From Thermoanaerobaculia bacterium (GTDB lineage: Bacteria; Acidobacteriota; Thermoanaerobaculia; Gp7-AA8): a stretch of 64,000 bases of DNA. Below, one piece after another: positions 1-64,000 of the stretch. A program made the translations under genes and the position numbers. Numbering within the stretch: position 1 is the first letter of the stretch; each line of letters starts with the position of its first letter. Where the stretch lies: assembly GCA_036522835.1 (NCBI GenBank), contig DATDFB010000034.1, forward strand, positions 4,383-68,382, written 5' to 3'. The notes under the pieces were generated by a model. It had not been told where the DNA came from and searched no databases. It was given only the letters and a program-made list of their open reading frames with translations.

Positions 1-279
1 ACGTCGATCAGCACGATCTGCCTCTACCTCGCCTACGGCATCCCCATCCTGCTCCACCTCCGCCACCGCCTCCCGCGCGAGGAGACGCCGTGGACGCTCG
101 GCGGCGCCGGGCCGCTCGTGAACGTCGTCGCCGTCGTCTGGATCGCCATCATCACCGTCGTCTTCATGCTCCCGCCGAACGAGCTGGTGCTCTGGACGAT
201 GCTCGCCGTCGCCGTGGCGCTGACGGTTTACTGGCTGCTCGCGGCGCGGCGGAGCTTTCGCGGTCCCGTCGGCGGCTGA
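1..279 (+). CDS. amino acid permease (APC superfamily), C-terminal fragment; 5' end lies outside the window
   Basis: Frame 1 translates without stops to hydrophobic TM-like segments (..ICLYLAYGIPILLHLRHRLPREETPWTLGGAGPLVNVVAVVWIAIITVVFMLPPNE..) ending at TGA 277-279. This pattern is typical of APC-family permease C-termini. Confidence 0.5.
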   Translation, partial: TSISTICLYLAYGIPILLHLRHRLPREETPWTLGGAGPLVNVVAVVWIAIITVVFMLPPNELVLWTMLAVAVALTVYWLLAARRSFRGPVGG

Positions 280-281
280 TC

Positions 282-1037
282 TCAGGCCGAGGCGGTCTGC
301 ATCTCCGCGAGCGCCATCTCTAGCGCGGCGCTCTTGAGCTGTTCCTGCTCGGAGAGATGTTCGACCTGCGCCTGGCGCAGCGCCGAGGCGCGCAGCTCGC
401 GTTGGCCGAGGATGCAGCCCCAGACGAGAAAGACGTCTTCGAACGCCACCCAGGCGGCGTGCTCGAGGAACCGCCACCACTCCGGATTGGCGATGCCGTA
501 GACCGACTCGGGCCAGAAGATGCCGCGCAGGAAGTGATCCGCGGCCACGACGACCGTCGCCGTCACCAGCACCGGCCAGTCGAGATAGAAAGCCAGGAAA
601 GCGAGCGAGCCGAAGACGTGGAAGTGCGTCTCGATCCGGCCGCCGGTGAGATGGATGAGCAGCGCCGACGACAACATCTGCGACGCCGCGATCACGTGGC
701 GCGTGATGGCCGCGCCGGGCTTGAGCCACGCCAGGAGCAGCGGCAGGAGGACGATTCCGCCGCCGCCGAGGATGGCCACCCAGACGTGCATGTGCAGGAC
801 GCGCACTTTTCCTTCCCACGCGTAGGGGGAGACGAAGAGCGCGCCGAGAATGCCGGCCACGTATTGAATGGCCAGCAAGACCGCGAACATCCTGTCGATG
901 CGTTTCCGGCGCGCATCCAACTGTGCGTCGCGCAGCTCCGCCGCGCGGTCCTCGACCGCCGGAGTCGTTTCGTTCATCGTCATGGTCGTCATCGTCGGCC
1001 CCCCTGGTTTCACTTGTTGATGGCGCAGCCGAACACC
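282..1037 (-). CDS. His-rich polytopic membrane protein, function unknown
   Basis: Start MTTMTMNETT chosen inside the longer ORF 282..1550. Multiple hydrophobic helices and conserved-looking His motifs (HMHVW, HLTGG, HFHVFGS). Overlaps the upstream gene by 28 bp (operon). Confidence 0.5.
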   Translation of the reverse strand, partial: GVRLRHQQVKPGGPTMTTMTMNETTPAVEDRAAELRDAQLDARRKRIDRMFAVLLAIQYVAGILGALFVSPYAWEGKVRVLHMHVWVAILGGGGIVLLPLLLAWLKPGAAITRHVIAASQMLSSALLIHLTGGRIETHFHVFGSLAFLAFYLDWPVLVTATVVVAADHFLRGIFWPESVYGIANPEWWRFLEHAAWVAFEDVFLVWGCILGQRELRASALRQAQVEHLSEQEQLKSAALEMALAEMQTASA

Positions 1038-1603
1038 GGATGCGTGCCGGCTCCGGCCTTCGATTTCGCGATCTCGATCACCTCGGCGCTGCCGCTGTTG
1101 AAGCCGGCGTGGCCGCGCAGCAGCGTGATGCCGCCCGAGAAGCGCAGCTTGCCGTCGCCGTCGTAGAGATACGTCTGCCCCGAGGTGAAGCCGCGGAAGA
1201 GACGCGCTTCGTGGCCGTCTTGGTCGAGCACGATGCGCGTACGCGGAAGACGCGACGCCGACGTGAAGACGTCGGTCTTCTCCCACCCCTTGGCGAAGTC
1301 GCTCGGCCGGTAGACGACGATGTACGTCCGCAGCGACGGAGGCGAATGCTCGATGATGCGCTCCAGCTCCGTGATGCTGGCCCGGCTGCACGAGCAGTGC
1401 GGGTGGATGAGCATCACCAGCCGCCACTCGCCCGGCGCGCGCGGAATCCGGCTCGCCGCCGGCCACGAGCCGAGCGCGTCGGCGGCGCGGCCGGGAGTGC
1501 TCTCGAACCGGCGGATGGCGTGCACCATCGCGCCGATGGTGGTGGTCCACAGCAGTGCGGCGAGAATCAGGGCGGCGGCGACGGCGATGCGGCGGGCGCT
1601 CAT
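1010..1603 (-). CDS. thioredoxin-fold-like protein with N-terminal membrane anchor (putative redoxin)
   Basis: Start MSARRIAVAAALILAALLW (TM anchor). Central HPHCSCS cysteine motif. Its stop overlaps the start of the 282..1037 gene and its start overlaps the stop of the 1600..1776 gene. Confidence 0.45.
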   Translation of the reverse strand: MSARRIAVAAALILAALLWTTTIGAMVHAIRRFESTPGRAADALGSWPAASRIPRAPGEWRLVMLIHPHCSCSRASITELERIIEHSPPSLRTYIVVYRPSDFAKGWEKTDVFTSASRLPRTRIVLDQDGHEARLFRGFTSGQTYLYDGDGKLRFSGGITLLRGHAGFNSGSAEVIEIAKSKAGAGTHPVFGCAINK

Positions 1604-1776
1604 TTCTTTTTCAAGGCCTCCATCGCCGTGATCTGCTGCCGGTCTCTCTCGAACTTGATCCGGCCGCCCGTGAGCAGCTCGATCCGCTCCGAGAGCGGAA
1701 TTGCATAAAACTCGCTCTGCGTGAGCTCCACCCGTTTTCCGTCGGGATAGTTCACGGTGGCGCGATCGAAGTTCAT
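1600..1776 (-). CDS. small hypothetical protein (58 aa), first gene of a 3-gene minus-strand operon
   Basis: MNFDRATVNYPDGKRVELTQSEFYAIPLSERIELLTGGRIKFERDRQQITAMEALKKK. ATGA start/stop overlap with the downstream gene. An AT-rich putative promoter region lies at 1800-1900. Confidence 0.35.
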   Translation of the reverse strand: MNFDRATVNYPDGKRVELTQSEFYAIPLSERIELLTGGRIKFERDRQQITAMEALKKK

Positions 1777-1939
1777 CGAGGCGACCCCTTGCTGGTTGTG
1801 ATTGGGTTGGTGCCGGAAGTGTACGAGCGGGCGGCGGATTACGCAATAAGTTGTTTTAATGCAGTAACTTGCGTATTGACGTGAAGACTGAAAGCATGCG
1901 ATCCGGTTACCCGGCAATGCGGTGCTGCGTCCAACTTGC

Positions 1940-2707
1940 ATGCGAACAGCGCTCGCCGTCGTCCTGGCGTTCCTCACCGTCGCCGCTGCCGGCGAGGAGA
2001 TCGTTCCGCAGAAGTTCGTCTGCCGCTATCCACTTTCGCTGCCGACGCCGCCACCGCCGTGCCTTACGCCGGCGACGGTCTGGGACAAGCCGTCGTGCGA
2101 CGACGAGCGATTCGACGCCGCGCTGATCGAGAGCGCGGCGAGCGGCGACCGCTCCGCGATCGAACTGCTGCAGCGCCGCTACGCCGCGGCCGCCACGCAC
2201 GCCGAGCGGATCGCCATCGGCGCGGCGCTCCTCGGCCGCGTCCGCGACGACGGCGCGATCTGGAAGGATCTCGCCGGCTGGGCCGAGCACGCCGTCGAAT
2301 TCCATTTCGACCCCGACGCCGCGGCGGAGAAGCTCGCCGCGTATTGCAAACAGCACGATTGCGCGCCGGACGACTACGACCGGCTGTCGTGGCAAGCCCT
2401 CGATGCGATCTCCGGCGACCGCCGCGCCCGTCCGCTGCTCCTGCGCGCGCTCACGGCCATCGACACCGACGTCGTCAACGAGGGCATCGGCGGCCTGGCC
2501 GCGCAGCACGACGAGACGTCGCTGCCGGAGATCGAGAAGGCGCTGCAACGCTTGCCCGAAGCGGCGTCGATGCTGGCGCTGGCGCTCGTCGATTTCCAAT
2601 CCGACGCCGCCGACAAGATCGCCATCAAGTATCTCGCCGACGACGACCGCGAAGCGTACGCCGAGGAACGTCAACCGCCCGGCGGCGGCACCGGCTCCGT
2701 GAGGTGA
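1940..2707 (+). CDS. secreted hypothetical protein (signal peptide, helical-repeat-like)
   Basis: MRTALAVVLAFLTVAAAGEE signal peptide; no recognisable catalytic motif. Confidence 0.5.
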   Translation: MRTALAVVLAFLTVAAAGEEIVPQKFVCRYPLSLPTPPPPCLTPATVWDKPSCDDERFDAALIESAASGDRSAIELLQRRYAAAATHAERIAIGAALLGRVRDDGAIWKDLAGWAEHAVEFHFDPDAAAEKLAAYCKQHDCAPDDYDRLSWQALDAISGDRRARPLLLRALTAIDTDVVNEGIGGLAAQHDETSLPEIEKALQRLPEAASMLALALVDFQSDAADKIAIKYLADDDREAYAEERQPPGGGTGSVR

Positions 2708-3507
2708 CGGTTGGGCCGGAGGTAGAGCTTGCCGTGCGCGACGTCGAACGTCGTGGTGAAGCGCCGGAGCATCTCCATGCCCATGGCCGGGAACGGCGTC
2801 GCCGGGCCCCAGGAATCGCGAAACGTGAACGGCCCGAGGTGCACGGCGTCGAAGCGGCCGGAGACGGACTGGTAATCGCTGCCGAGTCCTCGGCCGAGCG
2901 TCGACTGGCGCACGACGCGCGCGCGCTTTGCGGCCTCGTCGCCGACGGCGTCGCTCGAGCCGGTGTCGATGCGCACGCGGCGCTCCACGCGCTCCTTGTC
3001 GTTCACGTCGATCGTCACGTTGACGAAGAGACGGTGGTTCGTCTCCTCCAGCGGCAACGCCACGGCATCGTTTGGCGGCCGGAACGTCCGCGGATCGAAG
3101 AAGCGGACGGTGGAGCGCTCGGGATCGAGCTCCACGACGAACGCCTCAAAGAAGTCGGCGCCGACGAGGCCGTGCGTCGTCTTCGGGATCGGGACGCCGC
3201 TGAGGTCGATCACCCACGGCTCCGCGATCCGCAGCGTCACCTTGCCGATGGCCATGTCGAGCGGCGGAGCCTTCTGCATGGCGACGTCGCCCTGGCCGGT
3301 GCCCTTGACCGGCGGCGCCGCCGTGACGGTCAGGCCGAGCTCTTTGACGAGGAACGGATCGATGACGCTGTGCGGCGCGCCGCTGTCGACCGCAAACCAG
3401 TAGGGGCCGTGGCCGGCCACGCGCACCGGGACGAAGAAGAGCCGGTCGTTGCGCCGCGCGTGTACCGAGCCGAGCAGGAGAACTGAAGCGAGAACGATTC
3501 GTAACAT
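2671..3507 (-). CDS. secreted retropepsin-like (pepsin-fold) aspartyl protease family protein
   Basis: Signal peptide MLRIVLASVLLLGSVHA. Two aspartyl-protease active-site-like motifs, AVDSGAP and RIDTGSS. Confidence 0.7.
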   Translation of the reverse strand: MLRIVLASVLLLGSVHARRNDRLFFVPVRVAGHGPYWFAVDSGAPHSVIDPFLVKELGLTVTAAPPVKGTGQGDVAMQKAPPLDMAIGKVTLRIAEPWVIDLSGVPIPKTTHGLVGADFFEAFVVELDPERSTVRFFDPRTFRPPNDAVALPLEETNHRLFVNVTIDVNDKERVERRVRIDTGSSDAVGDEAAKRARVVRQSTLGRGLGSDYQSVSGRFDAVHLGPFTFRDSWGPATPFPAMGMEMLRRFTTTFDVAHGKLYLRPNRHLTEPVPPPGG

Positions 3508-3537
3508 GCCCTCGAATCTCGGCTCAGGCCAGGGTGA

Positions 3538-4326
3538 ATGTCGATGGATGAACGATTGAATTTGCGTAGATTCGGCCCCTTCACGCTCGATCTGGAGAAC
3601 GAGCTGCTGCTGCGCGGCGGCGAGCGCGTGCCGCTGCAGCCGCAGCCGATGAAGGTGCTCCTGCTCCTAGGGGCGCGCGCCGGCGAGCTGGTGACGCGGC
3701 AGGAGCTGCAGCGCGCGGTGTGGGGCGAGGAGACGTTCGTCGACTTCAACCAGGGGCTGAACTGGTGTGTTGCCCGGATCCGCGACGTCCTCGGCGACGA
3801 CGCCGAGCACCCGCGCTTCATCGAGACCGTGCCGCGGAAGGGCTACCGCTTCATCGCGCCGGCCGAGGCGCCGGGGCCGGCGCGCCGGCCATGGCTGGCC
3901 GCCGTGGCGGTGCTCGCCGTCGTCTGCCTCGCGGTCATGCACCGGCAGGCGCCGGTGACGGTCGTGATCCTGCCCTTCGACAACTTCACCGGCGATCCGC
4001 GCAACGAAGCCGTGGCCGGCGCGGCGACGGAGGAGGTGATCAACCGCGTCGGCAGCGCCGATCCGTCGCGCCTCAAGGTCATCGACCGCCTGACCGCGGC
4101 AAAGTTCAAGCGCACCAACGAGTGCATCATCCACATCGGCCGCGCCTTGGGCGCCGACTTCGTCATGGAAGGATCGGTTCTCGACGGCCGTACCACCGCG
4201 GCGCTTTACCGCGTCGCCGACAATACCCAGGTGTGGGCGACGGCGGCGGAGACGCGCGCTTCCGCGGCGGCGATCTCCGCCAAGATCGCCACGACGTTTC
4301 TCGGCAATCCCTCACCGCACGGATAG
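3538..4326 (+). CDS. CadC/OmpR-family winged-helix transcriptional regulator with TM segment and periplasmic domain
   Basis: N-terminal OmpR/PhoB-type DNA-binding signature (FGPFTLDLENELLLRGGERVPLQPQPMKVLLLL...VPRKGYRF), followed by the hydrophobic segment WLAAVAVLAVVCLAV. Confidence 0.7.
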   Translation: MSMDERLNLRRFGPFTLDLENELLLRGGERVPLQPQPMKVLLLLGARAGELVTRQELQRAVWGEETFVDFNQGLNWCVARIRDVLGDDAEHPRFIETVPRKGYRFIAPAEAPGPARRPWLAAVAVLAVVCLAVMHRQAPVTVVILPFDNFTGDPRNEAVAGAATEEVINRVGSADPSRLKVIDRLTAAKFKRTNECIIHIGRALGADFVMEGSVLDGRTTAALYRVADNTQVWATAAETRASAAAISAKIATTFLGNPSPHG

Positions 4327-4329
4327 AAA

Positions 4330-4585
4330 TTCAGCAAACTCGCTGAAAACGGAAGAGCGCACGCTTGCAATGTAAGCAAACTCGCTGAAAATCGAAGAGC
4401 GCACGCTTGCAACGGAAGAGCGCACGCTTGCATCCGAAGCATTTTTCCTTGAGATCGAAGCGTGCGTCCTTCGATTTTCAGCGAACTCGCTTAACTTGGA
4501 AGCGTGCGCTCTTCCATTTTCAGCGAGTTTGCTGACGTTGCAAGCGGCCGTTCTTCGGTTGCAAGCGTCCGTTCTTCGGTTGCAT
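4330..4585. repeat. complex array of a ~37-bp unit (GCAAACTCGCTGAAAA-CGGAAGAGCGCACGCTTGCAA) in direct and inverted orientation
   Basis: There are 2.5 direct copies at 4330-4435, 2 inverted copies at 4450-4540, and 2 diverged inverted partial copies (GTTGCAAGCG-CCGTTCTTCG x2) at 4545-4585. The array lies in the 3'-3' intergenic region. Confidence 0.8.
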
Positions 4586-4613
4586 GGGGGACAGGCGCCC
4601 TCGCCTGTCCCCC
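4586..4613. repeat. perfect 12-bp-stem hairpin GGGGGACAGGCG-CCCT-CGCCTGTCCCCC (GGACAGGC-core hairpin family, copy 1)
   Basis: Seen directly. The same core recurs at 8772-8798 and 28627-28658. Confidence 0.85.
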
Positions 4614-4628
4614 GATCAAAGCGGGTCG

Positions 4629-5228
4629 TTAGTACTTCGGCGCGTAGGCGTTGACCATCACATTGCCGCCGTTCGTGGCCACGGTGGCGGTCACGACCTG
4701 CGGCGGGTACTGCGACGTGTAGCCCCAGAAGTAGCTCGAGTCGCCGTTACAGCCGTTCGTCGAGCCCCACACCGGAGCGCTGAAGTTGAAGCCGGAGTAG
4801 CCGGCGAACCAGTTGGCCCACGACAGGCCGACCGTGCCGAGGCCGCCGGCCGTCACGACGAAGACATGATCCGTGGCGTTCGCGTCGAAGTTGTAGTCGT
4901 ACGACAGGATCGGGCCGGTGGCCAGCGACACCGACGTCGCGCTCGGCGGATTCACCGCCCCCATCGCGCAGCGCAGATCGAGCCGGTATTCGTAGACCCA
5001 CTTCCCCGCCGCCGGCGAGCCCGCCTCCCCCTGGAAGATGCGCGACTGCAGGAACCCGCCGTTGAGCAGCGGCGACGACAGGTCGGTGACGGTCACGGTG
5101 CCGTCGGTGCTGAAGACGTAGTTGACGGCGGGGGCGGAGGTGTTGACCACGTTGAGCGCCGCCCGCGCCGGCGCGGCCACCATCGTCGAGGCGGCGATGG
5201 CGAGCATGATGAGATAGAGGCGAGTCAT
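4629..5228 (-). CDS. secreted hypothetical protein
   Basis: Start MTRLYLIMLAIAASTMVAAPARA (signal peptide) within the longer ORF 4629..5462. Gly/Ser/Thr-rich mature part. Confidence 0.5.
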   Translation of the reverse strand: MTRLYLIMLAIAASTMVAAPARAALNVVNTSAPAVNYVFSTDGTVTVTDLSSPLLNGGFLQSRIFQGEAGSPAAGKWVYEYRLDLRCAMGAVNPPSATSVSLATGPILSYDYNFDANATDHVFVVTAGGLGTVGLSWANWFAGYSGFNFSAPVWGSTNGCNGDSSYFWGYTSQYPPQVVTATVATNGGNVMVNAYAPKY

Positions 5229-5351
5229 TGTTTTTTCGATTCCTTCCTTTCGTCCGTTTTCGTGGGACGCGAAGTAGTGCAGAAACCGATGTAACCGTTT
5301 CCATCGATTGGTGACGCGCATCACGGTCGCGGTAAAATTCTTTTTCCACCC

Positions 5352-9413
<4,062 letters not shown>

Positions 9414-9516
9414 CCGGTGCTGGCGGCGGCATAGGTCGGCAACGCCGCCGCACGACGCTGGCTAATCGCTGTTAGCCGGACTGCCGCGATTTCCGACACT
9501 TAATGGGGCAACTACG

Positions 9517-9918
9517 CTATCTTCGATCGGAATCAGACGTTGTCCTCGGCGCCGGCTTATGCTCAAGTGTCACATTGAAATGCGACGACGGTGCCTTTAC
9601 GATTTTGGTGCTTCCATGGGTTTTCCAACCAGAAGCAATCACCTGTAAAGCAATATCGCCAACCGGCACACCTGAGAATTGGGCTCGGCCGCGTTTGTCA
9701 GTAAACAGCGACTCATTATATGAATCATCAGTGGTCGTTAAAAGCACGTTGGCGTTCTGAACTGCCTTGCTGTCACCAGTCACCAAGACCACGACGGCGG
9801 CTGTTATCGTCTTGGCGTCTTTCTCTTTGTCCTTATCTTTGGCTTTAGCCTTGCCCTGGGCGGCCGCATCCACCACGGAGCAAATGCAAATGATGACGCT
9901 GAGTAGGATCGTTAGCAT
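9517..9918 (-). CDS. small secreted protein with carboxypeptidase-regulatory-like (Ig-like) domain
   Basis: Start MLTILLSVIICICSVVDAAAQ (signal peptide). ..VLVTGDSKAVQNANVLLTTTDDSYNESLFTDKRGRAQFSGVPVGDIALQVIASGW.. resembles the CarboxypepD_reg fold. Lower GC than the flanks. Confidence 0.45.
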   Translation of the reverse strand: MLTILLSVIICICSVVDAAAQGKAKAKDKDKEKDAKTITAAVVVLVTGDSKAVQNANVLLTTTDDSYNESLFTDKRGRAQFSGVPVGDIALQVIASGWKTHGSTKIVKAPSSHFNVTLEHKPAPRTTSDSDRR

Positions 9919-9943
9919 CCGAAATCGACCGACGTCAACACGT

Positions 9944-10930
9944 CTATTGGCGTGCAACCAGCTTCTGGAAGATTTCGTCATAATAAGGTTTCTCCTTCAA
10001 AGCTGCACGGGAGCCCGGGAAGTATATCAACGTCACTTCAACCGAAACATCTCGCAGCTTCGTAACTACTAGTGCGCATCGTTCGCCGCCCAATAGCGGT
10101 ATATTTCGAATCATCGGGAAATCGAAAATTCCCACGTCCAAAACAGAATCGAGTTCATCGTCTGAATTATTACCGCGAACCGTTAGTCGAACCCGGATTG
10201 TCTTTTGTTTGATGTCGACTCGTAGTACGTCAACGGAAAACCGACGTGGTTGCTCACCGCCGCGCAAGGCGAGAGTCACGGAATCCAATGCCTGAATTCC
10301 TTCTGGCGGAACCTGTTTGTTCTCGTCTAAGTTAATAGTGCTATCTCGTTTAGCTCCTACCGATTCAAGCGCAGCCAGCTGCTGCTGATTCACCTTACTT
10401 GCGAGGGACTCGACCCGACGGCGCAATGGTTCGTTCTCCAGACCCTTCGCGCTCAACTCTGAGTATAAATGTTCAAAGAGCGGCGCCAAATCGAGCGAAT
10501 TGTGAAAATTGCGTGCAAGAAGATCCAGTTTGATAACCTTTTCACGAGCGGAGCTGTCATGCGTACTGGTAAGGAACGCATTCAGAGTCGTATTGAACAT
10601 CTCTTTTCGCAGCGCACTATCCGCAGCCTCTCGACTGCTCATTAACTGTGCGTACAAATTCACGCTAGCGGCTAGGCGTTGTTGTCGATCAAGATAGTCG
10701 GACGCCAAAACGCCGAGATAGGCAGTTAATCCAGCGACCAAAAGAGCGCCAACTGGCTTAAAAAGTATGTCAATCTTATCCCAGATGTCTTTTCCGGAAG
10801 GCGGCCCCTTCCCCTCGTCATTATTTGCCGCGGCACGCGCTTCCTCTGTCAACTTTGGCGGTTCGTTCACGCCCGCCGCCGATGTGGCGGCAGTCGAGCT
10901 CTCACTACCGACGGGCAAGGCCGTAGCCAT
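9944..10930 (-). CDS. hypothetical membrane-anchored protein (island gene)
   Basis: ORF 9944..10957 with a TM segment (LFKPVGALLVAGLTAYLGVLASDYL). Start set at MATALPV; 10957 is an alternative start. Lower-GC codon usage. Confidence 0.45.
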   Translation of the reverse strand: MATALPVGSESSTAATSAAGVNEPPKLTEEARAAANNDEGKGPPSGKDIWDKIDILFKPVGALLVAGLTAYLGVLASDYLDRQQRLAASVNLYAQLMSSREAADSALRKEMFNTTLNAFLTSTHDSSAREKVIKLDLLARNFHNSLDLAPLFEHLYSELSAKGLENEPLRRRVESLASKVNQQQLAALESVGAKRDSTINLDENKQVPPEGIQALDSVTLALRGGEQPRRFSVDVLRVDIKQKTIRVRLTVRGNNSDDELDSVLDVGIFDFPMIRNIPLLGGERCALVVTKLRDVSVEVTLIYFPGSRAALKEKPYYDEIFQKLVARQ

Positions 10931-11255
10931 GTGGGCCCCCCACAATCTCAAAGTCATACCTGACGGGCTCGTCGTAGGAATGCACTTTTGCGCGAGGTGT
11001 TACTTCCGGCGAGCCGATAAGTACTCGTAAGGTGCATGAGCCTTGTTCACGGACGTAAATTTTATAACCGCCGCCGGACTGCACAATGCCCGTATACACG
11101 TATTCGCCACTGCATCGTATTTCTAAATGTGCGCCATTCGCAGGGCGACCATCGCCGAAACGAATACTGCCGTAGATTACGTCAGCTTTCAGTTCCCCCA
11201 GCGAAAGTATAAGAAACACAATGCAACTTGTGATACCTATGCGCATCAAAAGCAT
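10905..11255 (-). CDS. small secreted hypothetical protein (island gene)
   Basis: MLLMRIGITSCIVFLILSLGELKA signal peptide. AGGAGA Shine-Dalgarno sequence 6 nt upstream on the minus strand. Confidence 0.5.
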   Translation of the reverse strand: MLLMRIGITSCIVFLILSLGELKADVIYGSIRFGDGRPANGAHLEIRCSGEYVYTGIVQSGGGYKIYVREQGSCTLRVLIGSPEVTPRAKVHSYDEPVRYDFEIVGGPHGYGLARR

Positions 11256-11354
11256 GGCTATCTCCTGCGGCAAACATGGACCGATTTGCGATTTGTATAT
11301 TGTGCCGCCGCCGTGATTGCGAGTCAATGCATTTAAAACGGAGCCTACAAGGCC

Positions 11355-11380
11355 GGCTAACTACCCTCACAAGCTGACAA
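11355..11380. repeat. left copy of 26-27-bp direct repeat GGCTAACT[A/G]CCCTCACAAGCTGACAA
   Basis: Matches 13063-13089 with 2 mismatches. Together the two copies bracket the non-coding region plus the DUF3800-like gene. Confidence 0.85.
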
Positions 11381-11405
11381 AAACCGCCGAGCCCTGGCTC
11401 GGCGG
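11377..11405 (-). terminator. intrinsic-terminator-like hairpin on the minus strand (CCGCCGAGCC-agg-GGCTCGGCGG followed by TTTTTGT)
   Basis: 10-bp GC stem with a 3-nt loop, followed by a T-run when read on the minus strand. This would terminate a minus-strand transcript coming from the 11400-12060 non-coding region. Confidence 0.5.
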
Positions 11406-11674
11406 CGGAGCCGCCTCGGGCGGCTCGAACTGCACGCACGCGGCACGTCGGCTGCAGTTCGCTCCCGCCAATTCGTGTTGGTCGCGGCAGCCGCCGCGCC
11501 GCTTTCGGGAGGCCGGCATGGTGGGCGGTTTTTGCAGCTTAGAGTGAGCGCGTTAGGCCGGCGCGCGACTTGCTCGAGAATCACGATGCACTAAGCACGA
11601 CACTCGCAAGCCTCGCGGACGCCGAAAATCCAGTTCATCGCCAGCGTCACGTTCCGCCCTCGCAGCGCCGCAGG

Positions 11675-11847
11675 GTGAGGAACGGGCCGCGACCAGCAAG
11701 ACGCGCCGCCGCCGAAGCGACAGTTTGGGCACTCGATCTGTGGGACTTGCATAATTGCACGCTCAGCGCAAAGTCGAGTGCCCAAACAGTCGCTTCACCG
11801 TCCGCCCGGCGCACGCTCGTCGCGGCCCGTTCCTCACGCGCCGCCCA
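11675..11847. repeat. nested long imperfect palindrome (~173 bp) inside a ~690-bp ORF-free region; possible structured RNA or recombination site
   Basis: Outer arms GTGAGGAACGGGCCGCGAC (11675-11693) and GTCGCGGCCCGTTCCTCAC (11829-11847). Inner arms CGACAGTTTGGGCACTCGA (11718-11736) and TCGAGTGCCCAAACAGTCG (11774-11792). Centre TTGCATAATTGCA. Confidence 0.8.
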
Positions 11848-12068
11848 CCCCTGCGCGTTCGGGCCATCCAGTTGGCTGTCACGCCGCTCGCAATCTCGCA
11901 CCTCAGTGCTCGCACCTGCGGCGCGGCGAGCGGCGCACCAGCCAACAGCATGGCCCTCGGCGCGCCCCACCGGCGCCGTCGCTGCTCCCGCCCGTTCATC
12001 CGCGATGGTCGGTTGAGGAAACATCAGCCGGCTGCGTTACGGGCTCCAAAGCGTATCCTTCTAGTAGG

Positions 12069-13046
12069 ATGCTAGAGCTCTACCTTGACGAAAGCGGAAC
12101 CCATGATACGAAGGACGAGCCACTCCTGATCATGGCGGGGTATCTGGCCGAGGAAGCGAAGTGGTCGCGGTTTAACCAGCGCTGGTCCGAGGTCCTTAGG
12201 CAATTCCAAATTGACCGTTTCCACATGAAGGATCTTAGGAATCTTCGCCACAAGCGGCTTAGGCACTTGTCTAGAACGCAGCGCTTAGAGCTGCTCACCG
12301 CATTAATCGCTATCACAGCCGAAACGGCGCTCATCGGCACGATAGCTTTTCTGCGACCTTCAGATTATCTCGCCGTGACTGATAAAAAATTCCGGAGCAG
12401 GTACGGTAGCGCATACGGGATGCTCGTTACGCTAACGCTTCTCAAGCTGGATTCGATTCTACTCAACCAAATCCATGAGCCAGATACAATCCGGGTGTTT
12501 ATCGAAGAAGGCCACGTAAACGCCGCTGACGTACTACGTCTGCTTCGATATTGGCAGGAGGATACCGCCGCAGCGCCGATAATATATGAAGGAGAGCCAG
12601 TAGAGACAATCCTTTCTGATCCCAGCCGAACATCTCGTATGCGAATCGCCGAGTTCGGCCTCGGATCAAAGACGGCAACGTATCCGCTCCATGCCTCTGA
12701 CATGCTCGGCTATTTCGCATCATTATCTCTGTCGTTTCGAATCGACGACGAATTCACAGCTGTATTCGACACTCTCCTGGGCCGCATACCCCACATTTCG
12801 ACTTTTTGGAATCGCAGCAGCCTGGAAGAACTCGTTCAACTCGTTCTGGCTGACGAGCGCGAAAAACAGGAAATTCGCGACGGCTGGAATGATATTCGGC
12901 GTTACCTCGCGTCGTATGACGTTAAGCTCAATGTTTTACCGTGGGGCGTGACCATGGATGCTCGCCATCTGTCCGAGGAAAAGTGGGCAGAGGTGCGTGC
13001 TCACATAAAAGGTGATTTAGAAAATCAGCAGAACCTAAAACGCTAG
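12069..13046 (+). CDS. DUF3800-like protein (N-terminal LYLDESG motif; predicted RNase-H-like fold family)
   Basis: Start MLELYLDESGTHDTKDEPLLIMAGYL matches the hallmark N-terminal motif of DUF3800. 325 aa, moderate GC. Start chosen within ORF 11778..13046 because the upstream part lies in the palindromic non-coding region. Confidence 0.65.
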   Translation: MLELYLDESGTHDTKDEPLLIMAGYLAEEAKWSRFNQRWSEVLRQFQIDRFHMKDLRNLRHKRLRHLSRTQRLELLTALIAITAETALIGTIAFLRPSDYLAVTDKKFRSRYGSAYGMLVTLTLLKLDSILLNQIHEPDTIRVFIEEGHVNAADVLRLLRYWQEDTAAAPIIYEGEPVETILSDPSRTSRMRIAEFGLGSKTATYPLHASDMLGYFASLSLSFRIDDEFTAVFDTLLGRIPHISTFWNRSSLEELVQLVLADEREKQEIRDGWNDIRRYLASYDVKLNVLPWGVTMDARHLSEEKWAEVRAHIKGDLENQQNLKR

Positions 13047-13062
13047 TCACAACCTCGGTAGC

Positions 13063-13089
13063 GGCCTAACTGCCCTCACAAGCTGACAA
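13063..13089. repeat. right copy of 26-27-bp direct repeat GGCCTAACTGCCCTCACAAGCTGACAA
   Basis: See left copy at 11355-11380. Lies immediately before the duplicated lhr 3' remnant. Confidence 0.85.
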
Positions 13090-13101
13090 CGGCCGCGTCA
13101 A

Positions 13102-13204
13102 CGTCATCAGCGCCGCCGACCCCCTCAACCTCGCCGGCGTCCGCGCACACCCCTCCACCCGCCGGGCGGCGGGTGCCGGTGGCGGCGGGGTTCGTGGGAC
13201 GCTA
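13102..13204 (+). pseudogene. degenerate duplicate of the lhr 3' end (displaced target copy / attR-like remnant)
   Basis: Matches lhr 9215-9275 and 9371-9413, including the synonymous differences gcc/gca and agg/cgc. Lacks ~95 bp internally and is out of frame. Confidence 0.75.
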
Positions 13205-13587
13205 GCAGTCTGCCAACTCGATCCTGAGAGCGGCTGCTGCTTCGCGCATTCGTCGATCGTAGCTGGCCAGGCTGATCTCTACGCCGAGCCCGCGGAGAAA
13301 GAGCAGCGTCGACAATGCAGCGCGTCGAGGGTGCGTACGGGCGATGGGAATGGCTCCGTCGCCCGCTGCAGTACATGCCGCGAAAGCTCGGCGATGGCCA
13401 GCGATTCGATGATTCTGCGCGCCGCTTCGCCGTGGGAGCGCTCCGCCCGCTGGCGATGAATCGCATTCCAGATTTCGTAATCGATGAGCCGGCTCGAAGC
13501 CAACTCTTCATCCCAAAAGGTGGGCGGCGGGCAACGGTCCTCTGCGAACAGCTCCGCGAGTACGACCGGGGTATCGACGTAGATCAT
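13202..13587 (-). pseudogene. vapC: PIN-domain toxin VapC with single-base frameshift near 13305
   Basis: ORF 13279..13689 gives MIYVDTPVVLAELF...RTLDALHC then stops. A -1 frame continues LSTLLFLRGLGVEISLASYDRRMREAAAALRIELADC to the stop at 13202-13204 (typical VapC C-terminus). Consistent with a 1-nt deletion in a TT run at ~13305, or with a sequencing error. Confidence 0.6.
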
Positions 13588-13880
13588 CGGTCTTCGCGGT
13601 CTGCGTCGAGATTCTGGAGAATCTTCTCCAGGGGAGCGATCGGACGTCGCGCAGGCGGCCGTTGACGCGCGACAGGTGGGGTCAGCCATTCGCGGCGGAT
13701 CGCGTCGGCAAGGATCGCGTCTTCGAGCGCTTCCGCCCGTCCCGTCGCGGGCGGCCCGATCTCCGCGACGACGCGATCGCGGTCGGAGACGAGAATCGTT
13801 TCACCCTGCGAAGCAAGCCGAATGTATTCACTCAGCTTGTTCTTGAGCACTTTGATGCCGACGGCACGCATGCGTGGCAA
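13584..13880 (-). CDS. Phd/YefM-family antitoxin (VapB partner of the frameshifted VapC)
   Basis: MRAVGIKVLKNKLSEYIRLASQGETILVSDRDRVVAEI. 4-bp overlap with the vapC start. Confidence 0.6.
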   Translation of the reverse strand: MPRMRAVGIKVLKNKLSEYIRLASQGETILVSDRDRVVAEIGPPATGRAEALEDAILADAIRREWLTPPVARQRPPARRPIAPLEKILQNLDADREDR

Positions 13881-13904
13881 CGTAGCTCCCGGTGGCTACT
13901 TTGT

Positions 13905-13942
13905 CAAAGCGCCCGGTACCCGCTCCCGCTTTCCGGGATCGC
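13905..13942. repeat. 38-bp direct repeat GTCAAAGCGCCCGGTACCCGCTC.CGCT.TCCGG.ATCGC, left copy
   Basis: Matches 14957-14993 with 3 mismatches. The right copy is the 3' end of the minus-strand gene 14957..15208. Confidence 0.8.
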
Positions 13943-13959
13943 ACTGGCGCGGTTCTTCG

Positions 13960-14145
13960 ATGCTCGTGCTCAAACGCCTGCGGAACTGGAGCTACGATAC
14001 GCTGGAGCAGGAGGTCCGCGCGAATCTGGTGTATCGGCAGTTCACGCGCGTCGGGACGGAGCGGGTGCCGGACGCAAAGTCGCTGATCCAGATTGGGCAG
14101 ATCCGATTCAACAACCGCAGGATGATGACGGCGGGCGCTTCCTGA
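13960..14145 (+). pseudogene. IS5-family (DUF772-type N-terminus) transposase fragment
   Basis: MLVLKRLRNWSYDTLEQEVRANLVYRQFTRVGTERVPDAKSLIQIGQ resembles IS5-family transposase N-terminal regions. Truncated after 61 aa with no DDE domain. Confidence 0.5.
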
Positions 14146-14339
14146 AAGCGCTGGCAATGGCTCCTACCGCGCGCCTGACCTACAAGGATCTCATCCGAGC
14201 AGAGCAGGCGTGAAGCGGCAGGGACGGGAAAACGTTTCCCGGGAGCGCAATCTGGTTCACTTTGACGGCGACTTCTGGAACGCCCAGCCGCTTGCGCTCC
14301 GCCAAGGTCATATGTACAGTCATCAGGTACAGGTGAGAC

Positions 14340-14621
14340 ATGGCCACAGAAACAACCTACACGCATGCTCGTGCAAACCTCAAAGCTCTTCTCGACGAGG
14401 CGTCAGACGGCCGCGACATCGTCATCATCCATCGCCGTGGCGCCGACGATGTTGCACTCATCGCGGTAGACGAACTGCGAAGCCTCATCGAGACGGCACA
14501 CCTACTTCGGTCTCCGAAGAACGCCGAGCGGCTGCTTCGTGCCTTAGCTCGTGCAAAGCGACGTAAGGGCCGTGCCCAGACGATGGCTAAACTGCGTCGC
14601 GATGTCGGTCTGGACGAGTAG
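14340..14621 (+). CDS. yefM: YefM/Phd-family type II antitoxin
   Basis: MATETTYTHARANLKALLDEASDGRDIVIIHRRGADDVALIAVDELRSLIETAHLLRSPKNAERL. Confidence 0.75.
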   Translation: MATETTYTHARANLKALLDEASDGRDIVIIHRRGADDVALIAVDELRSLIETAHLLRSPKNAERLLRALARAKRRKGRAQTMAKLRRDVGLDE

Positions 14622-14629
14622 CGCCGGCC

Positions 14630-14902
14630 GTGCCCAAGCAGAAAAGTCGTGCCGCTGTTTTCCAGGACGAGTTTCGTGAGGATCTTCGCTATTGGGTTCA
14701 GAACGATCGCAAGATTGCGCTCCGTGTCATCGACCTTGTCGAGGCCGTCATGCGCGACCCATTTATAGGAATCGGCAAGCCAGAGCCGCTGAAGTATCTC
14801 GCGTCGGGTGCGTGGTCTCGCCGTCTCACGCAGGAACATCGAATCGTATATGTCGTGTCAGACGACCGCATCGATTTTCTCCAAGCCAAATATCACTACT
14901 AA
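14630..14902 (+). CDS. yoeB: YoeB/Txe-family type II toxin (mRNA interferase)
   Basis: ..GIGKPEPLKYLASGAWSRRLTQEHRIVYVVSDDRIDFLQAKYHY matches the YoeB C-terminal signature. Lies immediately downstream of yefM. Confidence 0.75.
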   Translation: MPKQKSRAAVFQDEFREDLRYWVQNDRKIALRVIDLVEAVMRDPFIGIGKPEPLKYLASGAWSRRLTQEHRIVYVVSDDRIDFLQAKYHY

Positions 14903-14956
14903 ATAGGCCGCCCAGCGATCTTCCGAGTCGCAGGCGGGCGAAGCTCCGCGACGGCG

Positions 14957-14993
14957 TCAAAGCGCCCGGTACCCGCTCTCGCTCTCCGGAATC
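14957..14993. repeat. 38-bp direct repeat, right copy (native 3' end of gene 14957..15208)
   Basis: See 13905-13942. Confidence 0.8.
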
Positions 14994-15208
14994 GCGCTCT
15001 TTCTCCGCTCGAGCTTCGTCACGCGCCAGTCGCCGTGCTCGCGCACGACCTCGACGTGCACGGACGTGTGCTCGTCCACGTTGCCGGCCCAGGCGTAGCG
15101 CGCGCCGTCCCACTGCTCCGGCGCGAGGCCGCGCTCGCGCAGGCGCTCCTCGGCGTACTCGACGACCTGCTCGGGACCGATGTGATCGCAATTTGGCATG
15201 ATGGCCAA
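14957..15208 (-). CDS. small hypothetical protein
   Basis: MAIMPNCDHIGPEQVVEYAEERLRERGLAPEQWDGARYAWAGNVDEHTSVHVEVVREHGDWRVTKLERRKSAIPESESGYRAL. Its 3' end is duplicated at 13905-13942. Confidence 0.4.
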   Translation of the reverse strand: MAIMPNCDHIGPEQVVEYAEERLRERGLAPEQWDGARYAWAGNVDEHTSVHVEVVREHGDWRVTKLERRKSAIPESESGYRAL

Positions 15209-15210
15209 GT

Positions 15211-16179
15211 ATGCAACACCTTTTCCTCGCCCTGGCCCTGCTCCTTCCCGTCGAGCACGACTTCGTCGTCCGCGACTTCCACTTCAAGAGCGGCGAGACC
15301 CTCGCGGAGGTGCGGATCCACTACGTCACCCTCGGCGATCCCGCGGGAAAGCCCGTGCTCATCCTCCACGGCACCGGCGGCTCGTCGAAGCAGTTTCTGA
15401 ACGACCACTTCGCGGACGTCCTTTTCAAGGAAGGGGGCGCGCTCGACGCGCGGACGCACTTCATCGTCATCCCCGACAACGTCGGGCACGGGCAGTCGTC
15501 CAAGCCGAGCGACGGCCTGCGCGGGCGCTTCCCGCACTACGACTACGACGACATGGTCGAGCTCCAGCACCGCCTCCTCGTCGACGGCCTGCACCTCCAT
15601 CGCGTTCACCTCGTCATGGGCACGTCGATGGGCGGCATGCAGACGTGGATGTGGGGCGAGCATTGGCCGACGTTCATGGACGCGCTCCTGCCGCTGGCCA
15701 GCGCGCCGGCGCAGATCGCGGGGCGCAACCGCGTCTGGCGGAAGATGGCCATCGACGACCTGAAGCGCGGCGACGTCGCCGGCGCCGTGCAGCTCCTGAT
15801 GATCGCGACCTCGAGCCCGCTGCAGTGGCAGAAGAGCGGGCCGACGCGCGACGACGCCGACCGCTGGCTCGCCGAGCAGATGAAGAGTCGGCTGGCGAAT
15901 ACCGACGCCGACGACCTCCTCTACGCCCTCGAAGCGTCGCGCAACTACGACCCCGCGCCGGAGCTCGAGAACATCGCCGCGCCGCTCATCGCCATCAACT
16001 CCGCCGACGACTTCGTCAATCCGCCGGAGCTCGGCATCCTCGAGCGCGCCATCCAGCGCGTCAAGCGCGGGCGCTACGTCCTCATCCCCACGAGCGAGGC
16101 CACGCGCGGGCACGGCACGCACACGTGGGCGGCGCTGTGGCAGCAATACGTCAGGGAGCTCGATACACCACCGCGTTGA
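15211..16179 (+). CDS. alpha/beta-hydrolase, homoserine O-acetyltransferase (MetX)-like family
   Basis: ..VLILHGTGGSSKQF..HFIVIPDNVGHGQSSKP..GTSMGGMQTW.. matches the MetX-like alpha/beta hydrolase pattern. Confidence 0.65.
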   Translation: MQHLFLALALLLPVEHDFVVRDFHFKSGETLAEVRIHYVTLGDPAGKPVLILHGTGGSSKQFLNDHFADVLFKEGGALDARTHFIVIPDNVGHGQSSKPSDGLRGRFPHYDYDDMVELQHRLLVDGLHLHRVHLVMGTSMGGMQTWMWGEHWPTFMDALLPLASAPAQIAGRNRVWRKMAIDDLKRGDVAGAVQLLMIATSSPLQWQKSGPTRDDADRWLAEQMKSRLANTDADDLLYALEASRNYDPAPELENIAAPLIAINSADDFVNPPELGILERAIQRVKRGRYVLIPTSEATRGHGTHTWAALWQQYVRELDTPPR

Positions 16180-17230
16180 TGTGCATCCCCGCGCCGACGG
16201 AGGCGAAGACCACCACGTCGCCGCTCTTGATCTCGTGCGGCGGCAGCTTCCCCTTCGTAATCAGGTCGAGCAGCGTCGGCACCGTGGCCACGGAGCTGTT
16301 GCCGAGCCAGGAGATCGTCATCGGCATCACCTCGTCGTGCGGCGCCTTGTCGATCCCGTACAGCTTGTACAGCGCGTCGAGGATGGCCTCGTCCATCTTG
16401 CCGTTGGCCTGGTGGATCAGCACCTTCTTGACGTCGCCGATCGAGAGGCCGGCGCGGTCGAGCGTCTCCTTGATCGCCCCGGCCACGTTGTTGAGCGCGT
16501 ACTTGTAGAGCTTGCGCCCCTCCATCTTCAGGAAGAGCGCCTCGAGGAACACCTCTTCGTTGTACGACGGCCCCATGAAGAGCATGCCGGAGTGCTCGAT
16601 CGTGTCGGAGCGGACGGCGTGGGCGAGGATGCCGCCGCTCGTGTCGCGCGCTTCGAGGATCGTCGCGCCGGCGCCGTCGGCGTAGATCAGGCTGTCGCGG
16701 TCGTGCGGGTCGGAGATGCGCGAGAGCGTGTCGGCGCCGATGACCATGGCCCGCTTGATGTCGCCGGCGCGGATCATGGCGTCGGCCATGATCACTCCTT
16801 GCAGCCAGCCGGGGCAGCCGAAGATGACGTCGACGGCGACGGTCTTCGGGTTCCCGATCTTCAGCTTGGCCTTCACGCGCGCGGCGAGCGCCGGCACGAG
16901 GTCGGAGCGATGGCTGCGGGCCCTGACGTCGCCGAAGTTGTGGCCGAAGATGATGTAGTCGAGCGACTCGGGGTCGGTGCCGGACGACTCGATCGCGGCC
17001 TGCGCGGCCAGGAACCCGAGGTCCGAGGTGACCTGGTCCTTCTCCGCCCAGCGCCGCTCGCGGATCGTCGTGATGGCCTCGAACTGCTGGAGGATCTCCG
17101 CGTTCGGCTTGTCGATCGCCTTGCGGTCGGGGCCGCGGAACTCGTGGTGCAGAAAATGGTCGTTCGGGACGGCGTGTGACGGGATATGGCTCCCGGTGCC
17201 GGCTATCACGGAGCGCATGACGGGAATCAT
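16151..17230 (-). CDS. 3-oxoacyl-ACP synthase III (KAS III, FabH-like)
   Basis: VIAGTGSHIP..; CPGWLQG active-site Cys region; HQANGKMDE and GNSSVATVP motifs typical of FabH-family condensing enzymes. Start at MIPVMRSV. Confidence 0.8.
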   Translation of the reverse strand: MIPVMRSVIAGTGSHIPSHAVPNDHFLHHEFRGPDRKAIDKPNAEILQQFEAITTIRERRWAEKDQVTSDLGFLAAQAAIESSGTDPESLDYIIFGHNFGDVRARSHRSDLVPALAARVKAKLKIGNPKTVAVDVIFGCPGWLQGVIMADAMIRAGDIKRAMVIGADTLSRISDPHDRDSLIYADGAGATILEARDTSGGILAHAVRSDTIEHSGMLFMGPSYNEEVFLEALFLKMEGRKLYKYALNNVAGAIKETLDRAGLSIGDVKKVLIHQANGKMDEAILDALYKLYGIDKAPHDEVMPMTISWLGNSSVATVPTLLDLITKGKLPPHEIKSGDVVVFASVGAGMHINAVVYRAP

Positions 17231-17278
17231 AATGTCGTTGCAACCATTCACTCATCCAATCGTTCAATAGGGTTCGGT

Positions 17279-18601
17279 ATGGAACAAAAGCGCTCGCGTA
17301 AACGGCTGTTTTGGCTGGTCGGTCTGGCTGTCCTCGTCGTCATCGCCCTCGTGGCGATGGTGGCGTCGAAAAAGAAGGACAAACCGATCTTCGTCACCAC
17401 CGACAAGGCCTTCCGCAAGAACGTTACGCAGCTGGTGACGGCGACGGGGAAGATCCAGCCCGAGGTCGAGGTGAAGATCGCCCCGGAGGTCTCGGGGGAG
17501 ATCGTCGATCTTCCGGTCAAGGAAGGGGACCTCATCCACCGCGGGCAGCTCTTGCTGCGCATCAAGCCCGACGCCTACAAGGCGCAAGTGGAGTCGCAGC
17601 AGGCGGCGCTGAGCGGGGCGCGCTCGGCGAGCGTGCGGAACCGCGCGGAGCTGGCGAAGGCGGAGCAGGACTACAAGCGCGCCCAGCAGCTCTTCAACGC
17701 CAAGCTTCTGCCGGAGTCGGACCGCAACACGGCCCAGACGCAGTACGACATGGCCAAGGCCGCGCTCGAGTCCTCGCTGTTCGAGATCCAGCGCGCCGAG
17801 GGGGCGCTGCGGCAGATCACCGACGCGCTGTCGAAGACGACGATCTATTCACCGGCCGACGGCACGATCAGCTCGCTCACCAGCCGCCTGGGGGAGCGCG
17901 TGGTCGGCACGAGCCAGTTCGCCGGCACGGAGATCATGCGCATCGCCAATCTCGACAACATGGAAGCGGTGGTGAACGTCAACGAGAACGACATCCCCAA
18001 CGTTCACCTCGGACAGACCGTGCGCATCAGCGTCGATGCCTATCCCGACAAGGTCATTCAGGGCGTCGTGCGCGAGATCGCCAGCACGGCCACGACGAAG
18101 AACGCCGGCAGCCAGGAAGAGGTGACGAACTTCGAGGTGAAGATCCGCATCCCCGACCGCACGCTGCGCCTCCGCCCCGGCATGAGCACGACGGCGGACA
18201 TCGAGACGGCCACGGTGCAAAACGCGGTGGTGGTGCCGATCCAGGCCGTGACCGCGCGCATCGCCGGTAGCAAGCAGTCGCCCGAGGAGCGGGAGAGGAA
18301 CACGGCGCAGCAGGCCGCGCGCGACGGCGGCGACAACAAGGCCGACGTCACCAACCAGACCCAGGAAAAGCAGAAGCAGCGCGAGCTGCGCGAGCAGTTG
18401 CAGCGCGTCGTGTTCGTGAAGAACGGCGACAAGGTCCGCCAGCAGAAAGTCGAGACCGGGATCGCCGACTCGACCTACATCGAGATCAAGAACGGCATCA
18501 AGCCGGGCGACGAGGTCGTCTCCGGCTCGTACACGGCGATCTCGCGGCGGCTGAAGGACGGGGCGAAGGTGGCGATCGAGAAGCCGGGGAAGGGGTCGTA
18601 G
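17279..18601 (+). CDS. efflux transporter periplasmic adaptor subunit (HlyD/MFP family)
   Basis: N-terminal TM anchor (LFWLVGLAVLVVIALVAMVA), coiled-coil region, then beta-barrel/lipoyl motifs (VSGEIVDLPVKEGDLIHRGQLLLRI; ...FVKNGDKVRQQKVETG). Confidence 0.8.
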   Translation: MEQKRSRKRLFWLVGLAVLVVIALVAMVASKKKDKPIFVTTDKAFRKNVTQLVTATGKIQPEVEVKIAPEVSGEIVDLPVKEGDLIHRGQLLLRIKPDAYKAQVESQQAALSGARSASVRNRAELAKAEQDYKRAQQLFNAKLLPESDRNTAQTQYDMAKAALESSLFEIQRAEGALRQITDALSKTTIYSPADGTISSLTSRLGERVVGTSQFAGTEIMRIANLDNMEAVVNVNENDIPNVHLGQTVRISVDAYPDKVIQGVVREIASTATTKNAGSQEEVTNFEVKIRIPDRTLRLRPGMSTTADIETATVQNAVVVPIQAVTARIAGSKQSPEERERNTAQQAARDGGDNKADVTNQTQEKQKQRELREQLQRVVFVKNGDKVRQQKVETGIADSTYIEIKNGIKPGDEVVSGSYTAISRRLKDGAKVAIEKPGKGS

Positions 18602-18696
18602 TTCTTGGTTCTTAGTTCTTGGTTCTTAGGTTCTTAGGTTCTTAAGTTCTCCAGGGGATTCAAACTAAGAACTAAGAACCTAAGAACTAAGAACCG
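18602..18696. repeat. hairpin built from tandem heptamers (unit GTTCTTAG / CTAAGAAC), AT-rich, copy H1
   Basis: TTCTTGG TTCTTAG TTCTTGG TTCTTAG GTTCTTAG GTTCTTAA ...loop... CTAAGAA CTAAGAAC CTAAGAA CTAAGAAC. Lies directly after the stop of the adaptor gene. Confidence 0.85.
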
Positions 18697-18731
18697 GCGG
18701 CGTCGTACGAAGGCTGTCGTACTATTCGGTC

Positions 18732-20030
18732 ATGCACCGTCCGCTCGCATTGCTTGCCCCGCTCCTTCTCGCCGCCTGTGCGCACGTGGCGCCGTCGCCG
18801 TCGTGCGACTTCGTGCCGGCGGCCGATCACCATCAGCACCTGATCAGCGCCGAGGCGGCGAAGCTCGGCGGCGATCATCCGCTGCCGGCGGTCGCCGCGC
18901 CGCCGGAGCTCGCGCGCTTGCTCGCCGACCGCACGGCGCACTGGAACGACGCGAAAGCGCTCGCCGATCTCTTCACCGAGGACAGCGTCGTCTACTCGAC
19001 CGATCACAATTGGATCCGTGGCCGTGCCGCCGTCGCCGACTACCTCGGCGGGCGCTTCGCGCGGCCGTACGACGTCACGCCCGCCGTCGTGCAACTCGAC
19101 GGCAACTCCGGTGTTCTCGTCGGCTACTTCACGCGAGCGGGGAAACCGTTCGGCGAGGTGCAGATGGCGCTGCGCAAAGCCAGCGACGGCGCCTGGCGCA
19201 TCGCCGCGGAGTCGCCGGTCTTTCCGGGGCCGGACACGCGGAGCGAGTACACGGCGGAGCAGCTCATTGCCAAGCTCGACGCCGCCGGCATCCGCCGCGC
19301 GGCGGTGCTGTCGACGGCGTACTGGTTCGGCAGCCCGTTCCACCCGAACATCGAGAACGAGCTCGCCAAGGTGCGCGCGGAGAACGACTGGACGGCGGAG
19401 CAGGTCGCGCGCTACCCCGACCGTCTCATCGCCTTCATGAGCGTGAATCCGCTGAAGGACTACGCGCTCTCGGAGCTCGAGCGCTGCGCCAAGAGCGGCC
19501 GCTTCAAAGGGATCAAGCTGCACTTCGGCAACTCCCAGGTCGACGTGAAGAACCCGCAGCACGTGGAAACGATGAAGCAGTTCTTCCGCGCCGCGAACCG
19601 CCTGCGAATGCCGATCGTCGTGCACCTCTGGACGCGCGACCGCACGTACGGCCGCGAGCACGCGGAGATTTTTCTGAATCAGATCCTGCCCGAGGCGCCC
19701 GACATCGTCGTGCAGATCGCGCACTTCGCCGGCGGCGGCCCCGGTTACACGGACGCGGCCCTGGGCGTCTACGCCGAGGCCATTCAGAAGGGGGATCCGC
19801 ACACGAAGAAGCTCTACTTCGACGTGGCCACGGTGGCCGACGAGCAGCCGGAGGCGGAGCTCAAGCGCTTCGCCGAGCGCATCCGCCAGGTCGGCCTCGA
19901 CCGCGTGCTCTTCGGCAGCGACCTCGGCCCGCCGTACGCGAAGCAGGAGTGGATGACGTTCCGCATGACGGTCCCGCTGACGAGCGAGGAGATGCGGACG
20001 ATCGCGGCGAACGTCGCGCCGTATTTCTAA
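18732..20030 (+). CDS. lipoprotein; amidohydrolase-2 (metal-dependent hydrolase) family with N-terminal SnoaL-like domain
   Basis: Lipobox LLLAAC; TIM-barrel amidohydrolase-like C-terminal half (..IVVHLWTRD..HFAGGGPGY..LFGSDLGP). Confidence 0.6.
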   Translation: MHRPLALLAPLLLAACAHVAPSPSCDFVPAADHHQHLISAEAAKLGGDHPLPAVAAPPELARLLADRTAHWNDAKALADLFTEDSVVYSTDHNWIRGRAAVADYLGGRFARPYDVTPAVVQLDGNSGVLVGYFTRAGKPFGEVQMALRKASDGAWRIAAESPVFPGPDTRSEYTAEQLIAKLDAAGIRRAAVLSTAYWFGSPFHPNIENELAKVRAENDWTAEQVARYPDRLIAFMSVNPLKDYALSELERCAKSGRFKGIKLHFGNSQVDVKNPQHVETMKQFFRAANRLRMPIVVHLWTRDRTYGREHAEIFLNQILPEAPDIVVQIAHFAGGGPGYTDAALGVYAEAIQKGDPHTKKLYFDVATVADEQPEAELKRFAERIRQVGLDRVLFGSDLGPPYAKQEWMTFRMTVPLTSEEMRTIAANVAPYF

Positions 20031-20055
20031 CCTTCGCGAATCGTGAGCGTCCGGA

Positions 20056-20934
20056 GTGATCGTGAAGATCACTCCGTGTCTGCTCATCCTCGCCGCCGTC
20101 GCGCCGCTGATCGCCCAACAAGTCGCCGATCCGGACTTTGATGCTCGCGTCGAGCGCCCGGCGTTCGTCCGCGCGCATCCGAAGGTGCTCTTCGATGAAG
20201 GGCATCACAACGTGCACAAGAGCGACTCGACGTATCGGGCCTTCGTCGCGCTGCTGCGCAATGACGGCTGCTCCGTCGACGTCAACGCGGGTCCGTTCAC
20301 GGCGGAGACGCTTCGCGGCTATCGGCTGCTCGTCATCGCCGGCGCGCTGGGGGCGCCGCTCGACGACGAAAAGCACGCACAGGAGCCCGCTTTCACGAAC
20401 GAAGAAGCCAGCGTCGTTCGCGAGTGGGTACGAGGCGGCGGTTCTCTTCTCCTCCTGACCGATCACGAGCCGGTGGCCTCGGCGGAGGAGGCATTGGTGC
20501 GCGCCTTCGGCGTCCAGCCGATGAAGGCCGTCGTGATTGACGAAGAGCATCACTTCGAGACCTACTATCCCTCCAACGTCCTGGCGAGCCGCGACAACGG
20601 CCTGCTCGCCGGCCATCCGGTCACGCGCGGCGTGAAACGCGTGGTGATCTTCGGCGGACAATCGCTGCTCTTTCCGAAGACCGCCACGGTTTTGGTCCGC
20701 GTCGGAAAGCGCGCGCACGCGGCGGCTCTGGGGAACGGCCAGGCCGGCGCGCTGCCCTTCGGGCGCGGCCGCGTCGTCATCACCGGCGACATGGGCATGC
20801 TGTCGGCGCAGCTCATCACGGAAAACGGCAGGACGGGGAAGTGGGGGATGAACGTGCCGGGCATCGACAACCGGCAGCTCGTGCTCAACGTCGAGCGCTG
20901 GCTGCTCAGTGCCGGAAGTGCCGCTCGCCGGTGA
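20056..20934 (+). CDS. secreted hypothetical protein
   Basis: GTG start with signal peptide ([19 protein letters not shown]). Its 3' end overlaps purH by 29 bp (convergent). Confidence 0.45.
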
Positions 20935-22360
20935 GCACCATGGCCACGCCGCGCTCGTTCGCCGCGGCGATCACCTCGGCGTCGCGTACGGAGCCGCCGG
21001 GCTGGATGACGGCGCGGACGCCGGCGTCGGCGAGGATGTCGAGGCCGTCGCGGAAGGGGAAGAAGGCGTCGGACGCGGCGTAGGCGCCGGCGGTCGGCCG
21101 CGTCGCCTTCGTCACGGCGAGCTTGGCGGCGTCGACGCGGCTCATCTGCCCGGCGCCGATGCCGATCGACTGCGCCTCGCTCGTGATCACGATGGCGTTC
21201 GACTTCACGTGCGCGCAGACGATCCAGGCGAACTCGAGGCCCCGAAGCTCTTCCTTGCTCGGCTGACGCTCAGTGACGACGCGCCAATTCTCGCGCGGGC
21301 CGATGCGGTCGACGCTCTGCTCGAGAATGCCGCCGGCGGCGGAGCGAAGCTCGACGTCGTTTTGCGGCGGCGGCGCCTCGATCAAACGCAAGTTTTTCTT
21401 CTTCGCCAGAATCGCCCGCGCGCCTTCGCTGAATGACGGCGCGACGATGACTTCGAGAAAGAGCGTCTCGATGACGCGCGCGGCGTCGTCGTCGAACTCG
21501 CGGTTCGCGCCGACGATGCCGCCGTAGGCCGACACGGGGTCGGCCTCCACCGCCGCCCGCAGCGCTTCGGCGTAGGTCTCGCGCCGCGCCACGCCGCACG
21601 GGTTCGTGTGCTTGATCACCGCGGCGGCCGGCTCGCGGAACGCATGGGCAAGACGCATGGCCGCATCGAGGTCGAGGAGGTTGTTGTACGACAGCTCCTT
21701 CCCCTGCAGCTGCGTGAACGAGCCGCCGTGGAACGTCGCCGACTGCTGCGGGTTCTCGCCGTAACGCAACGTCATCCCTCCGCCGGAGAGGAACCGCGCG
21801 ATCGCGGCGTCGTAGCGCGAGGTCTTCTCGAACACGGCCACGGCGCAGCGGCGGCGGAAGTCGTCGGAAATCGCGCCGCTCTCGAATTCGCGCAGGAAGC
21901 CGGCGTAGAGCGACGGATCGGGGAGCGGCAGGACGTGCTTGTGGTTCTTCGCCGCGGCGCGGAGCATCGACGGGCCGCCAATGTCGATCTGCTCGATCGC
22001 CTCGTCGACCGTAACGCCTTCGCGCGCGATCGTTGCCTCGAACGGGTAGAGGTTGACGACGACGAGGTCGATCGGCGGAATCGACAGGCGCTCGACGTCG
22101 CCGCGATGCGCGTCGTTGTCGCGGTCATAGAGAATCGCCCCGAAGACGCGCGGGGTGAGCGTCTTCACGCGTCCGCCGAGGATCTCGGGCGCGCCCGACC
22201 ACGCCGCGATCGGCGTCACGGCGACGCCGTTGGCGGCGAGGTGTTTGGCCGTACCGCCGGTGGAGAGGATCTCCACGCCGCGCGCGTGGAGGGCGCGGGC
22301 GAGCTCGATGATGCCGGTCTTGTCGGAGACGGAGAGGATCGCGCGCTCAATGTTTCGCAT
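20906..22360 (-). CDS. purH: bifunctional AICAR formyltransferase / IMP cyclohydrolase
   Basis: Full-length match to the PurH pattern ([35 protein letters not shown]..; C-terminal AICARFT domain). Confidence 0.95.
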
Positions 22361-22982
22361 TCGGAACGACGCCGCCGGCCTCCCGCCAGATGTAGGTGAA
22401 GAGATTCGCCGTGTCGGTGACAGCGTGGGAGTAGCAGACGGAGGCGACGCCGAACGCGGTGGAATGATCGTCGAACGTCGCCGACGTCCCGCGCGTGTAC
22501 TCCTCGGTGACCAGCGGCGTCAGCTTGGCCGTGCGTGCCAGGATGCGGTCGACGAACATGCCGAGGCGGAGCTGCGGCTCGGCGCCGTAGAAGACGGTGG
22601 GGAACTTGGCGATGCGCATCTCGAAAAAGTGCGCGTAGTCGGCGTCGCGGTAGGGATTGTTGGCATCGGCGATGAGATGGGCGAGGAGGCCGAGGTGCTC
22701 GGCGACGTCGCTCATCGGCTGGTTGGCCTTGAGCATGGCGATGGCGGTGTGCGTCTCCTTTTCGATGCGCTCCCGCAGCACGCCGTGCTGCCCCTCCTCG
22801 GCCACGGCTTTCTCCACGCCGCGCGCGTAGTCGCGGTGAAAGTCTTGGATGACGACGTAGAGGTCGGGCGGGGAGAGCTTTGCGCCGGCCGAGGCGATCT
22901 GGCGGTCGGCGGCGAGCGTCCAGGCGTGCGCGTTGAATGGGAGGAGAGCGAGAATCAGCAGCAGTCGCTTCACGTCTCGCAT
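22347..22982 (-). CDS. secreted hypothetical protein (His/Asp-rich, possible Zn-dependent phospholipase C / P1-nuclease-like fold)
   Basis: Signal peptide MRDVKRLLLILALLPFNAHA. Motif assignment is weak. Confidence 0.4.
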   Translation of the reverse strand: MRDVKRLLLILALLPFNAHAWTLAADRQIASAGAKLSPPDLYVVIQDFHRDYARGVEKAVAEEGQHGVLRERIEKETHTAIAMLKANQPMSDVAEHLGLLAHLIADANNPYRDADYAHFFEMRIAKFPTVFYGAEPQLRLGMFVDRILARTAKLTPLVTEEYTRGTSATFDDHSTAFGVASVCYSHAVTDTANLFTYIWREAGGVVPNAKH

Positions 22983-22987
22983 CGTAC

Positions 22988-23632
22988 ATGAATTTCGATG
23001 AGCATCTGGCCGCGCTCGCCGCGTGCCGCCTCTGCCCGAACGTGCTCGGCGCGCCGGTCATCGGCGCCGTCGCCGGCGCGACGGTGATGCTCGTCGGGCA
23101 GGCGCCGGGACCGCGCGAGATGGAGCAGCGCCGCCCCTTCGCCTTCACCGCCGGCCGGCGCATGTTCGCCTGGTTCGAGCGCCTCGGCGTGAGCGAAGAG
23201 GAGTTCCGCGCGAGCGTGCACATGTGCGCGGTGATCCGCTGCTTTCCGGGACGCGATCCGAAGGCGGGCGGCGACCGCGTGCCGTCACCCGAGGAGATCG
23301 CAAACTGCGCCGGACACCTCGACCGCGAGATCGCGCTGCTCGCCCCGAAGCTGGTGATCGCGGTGGGGACGCTCGCGGCGGCGGCGCTGGGTGTCACCCC
23401 GAGCGTGAGCGAGGGGGCCCCTCGCTTCGCTCGGGGTGACACCAAGCTCAAGGACGTCGTCGGCCGCGTTCACCGCGTCAAGCGCGCCGGCAAGGCGTTC
23501 GACGTGGTCGTCCTACCGCATCCCTCGGGACGCTCGACGTGGACGAACAAGCCGGAGAATGCCGCCCTGCTGCAGCGGTCGCTCGAGCTGATCGGCGCGC
23601 ACGCGGCGTGGCGGAAGACGTTTCAGAAATGA
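22988..23632 (+). CDS. uracil-DNA glycosylase, family 4/5
   Basis: LCPNVLGAPVIGAVAG..MLVGQAPG..HPSGRS motifs. Carries an in-frame 55-bp palindrome at 23390-23444. Confidence 0.8.
   Translation: MNFDEHLAALAACRLCPNVLGAPVIGAVAGATVMLVGQAPGPREMEQRRPFAFTAGRRMFAWFERLGVSEEEFRASVHMCAVIRCFPGRDPKAGGDRVPSPEEIANCAGHLDREIALLAPKLVIAVGTLAAAALGVTPSVSEGAPRFARGDTKLKDVVGRVHRVKRAGKAFDVVVLPHPSGRSTWTNKPENAALLQRSLELIGAHAAWRKTFQK
23390..23444. repeat. 55-bp nested palindrome inside the UDG CDS
   Basis: GGTGTCACCCCGAGCG-TGAGCGAGGGG-GCC-CCCTCGCTTC-GCTCGGGGTGACACC. Encodes LGVTPSVSEGAPRFARGDT in-frame. Confidence 0.8.
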
Positions 23633-23791
23633 TCACTTCGTCGGCTCGTCCGACGCCTTCTGCTCGTCGAGCAACTTCTGCAGCTCGCGGCGCAACCGCA
23701 CCGACTTCCGCACCGTCCAGATGTTGTACGCCGTCCAGGCGATGATCAGGACGAAGGAGACGGCGAGGAAGACGATGGCGCCGCCGTCCAT
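23633..23791 (-). CDS. small membrane protein (52 aa)
   Basis: MDGGAIVFLAVSFVLIIAWTAYNIWTVRKSVRLRRELQKLLDEQKASDEPTK. Below the ORF-track cutoff. Directly abuts the downstream gene (operon). Confidence 0.35.
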   Translation of the reverse strand: MDGGAIVFLAVSFVLIIAWTAYNIWTVRKSVRLRRELQKLLDEQKASDEPTK

Positions 23792-24274
23792 CTATTTCTT
23801 CCGTGAATTCCAGGCCATGCTCGGCGCGAACGCCTCGGGTTTCCCGGCCGGGGCGATGTCGACCTTCGCGGCCAGCACGCCGTTCGCGCCTAGGGTGTAG
23901 GTGAGGCGGGCGCGGTTCACTCCGGGCATGGCGTCGCTCGTCAGCACGATCGTGTTCTTCGCCGGCGCCGTCACCTCGTAGCCGACGACGTAGCCGCTGC
24001 TGTCGTAGTACGCGGCGCGCAGGTGATCGCCGTACGGAAAGATCACCAGCAGGTCTTCGTGCTTCATGGGCTTGCCGCCGGCGCCCGGGATCGTCGCCCA
24101 GCTTTTGCGGAGGATGACGTGATTGTCGAGCGCGCGCTCGAACGTGGCCGCGCCGCTGCCGCTGTCGGCGTTCCAGGTGCCGAGGAGGAAGGCGAGGCGG
24201 TTGAGATCGGGCGCGGCGGCGTGAATGGGGAGGGCGGCGAACAGGAGCAGACCGAGGAGCATCCGTCGAGTCAT
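23792..24274 (-). CDS. secreted hypothetical protein
   Basis: Signal peptide MTRRMLLGLLLFAALPIHAAAP. 4-bp overlap with ltaE-like gene. Confidence 0.5.
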   Translation of the reverse strand: MTRRMLLGLLLFAALPIHAAAPDLNRLAFLLGTWNADSGSGAATFERALDNHVILRKSWATIPGAGGKPMKHEDLLVIFPYGDHLRAAYYDSSGYVVGYEVTAPAKNTIVLTSDAMPGVNRARLTYTLGANGVLAAKVDIAPAGKPEAFAPSMAWNSRKK

Positions 24275-25302
24275 TGGGCACCTCCTCCGACAATCTTAGC
24301 CGCGAACGCATCGACATCCGCTTCCGTTGTGGCCCAGCCGGTCACGAGGCGATAGACGTCGTCGCCTAGGATTGGCCAGGCCGCGAATTGGAATCCATCC
24401 TCTTGCAAAGCATCGGCGAGCGCCGGCGCGAAGCGGACGAAGACGATGTTCGCGTCGACGCGGCGGACGATCTCGACGGGCGGCGCGATTCGATCGGCGA
24501 GACGCGCGGCCATGAGGTTCGCGTGGCGCGCGTGGCGCAGCCAGAGGCCGTCGGTCAGGTATGCCTCGAGCTGCGCGGAGAAGAAGCGCATCTTCGACGG
24601 ACGATGGCCGCCGCGGTGGATGCGGATCGACAGCTCCTCGGCGAGCTCCTTGCGAAACAGGACGATGAGGTCGGCCGACATGGCGCCGTTCTTCGTCGCG
24701 CCGAAGGCGAGGGCGTCGACGCCGGCGCGCCACGACATCTCCGCCGGCGAGGCGCCGCTCGCGGCGACGGCGTTGGCGAAGCGCGCGCCGTCCATCTGCA
24801 CGCGGAGATTCGCCGATCTGGCAAGCTCGCCCAGGGCTTGCAGCTCCGCGACGGAGTAGACCGTGCCGGCTTCCGTCGCGTTCGTGATGCTGAGGCACGC
24901 CGGCACGGCCACGTCGCTCTTGCGCATCGACGCCAGCGCCTCGGCGACCGCGCCCGGAACGAGCTTGCCGTCCGCGCCGTCGATCGGCACGAGCTTCGCG
25001 CCGTTGCTGAAGAACGTGACGGCACCGAGCTCTTCGCGCTCGATGTGCGCGTTCGCGTGACAGAACACCGCGCCCCACGGCGCCGTCAGCGCGGCGACGG
25101 AGAGGGCGTTGCCGGCGATGCCGCTGAGGATCGGGAAGACTTCGACGTCGGTCTCGAAGATCTCGCAGCACTGCCGGCGCACGCGCGCGGTGATGTCGTC
25201 GCCGCCGTACGAGCTCATCGAGCCGGCGTTCGCGCGCACGACCGCGTCGAGGATCTCCGGCGCGGCGGGCAAAACGTTGTCGGAACGAAAGTCTTGTGTC
25301 AC
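24271..25302 (-). CDS. ltaE: low-specificity L-threonine aldolase (PLP-dependent, beta-eliminating lyase family)
   Basis: MTQDFRSDNV..; Beta_elim_lyase-like pattern including the ..GGHRPSKMRF.. region. GTG start at 25302. Confidence 0.8.
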   Translation of the reverse strand: MTQDFRSDNVLPAAPEILDAVVRANAGSMSSYGGDDITARVRRQCCEIFETDVEVFPILSGIAGNALSVAALTAPWGAVFCHANAHIEREELGAVTFFSNGAKLVPIDGADGKLVPGAVAEALASMRKSDVAVPACLSITNATEAGTVYSVAELQALGELARSANLRVQMDGARFANAVAASGASPAEMSWRAGVDALAFGATKNGAMSADLIVLFRKELAEELSIRIHRGGHRPSKMRFFSAQLEAYLTDGLWLRHARHANLMAARLADRIAPPVEIVRRVDANIVFVRFAPALADALQEDGFQFAAWPILGDDVYRLVTGWATTEADVDAFAAKIVGGGAQ

Positions 25303-25326
25303 GCGCGCTTCATACCACGCCGCACC

Positions 25327-25403
25327 GAGTCCTGAGTCCTGGTCCTGGGTCCTGAGTGTTGCGGCAACTCAGGACTCAGGACGCAGGACCCAGGACCCAG
25401 GAC
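25327..25403. repeat. hairpin built from tandem heptamers (unit GAGTCCT / GGTCCTG), copy H2, in the divergent promoter region
   Basis: GAGTCCT GAGTCCT GGTCCT GGGTCCT GAGT - GTTGCGGCAAC - ACTCAGG ACTCAGG ACGCAGG ACCCAGG ACCCAGG. Confidence 0.85.
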
Positions 25404-25424
25404 TTGTACAATGCCGCGTCCTTC

Positions 25425-27425
25425 ATGTGCGGCGTGATCGGCTTCATCAGCGAAGCGCACCGCGATGACCTCGGCGTCGTCGCCGCGGAGCTCCTCAAGA
25501 CCCTCGAGTACCGCGGCTACGACTCCACCGGCGCGGCCGTGCAGGACTCCGGCGAATCGATCATCCTGCGCAAGGGCGTCGGCGCGCCGTCGGTGATGGT
25601 CGAGACGCTCGGCATCACCGCGCTGGCCGGGTCGATCCTTTGCGGCCAGGTGCGCTGGGCGACGTTCGGTTCGGTCGACGACCTCAACGCGCAGCCGCAC
25701 GAAGTCCGCTGCAAGACGCACATCTACGGCGCGCACAACGGCAACGTGACGAACTGCGACGACCTCAAGACATGGCTGACGGCGGAGGGACACGACGTCG
25801 TCTCCGATAACGACGGCGAGATGCTCGTGCACACGGTCGAGCACGAGCTCGCCGCCGCGTTGCGCGACGACGGCGGCGACCGCCGCGCCGCGATGCGCCG
25901 CGCGATCGTGAAGGCAGGCACGCGGCTGAAGGGCTCGTACGCCGCCGTGGTGGTCGATCCGGTCTCGCGCACGGTGTGGGCGATCAAGCAGGGCTCGAGC
26001 CTCTACTTCGGCCTCGGCGACGATTTCGCCATCGCCTCGTCGGATCTCTCCTCGGTGCTGAAGCTGACGCAGCTCCTCGTGCCGATGTCCGAGGGCGAGT
26101 TCGCCGAGTACACGGCGGCGGCGCACGCGCTCTACCGCGTGCGCGACGGCGCGCCGGTCGAGCGCGCGCCGGTGCGCAGCACGCTGCAGGCGAAGGACGC
26201 GGAGCTCTTGCCGCAGTTCCGCACGTTCATGGAGCAGGAGATCGACGCGCAGGACGAGACGTGCCGGCGCATCGCCGCGCTGTTCGACGCGGGAAGCGAG
26301 TTTCTGGCGTCGGCCGACGCGGTGCTCGACGCTTTCCGCCATGCGCTCGCGCACAACGGCCGCGTCTTTTTCGTCTGCTGCGGCAGCTCGTATCACGCCG
26401 CACTCGCCGGCGCGGTCTTTTTCAACGAGCTCGCGCATGCGGAGATCGTCCCGGTGCTGCCGGGCGACTTCCGCGGCCGCTTCGCCGCGTCGCTGCGCCC
26501 GACCGACGTCGTCGTCGCGGTGAGCCAAAGCGGCGAGACGAAGGATCTGATCGACGTGATGAATCACGTCATCGCCACAGGACTCCCGATCCGCCGCATC
26601 GGCATCGTCAACAACGTCTCGTCGACGCTGGGGCAGGAGAAGTGCGACACGGTGCTGCCGCTGCGCTGCGGCCTGGAGATTGCGGTGCCGGCGACGAAGA
26701 GCTACATCAATCAACTGGCGATGATGTATGGCCTCGCGGCGCGCCTCGGCGGAGGCGCGGGCGCGCTCTCCGCGCTGCCGGCGCTGATCCGCGAGACGTT
26801 GACGACGACCACGGATGCCGTCGACGACGCCGCGCGCCTGCTCTATCTCAAGCCGAGCATGCACATCCTCGCCACGCGTCTCCTCGCCGTGGCGAAGGAG
26901 GGGGCGCTGAAGATCCGCGAGGTGGTGCTCAACCACACCGAGGGCTACGAGGCCTCGGAGTTCAAGCACGGCCCGAACACGATCCTCGGCGTGAACACGG
27001 TCTTCGGCATCGAGGCGGTGCTGCGCTACGCCGAGTCGCGCGACTTCGCCAGCCTGTACGAAGACTATCCGCTGATCTTCGTCACCGGCCCCGACGCCAC
27101 CGACGTCGACCTGACGGTCTCGCAGATCAACACGCACAAGATCCGCGGCGCAACGTGCGTGATGATTGCCGAGGAGAACGCGGCGCTGCGGCAGGCGATC
27201 GCGAAGCCGCCGGCGGGCAATCCGTCGTATCAATCGGCATACATCGTCCTGCCGGCCACCGGCGACAACCTGATGACCGTGTTCACCGCGACGGTGGTCC
27301 TGCAGCGCCTGGCACTGCGGATGTCGGAGATGAAGGCGGAGTTCCTTGACGGCCTCGGCCTCGAGGACCACGGCGTGCACCCGGACGTGCCGAAGAACGT
27401 GAGCAAGTCGATCACGGTCGACTGA
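25425..27425 (+). CDS. glutamine-fructose-6-phosphate aminotransferase (isomerizing)-like protein (class-II GATase + 2 SIS domains)
   Basis: MCGVIGFIS N-terminal nucleophile; SIS motifs (CGSSYHAALAG, SQSGETKD). 666 aa. Confidence 0.7.
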   Translation: MCGVIGFISEAHRDDLGVVAAELLKTLEYRGYDSTGAAVQDSGESIILRKGVGAPSVMVETLGITALAGSILCGQVRWATFGSVDDLNAQPHEVRCKTHIYGAHNGNVTNCDDLKTWLTAEGHDVVSDNDGEMLVHTVEHELAAALRDDGGDRRAAMRRAIVKAGTRLKGSYAAVVVDPVSRTVWAIKQGSSLYFGLGDDFAIASSDLSSVLKLTQLLVPMSEGEFAEYTAAAHALYRVRDGAPVERAPVRSTLQAKDAELLPQFRTFMEQEIDAQDETCRRIAALFDAGSEFLASADAVLDAFRHALAHNGRVFFVCCGSSYHAALAGAVFFNELAHAEIVPVLPGDFRGRFAASLRPTDVVVAVSQSGETKDLIDVMNHVIATGLPIRRIGIVNNVSSTLGQEKCDTVLPLRCGLEIAVPATKSYINQLAMMYGLAARLGGGAGALSALPALIRETLTTTTDAVDDAARLLYLKPSMHILATRLLAVAKEGALKIREVVLNHTEGYEASEFKHGPNTILGVNTVFGIEAVLRYAESRDFASLYEDYPLIFVTGPDATDVDLTVSQINTHKIRGATCVMIAEENAALRQAIAKPPAGNPSYQSAYIVLPATGDNLMTVFTATVVLQRLALRMSEMKAEFLDGLGLEDHGVHPDVPKNVSKSITVD

Positions 27426-27470
27426 AGCGGCATTTCGGTTGCAATTCCTTCCATCGAAAGGAGCTCTTCG

Positions 27471-27653
27471 ATGGCAGGCAAACGGGAGCTGATCGAGCCG
27501 CACAGCGGCGACAAACGCTACGTACGGCGGGACGCGCAGGGACGTTTCAGCGAGGTCGACGACGTCGGCCGCTCGCTGACGCAGGACCGGCGGCGCCACG
27601 CGAAGACATCGTCGAAGCCGGGCTACGGCGACCGCGGCGACCGCAAGCGGTAA
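27471..27653 (+). CDS. small basic disordered protein (stress-protein-like)
   Basis: AAAGGAG RBS 7 nt upstream. MAGKRELIEPHSGDKRYVRRDAQGRFSEVDDVGRSL... Confidence 0.4.
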   Translation: MAGKRELIEPHSGDKRYVRRDAQGRFSEVDDVGRSLTQDRRRHAKTSSKPGYGDRGDRKR

Positions 27654-27701
27654 CGGTTTTCTTTTCGACGATCGCGTGTCTCATCCAGCCAGGAGGCTGC
27701 G

Positions 27702-28421
27702 ATGAGAAAGAGTTTGATGACGGCAATGGCGCTCGCGCTCGTCTGCGCGAGCGCCTCCGCGTCGATGGAGGTGCTGGTCGAGGGCGCCCCCGTCCGCGAA
27801 TACCACCACAACGGCACGGTCTACATCGAGGCGCTGCGCGGACGCGACTTCTCGATCCGCCTGTCGAATCCGACACCGTACCGCGTCGCGGTGGCGCTGT
27901 CGGTCGACGGCCTGAATACGATCGACGCGCGCCACACCAGCGCCTGGAGCGCGCGCAAGTGGGTGCTCGACCCGTGGGAGTCGACGGTGATCTCCGGCTG
28001 GCAGGTCGACATGGGCACGGCGCGCCGCTTTTTCTTCACCGGCGAGCGCAACTCCTACGGCGCCGCGCTCGGCCAGACGCAGAACCTCGGCGTGATCGAA
28101 GCGGTGTTCTACCGCGAGCGGCCGCGCCGCCGCGACGCGAAGGTGGCGCCGCCGTCCCCGCCGGCGAGCGGGTCGGCCGCCGCGCCGAGGGAGATGGAGT
28201 CGAACAAGGGGATGGCGGACGAGTACGCGGCCACCGGCATGGGCGAGCGCGACCGCCACGAAGTCGAAGCCGTCGACATCGATCTCGACTCGACGCCCAT
28301 CGCCTCCGCGCGCGTCCGCTACGAGTTCCGCCCGCAGCTCGTGAGGTTGGGCGTGCTGCTGGAGCCGTCGCCGCTCGAGCGCCGGGAGGGGGCGCGGGGG
28401 TTCTGTCCGGAGCCGCGGTGA
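27702..28421 (+). CDS. secreted hypothetical protein
   Basis: CAGGAGG RBS; signal peptide MRKSLMTAMALALVCASASA. Confidence 0.5.
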   Translation: MRKSLMTAMALALVCASASASMEVLVEGAPVREYHHNGTVYIEALRGRDFSIRLSNPTPYRVAVALSVDGLNTIDARHTSAWSARKWVLDPWESTVISGWQVDMGTARRFFFTGERNSYGAALGQTQNLGVIEAVFYRERPRRRDAKVAPPSPPASGSAAAPREMESNKGMADEYAATGMGERDRHEVEAVDIDLDSTPIASARVRYEFRPQLVRLGVLLEPSPLERREGARGFCPEPR

Positions 28422-28423
28422 TG

Positions 28424-28480
28424 TGGAGTGCGCCGGCCATGCCGGCGCTGTGAGTGCGGCGGCATGGCCGCCGCACTCCA
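28424..28480. repeat. 57-bp nested palindromic element TGGAGTGCGSCGGCCATGCCGSCGCT-GTGAG-AGCGGCGGCATGGCCGCCGCACTCCA (family A, copy 1)
   Basis: Perfect 26-bp arms, each itself hairpin-forming around CCATGG/GCATGC. Full copies also at 46982-47038, 51860-51916 and 62465-62521. Half-copies at 34945-34958, 41435-41463 and 55734-55759. Confidence 0.9.
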
Positions 28481-28626
28481 TAATGCCGCGTCTGCGGCTC
28501 CGAGCTTCGCGCGATTCAGACGAATCTGCCGTTCGAGACCTCCGAGCGCACGATCGTGATCGTCAAAGACGCGTGGAGGAGATGCGCGCGCGCGCTCGAA
28601 ATAGTTCCCTTCGCCGCGTAAATGGC

Positions 28627-28658
28627 GTGGAGGACAGGCAAGAGTGCCTGTCCTCCAC
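28627..28658. repeat. GGACAGGC-core hairpin, copy 3 (14-bp perfect stem)
   Basis: GTGGAGGACAGGCA-AGAG-TGCCTGTCCTCCAC. Confidence 0.85.
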
Positions 28659-28664
28659 TGAGCG

Positions 28665-31046
28665 TTACTGTTTCGGGCCGATGGTCGGACCGTCGCCGAC
28701 GACAAAGTACCCCGCCGGCACACCGCTCGCCTGACACTGCGCCGCGGCGGCTGCCGCGGCGGCATTCACGGCGTTGACGTCCGCCGCGCTGTTGCTCTTC
28801 GGCACGACGACGGGAACGCAGCGGCGGGTCGTGTTCAGCGATGGATCCGTGGCCGTCACGACGATGAGATAGACGCGGCCGTCGCCGGTGGCGTTGCGCT
28901 CGGCGCGGAGGCGCAGCGACCCGGCGGCGTCGGGCGACTGATCGCCGTTGGCCGGCGTGACGTCGTCCTCCTTGCTGAAGACGCCCGCGAAGGCAACGCT
29001 CGCGGAGCCGCTGTTGTCCGTTGCGCTGAAGGTCAGGCCGACGTCGACGAGGTCGTGATTCGGCGGCCAGAGCAGGCCGGTCGTCACCGAGGCCGAAAGC
29101 GCCGGCGGCTCGGTGTCGCGCACCGTGATCGTCACCGTCGCCGCAGCGGAGTCGACCGTGCCGTCGTTCGCCTGGTACGTGAACGTGTCGGTGCCGGTGA
29201 AGTGCAGATTCGGCGTGTAGGTGAAGCCGCCGTTCGCGCTGCCCGACACCGTCCCGTGCGACGCCGGCGTGTAGTGCACGGCCGTCAGCGCGTCACCATC
29301 GACATCCGTGTCGTTCGCCAGCACTCCCGGCGCCGTGACCGTCAGCGTCGTGTCCTGATCCATTGCGTACGCGTCGGCGTTCGCCACCGGCGGATCGTTC
29401 ACATTCGTCACCGTGACATGCACCGTGGCCGAGGCCGTGCCGCCGTTTCCGTCGCCGATCGTGTAGGTGAAAGTGTCGCTGCCGAAGAAATTCGCGTTGG
29501 GCGTGTAGCTGACCGATGACGCCGTGAACGTGACCGAGCCGTGCGCTCCCTGAGTGACCGCCGTGACGGTGAGCGTGTCGCCGTCGACGTCGCTGTCGTT
29601 CGCCAGCACGTTCACCGCATTCGCGCCACTGTCCTCAGCGATGGTCGTCGAGTCGTCGACCGCACTCGGCGGATCTTCGACGTTCAGCACCGTTATGCTG
29701 ACCGTGGCCGTGTCGGTGCCGCTGTGGCCGTCGTCGATCGTGTAGGTAAAGGAGTCGGTGCCTTGGAAGTTCGGATTCGGCGTGTAGCTGACGGACGACG
29801 CGCTGAACGTCACCGATCCGTGCGCGCCCTGCGTCACGGCCGTGATCGTGAGCGTGTCGCCGTTCGCGTCCGTGTCATTTGCAAGGACGTTGATCGCGTT
29901 CGCGCCGCTGTCCTCCGTCACTGTCGCCATGTCGTCGACCGCGTCGGGCGGCGAGTTGCTGCATGCCACCTGCCCCTCGAACGCGCCGACGTCCGCACCG
30001 TCGCCGCCCGTCGCATTCGCGATCGTGGCGTCGTCGCACGGCCGGGTCATGCCGCGCTGGTCGGTCGTCTCGCCGCTGCTGTTGCCTTGGTCAATGGCGA
30101 TGCTTCCGGCGAGGAGCGCGTGCGTCGGCGTCGTGCCGCCGTTGTTCTGCAGCGGCCCGAGTGCGACAGAGGCGTCGCTGACGCCGAGCTGGTCGGCCGT
30201 CGCGGCGGCCATCGAGCCGGTGCCGAGCGCGCCGACGACGTTGTAGCCGTTGCTGGTGATCGTGCCGTCGACGTTCGGCGCCGACGTGCCGCTGTTGCCG
30301 GCCACGATGCTGTTGCGCAGCGTGATCGTGCCGCCGGCGTTCTTCACCGCGCCGCCGCTGTTCGCGGTGATGGTGCTGTTCTTGACGTTGACGGTGCTGC
30401 TGCCGTCGGCGAGCACGGCGCCGGCGGACGTCGTGGCGGTGTTGCCGCTGATCGTCGAGTTGACGATGTTCACGATCGCGCCGTTCGTCGCGTAGATCGC
30501 CGCGCCGCTCACCGCGTGCGAGCCGGAGATCGTGCAGTTGATGAGGTTCAGCGTGGCGTGGTTGACGAGGATGGCGCCGCCGCTGCCCGACACCGAGCCG
30601 TGGACGATGTTGAGGTTCTGCAATGTGACGACGACGCCCGCAGCGCCGGCGGGGTTGATGTGGAAGATGCGGTCGAGCGACGCGGCGTCGATGGTCATGC
30701 CGGTGTCGGGGCCGACGATGGTCAGCGACTGGGTGATGTCCATGTCGCCGGTGAGCACGCCGTCCTCGCCGGCGCCCGGGAGCTCGAAGGTGATGGTGTT
30801 GAAGTAGGTGAGGAAGCTGATGGAGTCGGCGCCGCTGCCGGCGGCGCACTGCGGATATGGTGCACTGTCGGCGTTGGCGTTGCCGATGGCTTTGCGCAGC
30901 GTGCAGTGGTTGACGTCGGGGCGTTCGGGCGGCCCGAGGAGCGTGTCCTGCGGACCTTCGACTTGGAGATCGGTGGCGAAGAGTGCGGGAGCGATGACCA
31001 GGAACAGGGCAATGGCAAGACCCGATAGAGAGCGGTTCGGGCGCAT
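28665..31046 (-). CDS. large secreted right-handed beta-helix protein with tandem ~95-aa Ig/cadherin-like (VCBS-type) repeats; adhesin-like
   Basis: Signal peptide; Asn/Ser/Thr/Gly-rich beta-helix repeats (..NSTISGNTATTSAGAV..NSTITANSGG..). Then three or more near-identical repeats (DDxATVTEDSGANAxNVLANDTDxxGDTLTxTAVTQGAHGSVTF..SYTPNxNFxGTDxFTYTIxDG). Confidence 0.75.
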   Translation of the reverse strand: MRPNRSLSGLAIALFLVIAPALFATDLQVEGPQDTLLGPPERPDVNHCTLRKAIGNANADSAPYPQCAAGSGADSISFLTYFNTITFELPGAGEDGVLTGDMDITQSLTIVGPDTGMTIDAASLDRIFHINPAGAAGVVVTLQNLNIVHGSVSGSGGAILVNHATLNLINCTISGSHAVSGAAIYATNGAIVNIVNSTISGNTATTSAGAVLADGSSTVNVKNSTITANSGGAVKNAGGTITLRNSIVAGNSGTSAPNVDGTITSNGYNVVGALGTGSMAAATADQLGVSDASVALGPLQNNGGTTPTHALLAGSIAIDQGNSSGETTDQRGMTRPCDDATIANATGGDGADVGAFEGQVACSNSPPDAVDDMATVTEDSGANAINVLANDTDANGDTLTITAVTQGAHGSVTFSASSVSYTPNPNFQGTDSFTYTIDDGHSGTDTATVSITVLNVEDPPSAVDDSTTIAEDSGANAVNVLANDSDVDGDTLTVTAVTQGAHGSVTFTASSVSYTPNANFFGSDTFTYTIGDGNGGTASATVHVTVTNVNDPPVANADAYAMDQDTTLTVTAPGVLANDTDVDGDALTAVHYTPASHGTVSGSANGGFTYTPNLHFTGTDTFTYQANDGTVDSAAATVTITVRDTEPPALSASVTTGLLWPPNHDLVDVGLTFSATDNSGSASVAFAGVFSKEDDVTPANGDQSPDAAGSLRLRAERNATGDGRVYLIVVTATDPSLNTTRRCVPVVVPKSNSAADVNAVNAAAAAAAAQCQASGVPAGYFVVGDGPTIGPKQ

Positions 31047-31073
31047 GACGATCCTCCTCCGAGGCCGCCAACG

Positions 31074-31358
31074 TTATGTTCGGTTGCGCAGAGCTTCTGT
31101 GACCTGCCGCACGATTTCGCCCGCATCCGCGCCCAAAGCCTCGGCGATCTGCACGAGCTCGATGACGTCGAGCCTGCGCGTGCCGTTCTCGATCTTGGAG
31201 AGGTACGACGCGGGCATGCCGAGGCGCGCGGCGAGATCGGACTGCTTGACGCCGGCGCGCTCGCGAACGTGCGTCAGGACATCGCCGAGGATGCGCAGCT
31301 CCGCGGCGAGCTTGGTCTTTGTCGAGACGCGGTCGCTGCCGCCGTGGCGCGCGGGCAT
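31074..31358 (-). CDS. XRE-family helix-turn-helix transcriptional regulator
   Basis: ..LGDVLTHVRERAGVKQSDLAARLGMPASYLSKIENGTRRLDVIELVQIAEALGA.. canonical HTH_XRE. Start at MPARHGG chosen within ORF 31074..31688. Confidence 0.7.
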   Translation of the reverse strand: MPARHGGSDRVSTKTKLAAELRILGDVLTHVRERAGVKQSDLAARLGMPASYLSKIENGTRRLDVIELVQIAEALGADAGEIVRQVTEALRNRT

Positions 31359-31382
31359 GCGCGTTAGTATGATGCGCGACCC

Positions 31383-31769
31383 ATGCGCTTCGACATTCTT
31401 TCGCGCAGTGAGAGTGGCTTGACGTACGTCCGCGAGCGGCGGAGCGGCATCGTCCGCACGCTGACCGAGGAGGAGCTGCACGACTTCGAAGACCCGAAGC
31501 CGTGCGAGGAGTGCGGCGAGCAGTTTGGCTGCGACCACTACAACTGCGCCGGCGAGCGGCTGCTCGAGGACGGCGAGATTGACGAGGCGGTGCCGGCGGA
31601 GTGGCGCGCGCTGGCGCGCGGCGAGGGGCTGAGCCGCAACGACATAGCGCGGCTGCTGACGATCCGGCGCACGCCGGAGGGGACGCACCAGGTGGCGGCG
31701 GACGCGGCATCGGACATGCGCACGATGGAACTGGCGCTGCTGCTGGACGAGACGCTGCTGGCGCCGTGA
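31383..31769 (+). CDS. hypothetical protein with Cys-rich zinc-ribbon-like motif; divergent from the XRE gene
   Basis: ..KPCEECGEQFGCDHYNCAGE.. First gene of a contiguous plus-strand gene string 31383-34942. Confidence 0.45.
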   Translation: MRFDILSRSESGLTYVRERRSGIVRTLTEEELHDFEDPKPCEECGEQFGCDHYNCAGERLLEDGEIDEAVPAEWRALARGEGLSRNDIARLLTIRRTPEGTHQVAADAASDMRTMELALLLDETLLAP

Positions 31770-31878
31770 CGCTGGCGCATCGCATCGATGGCCCTCCGCT
31801 GCTGCTCAACGGCGGCTTGATGTCGATGGCGGCGTGGCAGCCGTACGCGGAAGCGCCGATCGCGTTGTTGACCGAGGT

Positions 31879-32196
31879 ATGATTTCTGCCATGACCACGA
31901 CGATCGATGCTAGCGGAACGATCACCATTCCCCAGGAGCTGGTCGAAGAGGCGGGGCTGAAGCCGGGGACGGCGCTGGAGATCACCGTTCGCGACGGCCA
32001 TATCGAGATCGAGCCGATGTGGCGGAAGGTGCGATTCGAAAAGCATGGACACGTGATGGTCGCCGTTCCTGTCGAGCCTGTTGAGGAGAAACTGACGAAC
32101 GAGCAGGTGAACGAGATGATCGAGCAGATCCGGGACGAGAGAATGAACGAGATGATTGGCGAGGTCCCGCGAGAGAGCTTTGATCGTCGCCGTTGA
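31879..32196 (+). CDS. AbrB/MazE/SpoVT-family antitoxin (VapB-like)
   Basis: MISAMTTTIDASGTITIPQELVEEAGLKPGTALEI looped-hinge-helix signature. Overlaps the PIN gene. Confidence 0.6.
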   Translation: MISAMTTTIDASGTITIPQELVEEAGLKPGTALEITVRDGHIEIEPMWRKVRFEKHGHVMVAVPVEPVEEKLTNEQVNEMIEQIRDERMNEMIGEVPRESFDRRR

Positions 32197-32596
32197 TACG
32201 AACGTCATCATTGCCGCGGTCGCGCAGTGGCATGAGCAGCACGTTGCCGCACGGCGCTCCATGGATCAGCTTCGGGCGCAGCACTCGCTCGTCGTTCCGC
32301 ACCACGCGCTCATGGAGGCGTATTCGGTTCTAACGAGAGTGCCCGCGGGGATACGGCTCGCGCCCCGCGATGCCCTGCACGTCATCAGACACTTGTTAGA
32401 AGATCTCCCTGTTATCGGCCTCTCTCCGGGCGATATTTGGCCGTTCATCCGAGAGCTCGCCAATCGCGGCATCTTCGGCGGCCGAATCTACGACGCCGCG
32501 ATTGCTCGTGCGGCGCGTGACGCCGGCGCCGAGGCGATCCTGACGTTCAACGTCCGGCATTTCGACGGCGAGGGCCTGCAGGTCCTCACCCCATGA
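32156..32596 (+). CDS. vapC: PIN-domain toxin (VapC family)
   Basis: ..ALIVAVDTNVIIAAV.. acidic PIN motif. C-terminal ..ILTFNVRHF.. Stop overlaps the start of the next gene (ATGA). Confidence 0.75.
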   Translation: MARSRERALIVAVDTNVIIAAVAQWHEQHVAARRSMDQLRAQHSLVVPHHALMEAYSVLTRVPAGIRLAPRDALHVIRHLLEDLPVIGLSPGDIWPFIRELANRGIFGGRIYDAAIARAARDAGAEAILTFNVRHFDGEGLQVLTP

Positions 32597-34215
32597 TCCC
32601 CCGCCTCCAGCGCTTCTTCGCCCAGCTCATCAGCGAAACCTCCGGCCTCGCGCTGGAGGACACGCTCGTCCTGGCGCGGCAGTCGCCGCAGCTCTCCGAC
32701 GAGCCGGACCTCGGCGCGTGCATCGCGGAGTTCCACGACCTCCTGGGCAAGTTCCGGCTGCAGCAAACACCGATCGAGACGCTGCTTGCGCATCCGGTGT
32801 CGAACGCGCTCGAGGCCTTCTTCCGCGCCTTTCCGATTCCGTTTCACGACGAGCACATTCATCTCACCGGCTCGCTCGACGCGGAGTTCGTCTATCCGCG
32901 TCTCGCGGCGCTGCTCGCGGGGCCGCACCGCGCGTTATATGAGAAGAAAATCCGCGACGTCTACGGCGACGAAGCATTGCCGATCAGAGATGCAGCAGAC
33001 GTCGACCGCCTCATTCGTCTCAAGGAAGGGGAGCGCTTCGACCGCTACCTGCGCATCCTCTACCTCCCGAAGCTCATCCTCACCTCGCGCCAGGCGCACC
33101 GCGACGCGGCCAGGCACATGGCCACGCGCCTCCTGCGCGACGGCAACGTCGGCTCGATCCGGCTCAAGTTCACCCTCTTCCGCGAGACCACCGACCCGGC
33201 CGAGCAGATCCCCGGCATCTCCGAGGTCACGCCGGACGACGTCATCCTCGGGCTGACCGAGGGCTTTCGCGACGTACAGGGCTTCCGCTTCATCCTCTCG
33301 CCGGGCTTCCGCAAGGAGCCGGGCTTCTACGACGCGACGCGCTATCCGTCGAAGCGCGCCAGCTTCGACGATCAGGTCGGGCAGATCATCGACCTCTTGA
33401 AGCGCCATCCCGAGCTGTGCGACGTCGTCACCGAGGTCGACACCGTGGGCAACGAGCGCGGGTTCTATCGCAAAGTGCACTTCCAGGAGATGCGCGTCGG
33501 CATCCGCAAGCTGCAGGCGTACGGTTTCCGCACGCGCAGCCATCACGGCGAGACGTGGGACACGCTGCGCCAAGGCGTGCAGGCCGTCGACAACGCCATG
33601 AACATCTGGCACGTCGACGCCGTCGAGCACGGCCTCAGCATGGGCATCAACCCGAACTTCTACTTCCACAGCCTCCTGCAGCGCGTCCTCGGTGCGAACC
33701 GCCGCGGCGAGCCGGTCGAGCCGGGCTCGCGCGAGCATGCCGAGCTCCTCGACATGGACTGGAGCGACCGCGAGGAGATCCGCGACAAGCTCCTCTCCGG
33801 CGCACCGCTCTCGCGCGGCGAGGCCACGCTGGCCACGAAGACGAAGTTCCATCACGCGCGCGAGGTCGAGCACTACCAGCACGACGTCTTGAACCGCATG
33901 ATCGACAAGCGCCTCACCCTCGTGTCGCTGCCGTCGTCGAACAAGAAGCTCACCGGCGCGCTGGCCGACTACGCCGACCATCCGTTCTCCTGGTGGGAGA
34001 AAAAGGGTCTCCGCCTGGGCGTCGGCACGGACAACGACGTCACGCTCTCCACGTCGTTCGTGCGCGAGATGCTCATCCTCCTCTACACTGATCCGACGGA
34101 GCTCAAGATCACGAAGCTGCTCATCGTCACCACCGGCGAGTCGCGCCGCGCGCACCTCAGCCATCTCTTGTGGCAGATGCGGAAGAGCCATGACGAACAT
34201 CCTGATCGTCGATGA
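32593..34215 (+). CDS. adenosine/AMP-deaminase-family metal-dependent hydrolase (540 aa, N-terminal extension)
   Basis: Family metal-ligand motifs in order: ..DEHIHLTGSLD.. (HxH), ..SHHGE.. (H-x-G-E), ..HVDAVEHGL.., ..GVGTDNDV.. (the xTDDP-like motif). Confidence 0.65.
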   Translation: MIPRLQRFFAQLISETSGLALEDTLVLARQSPQLSDEPDLGACIAEFHDLLGKFRLQQTPIETLLAHPVSNALEAFFRAFPIPFHDEHIHLTGSLDAEFVYPRLAALLAGPHRALYEKKIRDVYGDEALPIRDAADVDRLIRLKEGERFDRYLRILYLPKLILTSRQAHRDAARHMATRLLRDGNVGSIRLKFTLFRETTDPAEQIPGISEVTPDDVILGLTEGFRDVQGFRFILSPGFRKEPGFYDATRYPSKRASFDDQVGQIIDLLKRHPELCDVVTEVDTVGNERGFYRKVHFQEMRVGIRKLQAYGFRTRSHHGETWDTLRQGVQAVDNAMNIWHVDAVEHGLSMGINPNFYFHSLLQRVLGANRRGEPVEPGSREHAELLDMDWSDREEIRDKLLSGAPLSRGEATLATKTKFHHAREVEHYQHDVLNRMIDKRLTLVSLPSSNKKLTGALADYADHPFSWWEKKGLRLGVGTDNDVTLSTSFVREMLILLYTDPTELKITKLLIVTTGESRRAHLSHLLWQMRKSHDEHPDRR

Positions 34216-36001
34216 CAACCCGACCTTCCGCGCGCAGGCCGCGCGGATTTGCGAGGCCGAGGGCTTCAGCACGCTCTCGGCGGGATCGCTGTCCGAGCTC
34301 GCGGCGCTGCTCCCGACGGCGTCGCCCGACCTCGTCCTCGTCGACATCGAGCTGCCGGAGATCCCCGGCCATCGCCTCGGCGCGCTGATTCGCTCGCGCC
34401 ACAAAGTGCCGATCGTGCTCGTGTCGGCACTCAAGGAAGAGAGCGTGCGGCGGTTGTTCGACGTGTCGGACGCCGACGGCTGGATCTGCAAGCCGCTGAC
34501 GCGGGAGAAGCTCCTCGGCGCCGTGACGCGGTTCGTGTTGAAGGAGACGCCGCACGGCGCCGCGGCGGTGCCGCAGACGACGACCGGGACAGGCAAGCGT
34601 GTGCTCCTCGTCGAAGACGATCCCGTCATCGCCGCGCGCATCGAGTTCGCCCTCGGCAAGGACTGCGCGGTGACGGTCGTCGAGGACGGCGAGGCGGCGA
34701 TCCGCCACCTTTTGTCGGAGAGCTACGACTGCGTGCTCCTCGACCTCACGCTCGCGCACCTCAGCGGCTTCGACGTGCTGCGGCACATGATCGTGCGCCA
34801 GCCGCACTACCTGAAGTCGACGATCATCATGACCGCGGCGACCGACGAGTCGCTGCAATTCATCGACCGCAAGACCGTCGCCGCGGTGATGCGCAAGCCG
34901 TTCGACCTCGGCGACCTTCACGGCGTGGTCATGGCGACGTGATGTGGAGTGCGGCGGCTCGCCATTGTTTTCCTCTTCGTCGAGAAAGTTTGACACCCCC
35001 AACCCCGCCAGGCGGTAGCGCGCGCTTTCCCCGAACGCAAACTTCCCCAGCAGCTCCGTCCCGACCCGCGCGAGCTCCTCGGCGCTCGCCGGCGGGGCCT
35101 CCAGCGTCGTGCGGCGCGTGGCGGTCTTGAAGTCGCCGGTGCGCAGCTTCACCGTGATCGTGCGGCCGAGGAGCTTGCGCTCCGTGAGCGCGGCGAAGAG
35201 CGACTCCGCTTCGTTGCGGATATAGGCAGCGACTTCATCGAGAGTGATGTCGGTGCGGAACGTGTTCTCGCTCGAGTACGACTTCCGCTCGCGGTTCGGC
35301 TCGACCGGGCTCTCGTCGATGCCGCGCGCCAGCTCCCAGAGGCGCGTGCCCCACTTGCCGAAGCGCTCCACGAGCTGCTCCTGCGTGAAGCGTTGGAGGT
35401 CGCCGACCGTGGCCACGCCCATCTCCGTCATCACCGCCTCGGTGGCCTTGCCGACGCCGGGGATCTTCCGCACCGGCAGCCCCACGAGGAAGCGCTCGAC
35501 CTGGTGCGGGCGGATCACGAACAACCCATCCGGCTTTTTCCAGTCCGAGGCGATCTTGGCGAGGAACTTGTTCGGCGCCACGCCGGCCGACGCCGTCAAC
35601 TGCGTCTCCGCGCGAATCTCCGCGCGGATTTTCTCCGCCGTCTCCGTCGCCGTCGGAATCCCCGTCAGCTCCTGCGTGACATCCAGATAGGCCTCGTCGA
35701 GCGAGAGCGGCTCGACCAGCGGCGTGTGGCGCTCGAAGATCTCGCGGATCTGCCGCGACACGGCGCGGTACTTGTCGAAGTCGGGGTGGATGAACTCCGC
35801 CGCCGGGCAGAGCCGCCGCGCGCGGCTTGCCGGCATGGCCGAGTGCACGCCGAACTTGCGGGCCTCGTACGACGCGGCACAGACCACGCTGCGCTCGCCC
35901 GGCCAGCCGACGATCACCGGTAGCCCACGCAGCTCGGGGCGGTCGCGCTGCTCGACGGATGCGTAGAATGCATCCATATCGATATGGATGATCTTTCTCA
36001 C
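34157..36001 (-). CDS. dinB: DNA polymerase IV (Y-family); the ORF lacks a stop at the expected position and the 3' coordinate is unreliable
   Basis: MRKIIHIDMDAFYASVEQRDRPELRGLPVIV.. classic DinB. The conserved region ends at ~34950 (..LGVSNFLDEE), but the frame stays open for 265 more codons antisense through the REC-REC gene. The half family-A repeat at 34945-34958 sits exactly at this junction. Confidence 0.7.
   Translation of the reverse strand: MRKIIHIDMDAFYASVEQRDRPELRGLPVIVGWPGERSVVCAASYEARKFGVHSAMPASRARRLCPAAEFIHPDFDKYRAVSRQIREIFERHTPLVEPLSLDEAYLDVTQELTGIPTATETAEKIRAEIRAETQLTASAGVAPNKFLAKIASDWKKPDGLFVIRPHQVERFLVGLPVRKIPGVGKATEAVMTEMGVATVGDLQRFTQEQLVERFGKWGTRLWELARGIDESPVEPNRERKSYSSENTFRTDITLDEVAAYIRNEAESLFAALTERKLLGRTITVKLRTGDFKTATRRTTLEAPPASAEELARVGTELLGKFAFGESARYRLAGLGVSNFLDEEENNGEPPHSTSRRHDHAVKVAEVERLAHHRGDGLAVDELQRLVGRRGHDDRRLQVVRLAHDHVPQHVEAAEVREREVEEHAVVALRQKVADRRLAVLDDRHRAVLAEGELDARGDDGIVFDEEHTLACPGRRLRHRRGAVRRLLQHEPRHGAEELLPRQRLADPAVGVRHVEQPPHALFLECRHEHDRHFVARANQRAEAMAGDLRQLDVDEDEVGRRRREQRRELGQRSRRERAEALGLANPRGLRAEGRVVIDDQDVRHGSSASATRDG
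34190..34942 (+). CDS. tandem receiver-domain (REC-REC) response regulator, no output domain
   Basis: Two CheY-like modules: ILIVDDNP..LVLVDIELP..K, and VLLVEDDPV..CVLLDLTLAHLSG..MRKPFD. Overlaps the upstream gene by 26 bp. Confidence 0.75.
   Translation: MTNILIVDDNPTFRAQAARICEAEGFSTLSAGSLSELAALLPTASPDLVLVDIELPEIPGHRLGALIRSRHKVPIVLVSALKEESVRRLFDVSDADGWICKPLTREKLLGAVTRFVLKETPHGAAAVPQTTTGTGKRVLLVEDDPVIAARIEFALGKDCAVTVVEDGEAAIRHLLSESYDCVLLDLTLAHLSGFDVLRHMIVRQPHYLKSTIIMTAATDESLQFIDRKTVAAVMRKPFDLGDLHGVVMAT
34945..34958. repeat. family-A palindromic element, one-arm remnant
   Basis: TGGAGTGCGGCGGC, then divergence. Lies at the dinB / REC-REC gene convergence point. Confidence 0.6.
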
Positions 36002-37093
36002 GGCTTAACCACGCCCGCCTTCCTCGTCGACCCCGTCATTGTCGAACGAAACTGCGCACGCATGCGCCGCAAAGCGCAGCAGGCGGGAACGGCGTTCCGT
36101 CCGCACGTGAAGACGCACAAGACGGTGGAGGTCGCGCGCAAGCAGCACGGCGGCGGATGGGGAGCGATCACGGTGTCGACGCTCGCCGAAGCGGAGCTCT
36201 TTGCCAAGCACGGCTTCCGCGACATCACCTACGCCGTGCCGGTCGCGCCGGACAAGCTGCCGCGCGTGGCCGCGCTGGCGCAGCAGATCGACCGGCTGAA
36301 CGTGCTGGTCGACAGCGAGGCGGCGCTGCGCGCGCTCGAGGAGTTCCACCGCCTGCACGGCACGCGCTTCCACGTCTTTCTGAAAGTCGATTGCGGCTAC
36401 CACCGTGCCGGCGTCGATCCGGCCGATCCCGACAGCGTGCGCCTGGCGATCGCCATCGCCGAGTCGCCCGCGGTGACGTTTCAGGGCCTCCTGACGCACG
36501 CCGGACATTCGTACCACGCCCGCGACGTGGAGGAGATCCGGCGTATCGCCGCCGAGGAGGCCACGTGCCTGACACGGTTCCGCGCTCTACTCGGCGAAGA
36601 GTTCGACGAGGTCGTGCGCAGCATCGGCTCGACGCCCACGCTCTCCGTCATCGACGACTTTTCCGGCGCCGACGAAGTCCGCCCCGGCAACTACGTGTTC
36701 TACGACGCGTTCCAGGCAACCATCGGAGCGTGCGCGCCGGAAGACGTGGCGGTGTCGGTGCTGGCGACGGTCGTCGGCTCGTATCCGGAGCGCCAAAACG
36801 CGATCGTCGACGCCGGCGCGCTCGCGCTGTCGAAGGACCTTGGACCCGATCACCTCGACCCGCACTTCGGCTACGGCGTCGTCTGCGACGTCAACCTGCG
36901 CCCGCTCCCGGCCAGACTCGTGGCGCTGTCACAGGAGCACGGGAAGATCGAGACGAGCGCGCACCTGCCGGTCGGGACGCGCCTGCGCATCGTGCCGAAC
37001 CACTCCTGCCTCACCGCGGCGATGTACGACGTCTACCACGCCGTCGAGGGGGGGCGGGTGGTGGGCGAGTGGCGGCCGGTGCGGGGGTGGTAG
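35984..37093 (+). CDS. alanine-racemase-N-domain PLP enzyme (D-serine deaminase / D-threo-aldolase-like, DSD1 family)
   Basis: ..TPAFLVDPVIVERNCARM..; ..RPHVKTHK.. PLP-lysine motif; C-terminal ..GEWRPVRGW. Its start overlaps the divergent dinB start by 18 bp. Confidence 0.7.
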   Translation: MDDLSHGLTTPAFLVDPVIVERNCARMRRKAQQAGTAFRPHVKTHKTVEVARKQHGGGWGAITVSTLAEAELFAKHGFRDITYAVPVAPDKLPRVAALAQQIDRLNVLVDSEAALRALEEFHRLHGTRFHVFLKVDCGYHRAGVDPADPDSVRLAIAIAESPAVTFQGLLTHAGHSYHARDVEEIRRIAAEEATCLTRFRALLGEEFDEVVRSIGSTPTLSVIDDFSGADEVRPGNYVFYDAFQATIGACAPEDVAVSVLATVVGSYPERQNAIVDAGALALSKDLGPDHLDPHFGYGVVCDVNLRPLPARLVALSQEHGKIETSAHLPVGTRLRIVPNHSCLTAAMYDVYHAVEGGRVVGEWRPVRGW

Positions 37094-37122
37094 CAGGCGC
37101 ACAAGTTGCTCTTTCCGTCCCC

Positions 37123-37434
37123 ATGGCAAGACCAAAGGAACCGCAGAGCTACGGCAGCGGAGGCGACTGGCAGAGCGGCAACGTCGACGAGGAAGTGAAC
37201 CGGCAGAAGGGCCGGCCGAGCTCGCCGCACGGCGCCTTTTACGAGTCGCGCCGCGACTCCGAGCAGACGCACGAGCACCAGGGCGGCAAGGTCTCGCCGG
37301 CGCAGATCGAGGAGAACGCGCCGCCCGGCGGGCCATCCGACGCCGTCGGCGACGCGCCGCCCCGCAACGTCAGCACGCAGGCGGGCGGCGCGAAGCGCCT
37401 GAGCTACTTCCGCGACCGCGATTACAAGCCGTAG
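37123..37434 (+). CDS. small hydrophilic disordered protein (stress-protein-like)
   Basis: MARPKEPQSYGSGGDWQSGNVDEEVNRQKGRPSSPHGAFYESRRDSEQ.. No clear RBS. Confidence 0.3.
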   Translation: MARPKEPQSYGSGGDWQSGNVDEEVNRQKGRPSSPHGAFYESRRDSEQTHEHQGGKVSPAQIEENAPPGGPSDAVGDAPPRNVSTQAGGAKRLSYFRDRDYKP

Positions 37435-37504
37435 CTCGGGAAACGCGTTACAGGGAGCGCAGGGTCTTTTGTTGCAGTGAATTACGCCGCGCGGCGGCGG
37501 CGTA

Positions 37505-40500
37505 TTGCTTGGGACCCAACGTGATCCAGATCACGAAATCGACCGCAGAAGCCGTTACCATGCGGTCACAGGTCCCTGCGTGCCCATTCACACGCTATCC
37601 GCCGGGTTAGCGCGCGATGCTCTTGCACTCGCGACGCTCTTCACCGCCGTGGCCATTTTTCTCCTCGGCGGTGCCGTCATTGCGCGCGGCCGCGCCTCGC
37701 TCCTCTCCAGCCTTTTTTTTCTCATGACTTTCGGCGCGAGCGGGTGGCTGGCCTTCGACGCCGCCACGTTCGTCGCGGGCGACGCCGCCCTCGCTGTAGC
37801 CTTCGCCCGCGCCGCTCTCGCCTCGGCCTGCGTCGTCCCGGCGGCGGTCTTTCACTTCGCCGCCGTCTACACGAAGCGCTCGAGGCGGCTGGCCGGCGTC
37901 GTGGCCGCCTGCTGGATCTTCTGCGCGGCCGTCGCCGTGGCCGCGCTCTTCACGCCGCTGATCATTCCCGGCGTCCACCAATACTCGTGGGGCTTTTACG
38001 GTCGCACGTCCGTCGCCGACCTCGTCTGGATCGCGCTCTTCGTGGCCATGCTCGTCGCCAGCATCCGCCTCATCGCGCGCCTCGCGAAGGAAGACGATCC
38101 GCTGACGCGCGCCGGCGCGCGGGCCATCGTCGTGGCCTGCATCGCCGGCCTCTTCGCCGGGGTCAACCTCCTGCCGGCGTTCGGCGTCGGCATCGTGCCG
38201 CTCGGTTTTCTGGCGCTGCTCGCTTTCGTCGGCCTCTCGGCGAACGCCATCTGGCGCTATGGTCTCGTGCAGCTCACGCCGCAGTTCGCCGCGGAGCAGG
38301 TGCTGGCGACGATGAAGGGCGCCGTCCTCGTCGTCGACCTCGAGGCGAAGATCCGCGTGGCCAACGACGCCGCCTGCTCGATGCTCGGCTACAAGGAAAA
38401 CGATCTCGTCGGGCAACCGCTGAAGAAGATCTTCGACGAGGCCGACAAGATCAGCACCGGAAAGCTGCTGCACAGCATGGGCATCCTGGAGCGGAGCATG
38501 GGATGGCGCGCCGCGGACGGGACGCGCATCGAGGTGGCGGCGACGTCGTCGTTCATCCGCGACCGCGAGGGGACGCCGGTGGGCGTCGTCTACGTGGCCA
38601 CCGATGTCACCGAGCGCCGCCGCGCCGAGCAGGCCATGCGCGAGAGCGAGCACCGCTACCGCACGCTCTTCGACGGCAATCCGCTGCCGATGTGGATCTA
38701 CGACTTCGAGACGCTGCAATTCCTGGCCGTCAACGAGGCGGCCACGCGCACGTACGGCTACTCGAAGAGCGAGTTCCTGCGTATGGGCATCATGGACATT
38801 CGTCCGGCCGAGGATCTGCCGCGGATGCATGCGCGGCTCGCGGAGCTGCGCGAGCGGACGGCGCCGATGCTGTTCCGGCACCGCAAGAAAGACGGGACGA
38901 TTTTCTGGGTCGAGGTCACGTCGTACGAGTTCGTGACCGGCGGACGTCGCGCGCGGCTGGTGATCTCGGTCGACGTCACCGAGCGCCAGCGCGCCGAGCA
39001 GCTCGTGCGCGAGAGCGAGGAGCGCTACCGGAGTCTCGTCGAGCTGTCGCCCGACGCGATCATGCTCCACGCCGACCGCCGCTTCATTTTTCTCAACCAG
39101 GCCGCCGTCGAGCTCCTCGGCGCGAACAGCGCGGACGATCTGATCGGCACGTCGATCATCGACCGCGTCCATCCCGACTCGCGCAACGTCGTGGCCAACC
39201 GCCTGCGCACGCTCGACGAAGGGCACGACGTGCCGATGGTGGAGGAGAAGTTCCTCCGCCTCGACGGCAGCGTGGTGGAGGTCGAGGTGGCGGCGATCTC
39301 CTTCGTCTTCAACGGCCGCCCGGCCGTGCAGGTCGTGGCGCGCGATATCTCGCAGCGCAAGCAGATCGAAGAGCGCTATCGACTGCTCTTCGAGCGCAAC
39401 CTGGCCGGCGTGTTCCGCACCAGCATCGACGGGCGCATCCTCGACTGCAACGACGCCCTGGCGCGCATCTTCGGCTACCGCAACAAGGAAGAGCTGCTGG
39501 CGCGGTCGGCGCCCGACGTGTACTTCGATCTGCAGGACCGCGAGAACGTGCTGAACGAGCTGCGCGAGCACGGGTCGCTGACGAACGTCGAGACGCGCAT
39601 GCGCCGCGCCGACGGCCGCGAGCTGTGGGTGCTGGAGAACGTGACGCTGAGCGAGTCGCGCGGCGAGATGGAAGGGACGATCATCGACATCACCGAGCGC
39701 AAGACGGCGCAGGAACAGATCGAGTATCAGGCCTTCCACGACGTGCTCACCGGGCTGCCGAACCGGCGGCTCTTCCGCGACCGCATCGGCGTGGCCCTGG
39801 CGCACGCGCGGCGGCAGCGCAGCGGCATCGCCGTGATGTTCCTCGACCTCGATCAGTTCAAGCTGGTGAACGACACGCTCGGGCACACGGTGGGCGACGC
39901 GCTGCTGCAGGCCATCGCCGGCCGCCTGGTCGGCTGCGTGCGCGCCGAGGACACGGTGGCGCGCATGGGCGGCGACGAGTTCACCATTCTCGTGTCGAAC
40001 ACGACCGACCGCCGCGCCGCCGGCATCGTCGCCCAGAAGGTGCTGGAGACGGTGGCGCATCCGGCGGTCGTGGACGGACACGAGCTCTTCGTCACGACCT
40101 CGCTCGGCATCTCGATGTTCCCCGACGACGGCACCGACGCGGAGACGCTGCTCAAGAACGCCGACCGGGCCATGTACCGCGCCAAGGAAGCGGGGCGCAA
40201 CAATTTCCAGTACTCGACGACCGACGCGTTCGACACGGCCGTGGGGCGGCTGTCGATCGAGGCCAGCCTGCACCACGCGCTCGAGCGCGAGGAGCTGGTG
40301 GTGCATTACCAGCCGATCATCGACCTCGCTTCGCACGACATCGTCGGCGCCGAGGCGCTGGTGCGCTGGAAGCATCCCGACAACGGGCTGATGGGGCCGG
40401 ACGACTTCATCCACATCGCCGAGGAGTGCGGGCTGATCGTGCCGATGGGGGAGTGGATCCTGCGCACGGCCTGCGGGCAGATGAGGGAGTGGCACGACGC

Positions 40501-41029
40501 CGGGCACGAGGGGCTGCGCATCGCCGTGAACCTCTCGCCGCGGCAGTTCCAGCAGCGCGAGCTGCCGGCCATGATCGAGCGCGTGCTGCGCGACACCGGC
40601 CTGGCGGCGGAGCTGCTCGACATCGAGATCACCGAGTCGGCGGCGATGCAGAACGCCGAGCAGTCGCTGGCGATCATGCGCAAGTTGAAGGAGATGGGGG
40701 TGCGGATCTCGATCGACGACTTCGGTACCGGCTATTCGTCGCTGTCGTACCTGAAGCGGTTTCCCATCGACACGGTGAAGATCGATCAGAACTTCGTGCG
40801 CGACCTCGCCCAGTCGGCGAACGACGCCGCCATCGTGACGGCGGTGATCTCCATGGCCCGCGCCCTGAAGCTCGGCGTGATCGCCGAGGGGGTGGAGACC
40901 GAGGAGCAGCTCGCGTTCCTCAGGCGCGAGCAGTGCGAGACCATCCAGGGGTTCCTCTATAGCCGGCCCGTGCCGGCGGACGAGTTCGGGGCGGCGCTGC
41001 GCAGCGCCGGCGTCGCGCCGGCGTCGTAA
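37505..41029 (+). CDS. membrane sensor PAS(x4)-GGDEF-EAL diguanylate cyclase/phosphodiesterase
   Basis: N-terminal polytopic domain; repeated PAS modules with RRRAEQ linkers; ..RMGGDEFTIL.. (GGDEF); ..EALVRW..DDFGTGYSSL.. (EAL). Start codon uncertain. Confidence 0.85.
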   Translation: MLGTQRDPDHEIDRRSRYHAVTGPCVPIHTLSAGLARDALALATLFTAVAIFLLGGAVIARGRASLLSSLFFLMTFGASGWLAFDAATFVAGDAALAVAFARAALASACVVPAAVFHFAAVYTKRSRRLAGVVAACWIFCAAVAVAALFTPLIIPGVHQYSWGFYGRTSVADLVWIALFVAMLVASIRLIARLAKEDDPLTRAGARAIVVACIAGLFAGVNLLPAFGVGIVPLGFLALLAFVGLSANAIWRYGLVQLTPQFAAEQVLATMKGAVLVVDLEAKIRVANDAACSMLGYKENDLVGQPLKKIFDEADKISTGKLLHSMGILERSMGWRAADGTRIEVAATSSFIRDREGTPVGVVYVATDVTERRRAEQAMRESEHRYRTLFDGNPLPMWIYDFETLQFLAVNEAATRTYGYSKSEFLRMGIMDIRPAEDLPRMHARLAELRERTAPMLFRHRKKDGTIFWVEVTSYEFVTGGRRARLVISVDVTERQRAEQLVRESEERYRSLVELSPDAIMLHADRRFIFLNQAAVELLGANSADDLIGTSIIDRVHPDSRNVVANRLRTLDEGHDVPMVEEKFLRLDGSVVEVEVAAISFVFNGRPAVQVVARDISQRKQIEERYRLLFERNLAGVFRTSIDGRILDCNDALARIFGYRNKEELLARSAPDVYFDLQDRENVLNELREHGSLTNVETRMRRADGRELWVLENVTLSESRGEMEGTIIDITERKTAQEQIEYQAFHDVLTGLPNRRLFRDRIGVALAHARRQRSGIAVMFLDLDQFKLVNDTLGHTVGDALLQAIAGRLVGCVRAEDTVARMGGDEFTILVSNTTDRRAAGIVAQKVLETVAHPAVVDGHELFVTTSLGISMFPDDGTDAETLLKNADRAMYRAKEAGRNNFQYSTTDAFDTAVGRLSIEASLHHALEREELVVHYQPIIDLASHDIVGAEALVRWKHPDNGLMGPDDFIHIAEECGLIVPMGEWILRTACGQMREWHDAGHEGLRIAVNLSPRQFQQRELPAMIERVLRDTGLAAELLDIEITESAAMQNAEQSLAIMRKLKEMGVRISIDDFGTGYSSLSYLKRFPIDTVKIDQNFVRDLAQSANDAAIVTAVISMARALKLGVIAEGVETEEQLAFLRREQCETIQGFLYSRPVPADEFGAALRSAGVAPAS

Positions 41030-41079
41030 CAACGGTTCCTCGGGAGGTTCCGTCAAGGGCCAGGAGGGAACCGTGCGTG

Positions 41080-41402
41080 CCCGGCGTGGCCGCACGCGCG
41101 TCCACGATGTGCCGCAATGCGTCCCGGCGCGGCCGCACGTGCGTCCACGATGTGCCGCAATGCGTCCCGGCGTGGCCGCATGCGCGTCCACGGTGTGCCG
41201 CAATGCGTCCCGCTGTGGCCGCACGCGCGTCCACGGTGTGCCGCAATGCGTCCCGGCGCGGCCGCACGCGCGTCCACGGTGTGCCGCAATGCGTCCCGGC
41301 GTGGCCGCACGTGCGTCCACGGTGTGCCGCAATGCGTCCCGGCGTGGCCGCACGTGCGTCCGCGGTGTGCCGCAATGCGTCCCGGCGTGGCCGCACGTGC
41401 GT
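41080..41402. repeat. tandem array, 43-bp unit CCCGGCGTGGCCGCACGCGCGTCCACGATGTGCCGCAATGCGT x 7.5
   Basis: Eight phased copies with scattered SNPs (g/a, c/t). No unique spacers, so this is not a CRISPR array. Unit length is not a multiple of 3. Confidence 0.9.
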
Positions 41403-41434
41403 CGCCGTCCGGTGCCGGCGGAAGATCTCTCGTG

Positions 41435-41463
41435 TGGAGTGCGGCGGCCGCGCCGCCGCTGTC
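41435..41463. repeat. family-A palindromic element, one-arm copy
   Basis: TGGAGTGCGGCGGCCGCGCCGCCGCT. Confidence 0.7.
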
Positions 41464-41480
41464 GCGGGTGATGGCGTAGG

Positions 41481-41699
41481 TCAGAGCGAACTTAGGACTC
41501 GCTCGTACTGCTCGTGCGGACCAATCCAGAACCACATGCTGGCTACGAGAAAGCCGACTGCGCGATAGCTGGTCCCGATCCTCGCGCAAACGTAGCCACT
41601 CGTGCCGTGAATGCGCTTAAAGACGAGGCTCGAATGCCGCGGATTGCTGCGAAACAGGTCATAGGCAGCGCGCGCCTGATCGCGTATTTCGGGCGGCAA
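41481..41699 (-). CDS. RelE/ParE-superfamily type II toxin
   Basis: ..YRAVGFLVASMWFWIGPHEQYERVL C-terminal pattern typical of the RelE/ParE fold. The N-terminus may start a few codons upstream at a non-ATG codon. Confidence 0.55.
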   Translation of the reverse strand: MPPEIRDQARAAYDLFRSNPRHSSLVFKRIHGTSGYVCARIGTSYRAVGFLVASMWFWIGPHEQYERVLSSL

Positions 41700-41741
41700 C
41701 GCGGCAAAGCGGCTTGCGGAACGCGGCGTTGATGTGCGACT

Positions 41742-41963
41742 TCAAAGCTTCTCGGGGTCAAGCGGCTCCGTGCGGCCGGCACGATAATCTTCGAGCGCCT
41801 CCTCCATCATGCGTCTCAAGGCCGGAGAGACGGGCCGCGAAAAGAGATCATCCCATCGGCGCTCATCCTCGATTTCTTCGAGGAGCCGTGCGCCGACTGC
41901 CTCCTGTGCATCTTCCGGCAGCCGGCGCGCCTCTTCGATCGCCCGTTCCAGTAGTTTGCCCAT
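41742..41963 (-). CDS. type II antitoxin (addiction-module component) partner of the RelE/ParE-like toxin
   Basis: MGKLLERAIEEARRLPEDAQEAVGARLLEEIEDERRWDDLF..ALEDYRAGRTEPLDPEKL. Lies upstream of the toxin on the same strand. Confidence 0.55.
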   Translation of the reverse strand: MGKLLERAIEEARRLPEDAQEAVGARLLEEIEDERRWDDLFSRPVSPALRRMMEEALEDYRAGRTEPLDPEKL

Positions 41964-41970
41964 CGCCTTG

Positions 41971-41986
41971 ATTGTACCGATACAAT
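41971..41986. promoter_or_regulatory. perfect palindrome ATTGTACCGATACAAT immediately upstream of the antitoxin start; candidate TA autoregulatory operator
   Basis: Lies in the 31-bp gap between the divergent antitoxin gene (start 41963) and the peptidase gene (start 41995). Confidence 0.35.
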
Positions 41987-41994
41987 CGCGCCCC

Positions 41995-43641
41995 ATGCCA
42001 AAACTTGCAGTCCTATTCTTCCCGCTCTTTGCTCTCCAGTGGTCCACGGTCGCTCCCGACATCGAGCAGCGTCTCGCCAAGTTCAAGCCCGTGGAGATGC
42101 CGTTCACCTTCGAGGGCTACAGCAAGCGCGAGGTGCGGCTCATCAACGAGCTCGTGGCGGCGCTGCGCGACCTCGAGGACATTTACTGGCGGCAGAACAA
42201 CCCGGACGACATCGCCATCTGGCAGGGGCTGGCGGGCGACAAGACGCCGCGGGGAAAGGCCCTGCGGCGCTACCTCTGGATCAACGGCAGCCGCTTCGAT
42301 CAGATCAAAGAGAACGAGCCGTTCATCGGCCACGAGCCCGATCCGCCGGGGCGCCACCTCTACCCGAAGGGCATCACCCGCGCCGAGATCGAGGCCTACG
42401 TCAAGGCCCATCCGAACGAGAAGGCGAAGATCTACGACGAGCGTACGGTCGTCGAGCTGGTCAGCCGCAGTCCGCTGAAGCTGCGCACGGTGCCGTACCA
42501 CGTCAAGTACAAGAAGTGGCTGGCCTCGGCGGCCAAGCATCTGCGCAACGCCGCGGCCAGCAGCGACGACCAGGCTTTCGCGAAGTTCCTGCGCATGCGC
42601 GCCGACGCGCTCCTCACCGACGACTACTACCCGAGCGACCTGGCCTGGGTGCGCCTCGAGAACCCGAAGTTCGACATCATCTTCGCCCCCTACGAGACCT
42701 ACCTCGACGATCTCCTCGGCATCAAGACCTCCTACGGCGCGTCCCTCCTGATCCGCAACGAGCCGGAGAGCCGGAAGCTGGCCGTGTTCCAGAAGTACGT
42801 GCCCGACATCCAGGACGCGCTGCCGCTCGCGGCCGAGGACCGGCCGTCGAAGAAGGGCTTCGCGTCGCCGATGGAGGTGATGGACGCGCCGTTCCGCGCC
42901 GGCGACCTCCGCCACGGCTATCAGGCCGCCGCCGACAATCTGCCGAACGATCCGCGTATCCACGAGAAGGTCGGCAGCAAGAAGATCTTCTTCAAGAACT
43001 ACATGGACGCGCGCGTCGACTACGTGATTCTCCCCGTCGCCAAGCTGCTGATGCGCCCCGACCAGGCCGCGCGCGCCTCGGCCGAGGGGTACCTGGCCGC
43101 GGTGATGATGCACGAGATCTCCCACGGCCTCGGACCTGCGTTCGCGCGGCAGAACGGCAAGCGCGTCGACATCCGCGAAGCGATCGGCCCGGTGTACTCC
43201 GGCCTCGAGGAAGCGAAGGCCGACGTCACCGGTATGTTCGGGCTGAAGTGGCTCGTCGATCACGGCGCGCTGCCGAAGGAGCGCCTCGAGGAATACTACG
43301 CGTCGTACGTCGGCGGCATCTTCCGCACGGTGCGCTTCGGTACGGCGGAGGCGCACGGCCGCGCGGAGATGATGGAGTTCAACGTCCTCGCCGAGCGCGG
43401 CGCCATCACGCGCGACGCCTCGGGTCGTTACGTCGTCGACTACGGCAGGATCGGCGACGCCATCGCGGCGCTGGCGAAGGAGCTCCTGGAGATCGAAGCG
43501 ACGGGCGACCGCGCGCGCGCCGAGGCCTGGTTCGCGAAGTACGACAAGATGCCGGCGGACTTGCGCGCCGCGCTCGACGCCGCGAAGGATGTGCCCGTCG
43601 ATGTCGATCCGTATCCATCGTTCAAAGAAGGCGTCCGGTAG
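41995..43641 (+). CDS. secreted Zn-dependent peptidase, DPP-III/M49-like
   Basis: Signal peptide MPKLAVLFFPLFAL; ..AVMMHEISHGLGP.. zinc motif with downstream ..EEAKAD... Confidence 0.55.
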   Translation: MPKLAVLFFPLFALQWSTVAPDIEQRLAKFKPVEMPFTFEGYSKREVRLINELVAALRDLEDIYWRQNNPDDIAIWQGLAGDKTPRGKALRRYLWINGSRFDQIKENEPFIGHEPDPPGRHLYPKGITRAEIEAYVKAHPNEKAKIYDERTVVELVSRSPLKLRTVPYHVKYKKWLASAAKHLRNAAASSDDQAFAKFLRMRADALLTDDYYPSDLAWVRLENPKFDIIFAPYETYLDDLLGIKTSYGASLLIRNEPESRKLAVFQKYVPDIQDALPLAAEDRPSKKGFASPMEVMDAPFRAGDLRHGYQAAADNLPNDPRIHEKVGSKKIFFKNYMDARVDYVILPVAKLLMRPDQAARASAEGYLAAVMMHEISHGLGPAFARQNGKRVDIREAIGPVYSGLEEAKADVTGMFGLKWLVDHGALPKERLEEYYASYVGGIFRTVRFGTAEAHGRAEMMEFNVLAERGAITRDASGRYVVDYGRIGDAIAALAKELLEIEATGDRARAEAWFAKYDKMPADLRAALDAAKDVPVDVDPYPSFKEGVR

Positions 43642-43664
43642 AGTTTGACAAGGGCGGTGAGGCG

Positions 43665-44162
43665 ATGCAGATTGTGCGGCGTTCAGCATTGGACGGCAGA
43701 ACGAGGATGACCGCGGAGCAGCAGAAGCGCGTTCTCGTCGTCGACGATGAAGCCGCGATTCGCAAGCTGCTTTGCACGGTCTTGAGCGGGCGTGGCCTCA
43801 GCGTTGACGAAGCGGACGACGGGCAGACCGCGCTCGACTTGATCGAGACGCGGCAGTACGGCGTCGTCGTGCTCGACCTGATCATGCCGGTCGTCGACGG
43901 CTTCGTGGTCTTGGAGAAGCTCGCCAGAGTCACGCCGCGGCCGGTCGTCCTGGTCATCAGCGGCGCGGAGCGCGGCGTGGTCGAGCAGCTCGATCCCGCC
44001 GCGGTGCACGGCATCGTCCGCAAACCCTTCGACCCCGAGGAGCTGGCGAACGTGGTGGCCGCATGCGCGGAGATCCGCGGCCGGATGTCGCTCGAGACGA
44101 TGGCCTTGGCGCTGGTGGCGGGAGGGTCGTTGTTCGCGCTGCTACCACCGGGCCTGACGTAG
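43665..44162 (+). CDS. single-domain response regulator (receiver) with hydrophobic C-terminal tail
   Basis: ..KRVLVVDDEAAIRKLL..VVVLDLIMPVVDG..VRKPFDPEEL... Confidence 0.65.
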   Translation: MQIVRRSALDGRTRMTAEQQKRVLVVDDEAAIRKLLCTVLSGRGLSVDEADDGQTALDLIETRQYGVVVLDLIMPVVDGFVVLEKLARVTPRPVVLVISGAERGVVEQLDPAAVHGIVRKPFDPEELANVVAACAEIRGRMSLETMALALVAGGSLFALLPPGLT

Positions 44163-44603
44163 CAGGTCCGCGATCAGCAGGATCATCGGCGTCGACGTAC
44201 AGAGCATGTTGCCGAACCCGCCGCCGGCCAGGCCGGCGCAGGTCTTCACCGCGTCGATGAATTCGTCGACGTCGAACGGCTTGCGGATCACGCCGAAGAC
44301 GTCGTAGCCGCCGAGGCGCTCGACCTCGCGGTCGTGCAGCGCGGCGCTGACGATGATCACGCGCCGGAGCGTTTCGGGCGAATCCTCGCGCAGGTGCTCG
44401 AGCACGCCGAAGCCGTCCATCTGCGGCATGCGCAGGTCGAGGAGGATGGCGGCGTACTGCCGGGTCTTGAACTGTTCGATGGCTTGGTAGCCGTCGCCGG
44501 CGGTCTCGACGACAAACTCGCGCTGCAGCAGCGCCGTCATCAGCGCGCACGTAGCTTCGTTATCATCGACCAGGAGGACATACGGCTTCTCGATTCGCGA
44601 CAT
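44142..44603 (-). CDS. single-domain response regulator (receiver)
   Basis: ..YVLLVDDNEATCALM..AILLDLRMPQMDG..IRKPFDVDEF.. Convergent with and overlapping the previous receiver gene. Confidence 0.7.
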   Translation of the reverse strand: MSRIEKPYVLLVDDNEATCALMTALLQREFVVETAGDGYQAIEQFKTRQYAAILLDLRMPQMDGFGVLEHLREDSPETLRRVIIVSAALHDREVERLGGYDVFGVIRKPFDVDEFIDAVKTCAGLAGGGFGNMLCTSTPMILLIADLLRQARW

Positions 44604-44653
44604 CGAAGATGCCTCGCTGAACTCGTGATTTGGACGCGGAGACATTGTAAACG

Positions 44654-45712
44654 ATGAGCATTCGCAAGCGCGGACGCGGGGCGCGGGCGAAGAGCGCGCG
44701 CGGCGAGGAGTGGGAGGAGCTGCACGATGACGCGGCGCGCGCGCGCAGACGGGCTCGGCCGTCGGACCAGATCGACGCGCTGCGGCATCTCTTCGACGAT
44801 CCCGGCCTGGCCGGCGTCGACCCCGCCGGCGCGGCGATCGTGATCAACGTTGCCAGCGGACGGTGCCGCGTCTTCCGCGACACGAGGGAGATCGACGCCG
44901 TCGTGCCGCCGGAGATCGCCGCGCGGCAGAAGAGCGCGCTCGCCGTCGGCGACCGCGTGCTCCTCGACGAAGAGCTGCGTCTGGCCGCGATTCTGCCGCG
45001 GCACAGCGTGCTCTCGCGCCCCGACCCGCTGAACCCGCACGTGCAGCGATTGATCGCGGCGAATATCGACGTCGTGGCCAACGTGGTGTCGATGAAGGCG
45101 CCGCCGCTGCGGCCGCGGCTCATCGACCGGTTCCTGATCGCCATCCAGCGCGGCGGCGCGGCGCCGATGATCGTGGTGAACAAGATCGATCTCGACCGCG
45201 ACCTGACTCTGTTGCGCGACTACGAAGACCTCGGCATTCCGGTGATTCCGTGCTCGACGAAGAGCGGCGAAGGCCTCGACGAGCTGCGTGCGGCGCTCGC
45301 CGGGAAGACGTCGGCGCTCGTCGGCCACAGCGGCGTCGGCAAATCGTCGATCCTGAATGCGCTCGACGAGCGCCTGCAGATCGCCACGGGCGATCTCCAC
45401 CGCCGCGGCACCGGCCGCCACACCACGACCTCCTCCACGCTTCACGACCTCGGCGGCGGCACGTTCCTCATCGACACCCCCGGCATCCGCGAGCTCGGCC
45501 TCTGGGAGCTGACGCCGCGTGCGCTGCGGGAGTCGTTCCCCGAGTTCGACGAGGCGGCGGAGCTCTGCCGCTTCAACGACTGCACGCATCTGCACGAGCC
45601 GGCCTGCGAGGTGAAGGAGCGCGTGGAGCGCGGAGAGCTCAGCCGGGCACGGTACGAGACGTACGTGCGGTTGGCGGAGGAGGTGACGGGGCGGGTGACG
45701 GGTGACAGGTAA
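44654..45712 (+). CDS. rsgA: ribosome small-subunit-dependent GTPase A
   Basis: Circularly permuted GTPase motifs: ..VVNKIDL.. then ..LVGHSGVGKSS...DTPG..; C-terminal zinc-finger Cys/His (CRFNDCTHLHEPAC). Confidence 0.9.
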   Translation: MSIRKRGRGARAKSARGEEWEELHDDAARARRRARPSDQIDALRHLFDDPGLAGVDPAGAAIVINVASGRCRVFRDTREIDAVVPPEIAARQKSALAVGDRVLLDEELRLAAILPRHSVLSRPDPLNPHVQRLIAANIDVVANVVSMKAPPLRPRLIDRFLIAIQRGGAAPMIVVNKIDLDRDLTLLRDYEDLGIPVIPCSTKSGEGLDELRAALAGKTSALVGHSGVGKSSILNALDERLQIATGDLHRRGTGRHTTTSSTLHDLGGGTFLIDTPGIRELGLWELTPRALRESFPEFDEAAELCRFNDCTHLHEPACEVKERVERGELSRARYETYVRLAEEVTGRVTGDR

Positions 45713-45767
45713 CAGGTGACAGGTGATTACCCGTGACCTGTGACCCGTCACCTGTGACCCGTCACCT
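45682..45767. repeat. hairpin built from tandem heptamers (unit GGTGACA / GGTGACG), copy H3; overlaps the last 9 codons of rsgA
   Basis: GGTGACG GGTGACA GGTAACA GGTGACA GGTGA-TTAC-CCGTGAC CTGTGAC CCGTCAC CTGTGAC CCGTCACC. Encodes the ..VTGRVTGDR tail of RsgA. Confidence 0.85.
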
Positions 45768-46980
45768 CACGGAAGCAGCCGCGTCGCGCTCGTGCTCTCC
45801 ACGTAAATCAACGCATCCCATCCCGCGACGAGATCGCCGTTGATCGTGAACGTCGGCCGCGCGGCGAAGTTCGCGTTCGTCGCGGCGATCCGCCACTGCT
45901 GTTTGCCGTTGAGCCAGCGCGGGGCGTTGCGAAGCGGAACGATCATCAGCGGCATCGCGCCGCGGGCGAGCGTTTGCGTGACGTCGGTGGCGGGCGGCGG
46001 GACGATGTCGACGGCGGCGACGCCGGTGGGGAGGAGGATGCTGACGCGGCCGCTGTAGGTCGCGGAGGCGAACGCGACGTAGCCGGCGCCGAGCTCCTTG
46101 GCGAGAAGCTCGCCGGCGGAGACGATCACGGGGCCGTTGAAGTCGTAGTCGATGCGGCCGAAGTGGACCATGTGGCCGATGACGACCGTCTTCGCCCGCG
46201 CGGCGTTCCAGAGGATGTTCTCCGCGAGGTGAGCGTCGCGGCTCAGGCGCGCCGTCTCGAAATCTTCTTCCGCCTGCTCGGCGCGGCGCACGGCGTGCAG
46301 CGCGTGTTCGTCAGGGTGGGCTTCGACGTCCGCGCGCACAGCGAGCACATTCTCGCGGCACTGCGCGTGGTACTCGGGGGGATAGGCGTAATACGAGTTG
46401 TTCGTCCAGTAGCTGTCGAGGCAGTCGTAGCGCGCGGCGGCGCGGTCGGCGGCGGCGGGATCGACGCCGCGGAGGTAGTCGACGACGGCGGCGGTTGCGC
46501 CGTTCGGGACGGTCGAGTCGATGGAGGCGATGCTCACGGCCGGATTGCCGGCGGCGTTCCAGGCCCGGATCCACTGCACGAGCTCGAGCGCTTCCTCGAC
46601 GTGCCAGAAGAAGTACGCCTCGACCTGCAGCGCGGCGGCGGGATCGCCTTCGCCGGTCTTCACGTATTTGTCGAGCGCTTCGAGGTCGTACGGACCTTCG
46701 AGCGCGACCGTGCGGAAGCCGGCGTGCTCGATGAGGTACTTGGCCAGGCGGTTGTGCAGCGTGAAGAACTCGTGCGTGCCGTGCGTGGCGTCGCCGAGCG
46801 CGACGACGCGAGCGTCGGCGACGAGAGGGAGGACAGGCGCGAGATCGCTGTCGTCCGGCGTCGGCTCGGTCGTGCGCAGGGCGATGGCGTGCTGCGGCAG
46901 CCACGTCTGCGGCGGCGGGTCGCCCGGCGGCACCATGGCGCGGTGCCGGATGGCGGCGGCGAGGAGGATTCCGAGGAGCA
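45767..46980 (-). CDS. erythromycin-esterase-family (EreA-like) protein
   Basis: ..VVALGDATHGTHEFF..RLAKYLIEHAGFRTVALE.. characteristic of the erythromycin esterase family. Start MLLGILLAAA chosen just downstream of the repeat-derived N-terminal extension. Confidence 0.7.
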
Positions 46981-46981
46981 T

Positions 46982-47038
46982 GTGGAGTGCGCCGGCCATG
47001 CCGGCGCTGTGAGAGCGGCGGCATGGCCGCCGCACTCC
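46982..47038. repeat. family-A 57-bp palindromic element, copy 2
   Basis: TGGAGTGCGCCGGCCATGCCGGCGCTGTGAGAGCGGCGGCATGGCCGCCGCACTCCA. Confidence 0.9.
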
Positions 47039-47041
47039 AGA

Positions 47042-47500
47042 TCACCAACGATGGTACGCGGGATGTCCTTCCTTCACGGCCACGAACGTGCCGCGGCACG
47101 TGGCCGTCACCTTCTCGTTCGCCGTCATCGTCGCTTCGACGACGGCGCGGTCTTCGCCGGACTCGACGATGCGCGCGCGGAGGTGCACTGGCACGTTCAT
47201 CGGCGTCGGGCGTTTGAGAAAGACGTGGAAGTCCGCCGTCACCGTGCAGGGCGGCGTGGCGCTGCCGCTCTTGCGCATCAGGTGCACCGTCGCGGCCCAA
47301 TTGCTGTGGCAGTCGAGCAGTGCGCCGATGATGCCGCCGTTGAGCACATCGTCGAACGCGGCGTGGTGCGGCTCGGGCGACCACGTGCAGACGAGGTCGT
47401 CGCCCTCCTCGAAGCTCTGGATGCGCAGCCCTTTGTCGTTGGCCGGGCCGCAGCCGAAGCAGCGGTTCTGCGGCGCGTAGGTTTCCTGGACGCTTTTCAT
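47042..47500 (-). CDS. hotdog-fold thioesterase (PaaI/YbgC-like)
   Basis: MKSVQETYAPQNRCFGCGPANDKGLRIQSF.. with NGGIIGALLD motif. Confidence 0.6.
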   Translation of the reverse strand: MKSVQETYAPQNRCFGCGPANDKGLRIQSFEEGDDLVCTWSPEPHHAAFDDVLNGGIIGALLDCHSNWAATVHLMRKSGSATPPCTVTADFHVFLKRPTPMNVPVHLRARIVESGEDRAVVEATMTANEKVTATCRGTFVAVKEGHPAYHRW

Positions 47501-47510
47501 GCGCCCAAGC

Positions 47511-48623
47511 CTATCGCGAGGCGCGCCTCCGCGTCGGCGCGACCGTGATCGCTCCGGGGTAGGTGACGGTGCCGAGGACCGGATCGCTATTGTCGATGAC
47601 GCCGTTGCGGTTGCGGTCGCGCCAGACCGTGGCGGTGAGGTCGTACGTGCCGGCGGCGAGGTTCGCCGGCACCGCGAACGAGCGCACCGCGGCGTTCGAT
47701 CCGCTCTTGAGGGCCACGCGCCGGTCGTCGGGCATGAGACCGAGGTTCTCGAGCGCGGCGCCGACGATGACGTCATCGTCGAGCGTGGCGTCGATGGTGA
47801 AGGCGACGGTCAGCGTCGACGGCGCCGTGACCGTTGCGGACGACGCCGACGCGGAGCGCAGCGTCGTCGCCGACTGCGCGCGTCCCGGCCCGCCGAAGAA
47901 GAACCTGCCGCCGATCCACGCCGTCTGGTATTGGCCGGGCGTCGTGGTCGTGAGCGACGTCGCGTCGTGGTACGCGCCGCCCATGTCGGCGTATTGAATC
48001 GCGCGGACGTACGCGGCGTGGCCGTAGCCGTCGCACGGCGCGCCGCCGCTGCCCATGCTCGTCGTCGTGTGGAGGCCGGCGGCGGATTGGTTGACGATCT
48101 CGCCGCCCGCTTCGACCGTTACGGCATTGCGGCCTAGGCCTGCGGGATCGAAGCGCGCCGCGGGGTAGTAGCCGACCCAGATGCCGTCGACCTCGAGCCA
48201 CCAGTCGCCCGTGTCGGCGCGCGCGAACTCGAGGGCGATCTCGCACTGCGGGCCGCCGTCGACGCTCGTGCAGTTCAAGGAGCCGCCGAGAACGACGTCG
48301 AAGTTCGTCTGCACGAAGTGGCCGCACTGGAGGTTGTAGCACTCGCCGTCGTAGATGAAGAGATGCGTCTTGGTGTCGCCGTAGAGATTCGGGAAGACGT
48401 GCCATCCGACCTCGAGCGACTGCTGCCCCTTCGCCGTGCCGGCGATGAGCCAGAGCTGGGCGAGCGAGAATTCGCCCGGCTGCTCGACGTAGGGGTTCCA
48501 GACGTTGAAGATCGCGCGGGCGCCGCGGGCCTCGACGTTCTGGTAGGCGACGGCCCACTCGTGCGGCGCCGCGGCGGCCGCGGGGAGAGCGATGAAGATG
48601 GTGAGAAGGAGACGTCGGCGCAT
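47511..48623 (-). CDS. secreted neprosin/DUF239-family protein
   Basis: Signal peptide; ..QLWLIAG...SLEVGWHVFPNLYGDTKTHLFIYDGECYNLQCGHFVQTN.. matches the neprosin (DUF239) core. Confidence 0.6.
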   Translation of the reverse strand: MRRRLLLTIFIALPAAAAAPHEWAVAYQNVEARGARAIFNVWNPYVEQPGEFSLAQLWLIAGTAKGQQSLEVGWHVFPNLYGDTKTHLFIYDGECYNLQCGHFVQTNFDVVLGGSLNCTSVDGGPQCEIALEFARADTGDWWLEVDGIWVGYYPAARFDPAGLGRNAVTVEAGGEIVNQSAAGLHTTTSMGSGGAPCDGYGHAAYVRAIQYADMGGAYHDATSLTTTTPGQYQTAWIGGRFFFGGPGRAQSATTLRSASASSATVTAPSTLTVAFTIDATLDDDVIVGAALENLGLMPDDRRVALKSGSNAAVRSFAVPANLAAGTYDLTATVWRDRNRNGVIDNSDPVLGTVTYPGAITVAPTRRRASR

Positions 48624-48707
48624 GACGGCGACTGGTGGTGTCCAATCGCCGGACCACTGCTAACTGTTTGAATATGCTAGTGTGACGTTCTTGGCCGTGT
48701 TCAGAAA

Positions 48708-49274
48708 TCAGACGGTCGTCGAGAATTCGATCACGTCGGGGAAGAAGTCGTGGAACCGCCGCTCCAGCTCCCGCCGCGAGTCCGCGAGGTGGTGCGTCGC
48801 CGTCTCGAGATGCGGTTGACGCGAGAGGCGCCGAGAGAGATTCGTCAGCGCGAGGTGGATGCCGGCGACGTCGCGGTACGACAGGAGCCACTGCTGGTCG
48901 CGCATGTACGGATAGACGAGGCGCAGCCGTCCCGGCAGCTCGTGCGCGTACGGGTCGAGCGCCGCGTGCACGCGCGCGACGAACGCTTCCAGCGTCTCAT
49001 CGCTGTAGCGCCCGAAGTCGTTGGCGAGGAAGTGATCGAAGAAGACGTCGGCGATGACGCGCGCGTAGTGGCCGTGGTCGGGGATGAGCACGCGGCGGAA
49101 GGCGGCCACGCTCGGATGCGCATCGGTAAAGGCGTCGATCTTTCGATGCTTGCGAATGCCGGCCGAAATCGCATCGTCGCCGTGGATCGGCCCTTTGACG
49201 AAGTCGCCCGCGAGGTTGCCGATCATCGACTCCGCGCCCTCGCCGGCGAGAAAGAGGTGCGCGAGATAGTTCAT
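48708..49274 (-). CDS. acpH: acyl carrier protein phosphodiesterase
   Basis: MNYLAHLFLAGEGAESMIGNLAGDFVKGP.. canonical AcpH N-terminus. 4-bp overlap with the upstream LMF gene. Confidence 0.75.
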   Translation of the reverse strand: MNYLAHLFLAGEGAESMIGNLAGDFVKGPIHGDDAISAGIRKHRKIDAFTDAHPSVAAFRRVLIPDHGHYARVIADVFFDHFLANDFGRYSDETLEAFVARVHAALDPYAHELPGRLRLVYPYMRDQQWLLSYRDVAGIHLALTNLSRRLSRQPHLETATHHLADSRRELERRFHDFFPDVIEFSTTV

Positions 49275-50677
49275 TGCTTGGCGATCGCCGGCGCGTACTC
49301 GCCGAGGAACTTGCGGTTCCACCAGGCGCCGGTGCGCGCGCGCTCGGCGGGGGTGGTGAACCAGTATTGCCACTTCACCGCGCGCACCATCGCCGGCGGG
49401 CGCGCCGCGAAAGGATTGCCGGCGAAGAGGCGCAGCACCTGCGGCGAGCTCTCCAGCAGTTGCGCTTCGCAGTTGAGGACGAACGGGTTCTCGTAATAGT
49501 CGCCGAGAGAGGCGAACCAGAGGTTCCAGTCGAAGCGCGGCTGGTACGGCGCGTAGATGCCCGGCGCCTTCATCGGGTCCTGCGGCTTGAAGCGGAACGG
49601 ATAGGCGATCCAATGCTCGCCGTCGTAGGAGCCCTGGAGCTCGATCTCGTAGCGGGCGCGGGTCATGACGGCGAAGAGGCCGAAGCGGTTTGTGATGCGG
49701 AAGGGCTCGAGGAGCGGGACGAGCGGGAAGGAGGGGACGAGGAAGCCGGCGATGGTGGTGACGAAGAGGATGGCGAAGAAGACTTTTTGAATGACGAAGG
49801 GCGCACGCCGTGCGCCCCTACCGGTGGGAGCGTCGTCGGTAGGGGCGCACGGCGTGCGCCCCCCGTCCAACAAGAGCACGCCGAGGAACAACACGAGATA
49901 GTTCAGAAACGCATAGTTCGCCGTGAGAATGATGGCGATCTGCAGCGGCGTCGTCAGAACGAACGCGATGAGCCGCGACTGCTTCGGCAAAAACACCAGC
50001 CACGCGATCAAGAGCTCGGCGACGAGCGTGTACGCCACGGTGGCGGCGTGGAAGCCATGCGGCAGACGCTGCTGCGTGTACCAGCCGATCCACGTCGGCA
50101 GCGGGCCGTTCTCGTAGTACTTGTCCATGGCCGTGAAGTCGCGCCACTGCGTCTCGCCGCTCAGGATCTTCACCACGCCCGACTCGAAGTAGATGCGGAA
50201 CCACAGCCAGCGGAGCATGAAGAGCGCGCCGGCGTTGACCGGCTGCGCGCCGGCGAGTCCCGGCCGCAGGCCGCGCGGCGCGAGGAAGATCGACAAGAGG
50301 GCCGCCTCGAGGAGCATGCCGTCGGACTGGTAGCCGCTGAAGTCCTGCGCCGCGGCGACGAAGGAGAGGAACGCCACTGCCGCGACGGCGATCGACACGC
50401 GCGGCCAGAGGTTGGCGATGATCGCAACGGAGGCCAGAAGTCCGATCCAGACGATGGCCATGAGCATCGCGTCGTCGGTGTTGATCCACAGCAGCGTCGG
50501 CACGAACCAGAAGCGCTTCAGACCGAGCACGCGCAGTTGTTGCAGGTACGTCTGCGCCGGCAGCAGGCCGCGCGAGCCGATCAATCCTTCGATCTGGAAG
50601 TGGAGCGAGACGAACGCGGAAAGGAAAATCGCGCCGAGCGCGCGGAGCCAGATCCAACGCGCGCGGGCGCCGGTCAT
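49271..50677 (-). CDS. lipase maturation factor (LMF1-like) family membrane protein
   Basis: Polytopic; ..FVPTLLWINTDDAMLMAIVWIGLLAS..; C-terminal ..YENPFVLNCEAQLL.. Contains an in-frame 63-bp palindrome at 49799-49861. Confidence 0.7.
   Translation of the reverse strand: MTGARARWIWLRALGAIFLSAFVSLHFQIEGLIGSRGLLPAQTYLQQLRVLGLKRFWFVPTLLWINTDDAMLMAIVWIGLLASVAIIANLWPRVSIAVAAVAFLSFVAAAQDFSGYQSDGMLLEAALLSIFLAPRGLRPGLAGAQPVNAGALFMLRWLWFRIYFESGVVKILSGETQWRDFTAMDKYYENGPLPTWIGWYTQQRLPHGFHAATVAYTLVAELLIAWLVFLPKQSRLIAFVLTTPLQIAIILTANYAFLNYLVLFLGVLLLDGGRTPCAPTDDAPTGRGARRAPFVIQKVFFAILFVTTIAGFLVPSFPLVPLLEPFRITNRFGLFAVMTRARYEIELQGSYDGEHWIAYPFRFKPQDPMKAPGIYAPYQPRFDWNLWFASLGDYYENPFVLNCEAQLLESSPQVLRLFAGNPFAARPPAMVRAVKWQYWFTTPAERARTGAWWNRKFLGEYAPAIAKQ
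49799..49861. repeat. 63-bp palindrome inside the LMF CDS
   Basis: GCGCACGCCGTGCGCCCCTACCG ... CGGTAGGGGCGCACGGCGTGCGC. Encodes GGRTPCAPTDDAPTGRGARRAP in-frame. Confidence 0.8.
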
Positions 50678-52359
50678 CGCCGCTCCACGATGATGATGCC
50701 GCGATGCGCGTAGATGCGGCGGAAGAGGCGCAGCGGCGCGCCGTCATACGCGCGTTTCCACACGGTCGAGCGCGGCACCAGCTCCGGATCGAGGCCGAGG
50801 ATCGTCGCGGCGGAGAGCATGCCGCGCGGCCCCTCGTAGATGACGAAGCGGACGCCTTGCTCGTCGCAATAGCGCGCCAGCGACTCCTCGTGCGTGGTGA
50901 GGAAGGCGTCGTGCGCACGCTCGAAGGCGATGCGGTCGGGCATGGTGCCGAAGTTGTCGATGACGACGGGGCGCCCCGCCACGACGTCGAGCAGATGCCC
51001 GACCGACCACGGCGCGAGTACGCGTCCCGGCGGCTGCGTCTGCAGAAATCGTGCGGCCTCGAACCACGGCCGGAATGCCAGCGACGGCGGCCGCACGGGG
51101 TGCAGCATCCAGAGGGCGAATTGCACGGGCGGGGCGATGGCCACGGCGGCCAGCGCGAGCTGCCGCAGCCAGCGGCGCTCGAACGATACGGCGGCGATCG
51201 CGCCGGCGATGGCCAGAAGCGGCACGCCGACGCTCCAGAATCGCCGCGAAGTGATGGCGAGCAATAGATAGAGGATGGCGAACGGCGCGACGACGCGGTC
51301 CCGCCGCACGAGCGACCAGACGAGCACGGCGCCGATGCCGAGCCCCACCACGATCGAGAGGATGTCCTCGGTCGACCCGCGCCAGAGCGGCTGAAATTCC
51401 TGGATCGTACGCAGCCACGGCTCGCCGCCGAAGAAGGTCGAGCCTTCGAGGAGAGCTCCCGGCGCGGAGGGCGTGGCGAGGACGACACACGCGCCGGCGA
51501 GGAGGGCGAAAAAAGATCCCTCGCCCCGCTTGCGGGGAGAGGGTGGCGCCGAAGGCGCCGGGTGAGGGGCGATGCCTGCAGGATGGCGCCCCTCATCCGG
51601 CGCTGCGCGCCACCTGTACGCGCACGCCACCGCCGCCGCCCCGAAGAGCGCGGCGTGCGTCCAGCCGAGGAACCAGGCGTTGTCGGGGTAGCCGGGCGGG
51701 CGGGTGACGCGGTAGAGCGCGATGGCAACGGCGCCGATGCCGAAGGCGATCGCGCCGGCCCGGCCGTCGGTGCTGAAGAAGAGGATGACGAACACGAGTG
51801 CGGCGGCGACGAGGAGGGCGGTCTGCACGAACATGGCGGCGGTCAATGCCAGCGCGATCTGGAGTGCGGCGGCCATGCCGCCGCTGTCAGAGCCGCGGCA
51901 TGCCCGCCGCACTCCACAAATCATCCCCACCACGAAAATCGGCTCCGTCCAATGGTGGTCGATGCTGCCGATCCACGACTGCGTCACCACGAACGGCGAC
52001 GCCGCCAGCGCCGCGCCCGCCGCGATCGCCACCGCGCGTCCGAAGCGCCGGTCCATCCACAGCACGACCGCCGCGACGAAGAGCGCCGAGCCGATCGGCG
52101 GGATCCACTTCACGCGCGCCAGCACCTCGGCCTGCGTCGTCGCGCCGGTCAGATGGGCGATGCCGCCAAGGAGGCGGTCGTAGAGCGGAGGCCAGGGGCA
52201 GAAGGCGTTGCGGTCGGCGTCGAAGTCGACGAAGTGCGTCATCCGCTTGAGGTGATACAGCTCGTCGACCGGCGAGAGCTCCCACCACGCGGCGTTGCTC
52301 ACCCGGAAAGCCAGCGCGGTGGCGAACGCGACGATGACCAGAAACATCCTCACGCGCAC
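50674..52359 (-). CDS. polytopic membrane glycosyltransferase-like protein (PMT/ArnT/STT3-like fold, assignment tentative)
   Basis: 561 aa with 10 or more hydrophobic helices. The ORF is continuous across two in-frame repeat elements (family D at 51515-51615; family A at 51860-51916). ATGA overlap with the LMF gene. Confidence 0.5.
   Translation of the reverse strand: MRVRMFLVIVAFATALAFRVSNAAWWELSPVDELYHLKRMTHFVDFDADRNAFCPWPPLYDRLLGGIAHLTGATTQAEVLARVKWIPPIGSALFVAAVVLWMDRRFGRAVAIAAGAALAASPFVVTQSWIGSIDHHWTEPIFVVGMICGVRRACRGSDSGGMAAALQIALALTAAMFVQTALLVAAALVFVILFFSTDGRAGAIAFGIGAVAIALYRVTRPPGYPDNAWFLGWTHAALFGAAAVACAYRWRAAPDEGRHPAGIAPHPAPSAPPSPRKRGEGSFFALLAGACVVLATPSAPGALLEGSTFFGGEPWLRTIQEFQPLWRGSTEDILSIVVGLGIGAVLVWSLVRRDRVVAPFAILYLLLAITSRRFWSVGVPLLAIAGAIAAVSFERRWLRQLALAAVAIAPPVQFALWMLHPVRPPSLAFRPWFEAARFLQTQPPGRVLAPWSVGHLLDVVAGRPVVIDNFGTMPDRIAFERAHDAFLTTHEESLARYCDEQGVRFVIYEGPRGMLSAATILGLDPELVPRSTVWKRAYDGAPLRLFRRIYAHRGIIIVERR
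51515..51615. repeat. ~100-bp structured repeat element, copy 2 (same family as 8073-8190), in-frame inside the membrane GT-like gene
   Basis: CTCGCCCCGCTTGCGGGGAGAGGGTGGCGCCGAAGGCGCCGGGTGAGGGGCGATGCCTGCAGGATGGCGCCCCTCATCCGGCGCT. Read on the minus strand it encodes ..HPAPSAPPSPRKRGEGSFF... Confidence 0.8.
51860..51916. repeat. family-A 57-bp palindromic element, copy 3, in-frame inside the membrane GT-like gene
   Basis: TGGAGTGCGGCGGCCATGCCGCCGCTGTCAGAGCCGCGGCATGCCCGCCGCACTCCA. Encodes ..RRACRGSDSGGMAAALQ.. on the minus strand. Confidence 0.85.
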
Positions 52360-52442
52360 AGAATAAATTCACTTGCCATTTTGTCCCGCTTGCCGCACGC
52401 TGTTGCAGTCGTCCAAGACGTTCCGACAATCGAGGAATCAAA

Positions 52443-53735
52443 GTGCGAAAGACGTTGGCCGCGTCTGCGGCCTGTTTCTTATTCGCTGTTTCTCTGCTCG
52501 CGGCCACGCCGGAGTCGATCTCCACGCACTGCCGCGAGACGGAAGTCCCCCTCGATGAAACGCACAGCGTCTCCCGCCTCGGCGACTGCGGCGATCCGGC
52601 CGCGCCCGACCTCCTCTGGCACCTCGACCGGATCGACCAGACCAACGCCGACCTCGACGGCATCTACCATCATCGTTTAGGCGGTGCCGGCAGCGTCGTC
52701 TACGTCATGGACACCGGCGTCATGGCCGGGCACGACGAGTTCGCCACGCCGTCCGGTCCGCGCGTCATCGCCGGCATCGACGCGGCGTCGGTAGCGATCG
52801 GCGCGTCGCACTGCACGAGCGCGAACAAGGCCATGATGCCGTGCTACGAGAACCTGACTGAGCTCATCGGCGCCTCGCACGGCACGAGCGTGGCGTCGCT
52901 CATCGCCGGCGCGCGCGTCGGCGTGGCGCCCGAGGCGAAGATCGTGTCCGTGCGGGTGATGAATGAGTCGGCCCTGGCGACGACGCGCACGTACCTCGAC
53001 GGCCTCAACGCCATCGTCAAGCACGCCTTCGATCCGGCCACGCCGCAGTTCCGGACCGCCATCGTCAACATCAGCGGCTGGGTGCTGGAGCGGCTGCAGG
53101 GCGAAACGGAGAAGTCGGTCGTGCCGTTCGCCGCGGTGGAGAAGAAGATCCGCGAGATGGTGGCCGGCGTCGACGCCGACGGCAAGCCCGACCCGAACGG
53201 CAAGAAGTTTCTCTTCGTCGTGGCCGGCAACAACATCGACAACGGCTGCGGCCGCGCCGGCATGGTCGACCGTTTCCCGGCCACGCTCGGACGCTCCATC
53301 GACGGCGTCATCACCGTCGGCGGGATGACGGCGGACAACAGCTGGTGGCCGGGCGCCTGCCGCGGCGGGCTGGAGATCCTCGCGCCGAGCGAAGGGGTGT
53401 TCAGCGCCACGATCACGGCGAAGGACGAGTACCGCGGGACGAAGCCGAACCTCCGCTCCGGCACGTCGTTCGCCGCGCCGATCATCGCCGGCATCGCGGC
53501 GCGGCTTTTGTCGCAGAAGCCGGCGCTGACGCCGGCGGAGCTCGAGTCGGCGATCGTGGCCACGCCGTCGCGCATCGTCAATCCCGACGCCCAGCACGCC
53601 GACGGCAAGGTCGCCTTCCTCAACGACGTGCCGGTCGTGCAGAGCGCGGGGGGGACGGAGAAGGTTGCGCCGAGCGTGACTCCGGCGGCGGTCACGGCCG
53701 TGGCGCCGATGACGTCGGCGGGCAATCGGCCGTGA
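52443..53735 (+). CDS. secreted subtilisin-like serine peptidase (S8 family)
   Basis: Signal peptide; catalytic-triad contexts VYVMDTGV (Asp), SHGTSVASL (His), GTSFAAPIIAG (Ser). Confidence 0.8.
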   Translation: MRKTLAASAACFLFAVSLLAATPESISTHCRETEVPLDETHSVSRLGDCGDPAAPDLLWHLDRIDQTNADLDGIYHHRLGGAGSVVYVMDTGVMAGHDEFATPSGPRVIAGIDAASVAIGASHCTSANKAMMPCYENLTELIGASHGTSVASLIAGARVGVAPEAKIVSVRVMNESALATTRTYLDGLNAIVKHAFDPATPQFRTAIVNISGWVLERLQGETEKSVVPFAAVEKKIREMVAGVDADGKPDPNGKKFLFVVAGNNIDNGCGRAGMVDRFPATLGRSIDGVITVGGMTADNSWWPGACRGGLEILAPSEGVFSATITAKDEYRGTKPNLRSGTSFAAPIIAGIAARLLSQKPALTPAELESAIVATPSRIVNPDAQHADGKVAFLNDVPVVQSAGGTEKVAPSVTPAAVTAVAPMTSAGNRP

Positions 53736-53737
53736 GA

Positions 53738-53814
53738 GGTTCTTAGGTTCTTGAGTTGTTAGGTTCTTACGTTTCGCGAAACTCAAGAACTAAGAACCTA
53801 AGAACCTAACAACC
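53738..53814. repeat. hairpin built from tandem heptamers (unit GGTTCTTA / TAAGAACC), copy H4
   Basis: GGTTCTTA GGTTCTTGA GTTGTTA GGTTCTTAC-GTTTCGCGAAAC-TCAAGAAC TAAGAACC TAAGAACC TAACAACC. Same unit as H1, AT-rich. Confidence 0.85.
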
Positions 53815-53835
53815 CCTTATCATCCCGCCCGCACG

Positions 53836-55731
53836 ATGACCGCCTCCTACGACTCCTCTTCCATCGAAGTCCTCACCGGCCTGGAGCCCGTCCGCAAGCG
53901 CCCCGGCATGTACACGACCACGGAGCGGCCGAACCATCTCGCGCAGGAGGTGATCGACAACTCCGCCGACGAAGCCATTGCCGGCTTCGCCAAGGAGATC
54001 GTCGTCACGCTGCACGACGACGGCTCCGTCACCGTCGCCGACGACGGCCGCGGCATGCCGGTCGACCGCCACGCCAAGGAAGGCGTCAGCGGCGTCGAGG
54101 TCATCCTCACGCGTCTGCACGCCGGCGCGAAGTTCACCGACAAGAACTACCGCTTCTCCGGCGGCCTGCACGGCGTCGGCGTCTCCGTCGTCAACGCGCT
54201 GTCGAAGAAGCTGCAGGTGTGGGTGCGCCGCGACGGCAACGAGTACTTCATGTGGTTCGCCGACGGGAAGAAGAAACAGGAGCTCAAGCCCGTCGGCACC
54301 GTCGGCCGGCGCAACACCGGCACGACCATCCGCTTCTGGCCCGACGAGAAGTTCTTCGACTCCGCGAAGTTCAACATCCCGCGCCTCAAGCACGTCATGC
54401 GCGCCAAGGCCGTGCTCGCGCCGGGGCTGCGCATGCGCTTCGTGAGCGAAGTCGACCCGGCCGAGAGCGAGGAGTGGTACTACGAGAACGGTCTCCCGGC
54501 GTACCTCATGTCGGAGCTCGCCGGCGCCGAGACGATTCCGGTCGAGCCGTACGTCGGGCACTTCAAAGGAACGAACGAAGAGGTCGACTGGGCGGTCGTC
54601 TGGGTGCCGGACGAGGGCGATCTCGTCACCGAGTCGTACGTGAACCTCATTCCGACGGCGCAGGGCGGCACGCACGTCAACGGCTTCCGCACGGGCTTGA
54701 CCGAGGCCATCCGCGAGTTCTGCGAGCTGCGCAATCTGTTGCCGCGCGGCGTGAAGCTGACGCCCGACGACGTCTGGTCGCGCTGCAGCTACATCCTCTC
54801 GCTGCGCATGACCGAGCCGCAGTTCACGGGACAGACGAAGGACCGCCTCTCGTCGCGCGAAGCGTCGGCGTTCGTGCATGGCGTGACGCAGGACGCGTTC
54901 TCGATCTGGCTCAACAACAACGTCGCCGACGCGGAGCGCATCGCCCAGGTGGCGATCGCCGCGGCGATGACGCGGCTGCGGCAGGGGAAGAAGGTCGAGC
55001 GGAAGAAGATCGGCGCCGGCCCGGCACTCCCCGGCAAGCTCGCCGACTGCACGGCGAGCGATCTCGGGCAGACGGAGCTGTTTCTCGTCGAAGGCGACTC
55101 CGCCGGCGGCTCGGCCAAGCAGGCCCGCGACCGCGAGTTCCAGGCCATCATGCCGCTGCGCGGCAAGATCCTGAACACGTGGGAAGTCGACCCGAACGAA
55201 GTGCTCTCCTCGCAGGAGGTGCACGACATCGCGGTGGCCCTCGGCGTCGATCCCGGCTCGAACGATCTGAAAGGGCTGCGCTACGGCAAGGTCTGCATCC
55301 TGGCCGACGCCGACTCCGACGGCGCGCACATCGCCACGCTCCTGACCGCGCTCTTCGTCCGCCACTTCCGCAAGCTGGTGGAGGAGGGGCACGTCTACGT
55401 GGCCATGCCGCCGCTGTACCGCATCGACGTCGGCAAGAATGTCTACTACGCGCTCGACGACCACGAGCGCGACGGCATTCTCGAGCGCATCGCCGCCGAG
55501 GGGATCAAAGCGAAGCCGAACATCCAGCGCTTCAAAGGCCTCGGCGAGATGAACGCCACGCAACTGCGCGAGACGACGATGTCGCCCGACACGCGCCGCC
55601 TCGTGCGCCTGACTCTCGACGCCGGCGACGGCGCGGAGTCGGTGATCGATATGTTGCTCGCGAAAAAGCGAGCAGATGACCGCAAGCAGTGGCTGACCGA
55701 GGAAGGGAACAAGGCGGAGATCCTGGAGTAA
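53836..55731 (+). CDS. parE: DNA topoisomerase IV subunit B
   Basis: GHKL ATPase motifs (..EVIDNSADEA..DDGRGMP..) and Toprim (..LVEGDSAGGSAKQ..). 631 aa, i.e. short (ParE-type) rather than GyrB length. Confidence 0.9.
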   Translation: MTASYDSSSIEVLTGLEPVRKRPGMYTTTERPNHLAQEVIDNSADEAIAGFAKEIVVTLHDDGSVTVADDGRGMPVDRHAKEGVSGVEVILTRLHAGAKFTDKNYRFSGGLHGVGVSVVNALSKKLQVWVRRDGNEYFMWFADGKKKQELKPVGTVGRRNTGTTIRFWPDEKFFDSAKFNIPRLKHVMRAKAVLAPGLRMRFVSEVDPAESEEWYYENGLPAYLMSELAGAETIPVEPYVGHFKGTNEEVDWAVVWVPDEGDLVTESYVNLIPTAQGGTHVNGFRTGLTEAIREFCELRNLLPRGVKLTPDDVWSRCSYILSLRMTEPQFTGQTKDRLSSREASAFVHGVTQDAFSIWLNNNVADAERIAQVAIAAAMTRLRQGKKVERKKIGAGPALPGKLADCTASDLGQTELFLVEGDSAGGSAKQARDREFQAIMPLRGKILNTWEVDPNEVLSSQEVHDIAVALGVDPGSNDLKGLRYGKVCILADADSDGAHIATLLTALFVRHFRKLVEEGHVYVAMPPLYRIDVGKNVYYALDDHERDGILERIAAEGIKAKPNIQRFKGLGEMNATQLRETTMSPDTRRLVRLTLDAGDGAESVIDMLLAKKRADDRKQWLTEEGNKAEILE

Positions 55732-55733
55732 TC

Positions 55734-55759
55734 TGGAGTGCGGCGGCCATGCCGCCGCT
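55734..55759. repeat. family-A palindromic element, one-arm copy
   Basis: TGGAGTGCGGCGGCCATGCCGCCGCT, starting 3 nt after the parE stop. Confidence 0.75.
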
Positions 55760-55761
55760 CT

Positions 55762-57549
55762 ATGCTCCTCGCAATCGTCGCCGCGCTTTATATCAACGAC
55801 GCCTCCTGCACTTCCTGCCACGCGAACATCGTCCACACCTACCACGCGGTGGGGATGTCGAAGTCGTTCTACCGCCCGCGGCAGGACGACGCCATCGAGG
55901 ACTTCTCGAAGCTGCCCTTCAAGCACGCGAAGTCGGGCGACGTGATGGAGCTGCGCTGGCGCAACGGGCGGCTGATCTTCCGCCGCGTGAACGGCCGGAG
56001 CGTGTTCGAGCAGCCGGTCGACTGGATTCTCGGCTCGGGCCACCACGCGCGCACATACCTCTACCAGACGCCGAACGGCGAGCTCTATCAGCTCCCGCTC
56101 GCGTGGTACACGCAGACAAAGGAATGGGGGATGGCCCCCGGCTACGACCGGCGCGACCACGACGGCGTGCTGCGCCGCGCGCGGCACGAGTGCCTCTTTT
56201 GCCACAACGCGTATCCGGGTGACGGGTTTCAGGTGACGGGTGACAAGGTTTCTCACCCGTCACCTGTCACCCGTGACCTGTCACCTGGGAACGCGTATCC
56301 GGACGGGTCCCAGGCCACGGGTGACAAGGCTTCTCACCCGTCACCTGTCACCCGTTCCCTGTCACCCGGCTACTGGAGCAATCAAGGCCTGCCGGCGCAG
56401 CTCCCCGAGGGGATCGGCTGCCAGCGCTGCCACGGGCCGGGATCAGAACACGTGGCGCTCGCCTCGGCCGGCGCCGGCAACGCGCAACTGCGCGCGGCAA
56501 TCGTGAATCCGGCGCACCTCGACGCGCAGCGCCGCAACGACGTCTGCTACGAGTGCCACATGCAGCCGTCCGTGGCCATCCCCGGCCTGCGCCGCTTCGG
56601 GCGCGACATTTACTCGTATCGGCCAGGGCAGCCGCTGCACGACTACCTCGCGCGCGTCGACATCGTCGACGGCGAGATCCCGCGGCCGGAGCGCTTCGAG
56701 ATCAACCATCATCCGTATCGGCTCGAGCAGAGCCGCTGCTTCCGCGAGAGCGGAACGCTGTCGTGTCTCACGTGCCACGACCCGCATCGCAAGACGTCGA
56801 ATGTCTCGCCGGTCTGCCTGCAGTGCCACGCCGAGGCGCATCGCGCGAGCGAGAACTGTGCAACCTGTCACATGCCGAAACGCCGCACGCAGGACGTCGT
56901 TCACGTCGTGATGACGGACCATCGCATCGGCGTCTATCGCGACCTTCCGAAGCTCCTCTCGCCGCGCGAAGAGCGAGACCCGGTCATCGACGACATCGAG
57001 GTCGACGATCCGCTCTACCGCGCCGTCGCCGGCGTGCGCGCCGGCTCGACGTCTGCTGCGCGGCAGCTCGAGACGTTGCTGGCGGACACGCCGTCAAAGG
57101 AGGTCGAGCCGTATCTCGATCTCGCCGCCGCGCAGTTGCGGCAGAAACGCTACGACGCCGTCGAGGCGACGGCGCGCCTCATTCTCGCCCGGGCGCCCGA
57201 CCACCCGCTGGCGCTAGAGTGGCTCGGCCTCGCGCGCGCGAACCTCGGCGCGCGCGACGAAGGGATCGAGCTGCTGCGCAAGGCCGCGGCGCTCGATCCG
57301 CAGCGCGTCGAGACGCTCTACAACCTCGGACTGCAGCTCGCCGCGCGCGGCAGCCGCGACGAGGCCATCGCAGTGTTCGCGCGTGCCGTGGCCGGCCGTC
57401 CGAACTTCGTCCTGGCCTGGTTCCACCTCGGCAATGCCCGCGCCGCCAAGGGCGATCGCGACGGCGCCGTCGCCGCCTGGCGGCGCGCGCTCGACATCGA
57501 TCCGCGTTTCGCCCGCGCCGCCGCCGCTCTCAGTAATCCGCCACCGTGA
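55762..57549 (+). CDS. multiheme c-type cytochrome (7 CxxCH) with C-terminal TPR repeats
   Basis: CTSCH, CLFCH, CQRCH, CYECH, CLTCH, CLQCH, CATCH. TPR-like C-terminal third. Contains an in-frame duplicated heptamer-hairpin element at 56218-56368. Confidence 0.75.
   Translation: MLLAIVAALYINDASCTSCHANIVHTYHAVGMSKSFYRPRQDDAIEDFSKLPFKHAKSGDVMELRWRNGRLIFRRVNGRSVFEQPVDWILGSGHHARTYLYQTPNGELYQLPLAWYTQTKEWGMAPGYDRRDHDGVLRRARHECLFCHNAYPGDGFQVTGDKVSHPSPVTRDLSPGNAYPDGSQATGDKASHPSPVTRSLSPGYWSNQGLPAQLPEGIGCQRCHGPGSEHVALASAGAGNAQLRAAIVNPAHLDAQRRNDVCYECHMQPSVAIPGLRRFGRDIYSYRPGQPLHDYLARVDIVDGEIPRPERFEINHHPYRLEQSRCFRESGTLSCLTCHDPHRKTSNVSPVCLQCHAEAHRASENCATCHMPKRRTQDVVHVVMTDHRIGVYRDLPKLLSPREERDPVIDDIEVDDPLYRAVAGVRAGSTSAARQLETLLADTPSKEVEPYLDLAAAQLRQKRYDAVEATARLILARAPDHPLALEWLGLARANLGARDEGIELLRKAAALDPQRVETLYNLGLQLAARGSRDEAIAVFARAVAGRPNFVLAWFHLGNARAAKGDRDGAVAAWRRALDIDPRFARAAAALSNPPP
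56218..56368. repeat. two tandem copies of a GGTGACN-heptamer hairpin element (H5), inserted in-frame in the cytochrome c gene, each preceded by AACGCGTATCCGG
   Basis: 13-bp direct repeat AACGCGTATCCGG at 56207-56219 and 56290-56302. The element encodes ..GDGFQVTGDKVSHPSPVTRDLSPG NAYPDGSQATGDKASHPSPVTRSLSPG... Confidence 0.8.
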
Positions 57550-59104
57550 GCGGCCCGCCCTTCCACGCCGCACGGAACGCCGCCGCCGTCTTCGTCGCGT
57601 CCTTCTTCTGCGCTTTCAGCGCCTGCGCCAGCCCGTAGAGCGAGCGCGGGTTGTTGCGGTTGCGGGCGAGGTCGTCGCGGAAGACGCGCTCGGCGTCTGC
57701 GGGCCGGCCGGCGCGCAAGAGCGCGGCGCCGAGCGTCTCGCGCACCGGGTTCCACCAGTCCTGCGGCTCGTTGTAGTCGAGCGCGTCCTCCATAGCCACG
57801 GCTTTTTCCAGCGCGGCGATGCCGTCGTTGGTACGGCCCGAAGCGATGGCGATGCGCGCGTCGAGCACCTGCGCGGCGAGCGCGCCGAGAGCTTTGTACG
57901 AGTTCTGCAGCATGCCCACGTCGTCCGGCAGCTTCACGAGCCACGGCTCCATCGCCTTGCGGTCCGACGTCGCGCCGCTGGCGTCGCCGAGCTGCGCGAG
58001 CGCGCTGCCGTGCGCGTAGAGCCAGAGCGCCGCCGAGAGCGGCCCGGCGTCGACCGGCTTGGTCTTCAGCACATCGCGCCAGCGGCCGAAGCGCGTCAGC
58101 ACCTGCGCCGGATAGGCCTCGGCGATCTCCAGCGGCGGCATGTCCTTCAACATCGGCGCCGCGTTGTGCGCGGTCTCGTTCGCCAGCTTCATGGCCGCGC
58201 CGAAGTTCCCGGTCATGGCGTGCGAGGCCGCGCCGAACTGCAGGTTGTGGTTGTAGTACATCATCGCGTAGACGTTCTCGCCGCCGTTCTTCTTGATGAA
58301 CTCGCGGTCGGCCGCGGCCGCGCGCTCGTTCGCCGTCGCGGCGGCGGCGTAGTCGCCGGTGCGCTCGTAGACGTGCGCCGGCATGTGCACGAGGTGGCCG
58401 GCCGACGGCGCGAGCTTCGGCAACCGCTCCGCCGCCGCGACGGCGCGCTCCGGATGCGGCGAGGCCTCGAGCATGTGGATGAGATAGTGGTTCGCGCCGA
58501 GGTGGTTCGGGTTGCGCTTCAGAACTCTCTGCAGCACGGCCACGCCTTCCTCCGTGCCGGGCGCCGGCTTGCCGTCGTGCGACCAGAACTTCCACGGGCG
58601 AAGGTCCATGACGCTCTCGGCGTAGAGCACGGCGACGTCGTCGTCGTTCGGATACTTTTTCGCTAGCTCGCCCATGGCCTGGCTGTAGTCGGCAGCGAGC
58701 TTCTTCAAGTCGCCCTGCGGATCGTTCGTGTAGCGCTTCGTCAGCGCGGCGACGAGGTCGCGCTCTTTCGCTGAGGCGTGCCCGAGGTGCTGCGCGGCGG
58801 CGTGGATGGCGTCGTAGGCCTTCTTCTCGCGCTCGGGATCGACGTCGAGGTTGATGTTCGGCCCGAGCGCGAGCGCGGCGCCCCAGTAGCCCATGGCCAG
58901 CTCCGGATCGCGGCGCGTGGCCTCTTCGAACGAGCGGACGGCCTGCTCGTGGTTGAACGCGTAGACGTACTTCATCCCCTGATCGAAGTACTTCTGGGCC
59001 ATGGCGTTTTTCGTCGAGACGGTCCAGTGCAGCGTGCCGAGTCCCGGGTCGAGCTCGGGCGCGGCGGTGGCGGCAGCGAGAAGGACGGCTAAGATGAAGT
59101 GCAT
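57530..59104 (-). CDS. secreted TPR-repeat protein
   Basis: Start MHFILAVLLAAATAAP (signal). Repeated TPR-like helices. Convergent with the cytochrome gene, 20-bp overlap. Confidence 0.55.
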   Translation of the reverse strand: MHFILAVLLAAATAAPELDPGLGTLHWTVSTKNAMAQKYFDQGMKYVYAFNHEQAVRSFEEATRRDPELAMGYWGAALALGPNINLDVDPEREKKAYDAIHAAAQHLGHASAKERDLVAALTKRYTNDPQGDLKKLAADYSQAMGELAKKYPNDDDVAVLYAESVMDLRPWKFWSHDGKPAPGTEEGVAVLQRVLKRNPNHLGANHYLIHMLEASPHPERAVAAAERLPKLAPSAGHLVHMPAHVYERTGDYAAAATANERAAAADREFIKKNGGENVYAMMYYNHNLQFGAASHAMTGNFGAAMKLANETAHNAAPMLKDMPPLEIAEAYPAQVLTRFGRWRDVLKTKPVDAGPLSAALWLYAHGSALAQLGDASGATSDRKAMEPWLVKLPDDVGMLQNSYKALGALAAQVLDARIAIASGRTNDGIAALEKAVAMEDALDYNEPQDWWNPVRETLGAALLRAGRPADAERVFRDDLARNRNNPRSLYGLAQALKAQKKDATKTAAAFRAAWKGGPLTVADY

Positions 59105-59480
59105 GGTGCGAATGCTACGCTCGATCCCCATCGTCCGGATTTTCGACGAGGCCAAGGCGCGCGAGTTCTACGTCGGCTTCCTCGGCTTCTCCGTCGACTG
59201 GGAGCACCGCTTCGCCGCCGACGCGCCGCTCTACATGCAGGTCTCGCGCGGCGATTGCGTCCTGCACCTGTCGGAGCACTACGGCGACGCCTCGCCCGGC
59301 GCCGGCATCCGCATCGACACGACCGAGCTCGACGCCTTCCACGCCGAGCTGACGGCGAAGCGGTACAAGTACGCGCGGCCGGGGATCAACGAGCAGCCGT
59401 GGGGGAGGGAGGTGGCGGTGAAGGACCCGTTCGGGAATCGGCTGATCTTCGGGGAGGCTAAAATGGATGCGAATCCATGA
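59103..59480 (+). CDS. VOC-family (glyoxalase/bleomycin-resistance fold) protein
   Basis: ..IPIVRIFDEAKAREFYVGFLGFSVDWEHRF..VLHLSEHYGD..GNRLIFGE. Confidence 0.65.
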   Translation: MVRMLRSIPIVRIFDEAKAREFYVGFLGFSVDWEHRFAADAPLYMQVSRGDCVLHLSEHYGDASPGAGIRIDTTELDAFHAELTAKRYKYARPGINEQPWGREVAVKDPFGNRLIFGEAKMDANP

Positions 59481-59650
59481 GCGAGCCGCACAGCAGCATC
59501 GACGACATCATCGAGCTCTACAAAAAAGACGTAGACCGCTCGCTGATCCGCGAAAATCTCGAGCTGACGCCAACGCAGCGGCTGGAGCGGATCGAGGAGG
59601 CGCAGCGGTTGGTCGATGAGCTGCGGAAGAACCGTCGCGACAAGCAATGA
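59477..59650 (+). CDS. small coiled-coil protein (57 aa), possible antitoxin-like partner
   Basis: [57 protein letters not shown]. Below the ORF-track cutoff. Its stop overlaps the next start (ATGA). Confidence 0.4.
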   Translation: MSEPHSSIDDIIELYKKDVDRSLIRENLELTPTQRLERIEEAQRLVDELRKNRRDKQ

Positions 59651-60135
59651 CCATTGATTTCAGCCGGCTCCTGCGCGCTCTGAAATCTGTTGACGCCGAA
59701 TTTCTCATCGTTGGCGGTGTGGCGGCTGCGGTTCACGGTTCGGCGCGAACGACGTTGGATCTCGACATTCTCTACCGCCGGACACGGGAGAACATCGAGC
59801 GGCTCGTCGCGGCGCTGACGCCGTTGCATCCATATCTTCGCGGCGCGCCTCCAGGGCTGCCGTTCCGTTTCGACACCGAGACGATCCGGCGTGGCTGCAA
59901 CTTCACCTTCACCACGGACGCCGGTCCGCTCGATTGTCTCGGCGAGCTCACGGCGGTCGGCGGCTACGAAGACGTTGCGCCGAATGCCATGACTTCGGAA
60001 GCGCACGGCGTCGAGTGTCGCATTCTCAGTCTCGACGACTTGATCGCGGCCAAACGCGCGGCTGGCCGTCCCAAAGACTTCGAAGCCCTTGCGGAGCTCG
60101 AAGTCATCCGCGAAGAGCTCCGCCGCCTCGGCTAA
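59647..60135 (+). CDS. minimal nucleotidyltransferase-fold protein
   Basis: ..[25 protein letters not shown].. matches the GS...DhD NTase motif. Confidence 0.5.
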
Positions 60136-60152
60136 ACTGCGCCCCGCAACCG

Positions 60153-62462
60153 ATGCCCACCCGCAAATCGAAAGACCAGCTCCCCCTCGCTCCGCCGCCG
60201 CCCACCCTCGCTGACATCGAAGCGCAGCCGGTGGCGACGTTCGCCCGGAAGGCCTACCTCGACTACTCGATGTACGTCATCCTCGACCGGGCCCTCCCGC
60301 ACATCGCCGACGGGCTCAAGCCGGTGCAGCGGCGCATCATCTACTCCATGTCGGAGCTCGGCCTGGGGCCGAGCTCGAAGCCGAAAAAGTCGGCGCGCAC
60401 CGTCGGCGATGTCATCGGCAAATACCACCCCCACGGCGACAGCGCCTGCTACGAGGCCATGGTCCTCTTGGCACAGCCGTTCTCGATGCGCTATCCGCTC
60501 ATCGAAGGGCAGGGAAACTTCGGCTCGATGGACCGGCCCAAAGAGTTTGCGGCGATGCGCTACACCGAGTCGAAGCTCGCCCGCTTCTCGCAGACGCTGC
60601 TCTCCGAGCTCGACCAGGGCACCGTCGCGTGGGGCCAGAACTTCGACGGCACGCTGCGCGAGCCGAAGCTTCTGCCGTCGCGCCTCCCGCACGTGCTGCT
60701 CAACGGCGCGTCGGGCATCGCCGTCGGCATGGCCACCGACATCCCCTCGCACAACCTGCGCGAGGTCGTGAACGCCTGCATCGAGCTCCTCGACAACCCC
60801 GAGGCGAACATCGCGCAGATCACCAAACACGTCAAAGGTCCCGATTATCCGACTGAGGCGGAGATCATCACGCCGCTCGCGGAGATCCGGGAGATGTACA
60901 AGACCGGTTACGGAAGCGTGCGCCAGCGCGCGAAGTGGGAAGTCGAGGACGGCGACATCGTCATCACCGCGCTGCCGTATCAGGTCTCGGGCGAGCGGGT
61001 GCTGGAACAGATCGCCCAGCAGCATCAGGCCAAGAAGCTGCCCATGGTCGACGACTACCGCGACGAGTCCGACCACCAGAACCCCACGCGCCTGGTCATC
61101 ATCCCGCGCTCGCGCAACGTCGATCTCGACGAGCTCATGACCCACCTCTTCGCCACGACCGACCTCGAGCGCACCTACCGCGTCAACATGAACATGATCG
61201 GTCTCGACGGCCGGCCGCGCCTGTTCGCGCTCAAGGACCTCCTCCTGGAGTGGCTCGACTTCCGGATCGAGACTGTGCGCCGCCGCCTGCAGCACCGCTA
61301 CGACCACGTCAACGCGCGGCTGCACATCCTCGACGGCTACCTCGTCGCCTATCTCAACGTCGACGAGGTGATCAAGATCATCCGCCGCGAGGACGAGCCC
61401 AAACCGGTCTTGATGAAGCGCTTCAACCTGTCGGAGCTGCAGGCCGAGGCCATCCTCGAGCTGAAGCTGCGGTTCCTGAACAAGCTCGAGGAGATGCAGA
61501 TCAAAGGCGAGCAGGCCAAGCTGCAGACCGAGCGCGCGGAGCTCGAGAAAATCCTCGGGTCGAAGGCCCGGCTGCGCAAGCAGGTGCGCGAGGAGCTGCT
61601 GAAGGACGCCGACGAATTCGGCGACAAACGCCGCTCGCCCATCGTCGAGCGCGAGGCGGCCAAAGCCCTCGACGCCACGGCCCTGATCCCGAGCGAGCCG
61701 GTCACGGTCGTGCTGTCGGAGAAGGGATGGATCCGCGCCGGAAAGGGCCACGACCTCGACCCGAGCGCGCTGCAGTACAAGTCGGGCGACGCGTACCTCC
61801 ACTCGGCGCGCGGCCGCAGCAACCAGCTCGCCGTCGTGATCGACTCCACCGGCCGCGCGTACTCGCTGCCGGCGCACGAGCTGCCGTCGGCGAAGAGCCA
61901 CGGCGAGCCGCTGACGGCATTCCTGGCACCGCCCGCCGGCGCCAGCTTCATCGGCGTGATGATGGGGGAGGCCGACGATCTTTGGCTCCTCTCGACGGAC
62001 GACGGCTACGGCTTCGTCATCCGCCTCGAGGAGATGATGACGCGGCTCAAAGCCGGGAAGTCGATCGTGAACGTCGGCAAAGGCGCGGCCGTGCTGCGCC
62101 CGCAGCGCGTGCACGACATGAGCACCGACTGGATCGCCGCCGCGACGACGACCGGCAAGCTGCTGCTCTTCGGCGCCGACGAGCTGCCGCAGCTCGCCCG
62201 CGGCAAAGGCGTGCAGACGATCAAGCTGCACAAGACCGAGCTCTTCCCGGAGAAGGTGATTGCGACGGCGGTCGTGCCGCAGGACGGGACGCTCGTCGTG
62301 CACGCCGGGAAGCGCTACACGAACCTGAAAGGCGACGACCTGGCCACGTACGCGGGCAAGCGCGCGCAGCGCGGCCTCAAGCTGCCGCGCGGCTTCCAGA
62401 GCGTTTCGACGATCCGCTCCTGGAGCGAGCGCGAAGGGCGCGTGCCGGAGACGGTGATGTGA
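60153..62462 (+). CDS. parC: DNA topoisomerase IV subunit A
   Basis: ..[25 protein letters not shown]..; active-site region ..[10 protein letters not shown]..; C-terminal beta-pinwheel domain. 769 aa. Confidence 0.9.
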
Positions 62463-62464
62463 TA

Positions 62465-62521
62465 TGGAGTGCGGCGGCCATGCCGCCGCTGTGAGAGCGG
62501 CGGCATGGCCGCCGCACTCCA
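62465..62521. repeat. family-A 57-bp palindromic element, copy 4
   Basis: TGGAGTGCGGCGGCCATGCCGCCGCTGTGAGAGCGGCGGCATGGCCGCCGCACTCCA, between parC and lspA. Confidence 0.9.
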
Positions 62522-62522
62522 C

Positions 62523-63029
62523 ATGATGAGACGCATTAGCTACGCAACGATCATCGCGGCGGTCTTGCTCGTCGATCAGGCGACGAAGGCGCTCGTCCGC
62601 GCCACGCTGACCGACTTCATGCCGCGCCACGTCCTCGGACGCCTGATCACGCTCGTCTACACCGAGAACGCCGGCGCGTTTCTGTCGCTCGGCGACAACC
62701 TGCCGGCGCACGTCCGCACGATCATCTTCGACGTCGTCGTGGCCATCGGCCTCGTCGCCGCGATCGTCGTGTTGTTCCGCGGGAAAGTGACGGCGCACGG
62801 CGACGACATCGCCCTCGCTTTCATCGTCGGCGGCGGCATCGGGAACCTCATCGACCGCATCCGCTTCGGCGGTAAGGTCACGGACTTCATCTACATGCAG
62901 GCCGGCCCGCTGCACACGGGTGTCTTCAACGTGGCCGACATGGCCATCACCTTCGGCGTGCTCTGGCTCTTGGGAACGTGGGCGTTCGCGCGGAAAAAGG
63001 CGGAGGCGCCGCCGCCTACGGCTTCCTGA
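62523..63029 (+). CDS. lspA: lipoprotein signal peptidase (signal peptidase II)
   Basis: ..GGGIGNLIDR.. and ..FNVADMAITFG.. catalytic Asp contexts; four TM segments. Confidence 0.85.
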   Translation: MMRRISYATIIAAVLLVDQATKALVRATLTDFMPRHVLGRLITLVYTENAGAFLSLGDNLPAHVRTIIFDVVVAIGLVAAIVVLFRGKVTAHGDDIALAFIVGGGIGNLIDRIRFGGKVTDFIYMQAGPLHTGVFNVADMAITFGVLWLLGTWAFARKKAEAPPPTAS

Positions 63030-63402
63030 GCGCGACGTTCACGACGTCGTTCTTTGCCTTGAAGACGAGAATCGGATTCTCCTGCGGCCCGAACGCGCCG
63101 AGGTAGCGGGAGGCCGGAACGGGTTCGACGGCGACCTCCTGTTTTTGCGTCTCGCTCGGCGGCTGCACCACGTTGGGCGGCACGACGACGTCGCGCCGCA
63201 CCGTCAATCGCCGGCGTTTGGCCGCGCGGAAGGCGAAGACGTTGCGCTTCGGCTGCGCGGTCGTGGGCGGCGGAAACGACGCGATCACCGCGGGCGCGGA
63301 AATCGACGGTGCGGGTGGGGGAGCGGTGATGCGAGCGACCGGCACCGCCGCCGGCCGGCAGCATCCCGCCACGAGAAGGAGCAGAATCGCTGAGGTCTTC
63401 AT
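63016..63402 (-). CDS. hypothetical Pro-rich lipoprotein
   Basis: MKTSAILLLLVAGCCRP lipobox-like; Pro/Ala-rich. Confidence 0.4.
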   Translation of the reverse strand: MKTSAILLLLVAGCCRPAAVPVARITAPPPAPSISAPAVIASFPPPTTAQPKRNVFAFRAAKRRRLTVRRDVVVPPNVVQPPSETQKQEVAVEPVPASRYLGAFGPQENPILVFKAKNDVVNVALRKP

Positions 63403-63610
63403 CGCTCTTGCGACGGCCGCCTCGGCTGCCAGGTTTCGCATTTTTCACGGCGTCGCGAACGCTCCTTTGACGCACCCCGGTGCATCCTTCGCCTCAGTCC
63501 AATCATTGAGGTCGTAGCCCGCAGCGCCCCCCTTTCCCTTCGGGCGTAGAATCCCTCCGTTTTCGTCGTCTCACCCCACCGTTGAATTTTTCGCGAGAAG
63601 GGAGATGCCC

Positions 63611-64000
63611 ATGTCGAAACGGACCATCGACAAAATCAGCCGGAGAAAATTCGTCAGGATCACGGGCGGCGCCGCCGCGGCGGCAGGTCTCACCACCGGC
63701 TTCCTCTTTCCCCGGCGCGCGCTGGCGCAGCAGAAGACGCTGAAGATCATCCAGTGGAGCCACTTCGTTCCGGGCTACGACAAGTGGTTCGACAACGTCT
63801 TCACCAAGGAGTGGGGCGCCAAGAACAACTGCAACGTCGTCGTCGACCACATCGCCATCGGCGAGATCAACGCGCGCGCGGCCGCCGAGGTCGCGGCGAA
63901 GAAGGGGCACGACCTCTTCATGTTCCTCGCCCCGCCGGCCGCGTACGAAAAGCAGGTCATCGACCACCGCGAGATCTACGACACCGTGCAGAAGAAGCAC
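63611..64000 (+). CDS. ABC-transporter periplasmic solute-binding protein (TAT signal); 3' end outside the window
   Basis: GGGAGA RBS; twin-arginine motif SRRKFVRITGGAAAAAGL. Confidence 0.6.
   Translation, partial: MSKRTIDKISRRKFVRITGGAAAAAGLTTGFLFPRRALAQQKTLKIIQWSHFVPGYDKWFDNVFTKEWGAKNNCNVVVDHIAIGEINARAAAEVAAKKGHDLFMFLAPPAAYEKQVIDHREIYDTVQKKH

What the first reader, a model, noticed from the sequence alone, without database searches (positions are those of the whole stretch)
28424..28480. Family-A 57-bp nested palindromic element present at 7 loci in 64 kb (4 full, 3 half)
Consensus TGGAGTGCGSCGGCCATGCCGSCGCT-GTGAG-AGCGGCGGCATGGCCGCCGCACTCCA. The arms are perfect 26-mers and each arm is itself a hairpin, so the element can fold as one long stem or as a two-hairpin cruciform.
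- Full copies: 28424-28480, 46982-47038, 51860-51916 (in-frame inside a membrane-protein gene), 62465-62521.
- One-arm copies: 34945-34958, 41435-41463, 55734-55759.

Copies sit precisely at gene boundaries (stop of 27702-28421; start of the ereA-like gene; parE stop; the parC/lspA gap; the dinB/REC convergence). The ORF track's recurring MRRPCRR../MECGGHA.. pseudo-ORFs are translations of this element. The density is on the order of one copy per 10 kb, i.e. REP/BIME-like.
Basis: seen in the sequence. Interest (0 to 1): 0.55.

Follow-up and report, generated by a model that had tools for sequence, protein, structure and literature searches.

The report
RAYT-linked REP/REPIN palindromic repeat family
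A 26-base hairpin-forming repeat, often paired into a 57-base palindrome, is scattered through this soil acidobacterial DNA and is a REP/REPIN-type miniature mobile element. In related genomes the same repeat flanks a tyrosine-transposase (RAYT) gene, so this is an ordinary kind of bacterial repeat, but I found no published description of this family.

Summary
The arm TGGAGTGCGSCGGCCATGCCGSCGCT occurs 11 times (0 expected), at 8 loci rather than 7. There are 4 inverted doublets, 3 single arms including a missed one at 7081-7106 inside an Lhr helicase gene, and 1 truncated head.

It is a REP/REPIN family.
- In two other assemblies, one a Thermoanaerobaculia MAG, a Y1/HUH transposase that matches NCBIfam "REP-associated tyrosine transposase" is flanked on both sides by this same repeat.
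- Three more homologues (52-65% identical) are flanked by repeats that keep the head TGGAGT[GA]CGG...CCGC but differ in the distal stem and loop.
- Each arm's own 8-bp hairpin is kept by compensatory changes (5 of 8 pairs; 0/500 shuffles). The two arms of a doublet usually differ from each other.
- Two syntenic relatives lack the element at three occupied sites.
- Doublets matching a window copy over 62-64 nt sit at unrelated loci in soil metagenomes.
- The exact 24-mer core occurs in at least 59 stretches of genome contigs, mostly Thermoanaerobaculia MAGs but also several other phyla.

No RAYT lies in the window. No copy looks like an intrinsic terminator, and Rfam has no match. Several heads start 2 nt after a stop codon. 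One doublet is in frame inside an STT3 gene.

Verdict: new member of a known kind, of modest interest.

The parts
7081..7106 (+). Single REP arm (TGGAGTGCGCCGGCCAGGCCGGCGCT, loop CAG) in frame inside the Lhr-like helicase ORF 5352-9413, encoding ..VECAGQAGAL..
   Evidence: It aligns to a variable linker of M. smegmatis Lhr (5v9x) and is not a net insertion.
28424..28480 (.). REPIN doublet: + arm 28424-28449 (stem GCGCCGGC), spacer GTGAG, - arm 28455-28480 (stem GCGGCGGC). It starts 2 nt after the stop of 27702-28421 (+), in a convergent gap before 28665-31046 (-).
34945..34958 (+). Truncated 14-nt head remnant (TGGAGTGCGGCGGC), 2 nt after the stop of the response-regulator gene 34190-34942, at the convergence with dinB.
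41435..41460 (+). Single REP arm with loop CGC, at the end of a 43-bp tandem array downstream of the PAS-GGDEF-EAL gene 37505-41029.
46983..47039 (.). REPIN doublet (+ arm stem GCGCCGGC, spacer GTGAG, - arm stem GCGGCGGC). With 3 flanking bases it fills the whole gap between the stop of the thioesterase-like gene 47042-47500 (-) and the true ATG (46981-46979) of the erythromycin-esterase-like gene.
   Evidence: Relatives L070 and L071 have a 4-nt gap or overlapping codons here.
51860..51916 (.). REPIN doublet (spacer GTCAG, second arm degenerate) in frame inside the STT3-like oligosaccharyltransferase gene 50674-52347 (-), encoding CGVRRACRGSDSGGMAAALQ in a loop of variable length.
55734..55759 (+). 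Single REP arm inside the 30-nt gap between the parE stop (55729-31) and the ATG of the TPR/multihaem gene (55762).
   Evidence: L070 has a 9-nt gap at this junction.
62465..62521 (.). REPIN doublet with two identical arms (a perfect 26-bp stem) and spacer GTGAG. It fills the gap between the parC stop (62460-62) and the lspA start (62523 or 62526).
   Evidence: The orthologous junction in metagenome contig L074 carries the doublet in flipped orientation.

Best explanation
These are REPs (single 26-28 nt units: T-S-TGGAGT, an 8-bp GC stem, loop CAT, the stem complement, then T) and REPINs (two REPs head-outward around a 5-nt spacer). They are non-autonomous elements copied in trans by a REP-associated tyrosine transposase (RAYT, an HUH/Y1 enzyme).

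By analogy with E. coli RayT and IS200/IS605 TnpA, the enzyme would recognise each folded arm hairpin plus its conserved 5' head on single-stranded DNA, then cut and rejoin it, seeding copies into short intergenic gaps and occasionally into tolerant coding loops.

Shown here: the repeat family, the conservation of the arm hairpin, the RAYT-repeat linkage in other genomes, and empty orthologous sites.

Inferred: the catalysis, the single-strand stage, and the presence of an active RAYT in the genome this window comes from.

Secondary effects on the host messages are plausible but untested. These include very stable RNA hairpins starting about 8 nt after stop codons and lying immediately before downstream start codons.
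For: 1. Repetition far above chance: 11 arms against 0 expected.

2. RAYT linkage.
- tblastn with E. coli RayT found a Y1 gene next to a doublet in Thermoanaerobaculia contig JADGNX010000115.1.
- In L064 the gene (1622-2173) is flanked by ~120-nt composite REPINs whose outer arms carry heads at 1429/1548 and 2180/2299.
- In L065 (65% identical RAYT) the gene (966-1517) is flanked by inverted copies of TTGGAGTGCGGCGGCCATGCCGCCGCT at 839 (+) and 1594 (-), a REPtron layout.
- Three further homologues (L066, L067, L068; 52-64% identical) are flanked by REPs that keep TGGAGT[GA]CGG...CCGC but have different distal stems and loops.

3. Protein identity.
- NCBIfam NF047646 'REP-associated tyrosine transposase' scores 90.6, 93.5 and 83.2 bits (cut-off 80) for P0002, P0019 and P0028, and 72.4 for P0001.
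- The HUH histidines, the catalytic Tyr and the Asn align with E. coli RayT.

4. Hairpin selection.
- Of 129 occurrences of GGAGT-N8-CAT-N8, 115 pair 8/8.
- Five of 8 pairs change on both sides, and 0/500 shuffles reach the observed values of four of the five measures (3/500 for the number of pairs changed on both sides).
- In 16 short-spacer doublets there are 3 intra-arm mismatches against 42 inter-arm differences.

5. Mobility.
- Syntenic relatives L070 and L071 (STT3 84-87% identical) have no arm in about 42 kb.
- They show unoccupied states at the ereA, parE/TPR and STT3 sites.
- Copies identical over 62-64 nt to a window copy sit in unrelated metagenome loci.

6. Typical REP placement. 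Six of 8 loci are after stop codons in co-directional or convergent gaps. Across loci there is a sharp peak of heads exactly 2 nt after a long-ORF stop: 9 at 2 nt and 4 at 3 nt. Di Nocera et al. 2013 (PMC3733652) describe the same habits for known REPs, including REP termini that supply stop codons and intragenic copies.
Against: - No RAYT lies in the 64-kb window or in the seven contigs that carry the window-type doublet. A cognate enzyme in this particular genome is therefore assumed, not seen.
- The 5' foot is [G/C/A]TGG (GTGG in 7 of 12 window heads), not the canonical GTAG.
- The unoccupied sites are not clean. At STT3, 63 nt stand where relatives have 33 nt. At parE the relative already has TAATCTGG. 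Loss, replacement or microhomology cannot be told apart from simple insertion.
- There is no target-site duplication and no experimental evidence of cleavage or movement.
Confidence: 0.85

Rival explanations
1. Fossil or domesticated REPs. The family was spread by a RAYT in the past, but in this genome the enzyme is gone. The copies would persist only as RNA or DNA hairpins that the host tolerates or uses, for example for mRNA 3'-end protection or ribosome stalling at stop codons.
For: - No RAYT in the window or in the contigs with the window-type doublet.
- Decayed copies exist (34945-34958, second arm of 51860-51916, loop variants at 7081 and 41435).
- The parC-lspA copy is shared with a relative about 85-91% identical in DNA, so at least that insertion is old.
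- Hairpins begin about 8 nt after stop codons, within the 15-nt range at which E. coli REPs stall terminating ribosomes (Liang et al. 2015, as cited in PMC12306157).
Against: - Copies identical over 62-64 nt at unrelated loci suggest recent copying.
- Close relatives lack the copies.
- A RAYT is normally single-copy, so its absence from 64 kb says little.
Confidence: 0.1
2. A MITE derived from a classical DDE insertion sequence, with the arms as terminal inverted repeats mobilised by a conventional transposase.
For: It is short and palindromic, has inverted termini and is dispersed.
Against: - No consistent target-site duplication.
- Single arms are common.
- No larger element carries these ends. 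Both sides of every copy are ordinary genes.
- The only gene found repeatedly flanked by the repeat is a Y1/HUH RAYT.
Confidence: 0.02
3. Hairpins evolved in place as intrinsic terminators or protein-binding operators, not as mobile DNA.
For: GC-rich hairpins placed right after genes. The folds are very stable (z about -9; RNA -50 to -63 kcal/mol).
Against: - None of the four copies in 45000-64000 is called terminator-like, because no T tract follows.
- Three sit inside operon-like junctions that abut the next start codon, and two lie inside ORFs.
- The same sequence occurs at unrelated loci and across phyla.
- There is no Rfam family match.
Confidence: 0.03

Closest known systems
E. coli REP/BIME elements and their RayT (TnpA-REP, YafM)
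   Same: - A short GC-rich hairpin with a conserved unpaired 5' head.
- Singles and inverted pairs of two slightly different arm types (compare the Y and Z REPs of BIMEs; stated from my own knowledge).
- Placement after stop codons.
- A cognate HUH/Y1 gene flanked by the repeat. The HUH and Tyr motifs align and NF047646 matches.
   Different: - Only 17% protein identity to E. coli RayT.
- The head is TGGAGT rather than GTAG.
- The hairpin is a clean 8-bp stem with a 3-nt loop, without the bulges of E. coli REPs.
- The host is Acidobacteriota.
Pseudomonas fluorescens REPIN-RAYT systems (Bertels & Rainey 2011, PMC3116915, PMC3337134)
   Same: - The doublet of two inverted REPs around a short spacer appears to be the copied unit.
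- There are many near-identical copies.
- The RAYT is flanked by the same sequence.
   Different: - The spacer is only 5 nt in this window, though 60-90 nt with extra inner hairpins in other MAGs.
- The same 24-nt core is shared across phyla, whereas REPIN populations are described as lineage-specific and vertically inherited (PMC5581495).
GTAG-tagged REP superfamily, including Stenotrophomonas SMAGs (Di Nocera et al. 2013, PMC3733652)
   Same: - A tag at one end, a 6-13 bp stem and a 2-3 nt loop.
- Sub-families that differ by complementary stem changes.
- Dimers with the tags on the outside.
- Termini that supply stop codons.
- Copies inside replication or repair genes.
   Different: The tag fits GT[AG]G only as GTGG, and only in part of the copies. 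The invariant block is TGGAGTGCGG.
TnpA-Y1 subclass 2.8 of Quentin et al. 2018 (PMC6006769)
   Same: The motif signature matches: NHYH, then W[YH], then a Y..N(P) tyrosine motif. That paper describes REPtron-like flanks of long REPs, and close relatives in unrelated phyla.
   Different: The assignment rests on motif comparison only, with no tree. That subclass was sampled from Cyanobacteria and is described with GT[AG]G feet.
IS200/IS605 family ends (IS608, ISDra2)
   Same: Sub-terminal hairpins are recognised on single-stranded DNA by an HUH/Y1 enzyme, and there is no target duplication.
   Different: No transposase lies inside the element, and the copies are 26-57 nt. No fixed target tetranucleotide could be demonstrated.
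Rickettsia palindromic elements (in-frame insertions in genes; from my own knowledge)
   Same: A palindromic repeat is carried in frame inside protein-coding genes (STT3 loop, Lhr linker).
   Different: The sequence and host are unrelated, and here most copies are intergenic.

Membership tests
REP / REPIN-RAYT system | A short (about 20-40 nt) imperfect palindrome present in many dispersed copies | tested here: met
   11 arms at 8 loci in 64 kb against 0 expected. At least 59 stretches in genome contigs. 7 metagenome contigs carry the exact doublet.
REP / REPIN-RAYT system | A conserved unpaired 5' foot, classically GT[AG]G, next to the hairpin | tested here: inconclusive
   There is an invariant head TGGAGT 5' of the stem. 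The tetranucleotide is GTGG in 7 of 12 window heads, CTGG in 3 and ATGG in 2. It is CGG or TGG in other MAGs. A conserved head exists, but it is not the canonical GTAG.
REP / REPIN-RAYT system | The hairpin is maintained, with sub-families that differ by complementary stem changes | tested here: met
   Five of 8 pairs change on both sides, 95.8% of cells are paired, and no shuffle in 500 reaches the observed values of four of the five measures; 3 of 500 reach the observed number of pairs changed on both sides. 115 of 129 anchored occurrences pair 8/8.
REP / REPIN-RAYT system | Inverted doublets (REPINs) as a frequent form | tested here: met
   4 doublets in the window and 16 short-spacer doublets across loci. 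Longer composite forms and tandem clusters occur in MAG DATEZA.
REP / REPIN-RAYT system | Mostly extragenic, downstream of genes, in co-directional or convergent gaps | tested here: met
   Six of 8 window loci. There is a peak of heads 2-3 nt after long-ORF stops.
REP / REPIN-RAYT system | A cognate RAYT gene flanked by the same REP (REPtron) | tested here: met
   Met in other genomes: L064 and L065 are flanked by this REP, and L066-L068 by head-conserved variants. NF047646 scores above its cut-off for 3 of 4 proteins. Not met inside the window, and the rest of this genome is not available.
REP / REPIN-RAYT system | The RAYT cleaves and rejoins its REP on single-stranded DNA | not testable with these tools
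   This needs biochemistry. Only conservation of the HUH and Tyr residues was shown.
MITE of a DDE insertion sequence | Terminal inverted repeats plus a target-site duplication and a parent IS | tested here: not met
   There is no consistent duplication at 12 window heads or 10 metagenome heads. No parent IS was found. Unoccupied sites show no duplicated target.
Intrinsic (Rho-independent) terminator | A GC-rich hairpin followed by a T/U tract | tested here: not met
   None of the four copies in 45000-64000 is among the 20 terminator-like sites. The tails are CTATG, CATGA, GATCA and similar.
Described RNA families (Rfam 15) | A match to a curated covariance model | tested here: not met
   No match at gathering score in the window. 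Only generic hairpin noise appears in five loci.

The most novel reading that the evidence does not exclude
REPs with the head TGGAGTGCGG...CCGC, together with their NHYH/WY-type RAYTs, would form a distinct cross-phylum REP superfamily beside the GTAG and CGTC ones.

The identical 24-nt hairpin core is present in Acidobacteriota, Sumerlaeota, Hydrogenedentes, Brocadiia (Planctomycetota) and Myxococcota genomes whose loci have 56-74% G+C. That would imply either horizontal spread of a REPIN-RAYT system or extreme co-conservation of enzyme and substrate. Either would run against the picture of strictly vertical, lineage-specific REPIN populations.

The fixed asymmetry of the doublet (two different arm types, with the spacer in one orientation at all 8 window loci) would then mark functional left and right ends and a replication-strand bias.
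Probability: 0.3. Interest if true: 0.55.

Novelty: new member of a known kind. Interest (0 to 1): 0.35.

Why it matters
- **Annotation.** Knowing this family prevents errors in these poorly studied soil Acidobacteriota. Gene callers placed the starts of the esterase and lspA genes on the CATG loop of the repeat. The arm also generates recurring pseudo-ORFs.
- **A usable enzyme-substrate pair.** It provides a well-defined RAYT-REP pair outside the Proteobacteria. The head is conserved and the distal stem varies, which is useful for asking what a RAYT actually reads.
- **Insertion tolerance.** Such elements can sit flush between a stop and the next start codon of essential operons (parE, parC-lspA), and in frame inside a membrane glycosyltransferase.

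If the cross-phylum sharing of the identical core is real, it bears on whether REPIN-RAYT systems move horizontally.

Tried and rejected
- **Rfam.** No family at gathering score in the window. Only generic miRNA- or HCV-like hairpin noise in five loci.
- **RAYT signature search.** A regular-expression search for Y[ILVM]..NP[ILVAM] in six-frame translations of all loci found nothing. This clade has YVHQNAV or YVQQNPV in a context the first set of loci mostly lacked. tblastn with E. coli RayT then found it.
- **Candidate RAYT sites.** Widely spaced inverted arms in L047 and L022 held no transposase. The weak tblastn hit in L052 lies in a large unrelated ORF.
- **Literature string search.** Searching for GGAGTGCGG / CCGCACTCC returned only primers and unrelated sequences.
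- **Viral contigs.** No exact match.
- **Fixed insertion target, IS608-style.** The relative's parE site has TAATCTGG already, but the ereA and STT3 sites do not fit. No rule could be derived.
- **Lhr copy as a net insertion.** Rejected. It replaces a linker of similar length.
- **Taxonomy from cluster names.** The listing of cluster members gave no organism names.
- **Other kinds of element.** CRISPR, integron attC and Xer sites were considered and dismissed by inspection: the arms are inverted, not direct, and there is no GTTRRRY core.

Full report
**1. Observation**

The sequence at 28424-28480 reads TGGAGTGCGCCGGCCATGCCGGCGCT-GTGAG-TGCGGCGGCATGGCCGCCGCACTCCA. Searching the 26-nt arm with up to 3 mismatches gives 11 matches on both strands, against none in 100 dinucleotide-preserving shuffles. 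The repeat finder recovers the same family independently.

The matches resolve into:
- four inverted doublets: 28424-28480, 46983-47039, 51860-51916, 62465-62521;
- one 14-nt head remnant at 34945-34958.

Only the 62465 copy has perfectly complementary arms. In the 28424 and 46983 copies one arm has stem GCGCCGGC/GCCGGCGC and the other GCGGCGGC/GCCGCCGC.

As free single strands the doublets fold best as one long stem: DNA -31 to -42 kcal/mol, RNA -50 to -63, z about -9. The two-hairpin form is about 10-18 kcal/mol weaker (DNA parameters).

**2. Host and context**

The window is 61-69% G+C. Its ParE protein is found identically on soil-metagenome contigs. The closest named homologues of its STT3-like protein come from Thermoanaerobaculia (Acidobacteriota) MAGs.

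Gene calls and Pfam hits place the copies as follows.
- **28424-28480:** 2 nt after the stop of 27702-28421, in a convergent gap.
- **34945-34958:** 2 nt after the stop of a response-regulator gene, at the convergence with dinB.
- **41435-41460:** after a 43-bp tandem array downstream of a PAS-GGDEF-EAL gene.
- **46983-47039:** between the stop of a thioesterase-like gene and the start of an erythromycin-esterase-like gene.
- **55734-55759:** within the 30-nt gap between the parE stop and a TPR/multihaem gene.
- **62465-62521:** between the parC stop and the lspA start.
- **7081-7106:** in frame inside an Lhr-like helicase.
- **51860-51916:** in frame inside an STT3-like oligosaccharyltransferase.

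Gene callers put the starts of the esterase and lspA genes on the CATG in the repeat's loop. Comparison with relatives shows that the real starts lie just beyond the element.

**3. Distribution**

- Most hits are in Thermoanaerobaculia and 'Acidobacteria gp7' MAGs.
- Others are in four Sumerlaeota MAGs, a Hydrogenedentes MAG, a Brocadiia MAG, a Myxococcota MAG (three copies) and a Gemmatimonadaceae MAG.
- The single Bacteroidales hit has a mismatched stem and could be chance.
- The loci from the other phyla have 56-74% G+C, so they are not one mis-binned organism.

In other MAGs the same arm is joined to different inner modules. In DATEZA these are extra hairpins that all carry the GGCCATGCC loop motif, arranged in tandem clusters with a period of about 156 nt. 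In DATKFO the arm is followed by a TTGGGT... tail.

The exact window-type doublet occurs in seven metagenome contigs. These represent four new loci unrelated to the window and one orthologue of the parC-lspA junction. There is none in viral contigs.

**4. The transposase**

A tblastn search with E. coli RayT hit a Thermoanaerobaculia contig immediately beside a doublet.
- The protein (P0001, 183 aa) has NHYH, WY and YVHQNAV motifs. Its HUH histidines, catalytic Tyr and Asn align with RayT.
- It has 2840 database relatives at E <= 1e-10. Many carry PF01797, and some are named REP-associated tyrosine transposase by their source.
- NCBIfam NF047646 scores 72-94 bits against a cut-off of 80. Pfam Y1_Tnp is weak.

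The flanks of the gene carry the repeat.
- **L064:** the gene is flanked on both sides by ~120-nt composite REPINs whose outer arms are this repeat.
- **L065:** a 65% identical homologue is flanked by inverted copies of TTGGAGTGCGGCGGCCATGCCGCCGCT, heads outward.
- **L066, L067, L068:** three more homologues, one from a Pirellulaceae MAG, are flanked by repeats that keep TGGAGT[GA]CGG...CCGC but differ in distal stem and loop.

All five RAYT loci examined thus show the linkage. No RAYT lies in the window, in its syntenic relatives or in the metagenome contigs. That is unsurprising for a gene that is typically single-copy (PMC5581495).

By motif signature the clade resembles subclass 2.8 of Quentin et al. 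(PMC6006769). This is a lead, not a phylogenetic assignment.

**5. Which structure is conserved**

I anchored only on GGAGT-N8-CAT-N8. Of 129 occurrences, 115 form all 8 pairs.

Seven stem variants are fully compensated: GCGCCGGC, GCGGTCGC, GCGGTGCC, GCGGCAGC, GCGCAGGC, GCTCGGCC and GCGGTGGC. On 18 distinct arms, 5 of 8 pairs change on both sides. No shuffle in 500 reaches the observed values of four of the five measures (3 of 500 do for the number of pairs changed on both sides), and the slid controls collapse.

In 16 short-spacer doublets there are 3 intra-arm mismatches against 42 differences between the two arms. The arm hairpin is therefore the conserved unit, and doublets are typically pairs of unlike arms.

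One caveat: each locus was ascertained through one canonical arm, so doublets of two variant arms could not be seen. Doublets of two canonical arms could have been seen, and they are rare. Templated correction within a palindrome could also produce compensation without selection.

**6. Mobility**

Two syntenic relatives cover window ~43.8-62 kb in reverse orientation: L070 (Thermoanaerobaculia DATELQ010000062.1) and L071. They contain no arm at all.
- **Esterase junction.** The relatives read TGGTAGCGCCGTGCTCC or TGGTGATGCC. The window reads TGGTGA-TC-[57 nt]-C-ATGCTCC.
- **parE junction.** L070 reads TAATCTGGCGTCATG. The window reads TAATC-[26-nt arm]-CTATG.
- **STT3.** The relatives have 33 nt (AGVRDRRPLLL) where the window has 63 nt, inside a loop whose length varies across the family.

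The sites are not clean enough to define a target or a footprint, and there is no target duplication.

The parC-lspA copy is shared with a relative about 85-91% identical in DNA. There the spacer and arm types are flipped, so the element has been inverted or re-inserted in place.

**7. Relation to stop codons**

In the window and the window-type contigs, position -2 before TGGAG is T in 22 of 22 heads. Position -3 is mostly A, so the terminus often reads T[GA]AT[CG].

Across 119 arms, 28 have the stop of a long ORF within 45 nt upstream. Of these, 9 are at exactly 2 nt and 4 at 3 nt. Di Nocera et al. reported the same habit for GTAG REPs supplying TAG (PMC3733652).

The hairpin then begins about 8 nt after the stop. 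That is within the 15 nt at which E. coli REPs stall terminating ribosomes (Liang et al. 2015, as cited in PMC12306157). This consequence is inferred, not tested.

None of the four copies in the scanned 45000-64000 stretch resembles an intrinsic terminator, and Rfam has no matching family.

**8. Verdict**

This is a REP/REPIN family with a demonstrable RAYT partner in related genomes.

It is a new member of a known kind. The anatomy and habits match described REPs, but neither the head (TGGAGTGCGG) nor this family turned up in the literature I could search.

The less ordinary points are:
- the identical core shared across phyla;
- the consistent two-arm asymmetry;
- the uniform orientation of all eight window copies (two-sided p about 0.008, which cannot be separated here from replication direction);
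- the in-frame copies in STT3 and Lhr.

Noticed in passing
window 41037-41446: A 43-bp tandem repeat (about 9.5 copies, 73-93% identical to the reference copy; unit roughly GTGCCGCAATGCGTCCCGGCGTGGCCGCACGTGCGTCCACGGT) lies between the PAS-GGDEF-EAL gene and the REP arm at 41435.
   Followed up: no
window 8066-8103, 8158-8193, 51514-51549: A second palindromic repeat family (CCCTCTCCCCGCAAGCGGGGAGAGGG-like). All three copies lie inside ORFs: two in Lhr and one in STT3. The STT3 copy falls in a segment absent from several close homologues in alignment A1. A similar motif sits at the esterase junction of L071.
   Followed up: partly
window 8760-8796 and 28632-28668: A third palindrome family, GGAGGACAGGCA-N-TGCCTGTCC(TCC). 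One copy is inside Lhr, and one is just past the stop codon (28665-28667) of the cadherin-like gene 28665-31046.
   Followed up: no
window 56221-56369: Two 68-nt copies (88% identical) of a nested palindrome rich in GGTGACGGGTGA / TCACCCGTCACC lie inside the TPR/multihaem ORF 55762-57549. That protein is 595 aa, against 550 aa for the L070 orthologue, so this may be another in-frame repeat insertion.
   Followed up: no
window 18607-18658 and 53730-53791: Short tandem runs of the 8-mer GGTTCTTA occur in two places: one between two + strand genes (18601/18684), the other between the end of an upstream gene (53735) and the parE start (53836).
   Followed up: no
window 4299-4567: Dense 21/42-bp direct repeats overlap a 99-nt inverted repeat (77% complementary) in an intergenic region.
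   Followed up: no
window 34157-36001 (-): The DinB-like ORF is 614 aa. Its IMS_C domain ends near residue 344. The frame then reads through the truncated REP remnant and continues antisense to the response-regulator gene without a stop. The truncation may have removed the dinB stop codon.
   Followed up: partly
window 9202-9275 and 13089-13162: A 74-nt direct repeat, 97% identical, lies 3.9 kb apart. The first copy is the 3' end of the Lhr gene. The region 8-16 kb has lower G+C (0.61 against 0.68). This could be an integrated element with att-like duplication.
   Followed up: no
L074:46-113 versus window 62460-62526: The orthologous parC-lspA junction in a relative carries the same doublet at the same position, but flipped: spacer CTCAC instead of GTGAG, with the variant arm on the other side. 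The parC stop is TAA instead of TGA.
   Followed up: partly
L067:1501-3082: Two tandem RAYT genes 98% identical, each followed by head-conserved REPs, with an upstream array of short GCCACACTCCAGATAGAAA-like units. This is unusual for a gene family usually present once per genome.
   Followed up: no
window, all eight copies: All four single or truncated arms are on the + strand. All four doublets have the GTGAG/GTCAG spacer on the + strand, although two of them lie in minus-strand genes. This is possibly a replication-strand bias.
   Followed up: partly
window 46999 and 62505: Automatic gene calls start the esterase-like and lspA genes at the ATG formed by the CATG loop of the repeat. Comparison with relatives puts the true starts just outside the element, at 46981 and at 62523 or 62526.
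   Followed up: yes

What the first reader, a model, noticed from the sequence alone, without database searches (positions are those of the whole stretch)
56207..56368. Tandem in-frame duplication of a heptamer-hairpin element inside a multiheme cytochrome c gene, each copy preceded by a 13-bp repeat
AACGCGTATCCGG occurs at 56207-56219 and 56290-56302, each followed by a GGTGACN-heptamer hairpin element. The CDS stays open and translates the two elements as ..GDGFQVTGDKVSHPSPVTRDLSPG / NAYPDGSQATGDKASHPSPVTRSLSPG.. between the CLFCH and CQRCH heme motifs. This looks like a recent insertion plus duplication event (or two independent insertions at a duplicated target) that the protein tolerates as a loop.
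Basis: seen in the sequence. Interest (0 to 1): 0.5.

Follow-up and report, generated by a model that had tools for sequence, protein, structure and literature searches.

The report
Heptamer-repeat palindrome duplicated inside cytochrome gene
A small hairpin-forming DNA repeat that normally sits between genes has landed in frame in a flexible loop of a soil bacterium's multi-haem cytochrome and been duplicated with a few host codons, a clear but not unprecedented case of selfish repeat DNA becoming part of a protein.

Summary
Window 56206-56370 is a two-unit, in-frame tandem repeat of 84 + 81 nt. It lies between haem motifs CLFCH and CQRCH of a 595-aa multihaem cytochrome c/TPR protein from a Thermoanaerobaculia (Acidobacteriota) MAG.

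Each unit has three parts:
- the host codons N-A-Y-P (the 13-mer);
- a hairpin of about 70 nt, built from about four GGTGACR heptamers, a short loop and about five YGTCACC heptamers;
- the host Gly codon.

About 100 of 111 homologues have only 7-12 residues here. Two close orthologues carry one copy, and the closest allele carries none. The insert's GC3 is 0.64 against 0.885 for the rest of the gene.

The single-copy alleles match copy 1 in their left half and copy 2 in their right half. The two states are therefore related by tandem duplication or collapse, not by two separate insertions. The event is not recent: the copies differ by about 12%. An independently assembled strain that is 99.87% identical has the same structure, so this is not an assembly artefact.

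Other lineages carry different palindromes in the same loop. In every coding copy, the one in-frame TGA that a perfect array would create is mutated.

The closest known things are inverted heptamer-SSR arrays (Xanthomonas, Nostoc) and in-frame Rickettsia palindromic elements. I rate it a new member of known kinds, of moderate interest.

The parts
55762..57549 (+). CDS of the host protein: 595-aa multihaem cytochrome c (7 CXXCH motifs) with a C-terminal TPR domain. The mechanical ORF starts at GTG 55738, but orthologues and the deposited protein start at ATG 55762.
   Evidence: ORF list; Pfam TPR and multihaem families; P0001 is 100% identical, 595 aa, Thermoanaerobaculia MAG; CXXCH positions; start-region comparison.
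56191..56205 (+). Haem-binding motif CLFCH (haem 2), immediately upstream of the repeat.
   Evidence: C, F, C and H are invariant in alignment A1.
56206..56289 (+). Repeat unit 1 (84 nt, 28 codons): NAYP + GDGFQVTGDKVSHPSPVTRDLSP + G.
56206..56218 (+). 13-mer AACGCGTATCCGG, copy 1. These are the original host codons N-A-Y-P-(G). HNAYP follows the haem motif in nearly all homologues.
56218..56245 (+). Copy 1 left arm: GGTGACG GGTTTCA GGTGACG GGTGACA. It is a perfect 4-unit array except for codon TTT (56227-56229), which replaces the in-frame TGA.
   Evidence: (the ideal array translates GDG*QVTGD).
56246..56252 (+). Copy 1 apex/loop, AGGTTTC.
   Evidence: Fold.
56253..56287 (+). Copy 1 right arm: TCACCCG TCACCTG TCACCCG TGACCTG TCACCTG. 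The C-rich strand is open in all three frames.
56290..56370 (+). Repeat unit 2 (81 nt, 27 codons): NAYP + DGSQATGDKASHPSPVTRSLSP + G. The final GGC is the host Gly codon before the conserved YW.
56290..56302 (+). 13-mer copy 2: duplicated host codons NAYP, no longer next to a haem motif.
56303..56326 (+). Copy 2 left arm, degraded: ACGGGTCCCAGGCCACGGGTGACA. It has a 3-nt deletion, and codon TCC (56308-56310) stands where the ideal array would have TGA.
56334..56368 (+). Copy 2 right arm: TCACCCG TCACCTG TCACCCG TTCCCTG TCACCCG. It shares the GTTCCC variant with the single copy of orthologues L001 and L004.
56419..56433 (+). Haem-binding motif CQRCH (haem 3), downstream of the repeat.
   Evidence: invariant in A1.
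45683..45768 (.). Intergenic member of the same GGTGACR heptamer-hairpin type, between convergent genes. It contains the GTGACC variant seen in copy 1, and a variant unit supplies the TAA stop of gene 44654..45712.
   Evidence: -29.9 kcal/mol, z = -5.7.

Best explanation
A palindromic heptamer-repeat element sits in frame in the hypervariable linker between haem 2 and haem 3 of a multihaem cytochrome/TPR protein. It consists of a direct array of GGTGACR units, a short apex, and the inverse array YGTCACC. It is the same type of element that fills intergenic spaces in this genome and in other Acidobacteriota.

The element replaced most of a linker that was originally 7-11 residues long, leaving the host codons ..H-N-A-Y-P on its left and G-Y-W.. 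on its right. Only versions without an in-frame stop could survive. The G-rich arm of a perfect array has TGA in every frame once per 21 nt, and in every coding copy exactly that codon is mutated.

Later, a 28-codon unit (NAYP + element + G) was tandemly duplicated. The likely cause is replication slippage or template switching stimulated by the hairpin. The copies have since diverged by about 12%, and copy 2 has lost much of its stem.

The encoded peptide is rich in Pro, Ser, Thr and Gly and is tolerated as a disordered surface loop. No function is required to explain it. The mechanism is repeat DNA spreading into any permissive site, followed by purifying selection on reading frame and stop codons only.

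Shown here: the repeat structure, the hairpins, absence from most orthologues, the one-copy and zero-copy alleles, the chimeric relation between the single copy and the two copies, the low GC3, the removal of stop codons, and independent assembly.

Inferred: how the element arrived (transposition, ectopic copying or local growth), how it was duplicated, whether duplication came before or after the lineage split, and the absence of function.
For: 1. Insertion. 99 of 111 scorable homologues have 7-12 residues between C.FCH.A and YW..Q. The window has 53, P0002 and P0003 have 26, and P0004, P0005 and P0006 have 7-9. DNA alignment gives the empty, one-copy and two-copy sites. Metagenome relatives: 29 of 34 have 10-11 residues.

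2. Foreign composition. GC3 is 0.64 in the insert against 0.885 in the other 540 codons, p = 5.6e-6.

3. Same element type elsewhere. There is a GGTGACR hairpin at 45683-45768, and other heptamer or octamer hairpins at 18601-18695, 25327-25404 and 53737-53814, all intergenic. L129 has an intergenic hairpin with the same GGGAAC/GTTCCC variant units. GGTGACR hairpins occur in Pyrinomonadaceae genomes.

4. Stop avoidance. The ideal array reads GDG*QVTGD. The actual codons at that position are TTT, TCC, TCA, TTA and GGA, and TCG at the equivalent position in L127.

5. Duplication or collapse. L004 differs from copy 1 and copy 2 at 3 and 9 positions in the left half, and at 7 and 3 positions in the right half. 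L001 gives 7 and 9, then 5 and 2. The unit includes host codons on both sides.

6. Not an artefact. L132, an ENA soil assembly, is 99.87% identical over 18.2 kb (23 mismatches) and has the identical 300 nt around the repeat. L133 is 100% identical.

7. Permissive loop. Other lineages carry other palindromes at the same place. These are GGATSAC heptamer hairpins in L126 and L127 (-27.6 and -30.4 kcal/mol), (GGGGACR)x4 arrays in L005, L128 and L129, and a GC-rich hairpin in L130 and L137. AF2 gives coil with pLDDT 26-31 over the insert.
Against: The arrival mechanism is unknown. I found no target-site duplication, no terminal repeats distinct from the arrays, and no transposase.

A metagenome scan for the element with its specific apex found nothing. 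That collection also missed the known copies, so the null result says little.

The window allele is closest overall to the empty allele P0004 (33 against 18 and 21 informative sites), and its downstream flank is identical to P0004's. A single ancient insertion therefore needs an unresolved or star-like tree, recombination, or a secondary loss.

The 39-nt core of the element is invariant at 14 of 14 synonymous third positions across the three lineages, against 0.68 gene-wide. That gives about p = 0.004 by my own arithmetic. It hints at nucleotide-level constraint, homogenisation, or spread more recent than the gene tree, which a purely neutral passenger model does not predict.

Copy 1 is closer to an ideal array than copy 2 or the orthologues' copies are (3 differences against 5-6). 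This is unexpected for a plain old duplicate.

The AF2 evidence for a loop is weak, because most of the haem region is low-confidence.
Confidence: 0.72

Rival explanations
1. Local origin rather than insertion. A short heptamer array grew in situ by polymerase slippage, for example from the ancestral ...CGC GAC GGC codons. The inverse arm was then made by intrastrand template switching, turning a direct array into a palindrome. The (GGGGACR)x4 alleles would be the intermediate stage.
For: The 10-codon array in L005, L128 and L129 is positionally homologous, codon by codon, to the left arm of the hairpin alleles: G-D-G-x-Q-x-T-G-D-R, with the same R pattern and the same junction after TATCCG. 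The hairpin alleles differ from it by exactly 13 extra codons, which are the apex and the right arm. In L001 the variant GGGAAC on the left is matched by GTTCCC on the right, giving a 25-bp stem whose only mismatch is the stop fix. The ancestral linker ends in GAC GGC. Slippage is the published explanation for heptamer SSRs (Mrazek 2007, as summarised in PMC4679880).
Against: The same heptamer units and variants (GGTGAC, GGGAAC, GTGACC) occur at unrelated intergenic loci, including in other Acidobacteriota classes. At the parE|cytochrome spacer, the filled and empty sites share no seed sequence. Array-bearing alleles are scattered on the tree between alleles with the ancestral linker. The GC3 of the segment is foreign.
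Confidence: 0.15
2. Two independent insertions. A second element inserted next to the first and generated a 13-bp target-site duplication, AACGCGTATCCGG.
For: Copy 1 is bounded by identical 13-mers. It is closest to an ideal array (3 differences) and has the lowest GC3, 0.57. It also carries the GTGACC variant found in the intergenic element at 45.7 kb.
Against: Neither copy is wholly orthologous to the single copy of L001 and L004, which equals copy 1's left half plus copy 2's right half. The repeated unit continues past the 13-mer into the element. It also includes the host Gly codon on the right, making 28 codons. No 13-bp duplications flank the other elements.
Confidence: 0.06
3. The insert is kept because it is useful. 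It could be an extended flexible loop that changes partner binding or haem spacing. Or it could be an mRNA hairpin that slows translation between haem-attachment sites.
For: The 39-nt core is invariant at synonymous sites in three lineages and both copies. The RNA structure is very stable, -105 kcal/mol with z = -8. The loop has acquired inserts repeatedly in the family.
Against: The closest allele and most homologues do without it. The inserts in other lineages are unrelated in sequence. Copy 2's stem is decaying. The outer arms and the peptide vary freely (F/S/S/L, V/A/G/M).
Confidence: 0.05
4. It is an assembly artefact, meaning repeat-induced misassembly of a single-copy element, or the segment is an ancestral linker.
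For: Short-read assemblers can mis-resolve tandem repeats. The source is a MAG.
Against: The copies differ at 9 positions plus an indel, so they are resolvable. The identical structure is present in a separately assembled strain that differs at 23 positions over 18 kb. The ancestral 10-11-residue linker is seen in about 100 homologues.
Confidence: 0.02

Closest known systems
Heptameric long simple-sequence repeats in convergent (inverted) pairs: GGGAATC / GGGGAYT repeats of Xanthomonas and Nostoc (Rehm et al. 2015, PMC4692102); cyanobacterial STRR heptamers; heptanucleotide LSSRs of Mrazek 2007
   Same: Both are tandem 7-nt units in arrays of about four, dispersed over the genome, lying mostly within a few bases of stop codons and rarely in CDSs. 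Xanthomonas has 70-75 cases in which two arrays face each other on opposite strands and can form a stem-loop. The window's intergenic elements fit this description. The (GGGGACR)x4 linker alleles even match the published preference for four G-tract units.
   Different: The units differ (GGTGACR, GTTCTTA(G), GAGTCCT) and the phylum differs (Acidobacteriota). Here the element is inside a CDS, in frame, with both arms translated. Rehm et al. report these repeats as under-represented in coding regions and excluded those in coding regions from their transcript analysis. No G-quadruplex is expected for GGTGACR.
Rickettsia palindromic elements (RPE; Ogata et al. 2000, as reviewed in PMC10969869)
   Same: Both are palindromic repeat DNA inserted in frame into unrelated protein-coding genes. 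The insert is translated as an extra peptide at a position compatible with the fold, without destroying the host protein. This is the closest functional analogue.
   Different: RPEs are about 100-150 bp with family-specific consensus sequences, are not built from tandem heptamers, and are confined to Rickettsia. There is no sequence relationship, and no tandem duplication with host codons has been described for them, to my knowledge.
REP/BIME elements mobilised by RAYT transposases, and MITEs
   Same: They are short, dispersed, hairpin-forming, mostly extragenic repeats, polymorphic between close relatives. The same genome also has a classical REP-like family, GGAGTGCGGCGGCCATGCCGCCGC, with 11 half-sites in the window.
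   Different: Across loci only the repeat unit is conserved, not the apex or any other part of the element. There is no GTAG-type head, no terminal inverted repeats distinct from the array, no target-site duplication, and no associated transposase seen.

Membership tests
Heptameric LSSR / inverted heptamer-array elements (Mrazek 2007; Rehm 2015; STRR) | Tandem head-to-tail iteration of a 7-nt unit (at least 3-4 units) | tested here: met
   TRF finds period 7 or 14 arrays at 56216-56244, 56253-56287 and 56334-56368. Copy 1's left arm is a perfect 4-unit array apart from the stop fix.
Heptameric LSSR / inverted heptamer-array elements (Mrazek 2007; Rehm 2015; STRR) | Same unit at several dispersed loci, and in related genomes | tested here: met
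   There is a second GGTGACR element at 45683-45768, one at L129 1412-1488, and at least 120 loci in the GTDB genomes, including Pyrinomonadaceae hairpins. Copy number per genome was not measured.
Heptameric LSSR / inverted heptamer-array elements (Mrazek 2007; Rehm 2015; STRR) | Two arrays in convergent orientation able to form a stem-loop | tested here: met
   DNA folds range from -19.9 to -31.3 kcal/mol with z from -3.5 to -8.2.
Heptameric LSSR / inverted heptamer-array elements (Mrazek 2007; Rehm 2015; STRR) | Location in non-coding DNA near gene ends | tested here: not met
   This copy is inside a CDS and is translated in silico. The other four heptamer or octamer hairpins in the window are intergenic. 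This copy is therefore an atypically placed member.
Rickettsia palindromic elements (RPE) | Palindromic repeat inserted in frame in a CDS that is otherwise conserved | tested here: met
Rickettsia palindromic elements (RPE) | Sequence similarity to one of the RPE family consensus sequences; Rickettsiales host | tested here: not met
   The host is Thermoanaerobaculia and the element is a heptamer array. There are no Rfam matches in the whole window. No direct alignment to RPE consensus sequences was run.
REP/BIME (RAYT-mobilised) | Conserved 20-40-nt imperfect palindrome with a conserved head tetranucleotide, identical across many copies | tested here: not met
   Loops and array lengths differ at every locus. 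Only the unit is shared.
REP/BIME (RAYT-mobilised) | Cognate RAYT (IS200/IS605-like Y1 transposase) in the genome | not tested
   Only 64 kb of the genome is available, and the window's ORFs were not scanned for PF01797.
MITE | Terminal inverted repeats plus a target-site duplication of fixed length | tested here: not met
   No flanking duplication is seen at the filled versus empty sites of the linker or of the parE|cytochrome spacer. The 13-mer belongs to a 28-codon tandem duplication.
In-frame tandem duplication | Two adjacent copies of one unit, with length a multiple of 3, and a single-copy state in relatives equal to the outer halves | tested here: met
   The units are 84 and 81 nt. L004 and L001 match copy 1 on the left and copy 2 on the right.

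The most novel reading that the evidence does not exclude
The loop after haem 2 may be more than a permissive site. It could be a specifically targeted hot-spot. Heptamer-repeat palindromes of different unit sequence (GGTGACR, GGATSAC, GGGGACR) all join the gene at the same junction, directly after TAT CCG / TAT GCG, in separate lineages. The element's core is more conserved than synonymous sites of the host gene. That would imply an active, sequence- or structure-directed copying mechanism for heptamer-array palindromes in Acidobacteriota, for example hairpin- or G4-primed template switching between arrays. Such a mechanism would repeatedly remodel a protein loop, and would be an SSR-based counterpart of the Rickettsia RPE phenomenon with a definable target.
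Probability: 0.12. Interest if true: 0.6.

Novelty: new member of a known kind. Interest (0 to 1): 0.36.

Why it matters
How heptamer simple-sequence repeats arise and spread is still unexplained, and they are usually treated as strictly non-coding. This locus gives a natural series within one gene family:
- empty site;
- direct array;
- one hairpin;
- two hairpins;
- unrelated palindromes at the same site.

The series shows that such repeats can enter a coding region, which filter acts on them (only the in-frame TGA is removed), and that they then promote local duplication that includes host codons. This is a route by which repeat DNA lengthens protein loops.

[quoted passage not shown] In practical terms, it warns annotators of such MAGs that low-GC3, Pro/Ser/Thr-rich segments inside conserved genes may be repeat insertions. 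It does not reveal a new kind of system.

Tried and rejected
- Metagenome scan for the element with its own apex (GGTGACANGGNTTCTCACCCGTCACC): 0 hits. The collection also failed to return the known JGI copies, so I discarded it as uninformative rather than as evidence against mobility.
- Protein search with the 51-aa insert peptide, to find other proteins carrying the translated element: the word index returned no candidates, not even the source protein. This is a tool limitation, not a result.
- Testing whether GGTGACR arrays at 120 genome loci lie in CDSs by looking for spanning open frames. Rejected as unreliable, because the C-rich strand is open in all frames.
- My first tandem-array/hairpin detector missed known elements. 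I replaced it with a seed-based one.
- First folds of L126 and L127 used wrong coordinates (last two entries). I redid them with explicit sequences.
- Rfam gathering-threshold scan of the whole window: no hits.
- Allele phylogeny to time the insertion: the four closest alleles form a near-star. I could not decide between one insertion with sorting, loss or recombination, and several insertions.
- No fold search on the AF2 model, because it is too low in confidence over the haem region.
Full report
**Observation**

The region lies in a + strand ORF (55738..57549 mechanically). The real start is ATG 55762, giving 595 aa, identical to the deposited protein P0001 from a Thermoanaerobaculia MAG. 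The protein has seven CXXCH motifs and a C-terminal TPR domain.

AACGCGTATCCGG occurs only at 56206-56218 and 56290-56302 in the window. Chance expectation is 0.16 even with one mismatch allowed. Each 13-mer is followed by a 68-nt segment. The two segments are 88% identical with a 3-nt indel, so the units are 84 and 81 nt. TRF gives period 81, 2.0 copies and score 250.

Each segment has three parts:
- a direct array of about four GGTGACR heptamers;
- a 7-9-nt apex;
- an inverse array of five YGTCACC heptamers.

Copy 1 folds as DNA at -26.5 kcal/mol (z = -6.3) with a perfect 14-bp inner stem. Copy 2 folds at -19.9 kcal/mol (z = -3.5). As mRNA, the 181-nt region folds at -105 kcal/mol (z = -8.0). 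The frame stays open and reads NAYPGDGFQVTGDKVSHPSPVTRDLSPG / NAYPDGSQATGDKASHPSPVTRSLSPG, between CLFCH (56191-56205) and CQRCH (56419-56433).

**It is an insertion**

Among the 120 best homologues, 111 could be scored for the stretch between C.FCH.A and YW..Q. The family-wide state is 10-11 residues, for example YPALAENTRDG or YPEVAEQSLS. It is 7-9 residues in the closest clade: P0004 has YPAASGN, P0005 YPATSAPAS and P0006 YPALSQPTG. Only 12 proteins are longer than 12 residues. Thirty-four further metagenomic relatives give the same picture, with 29 at 10-11 residues.

P0002 and P0003 are 84-85% identical to the window protein by BLASTP and carry exactly one copy of the element. P0004, the closest allele overall, carries none.

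The DNA alignment shows three states:
- empty site: AACGCGTATCCCG-CGGCGTCCGGCAAT-TACTGG;
- one-copy site: AACGCCTATCCGG + about 70-nt hairpin + TTACTGG;
- two-copy site: the window.

The insert's third-position GC is 0.64, against 0.885 for the other 540 codons (p = 5.6e-6). This is what unameliorated foreign or repeat DNA would look like.

**What the element is**

The window holds other hairpins built the same way from tandem 7- or 8-mers:

| Position | Unit | Location |
|---|---|---|
| 45683-45768 | GGTGACR (same unit) | between convergent genes |
| 18601-18695 | GTTCTTA(G) | directly after a stop codon |
| 53737-53814 | AGGTTCTT | directly after a stop codon |
| 25327-25404 | GAGTCCT | between divergent genes |

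All four fold with z between -5.5 and -8.2.

A relative (L129) has a GGGAACA/GGTGACA hairpin between parE and the cytochrome gene. It carries the same GGGAAC/GTTCCC variant units that occur in the coding copies.

A capped scan of GTDB genomes for three tandem GGTGACR units returned 120 loci from many phyla. Hairpin-form elements were found chiefly in Pyrinomonadaceae, another class of Acidobacteriota. Plain direct arrays were found in Thermoanaerobaculia, Gemmatimonadota, Verrucomicrobiota and Nostocales. Apex sequences and array lengths differ from locus to locus; only the unit is shared. Rfam has nothing in the whole window.

The literature describes this class. Heptanucleotide repeats are the commonest long SSRs in many bacteria (Mrazek 2007, as summarised in PMC4679880). 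In Xanthomonas, GGGAATC repeats have these properties (PMC4692102):
- they occur preferentially as four units;
- they lie within 50 bp of stop codons;
- they are under-represented in CDSs;
- in 70-75 cases per genome they occur as two convergent arrays able to form a stem-loop.

The intergenic elements here are members of that kind, with new units and in a new phylum. The copy in the cytochrome gene is an atypically placed member.

**Signature of selection on the coding copies**

A perfect (GGTGACR)n array contains TGA, and because 7 is not a multiple of 3, it puts TGA in every frame once per 21 nt. The inverse strand is open in all three frames. In the frame used here, the ideal left arm would read G-D-G-stop-Q-V-T-G-D. 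The actual codon at that position is:
- TTT in copy 1;
- TCC in copy 2;
- TCA in L001;
- TTA in L004;
- GGA in the array-only alleles.

Copy 1's left arm is otherwise a perfect four-unit array. The unrelated GGATGAC hairpin in L127 has TCG exactly where TGA would fall in frame, and L126 uses the TGA-free variant GGATCAC. The only consistent deviation from the ideal repeat is therefore removal of the stop codon.

**Duplication, not two insertions**

The repeated unit is 28 codons. It runs from the host Asn after the haem motif (the HNAYP residues: H, A and Y invariant and N nearly invariant in A1; P common), through the element, to the host Gly that precedes the conserved YW. Host sequence is therefore duplicated on both sides.

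Differences of the single-copy alleles from each window copy:

| Allele | Left half vs copy 1 | Left half vs copy 2 | Right half vs copy 1 | Right half vs copy 2 |
|---|---|---|---|---|
| L004 | 3 | 9 | 7 | 3 |
| L001 | 7 | 9 | 5 | 2 |

The single copy equals copy 1's left half plus copy 2's right half. That is the expected relation for a tandem duplication of one unit, or for the reverse event, a recombinational collapse of two units. It is not expected if either copy were a separate new insertion bounded by a 13-bp target duplication.

The copies differ at 9 of 68 aligned positions plus one codon. This is comparable to the 6-9 differences between orthologous element parts in different lineages, and to the roughly 12% nucleotide divergence of the genes. 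So the duplication is not recent, and it may predate the split from the one-copy lineages. I could not settle the direction. I found no convincing microhomology at the unit boundaries. Hairpin-stimulated slippage or template switching is an inference from general knowledge of palindrome instability.

**Not an artefact**

The two-copy allele is present in three records:
- L133 (JGI 3300039426) is 100% identical to the window over 14.5 kb;
- L132 (ENA ERZ923669, run ERR1051325) differs at 23 positions over 18.2 kb, yet has the identical 300 nt around the repeat;
- the third record was listed but not fetched.

Read-level support could not be checked.

**A permissive or hot loop**

The same linker carries other inserts in other lineages:
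- GGATSAC heptamer hairpins in P0025 and P0028, joined to the gene after the same TAT CCG / TAT GCG and folding at -27.6 and -30.4 kcal/mol;
- four-unit GGGGACR direct arrays in P0010, P0011, P0015 and P0018, which are positionally homologous, codon by codon, to the left arm of the hairpin alleles;
- a GC-rich hairpin in P0008 and P0009.

P0016 carries an in-frame copy of yet another palindrome at a second site of the gene. The 8-nt spacer between parE and the cytochrome gene is filled by four different palindromes in four lineages and is empty in two. These genomes are evidently under constant bombardment by palindromic repeats, which persist wherever they are tolerated.

AF2 (31-sequence alignment, mean pLDDT 63) models residues 154-216 as coil with pLDDT 26-31. 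This is consistent with a disordered loop, but the whole haem region is poorly modelled, so it is weak evidence.

**Unresolved points**

- The four closest alleles form a near-star. Informative sites give 33 for window + empty allele, against 18 and 21 for the other two groupings, and 14 of the 33 cluster at the C-terminus. The window's downstream flank is identical to the empty allele's. One insertion followed by sorting, recombination or loss cannot be told apart from repeated acquisition.
- The 39-nt core ACGGGTGACArGGyTTCTCACCCGTCACCTGTCACCCGT is almost invariant in all four copies. 14 of 14 synonymous third positions are unchanged across three lineages, where the gene-wide fraction is 0.68. 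By my arithmetic this gives p of about 0.004. The cause could be nucleotide-level constraint, homogenisation, or spread more recent than the gene tree.
- The element may have arrived pre-formed, or it may have grown from a direct array by template switching. The array alleles and the complementary GGGAAC/GTTCCC variants in L001 favour the second route. The dispersed occurrence of the same units and variants favours the first.

**Comparison and verdict**

In how it works, this is closest to the Rickettsia palindromic elements: palindromic repeats inserted in frame into conserved genes and translated as extra loop peptide (PMC10969869). It is not a member of that family, because host, size, architecture and sequence all differ.

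In what it is made of, it belongs with the heptameric SSRs in convergent arrangement described for Xanthomonas and Nostoc. It differs in unit, phylum and coding location. It fails the defining features of REP/BIME (no conserved element sequence) and of MITEs (no terminal repeats or target duplication).

I classify it as a new member of known kinds. It is a clean, well-documented example, with an informative allele series and a neat stop-codon filter, but it is not a new type of system. Interest is moderate (0.36).

Noticed in passing
window 55735-55758; also 62466-62520, 46984-47038, 51861-51915, 28425-28479, 7082-7105, 41436-41459: A classical REP-like family, GGAGTGCGGCGGCCATGCCGCCGC, has 11 half-sites in the window (0 expected). 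Four are full 57-nt palindromes and three are solo halves. One solo half sits between the parE stop and the true start of the cytochrome gene. It creates the spurious 8-codon N-terminal extension of the mechanical ORF (GTG 55738).
   Followed up: partly
parE|cytochrome spacer: window 55732-55761; L129 1412-1488; L005 ~520-572; L130 1337-1465; L002 and L131 empty: The same short intergenic spacer holds a different palindrome in each lineage: a GGGAACA/GGTGACA heptamer hairpin, CCCTCTCCCCGC..GCGGGGAGAAGGG, a 129-nt AT-rich heptamer hairpin, or a REP-like half. It is only 8-9 nt long in two lineages. No flanking duplication is visible.
   Followed up: partly
L131 (P0016), between QCHPEAHG and ENC; window 49799-49862: Another orthologue has a 20-residue in-frame insert at a second site of the cytochrome. 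It is made of a palindrome (..GCCCCTACCGGTAGGGGCGGTAGGGGCGCACAGCGTGCGCCC) related to the intergenic palindrome at window 49799-49862.
   Followed up: partly
L126 (P0025), L127 (P0028), L005/L128/L129 (P0010/P0018/P0015), L130/L137 (P0008/P0009): The same haem 2-haem 3 linker carries three other kinds of insert: GGATSAC heptamer hairpins, four-unit GGGGACR arrays with G-quadruplex-like spacing, and a GC-rich hairpin. All begin directly after TAT CCG / TAT GCG.
   Followed up: partly
window 45683-45768: The intergenic GGTGACR hairpin fills the whole space between two convergent genes. A variant unit (GGTAACA) supplies the TAA stop (45710-45712) of gene 44654..45712, so the last codons of that protein are repeat-derived.
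   Followed up: partly
window 18601-18695, 53737-53814, 25327-25404: Heptamer or octamer hairpins with other units (GTTCTTA(G), AGGTTCTT, GAGTCCT). The first two begin at or one base after the stop codon of the upstream gene. The third lies between divergent genes.
   Followed up: partly
window 41074-41403: A 43-nt unit repeated 7.7 times at 94% identity, in an intergenic region after gene 37505..41029. There are no spacers, so it is not a CRISPR array.
   Followed up: no
window 4333-4584: 21/42-nt tandem arrays followed by their inverse arrays, between convergent genes. This is a larger-unit version of the same 'direct array + inverse array' architecture.
   Followed up: no
window 29422-29942: A 279-nt unit repeated 1.9 times at 79% identity, inside the large minus-strand ORF 28665..31046. 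It is probably a repeated protein domain.
   Followed up: no
window 8072-8097; L132 19221-19283; L005 ~531-557: The palindrome CCCTCTCCCCGCnnGCGGGGAGAGGG recurs in the window and in relatives. It is a further dispersed hairpin family.
   Followed up: no
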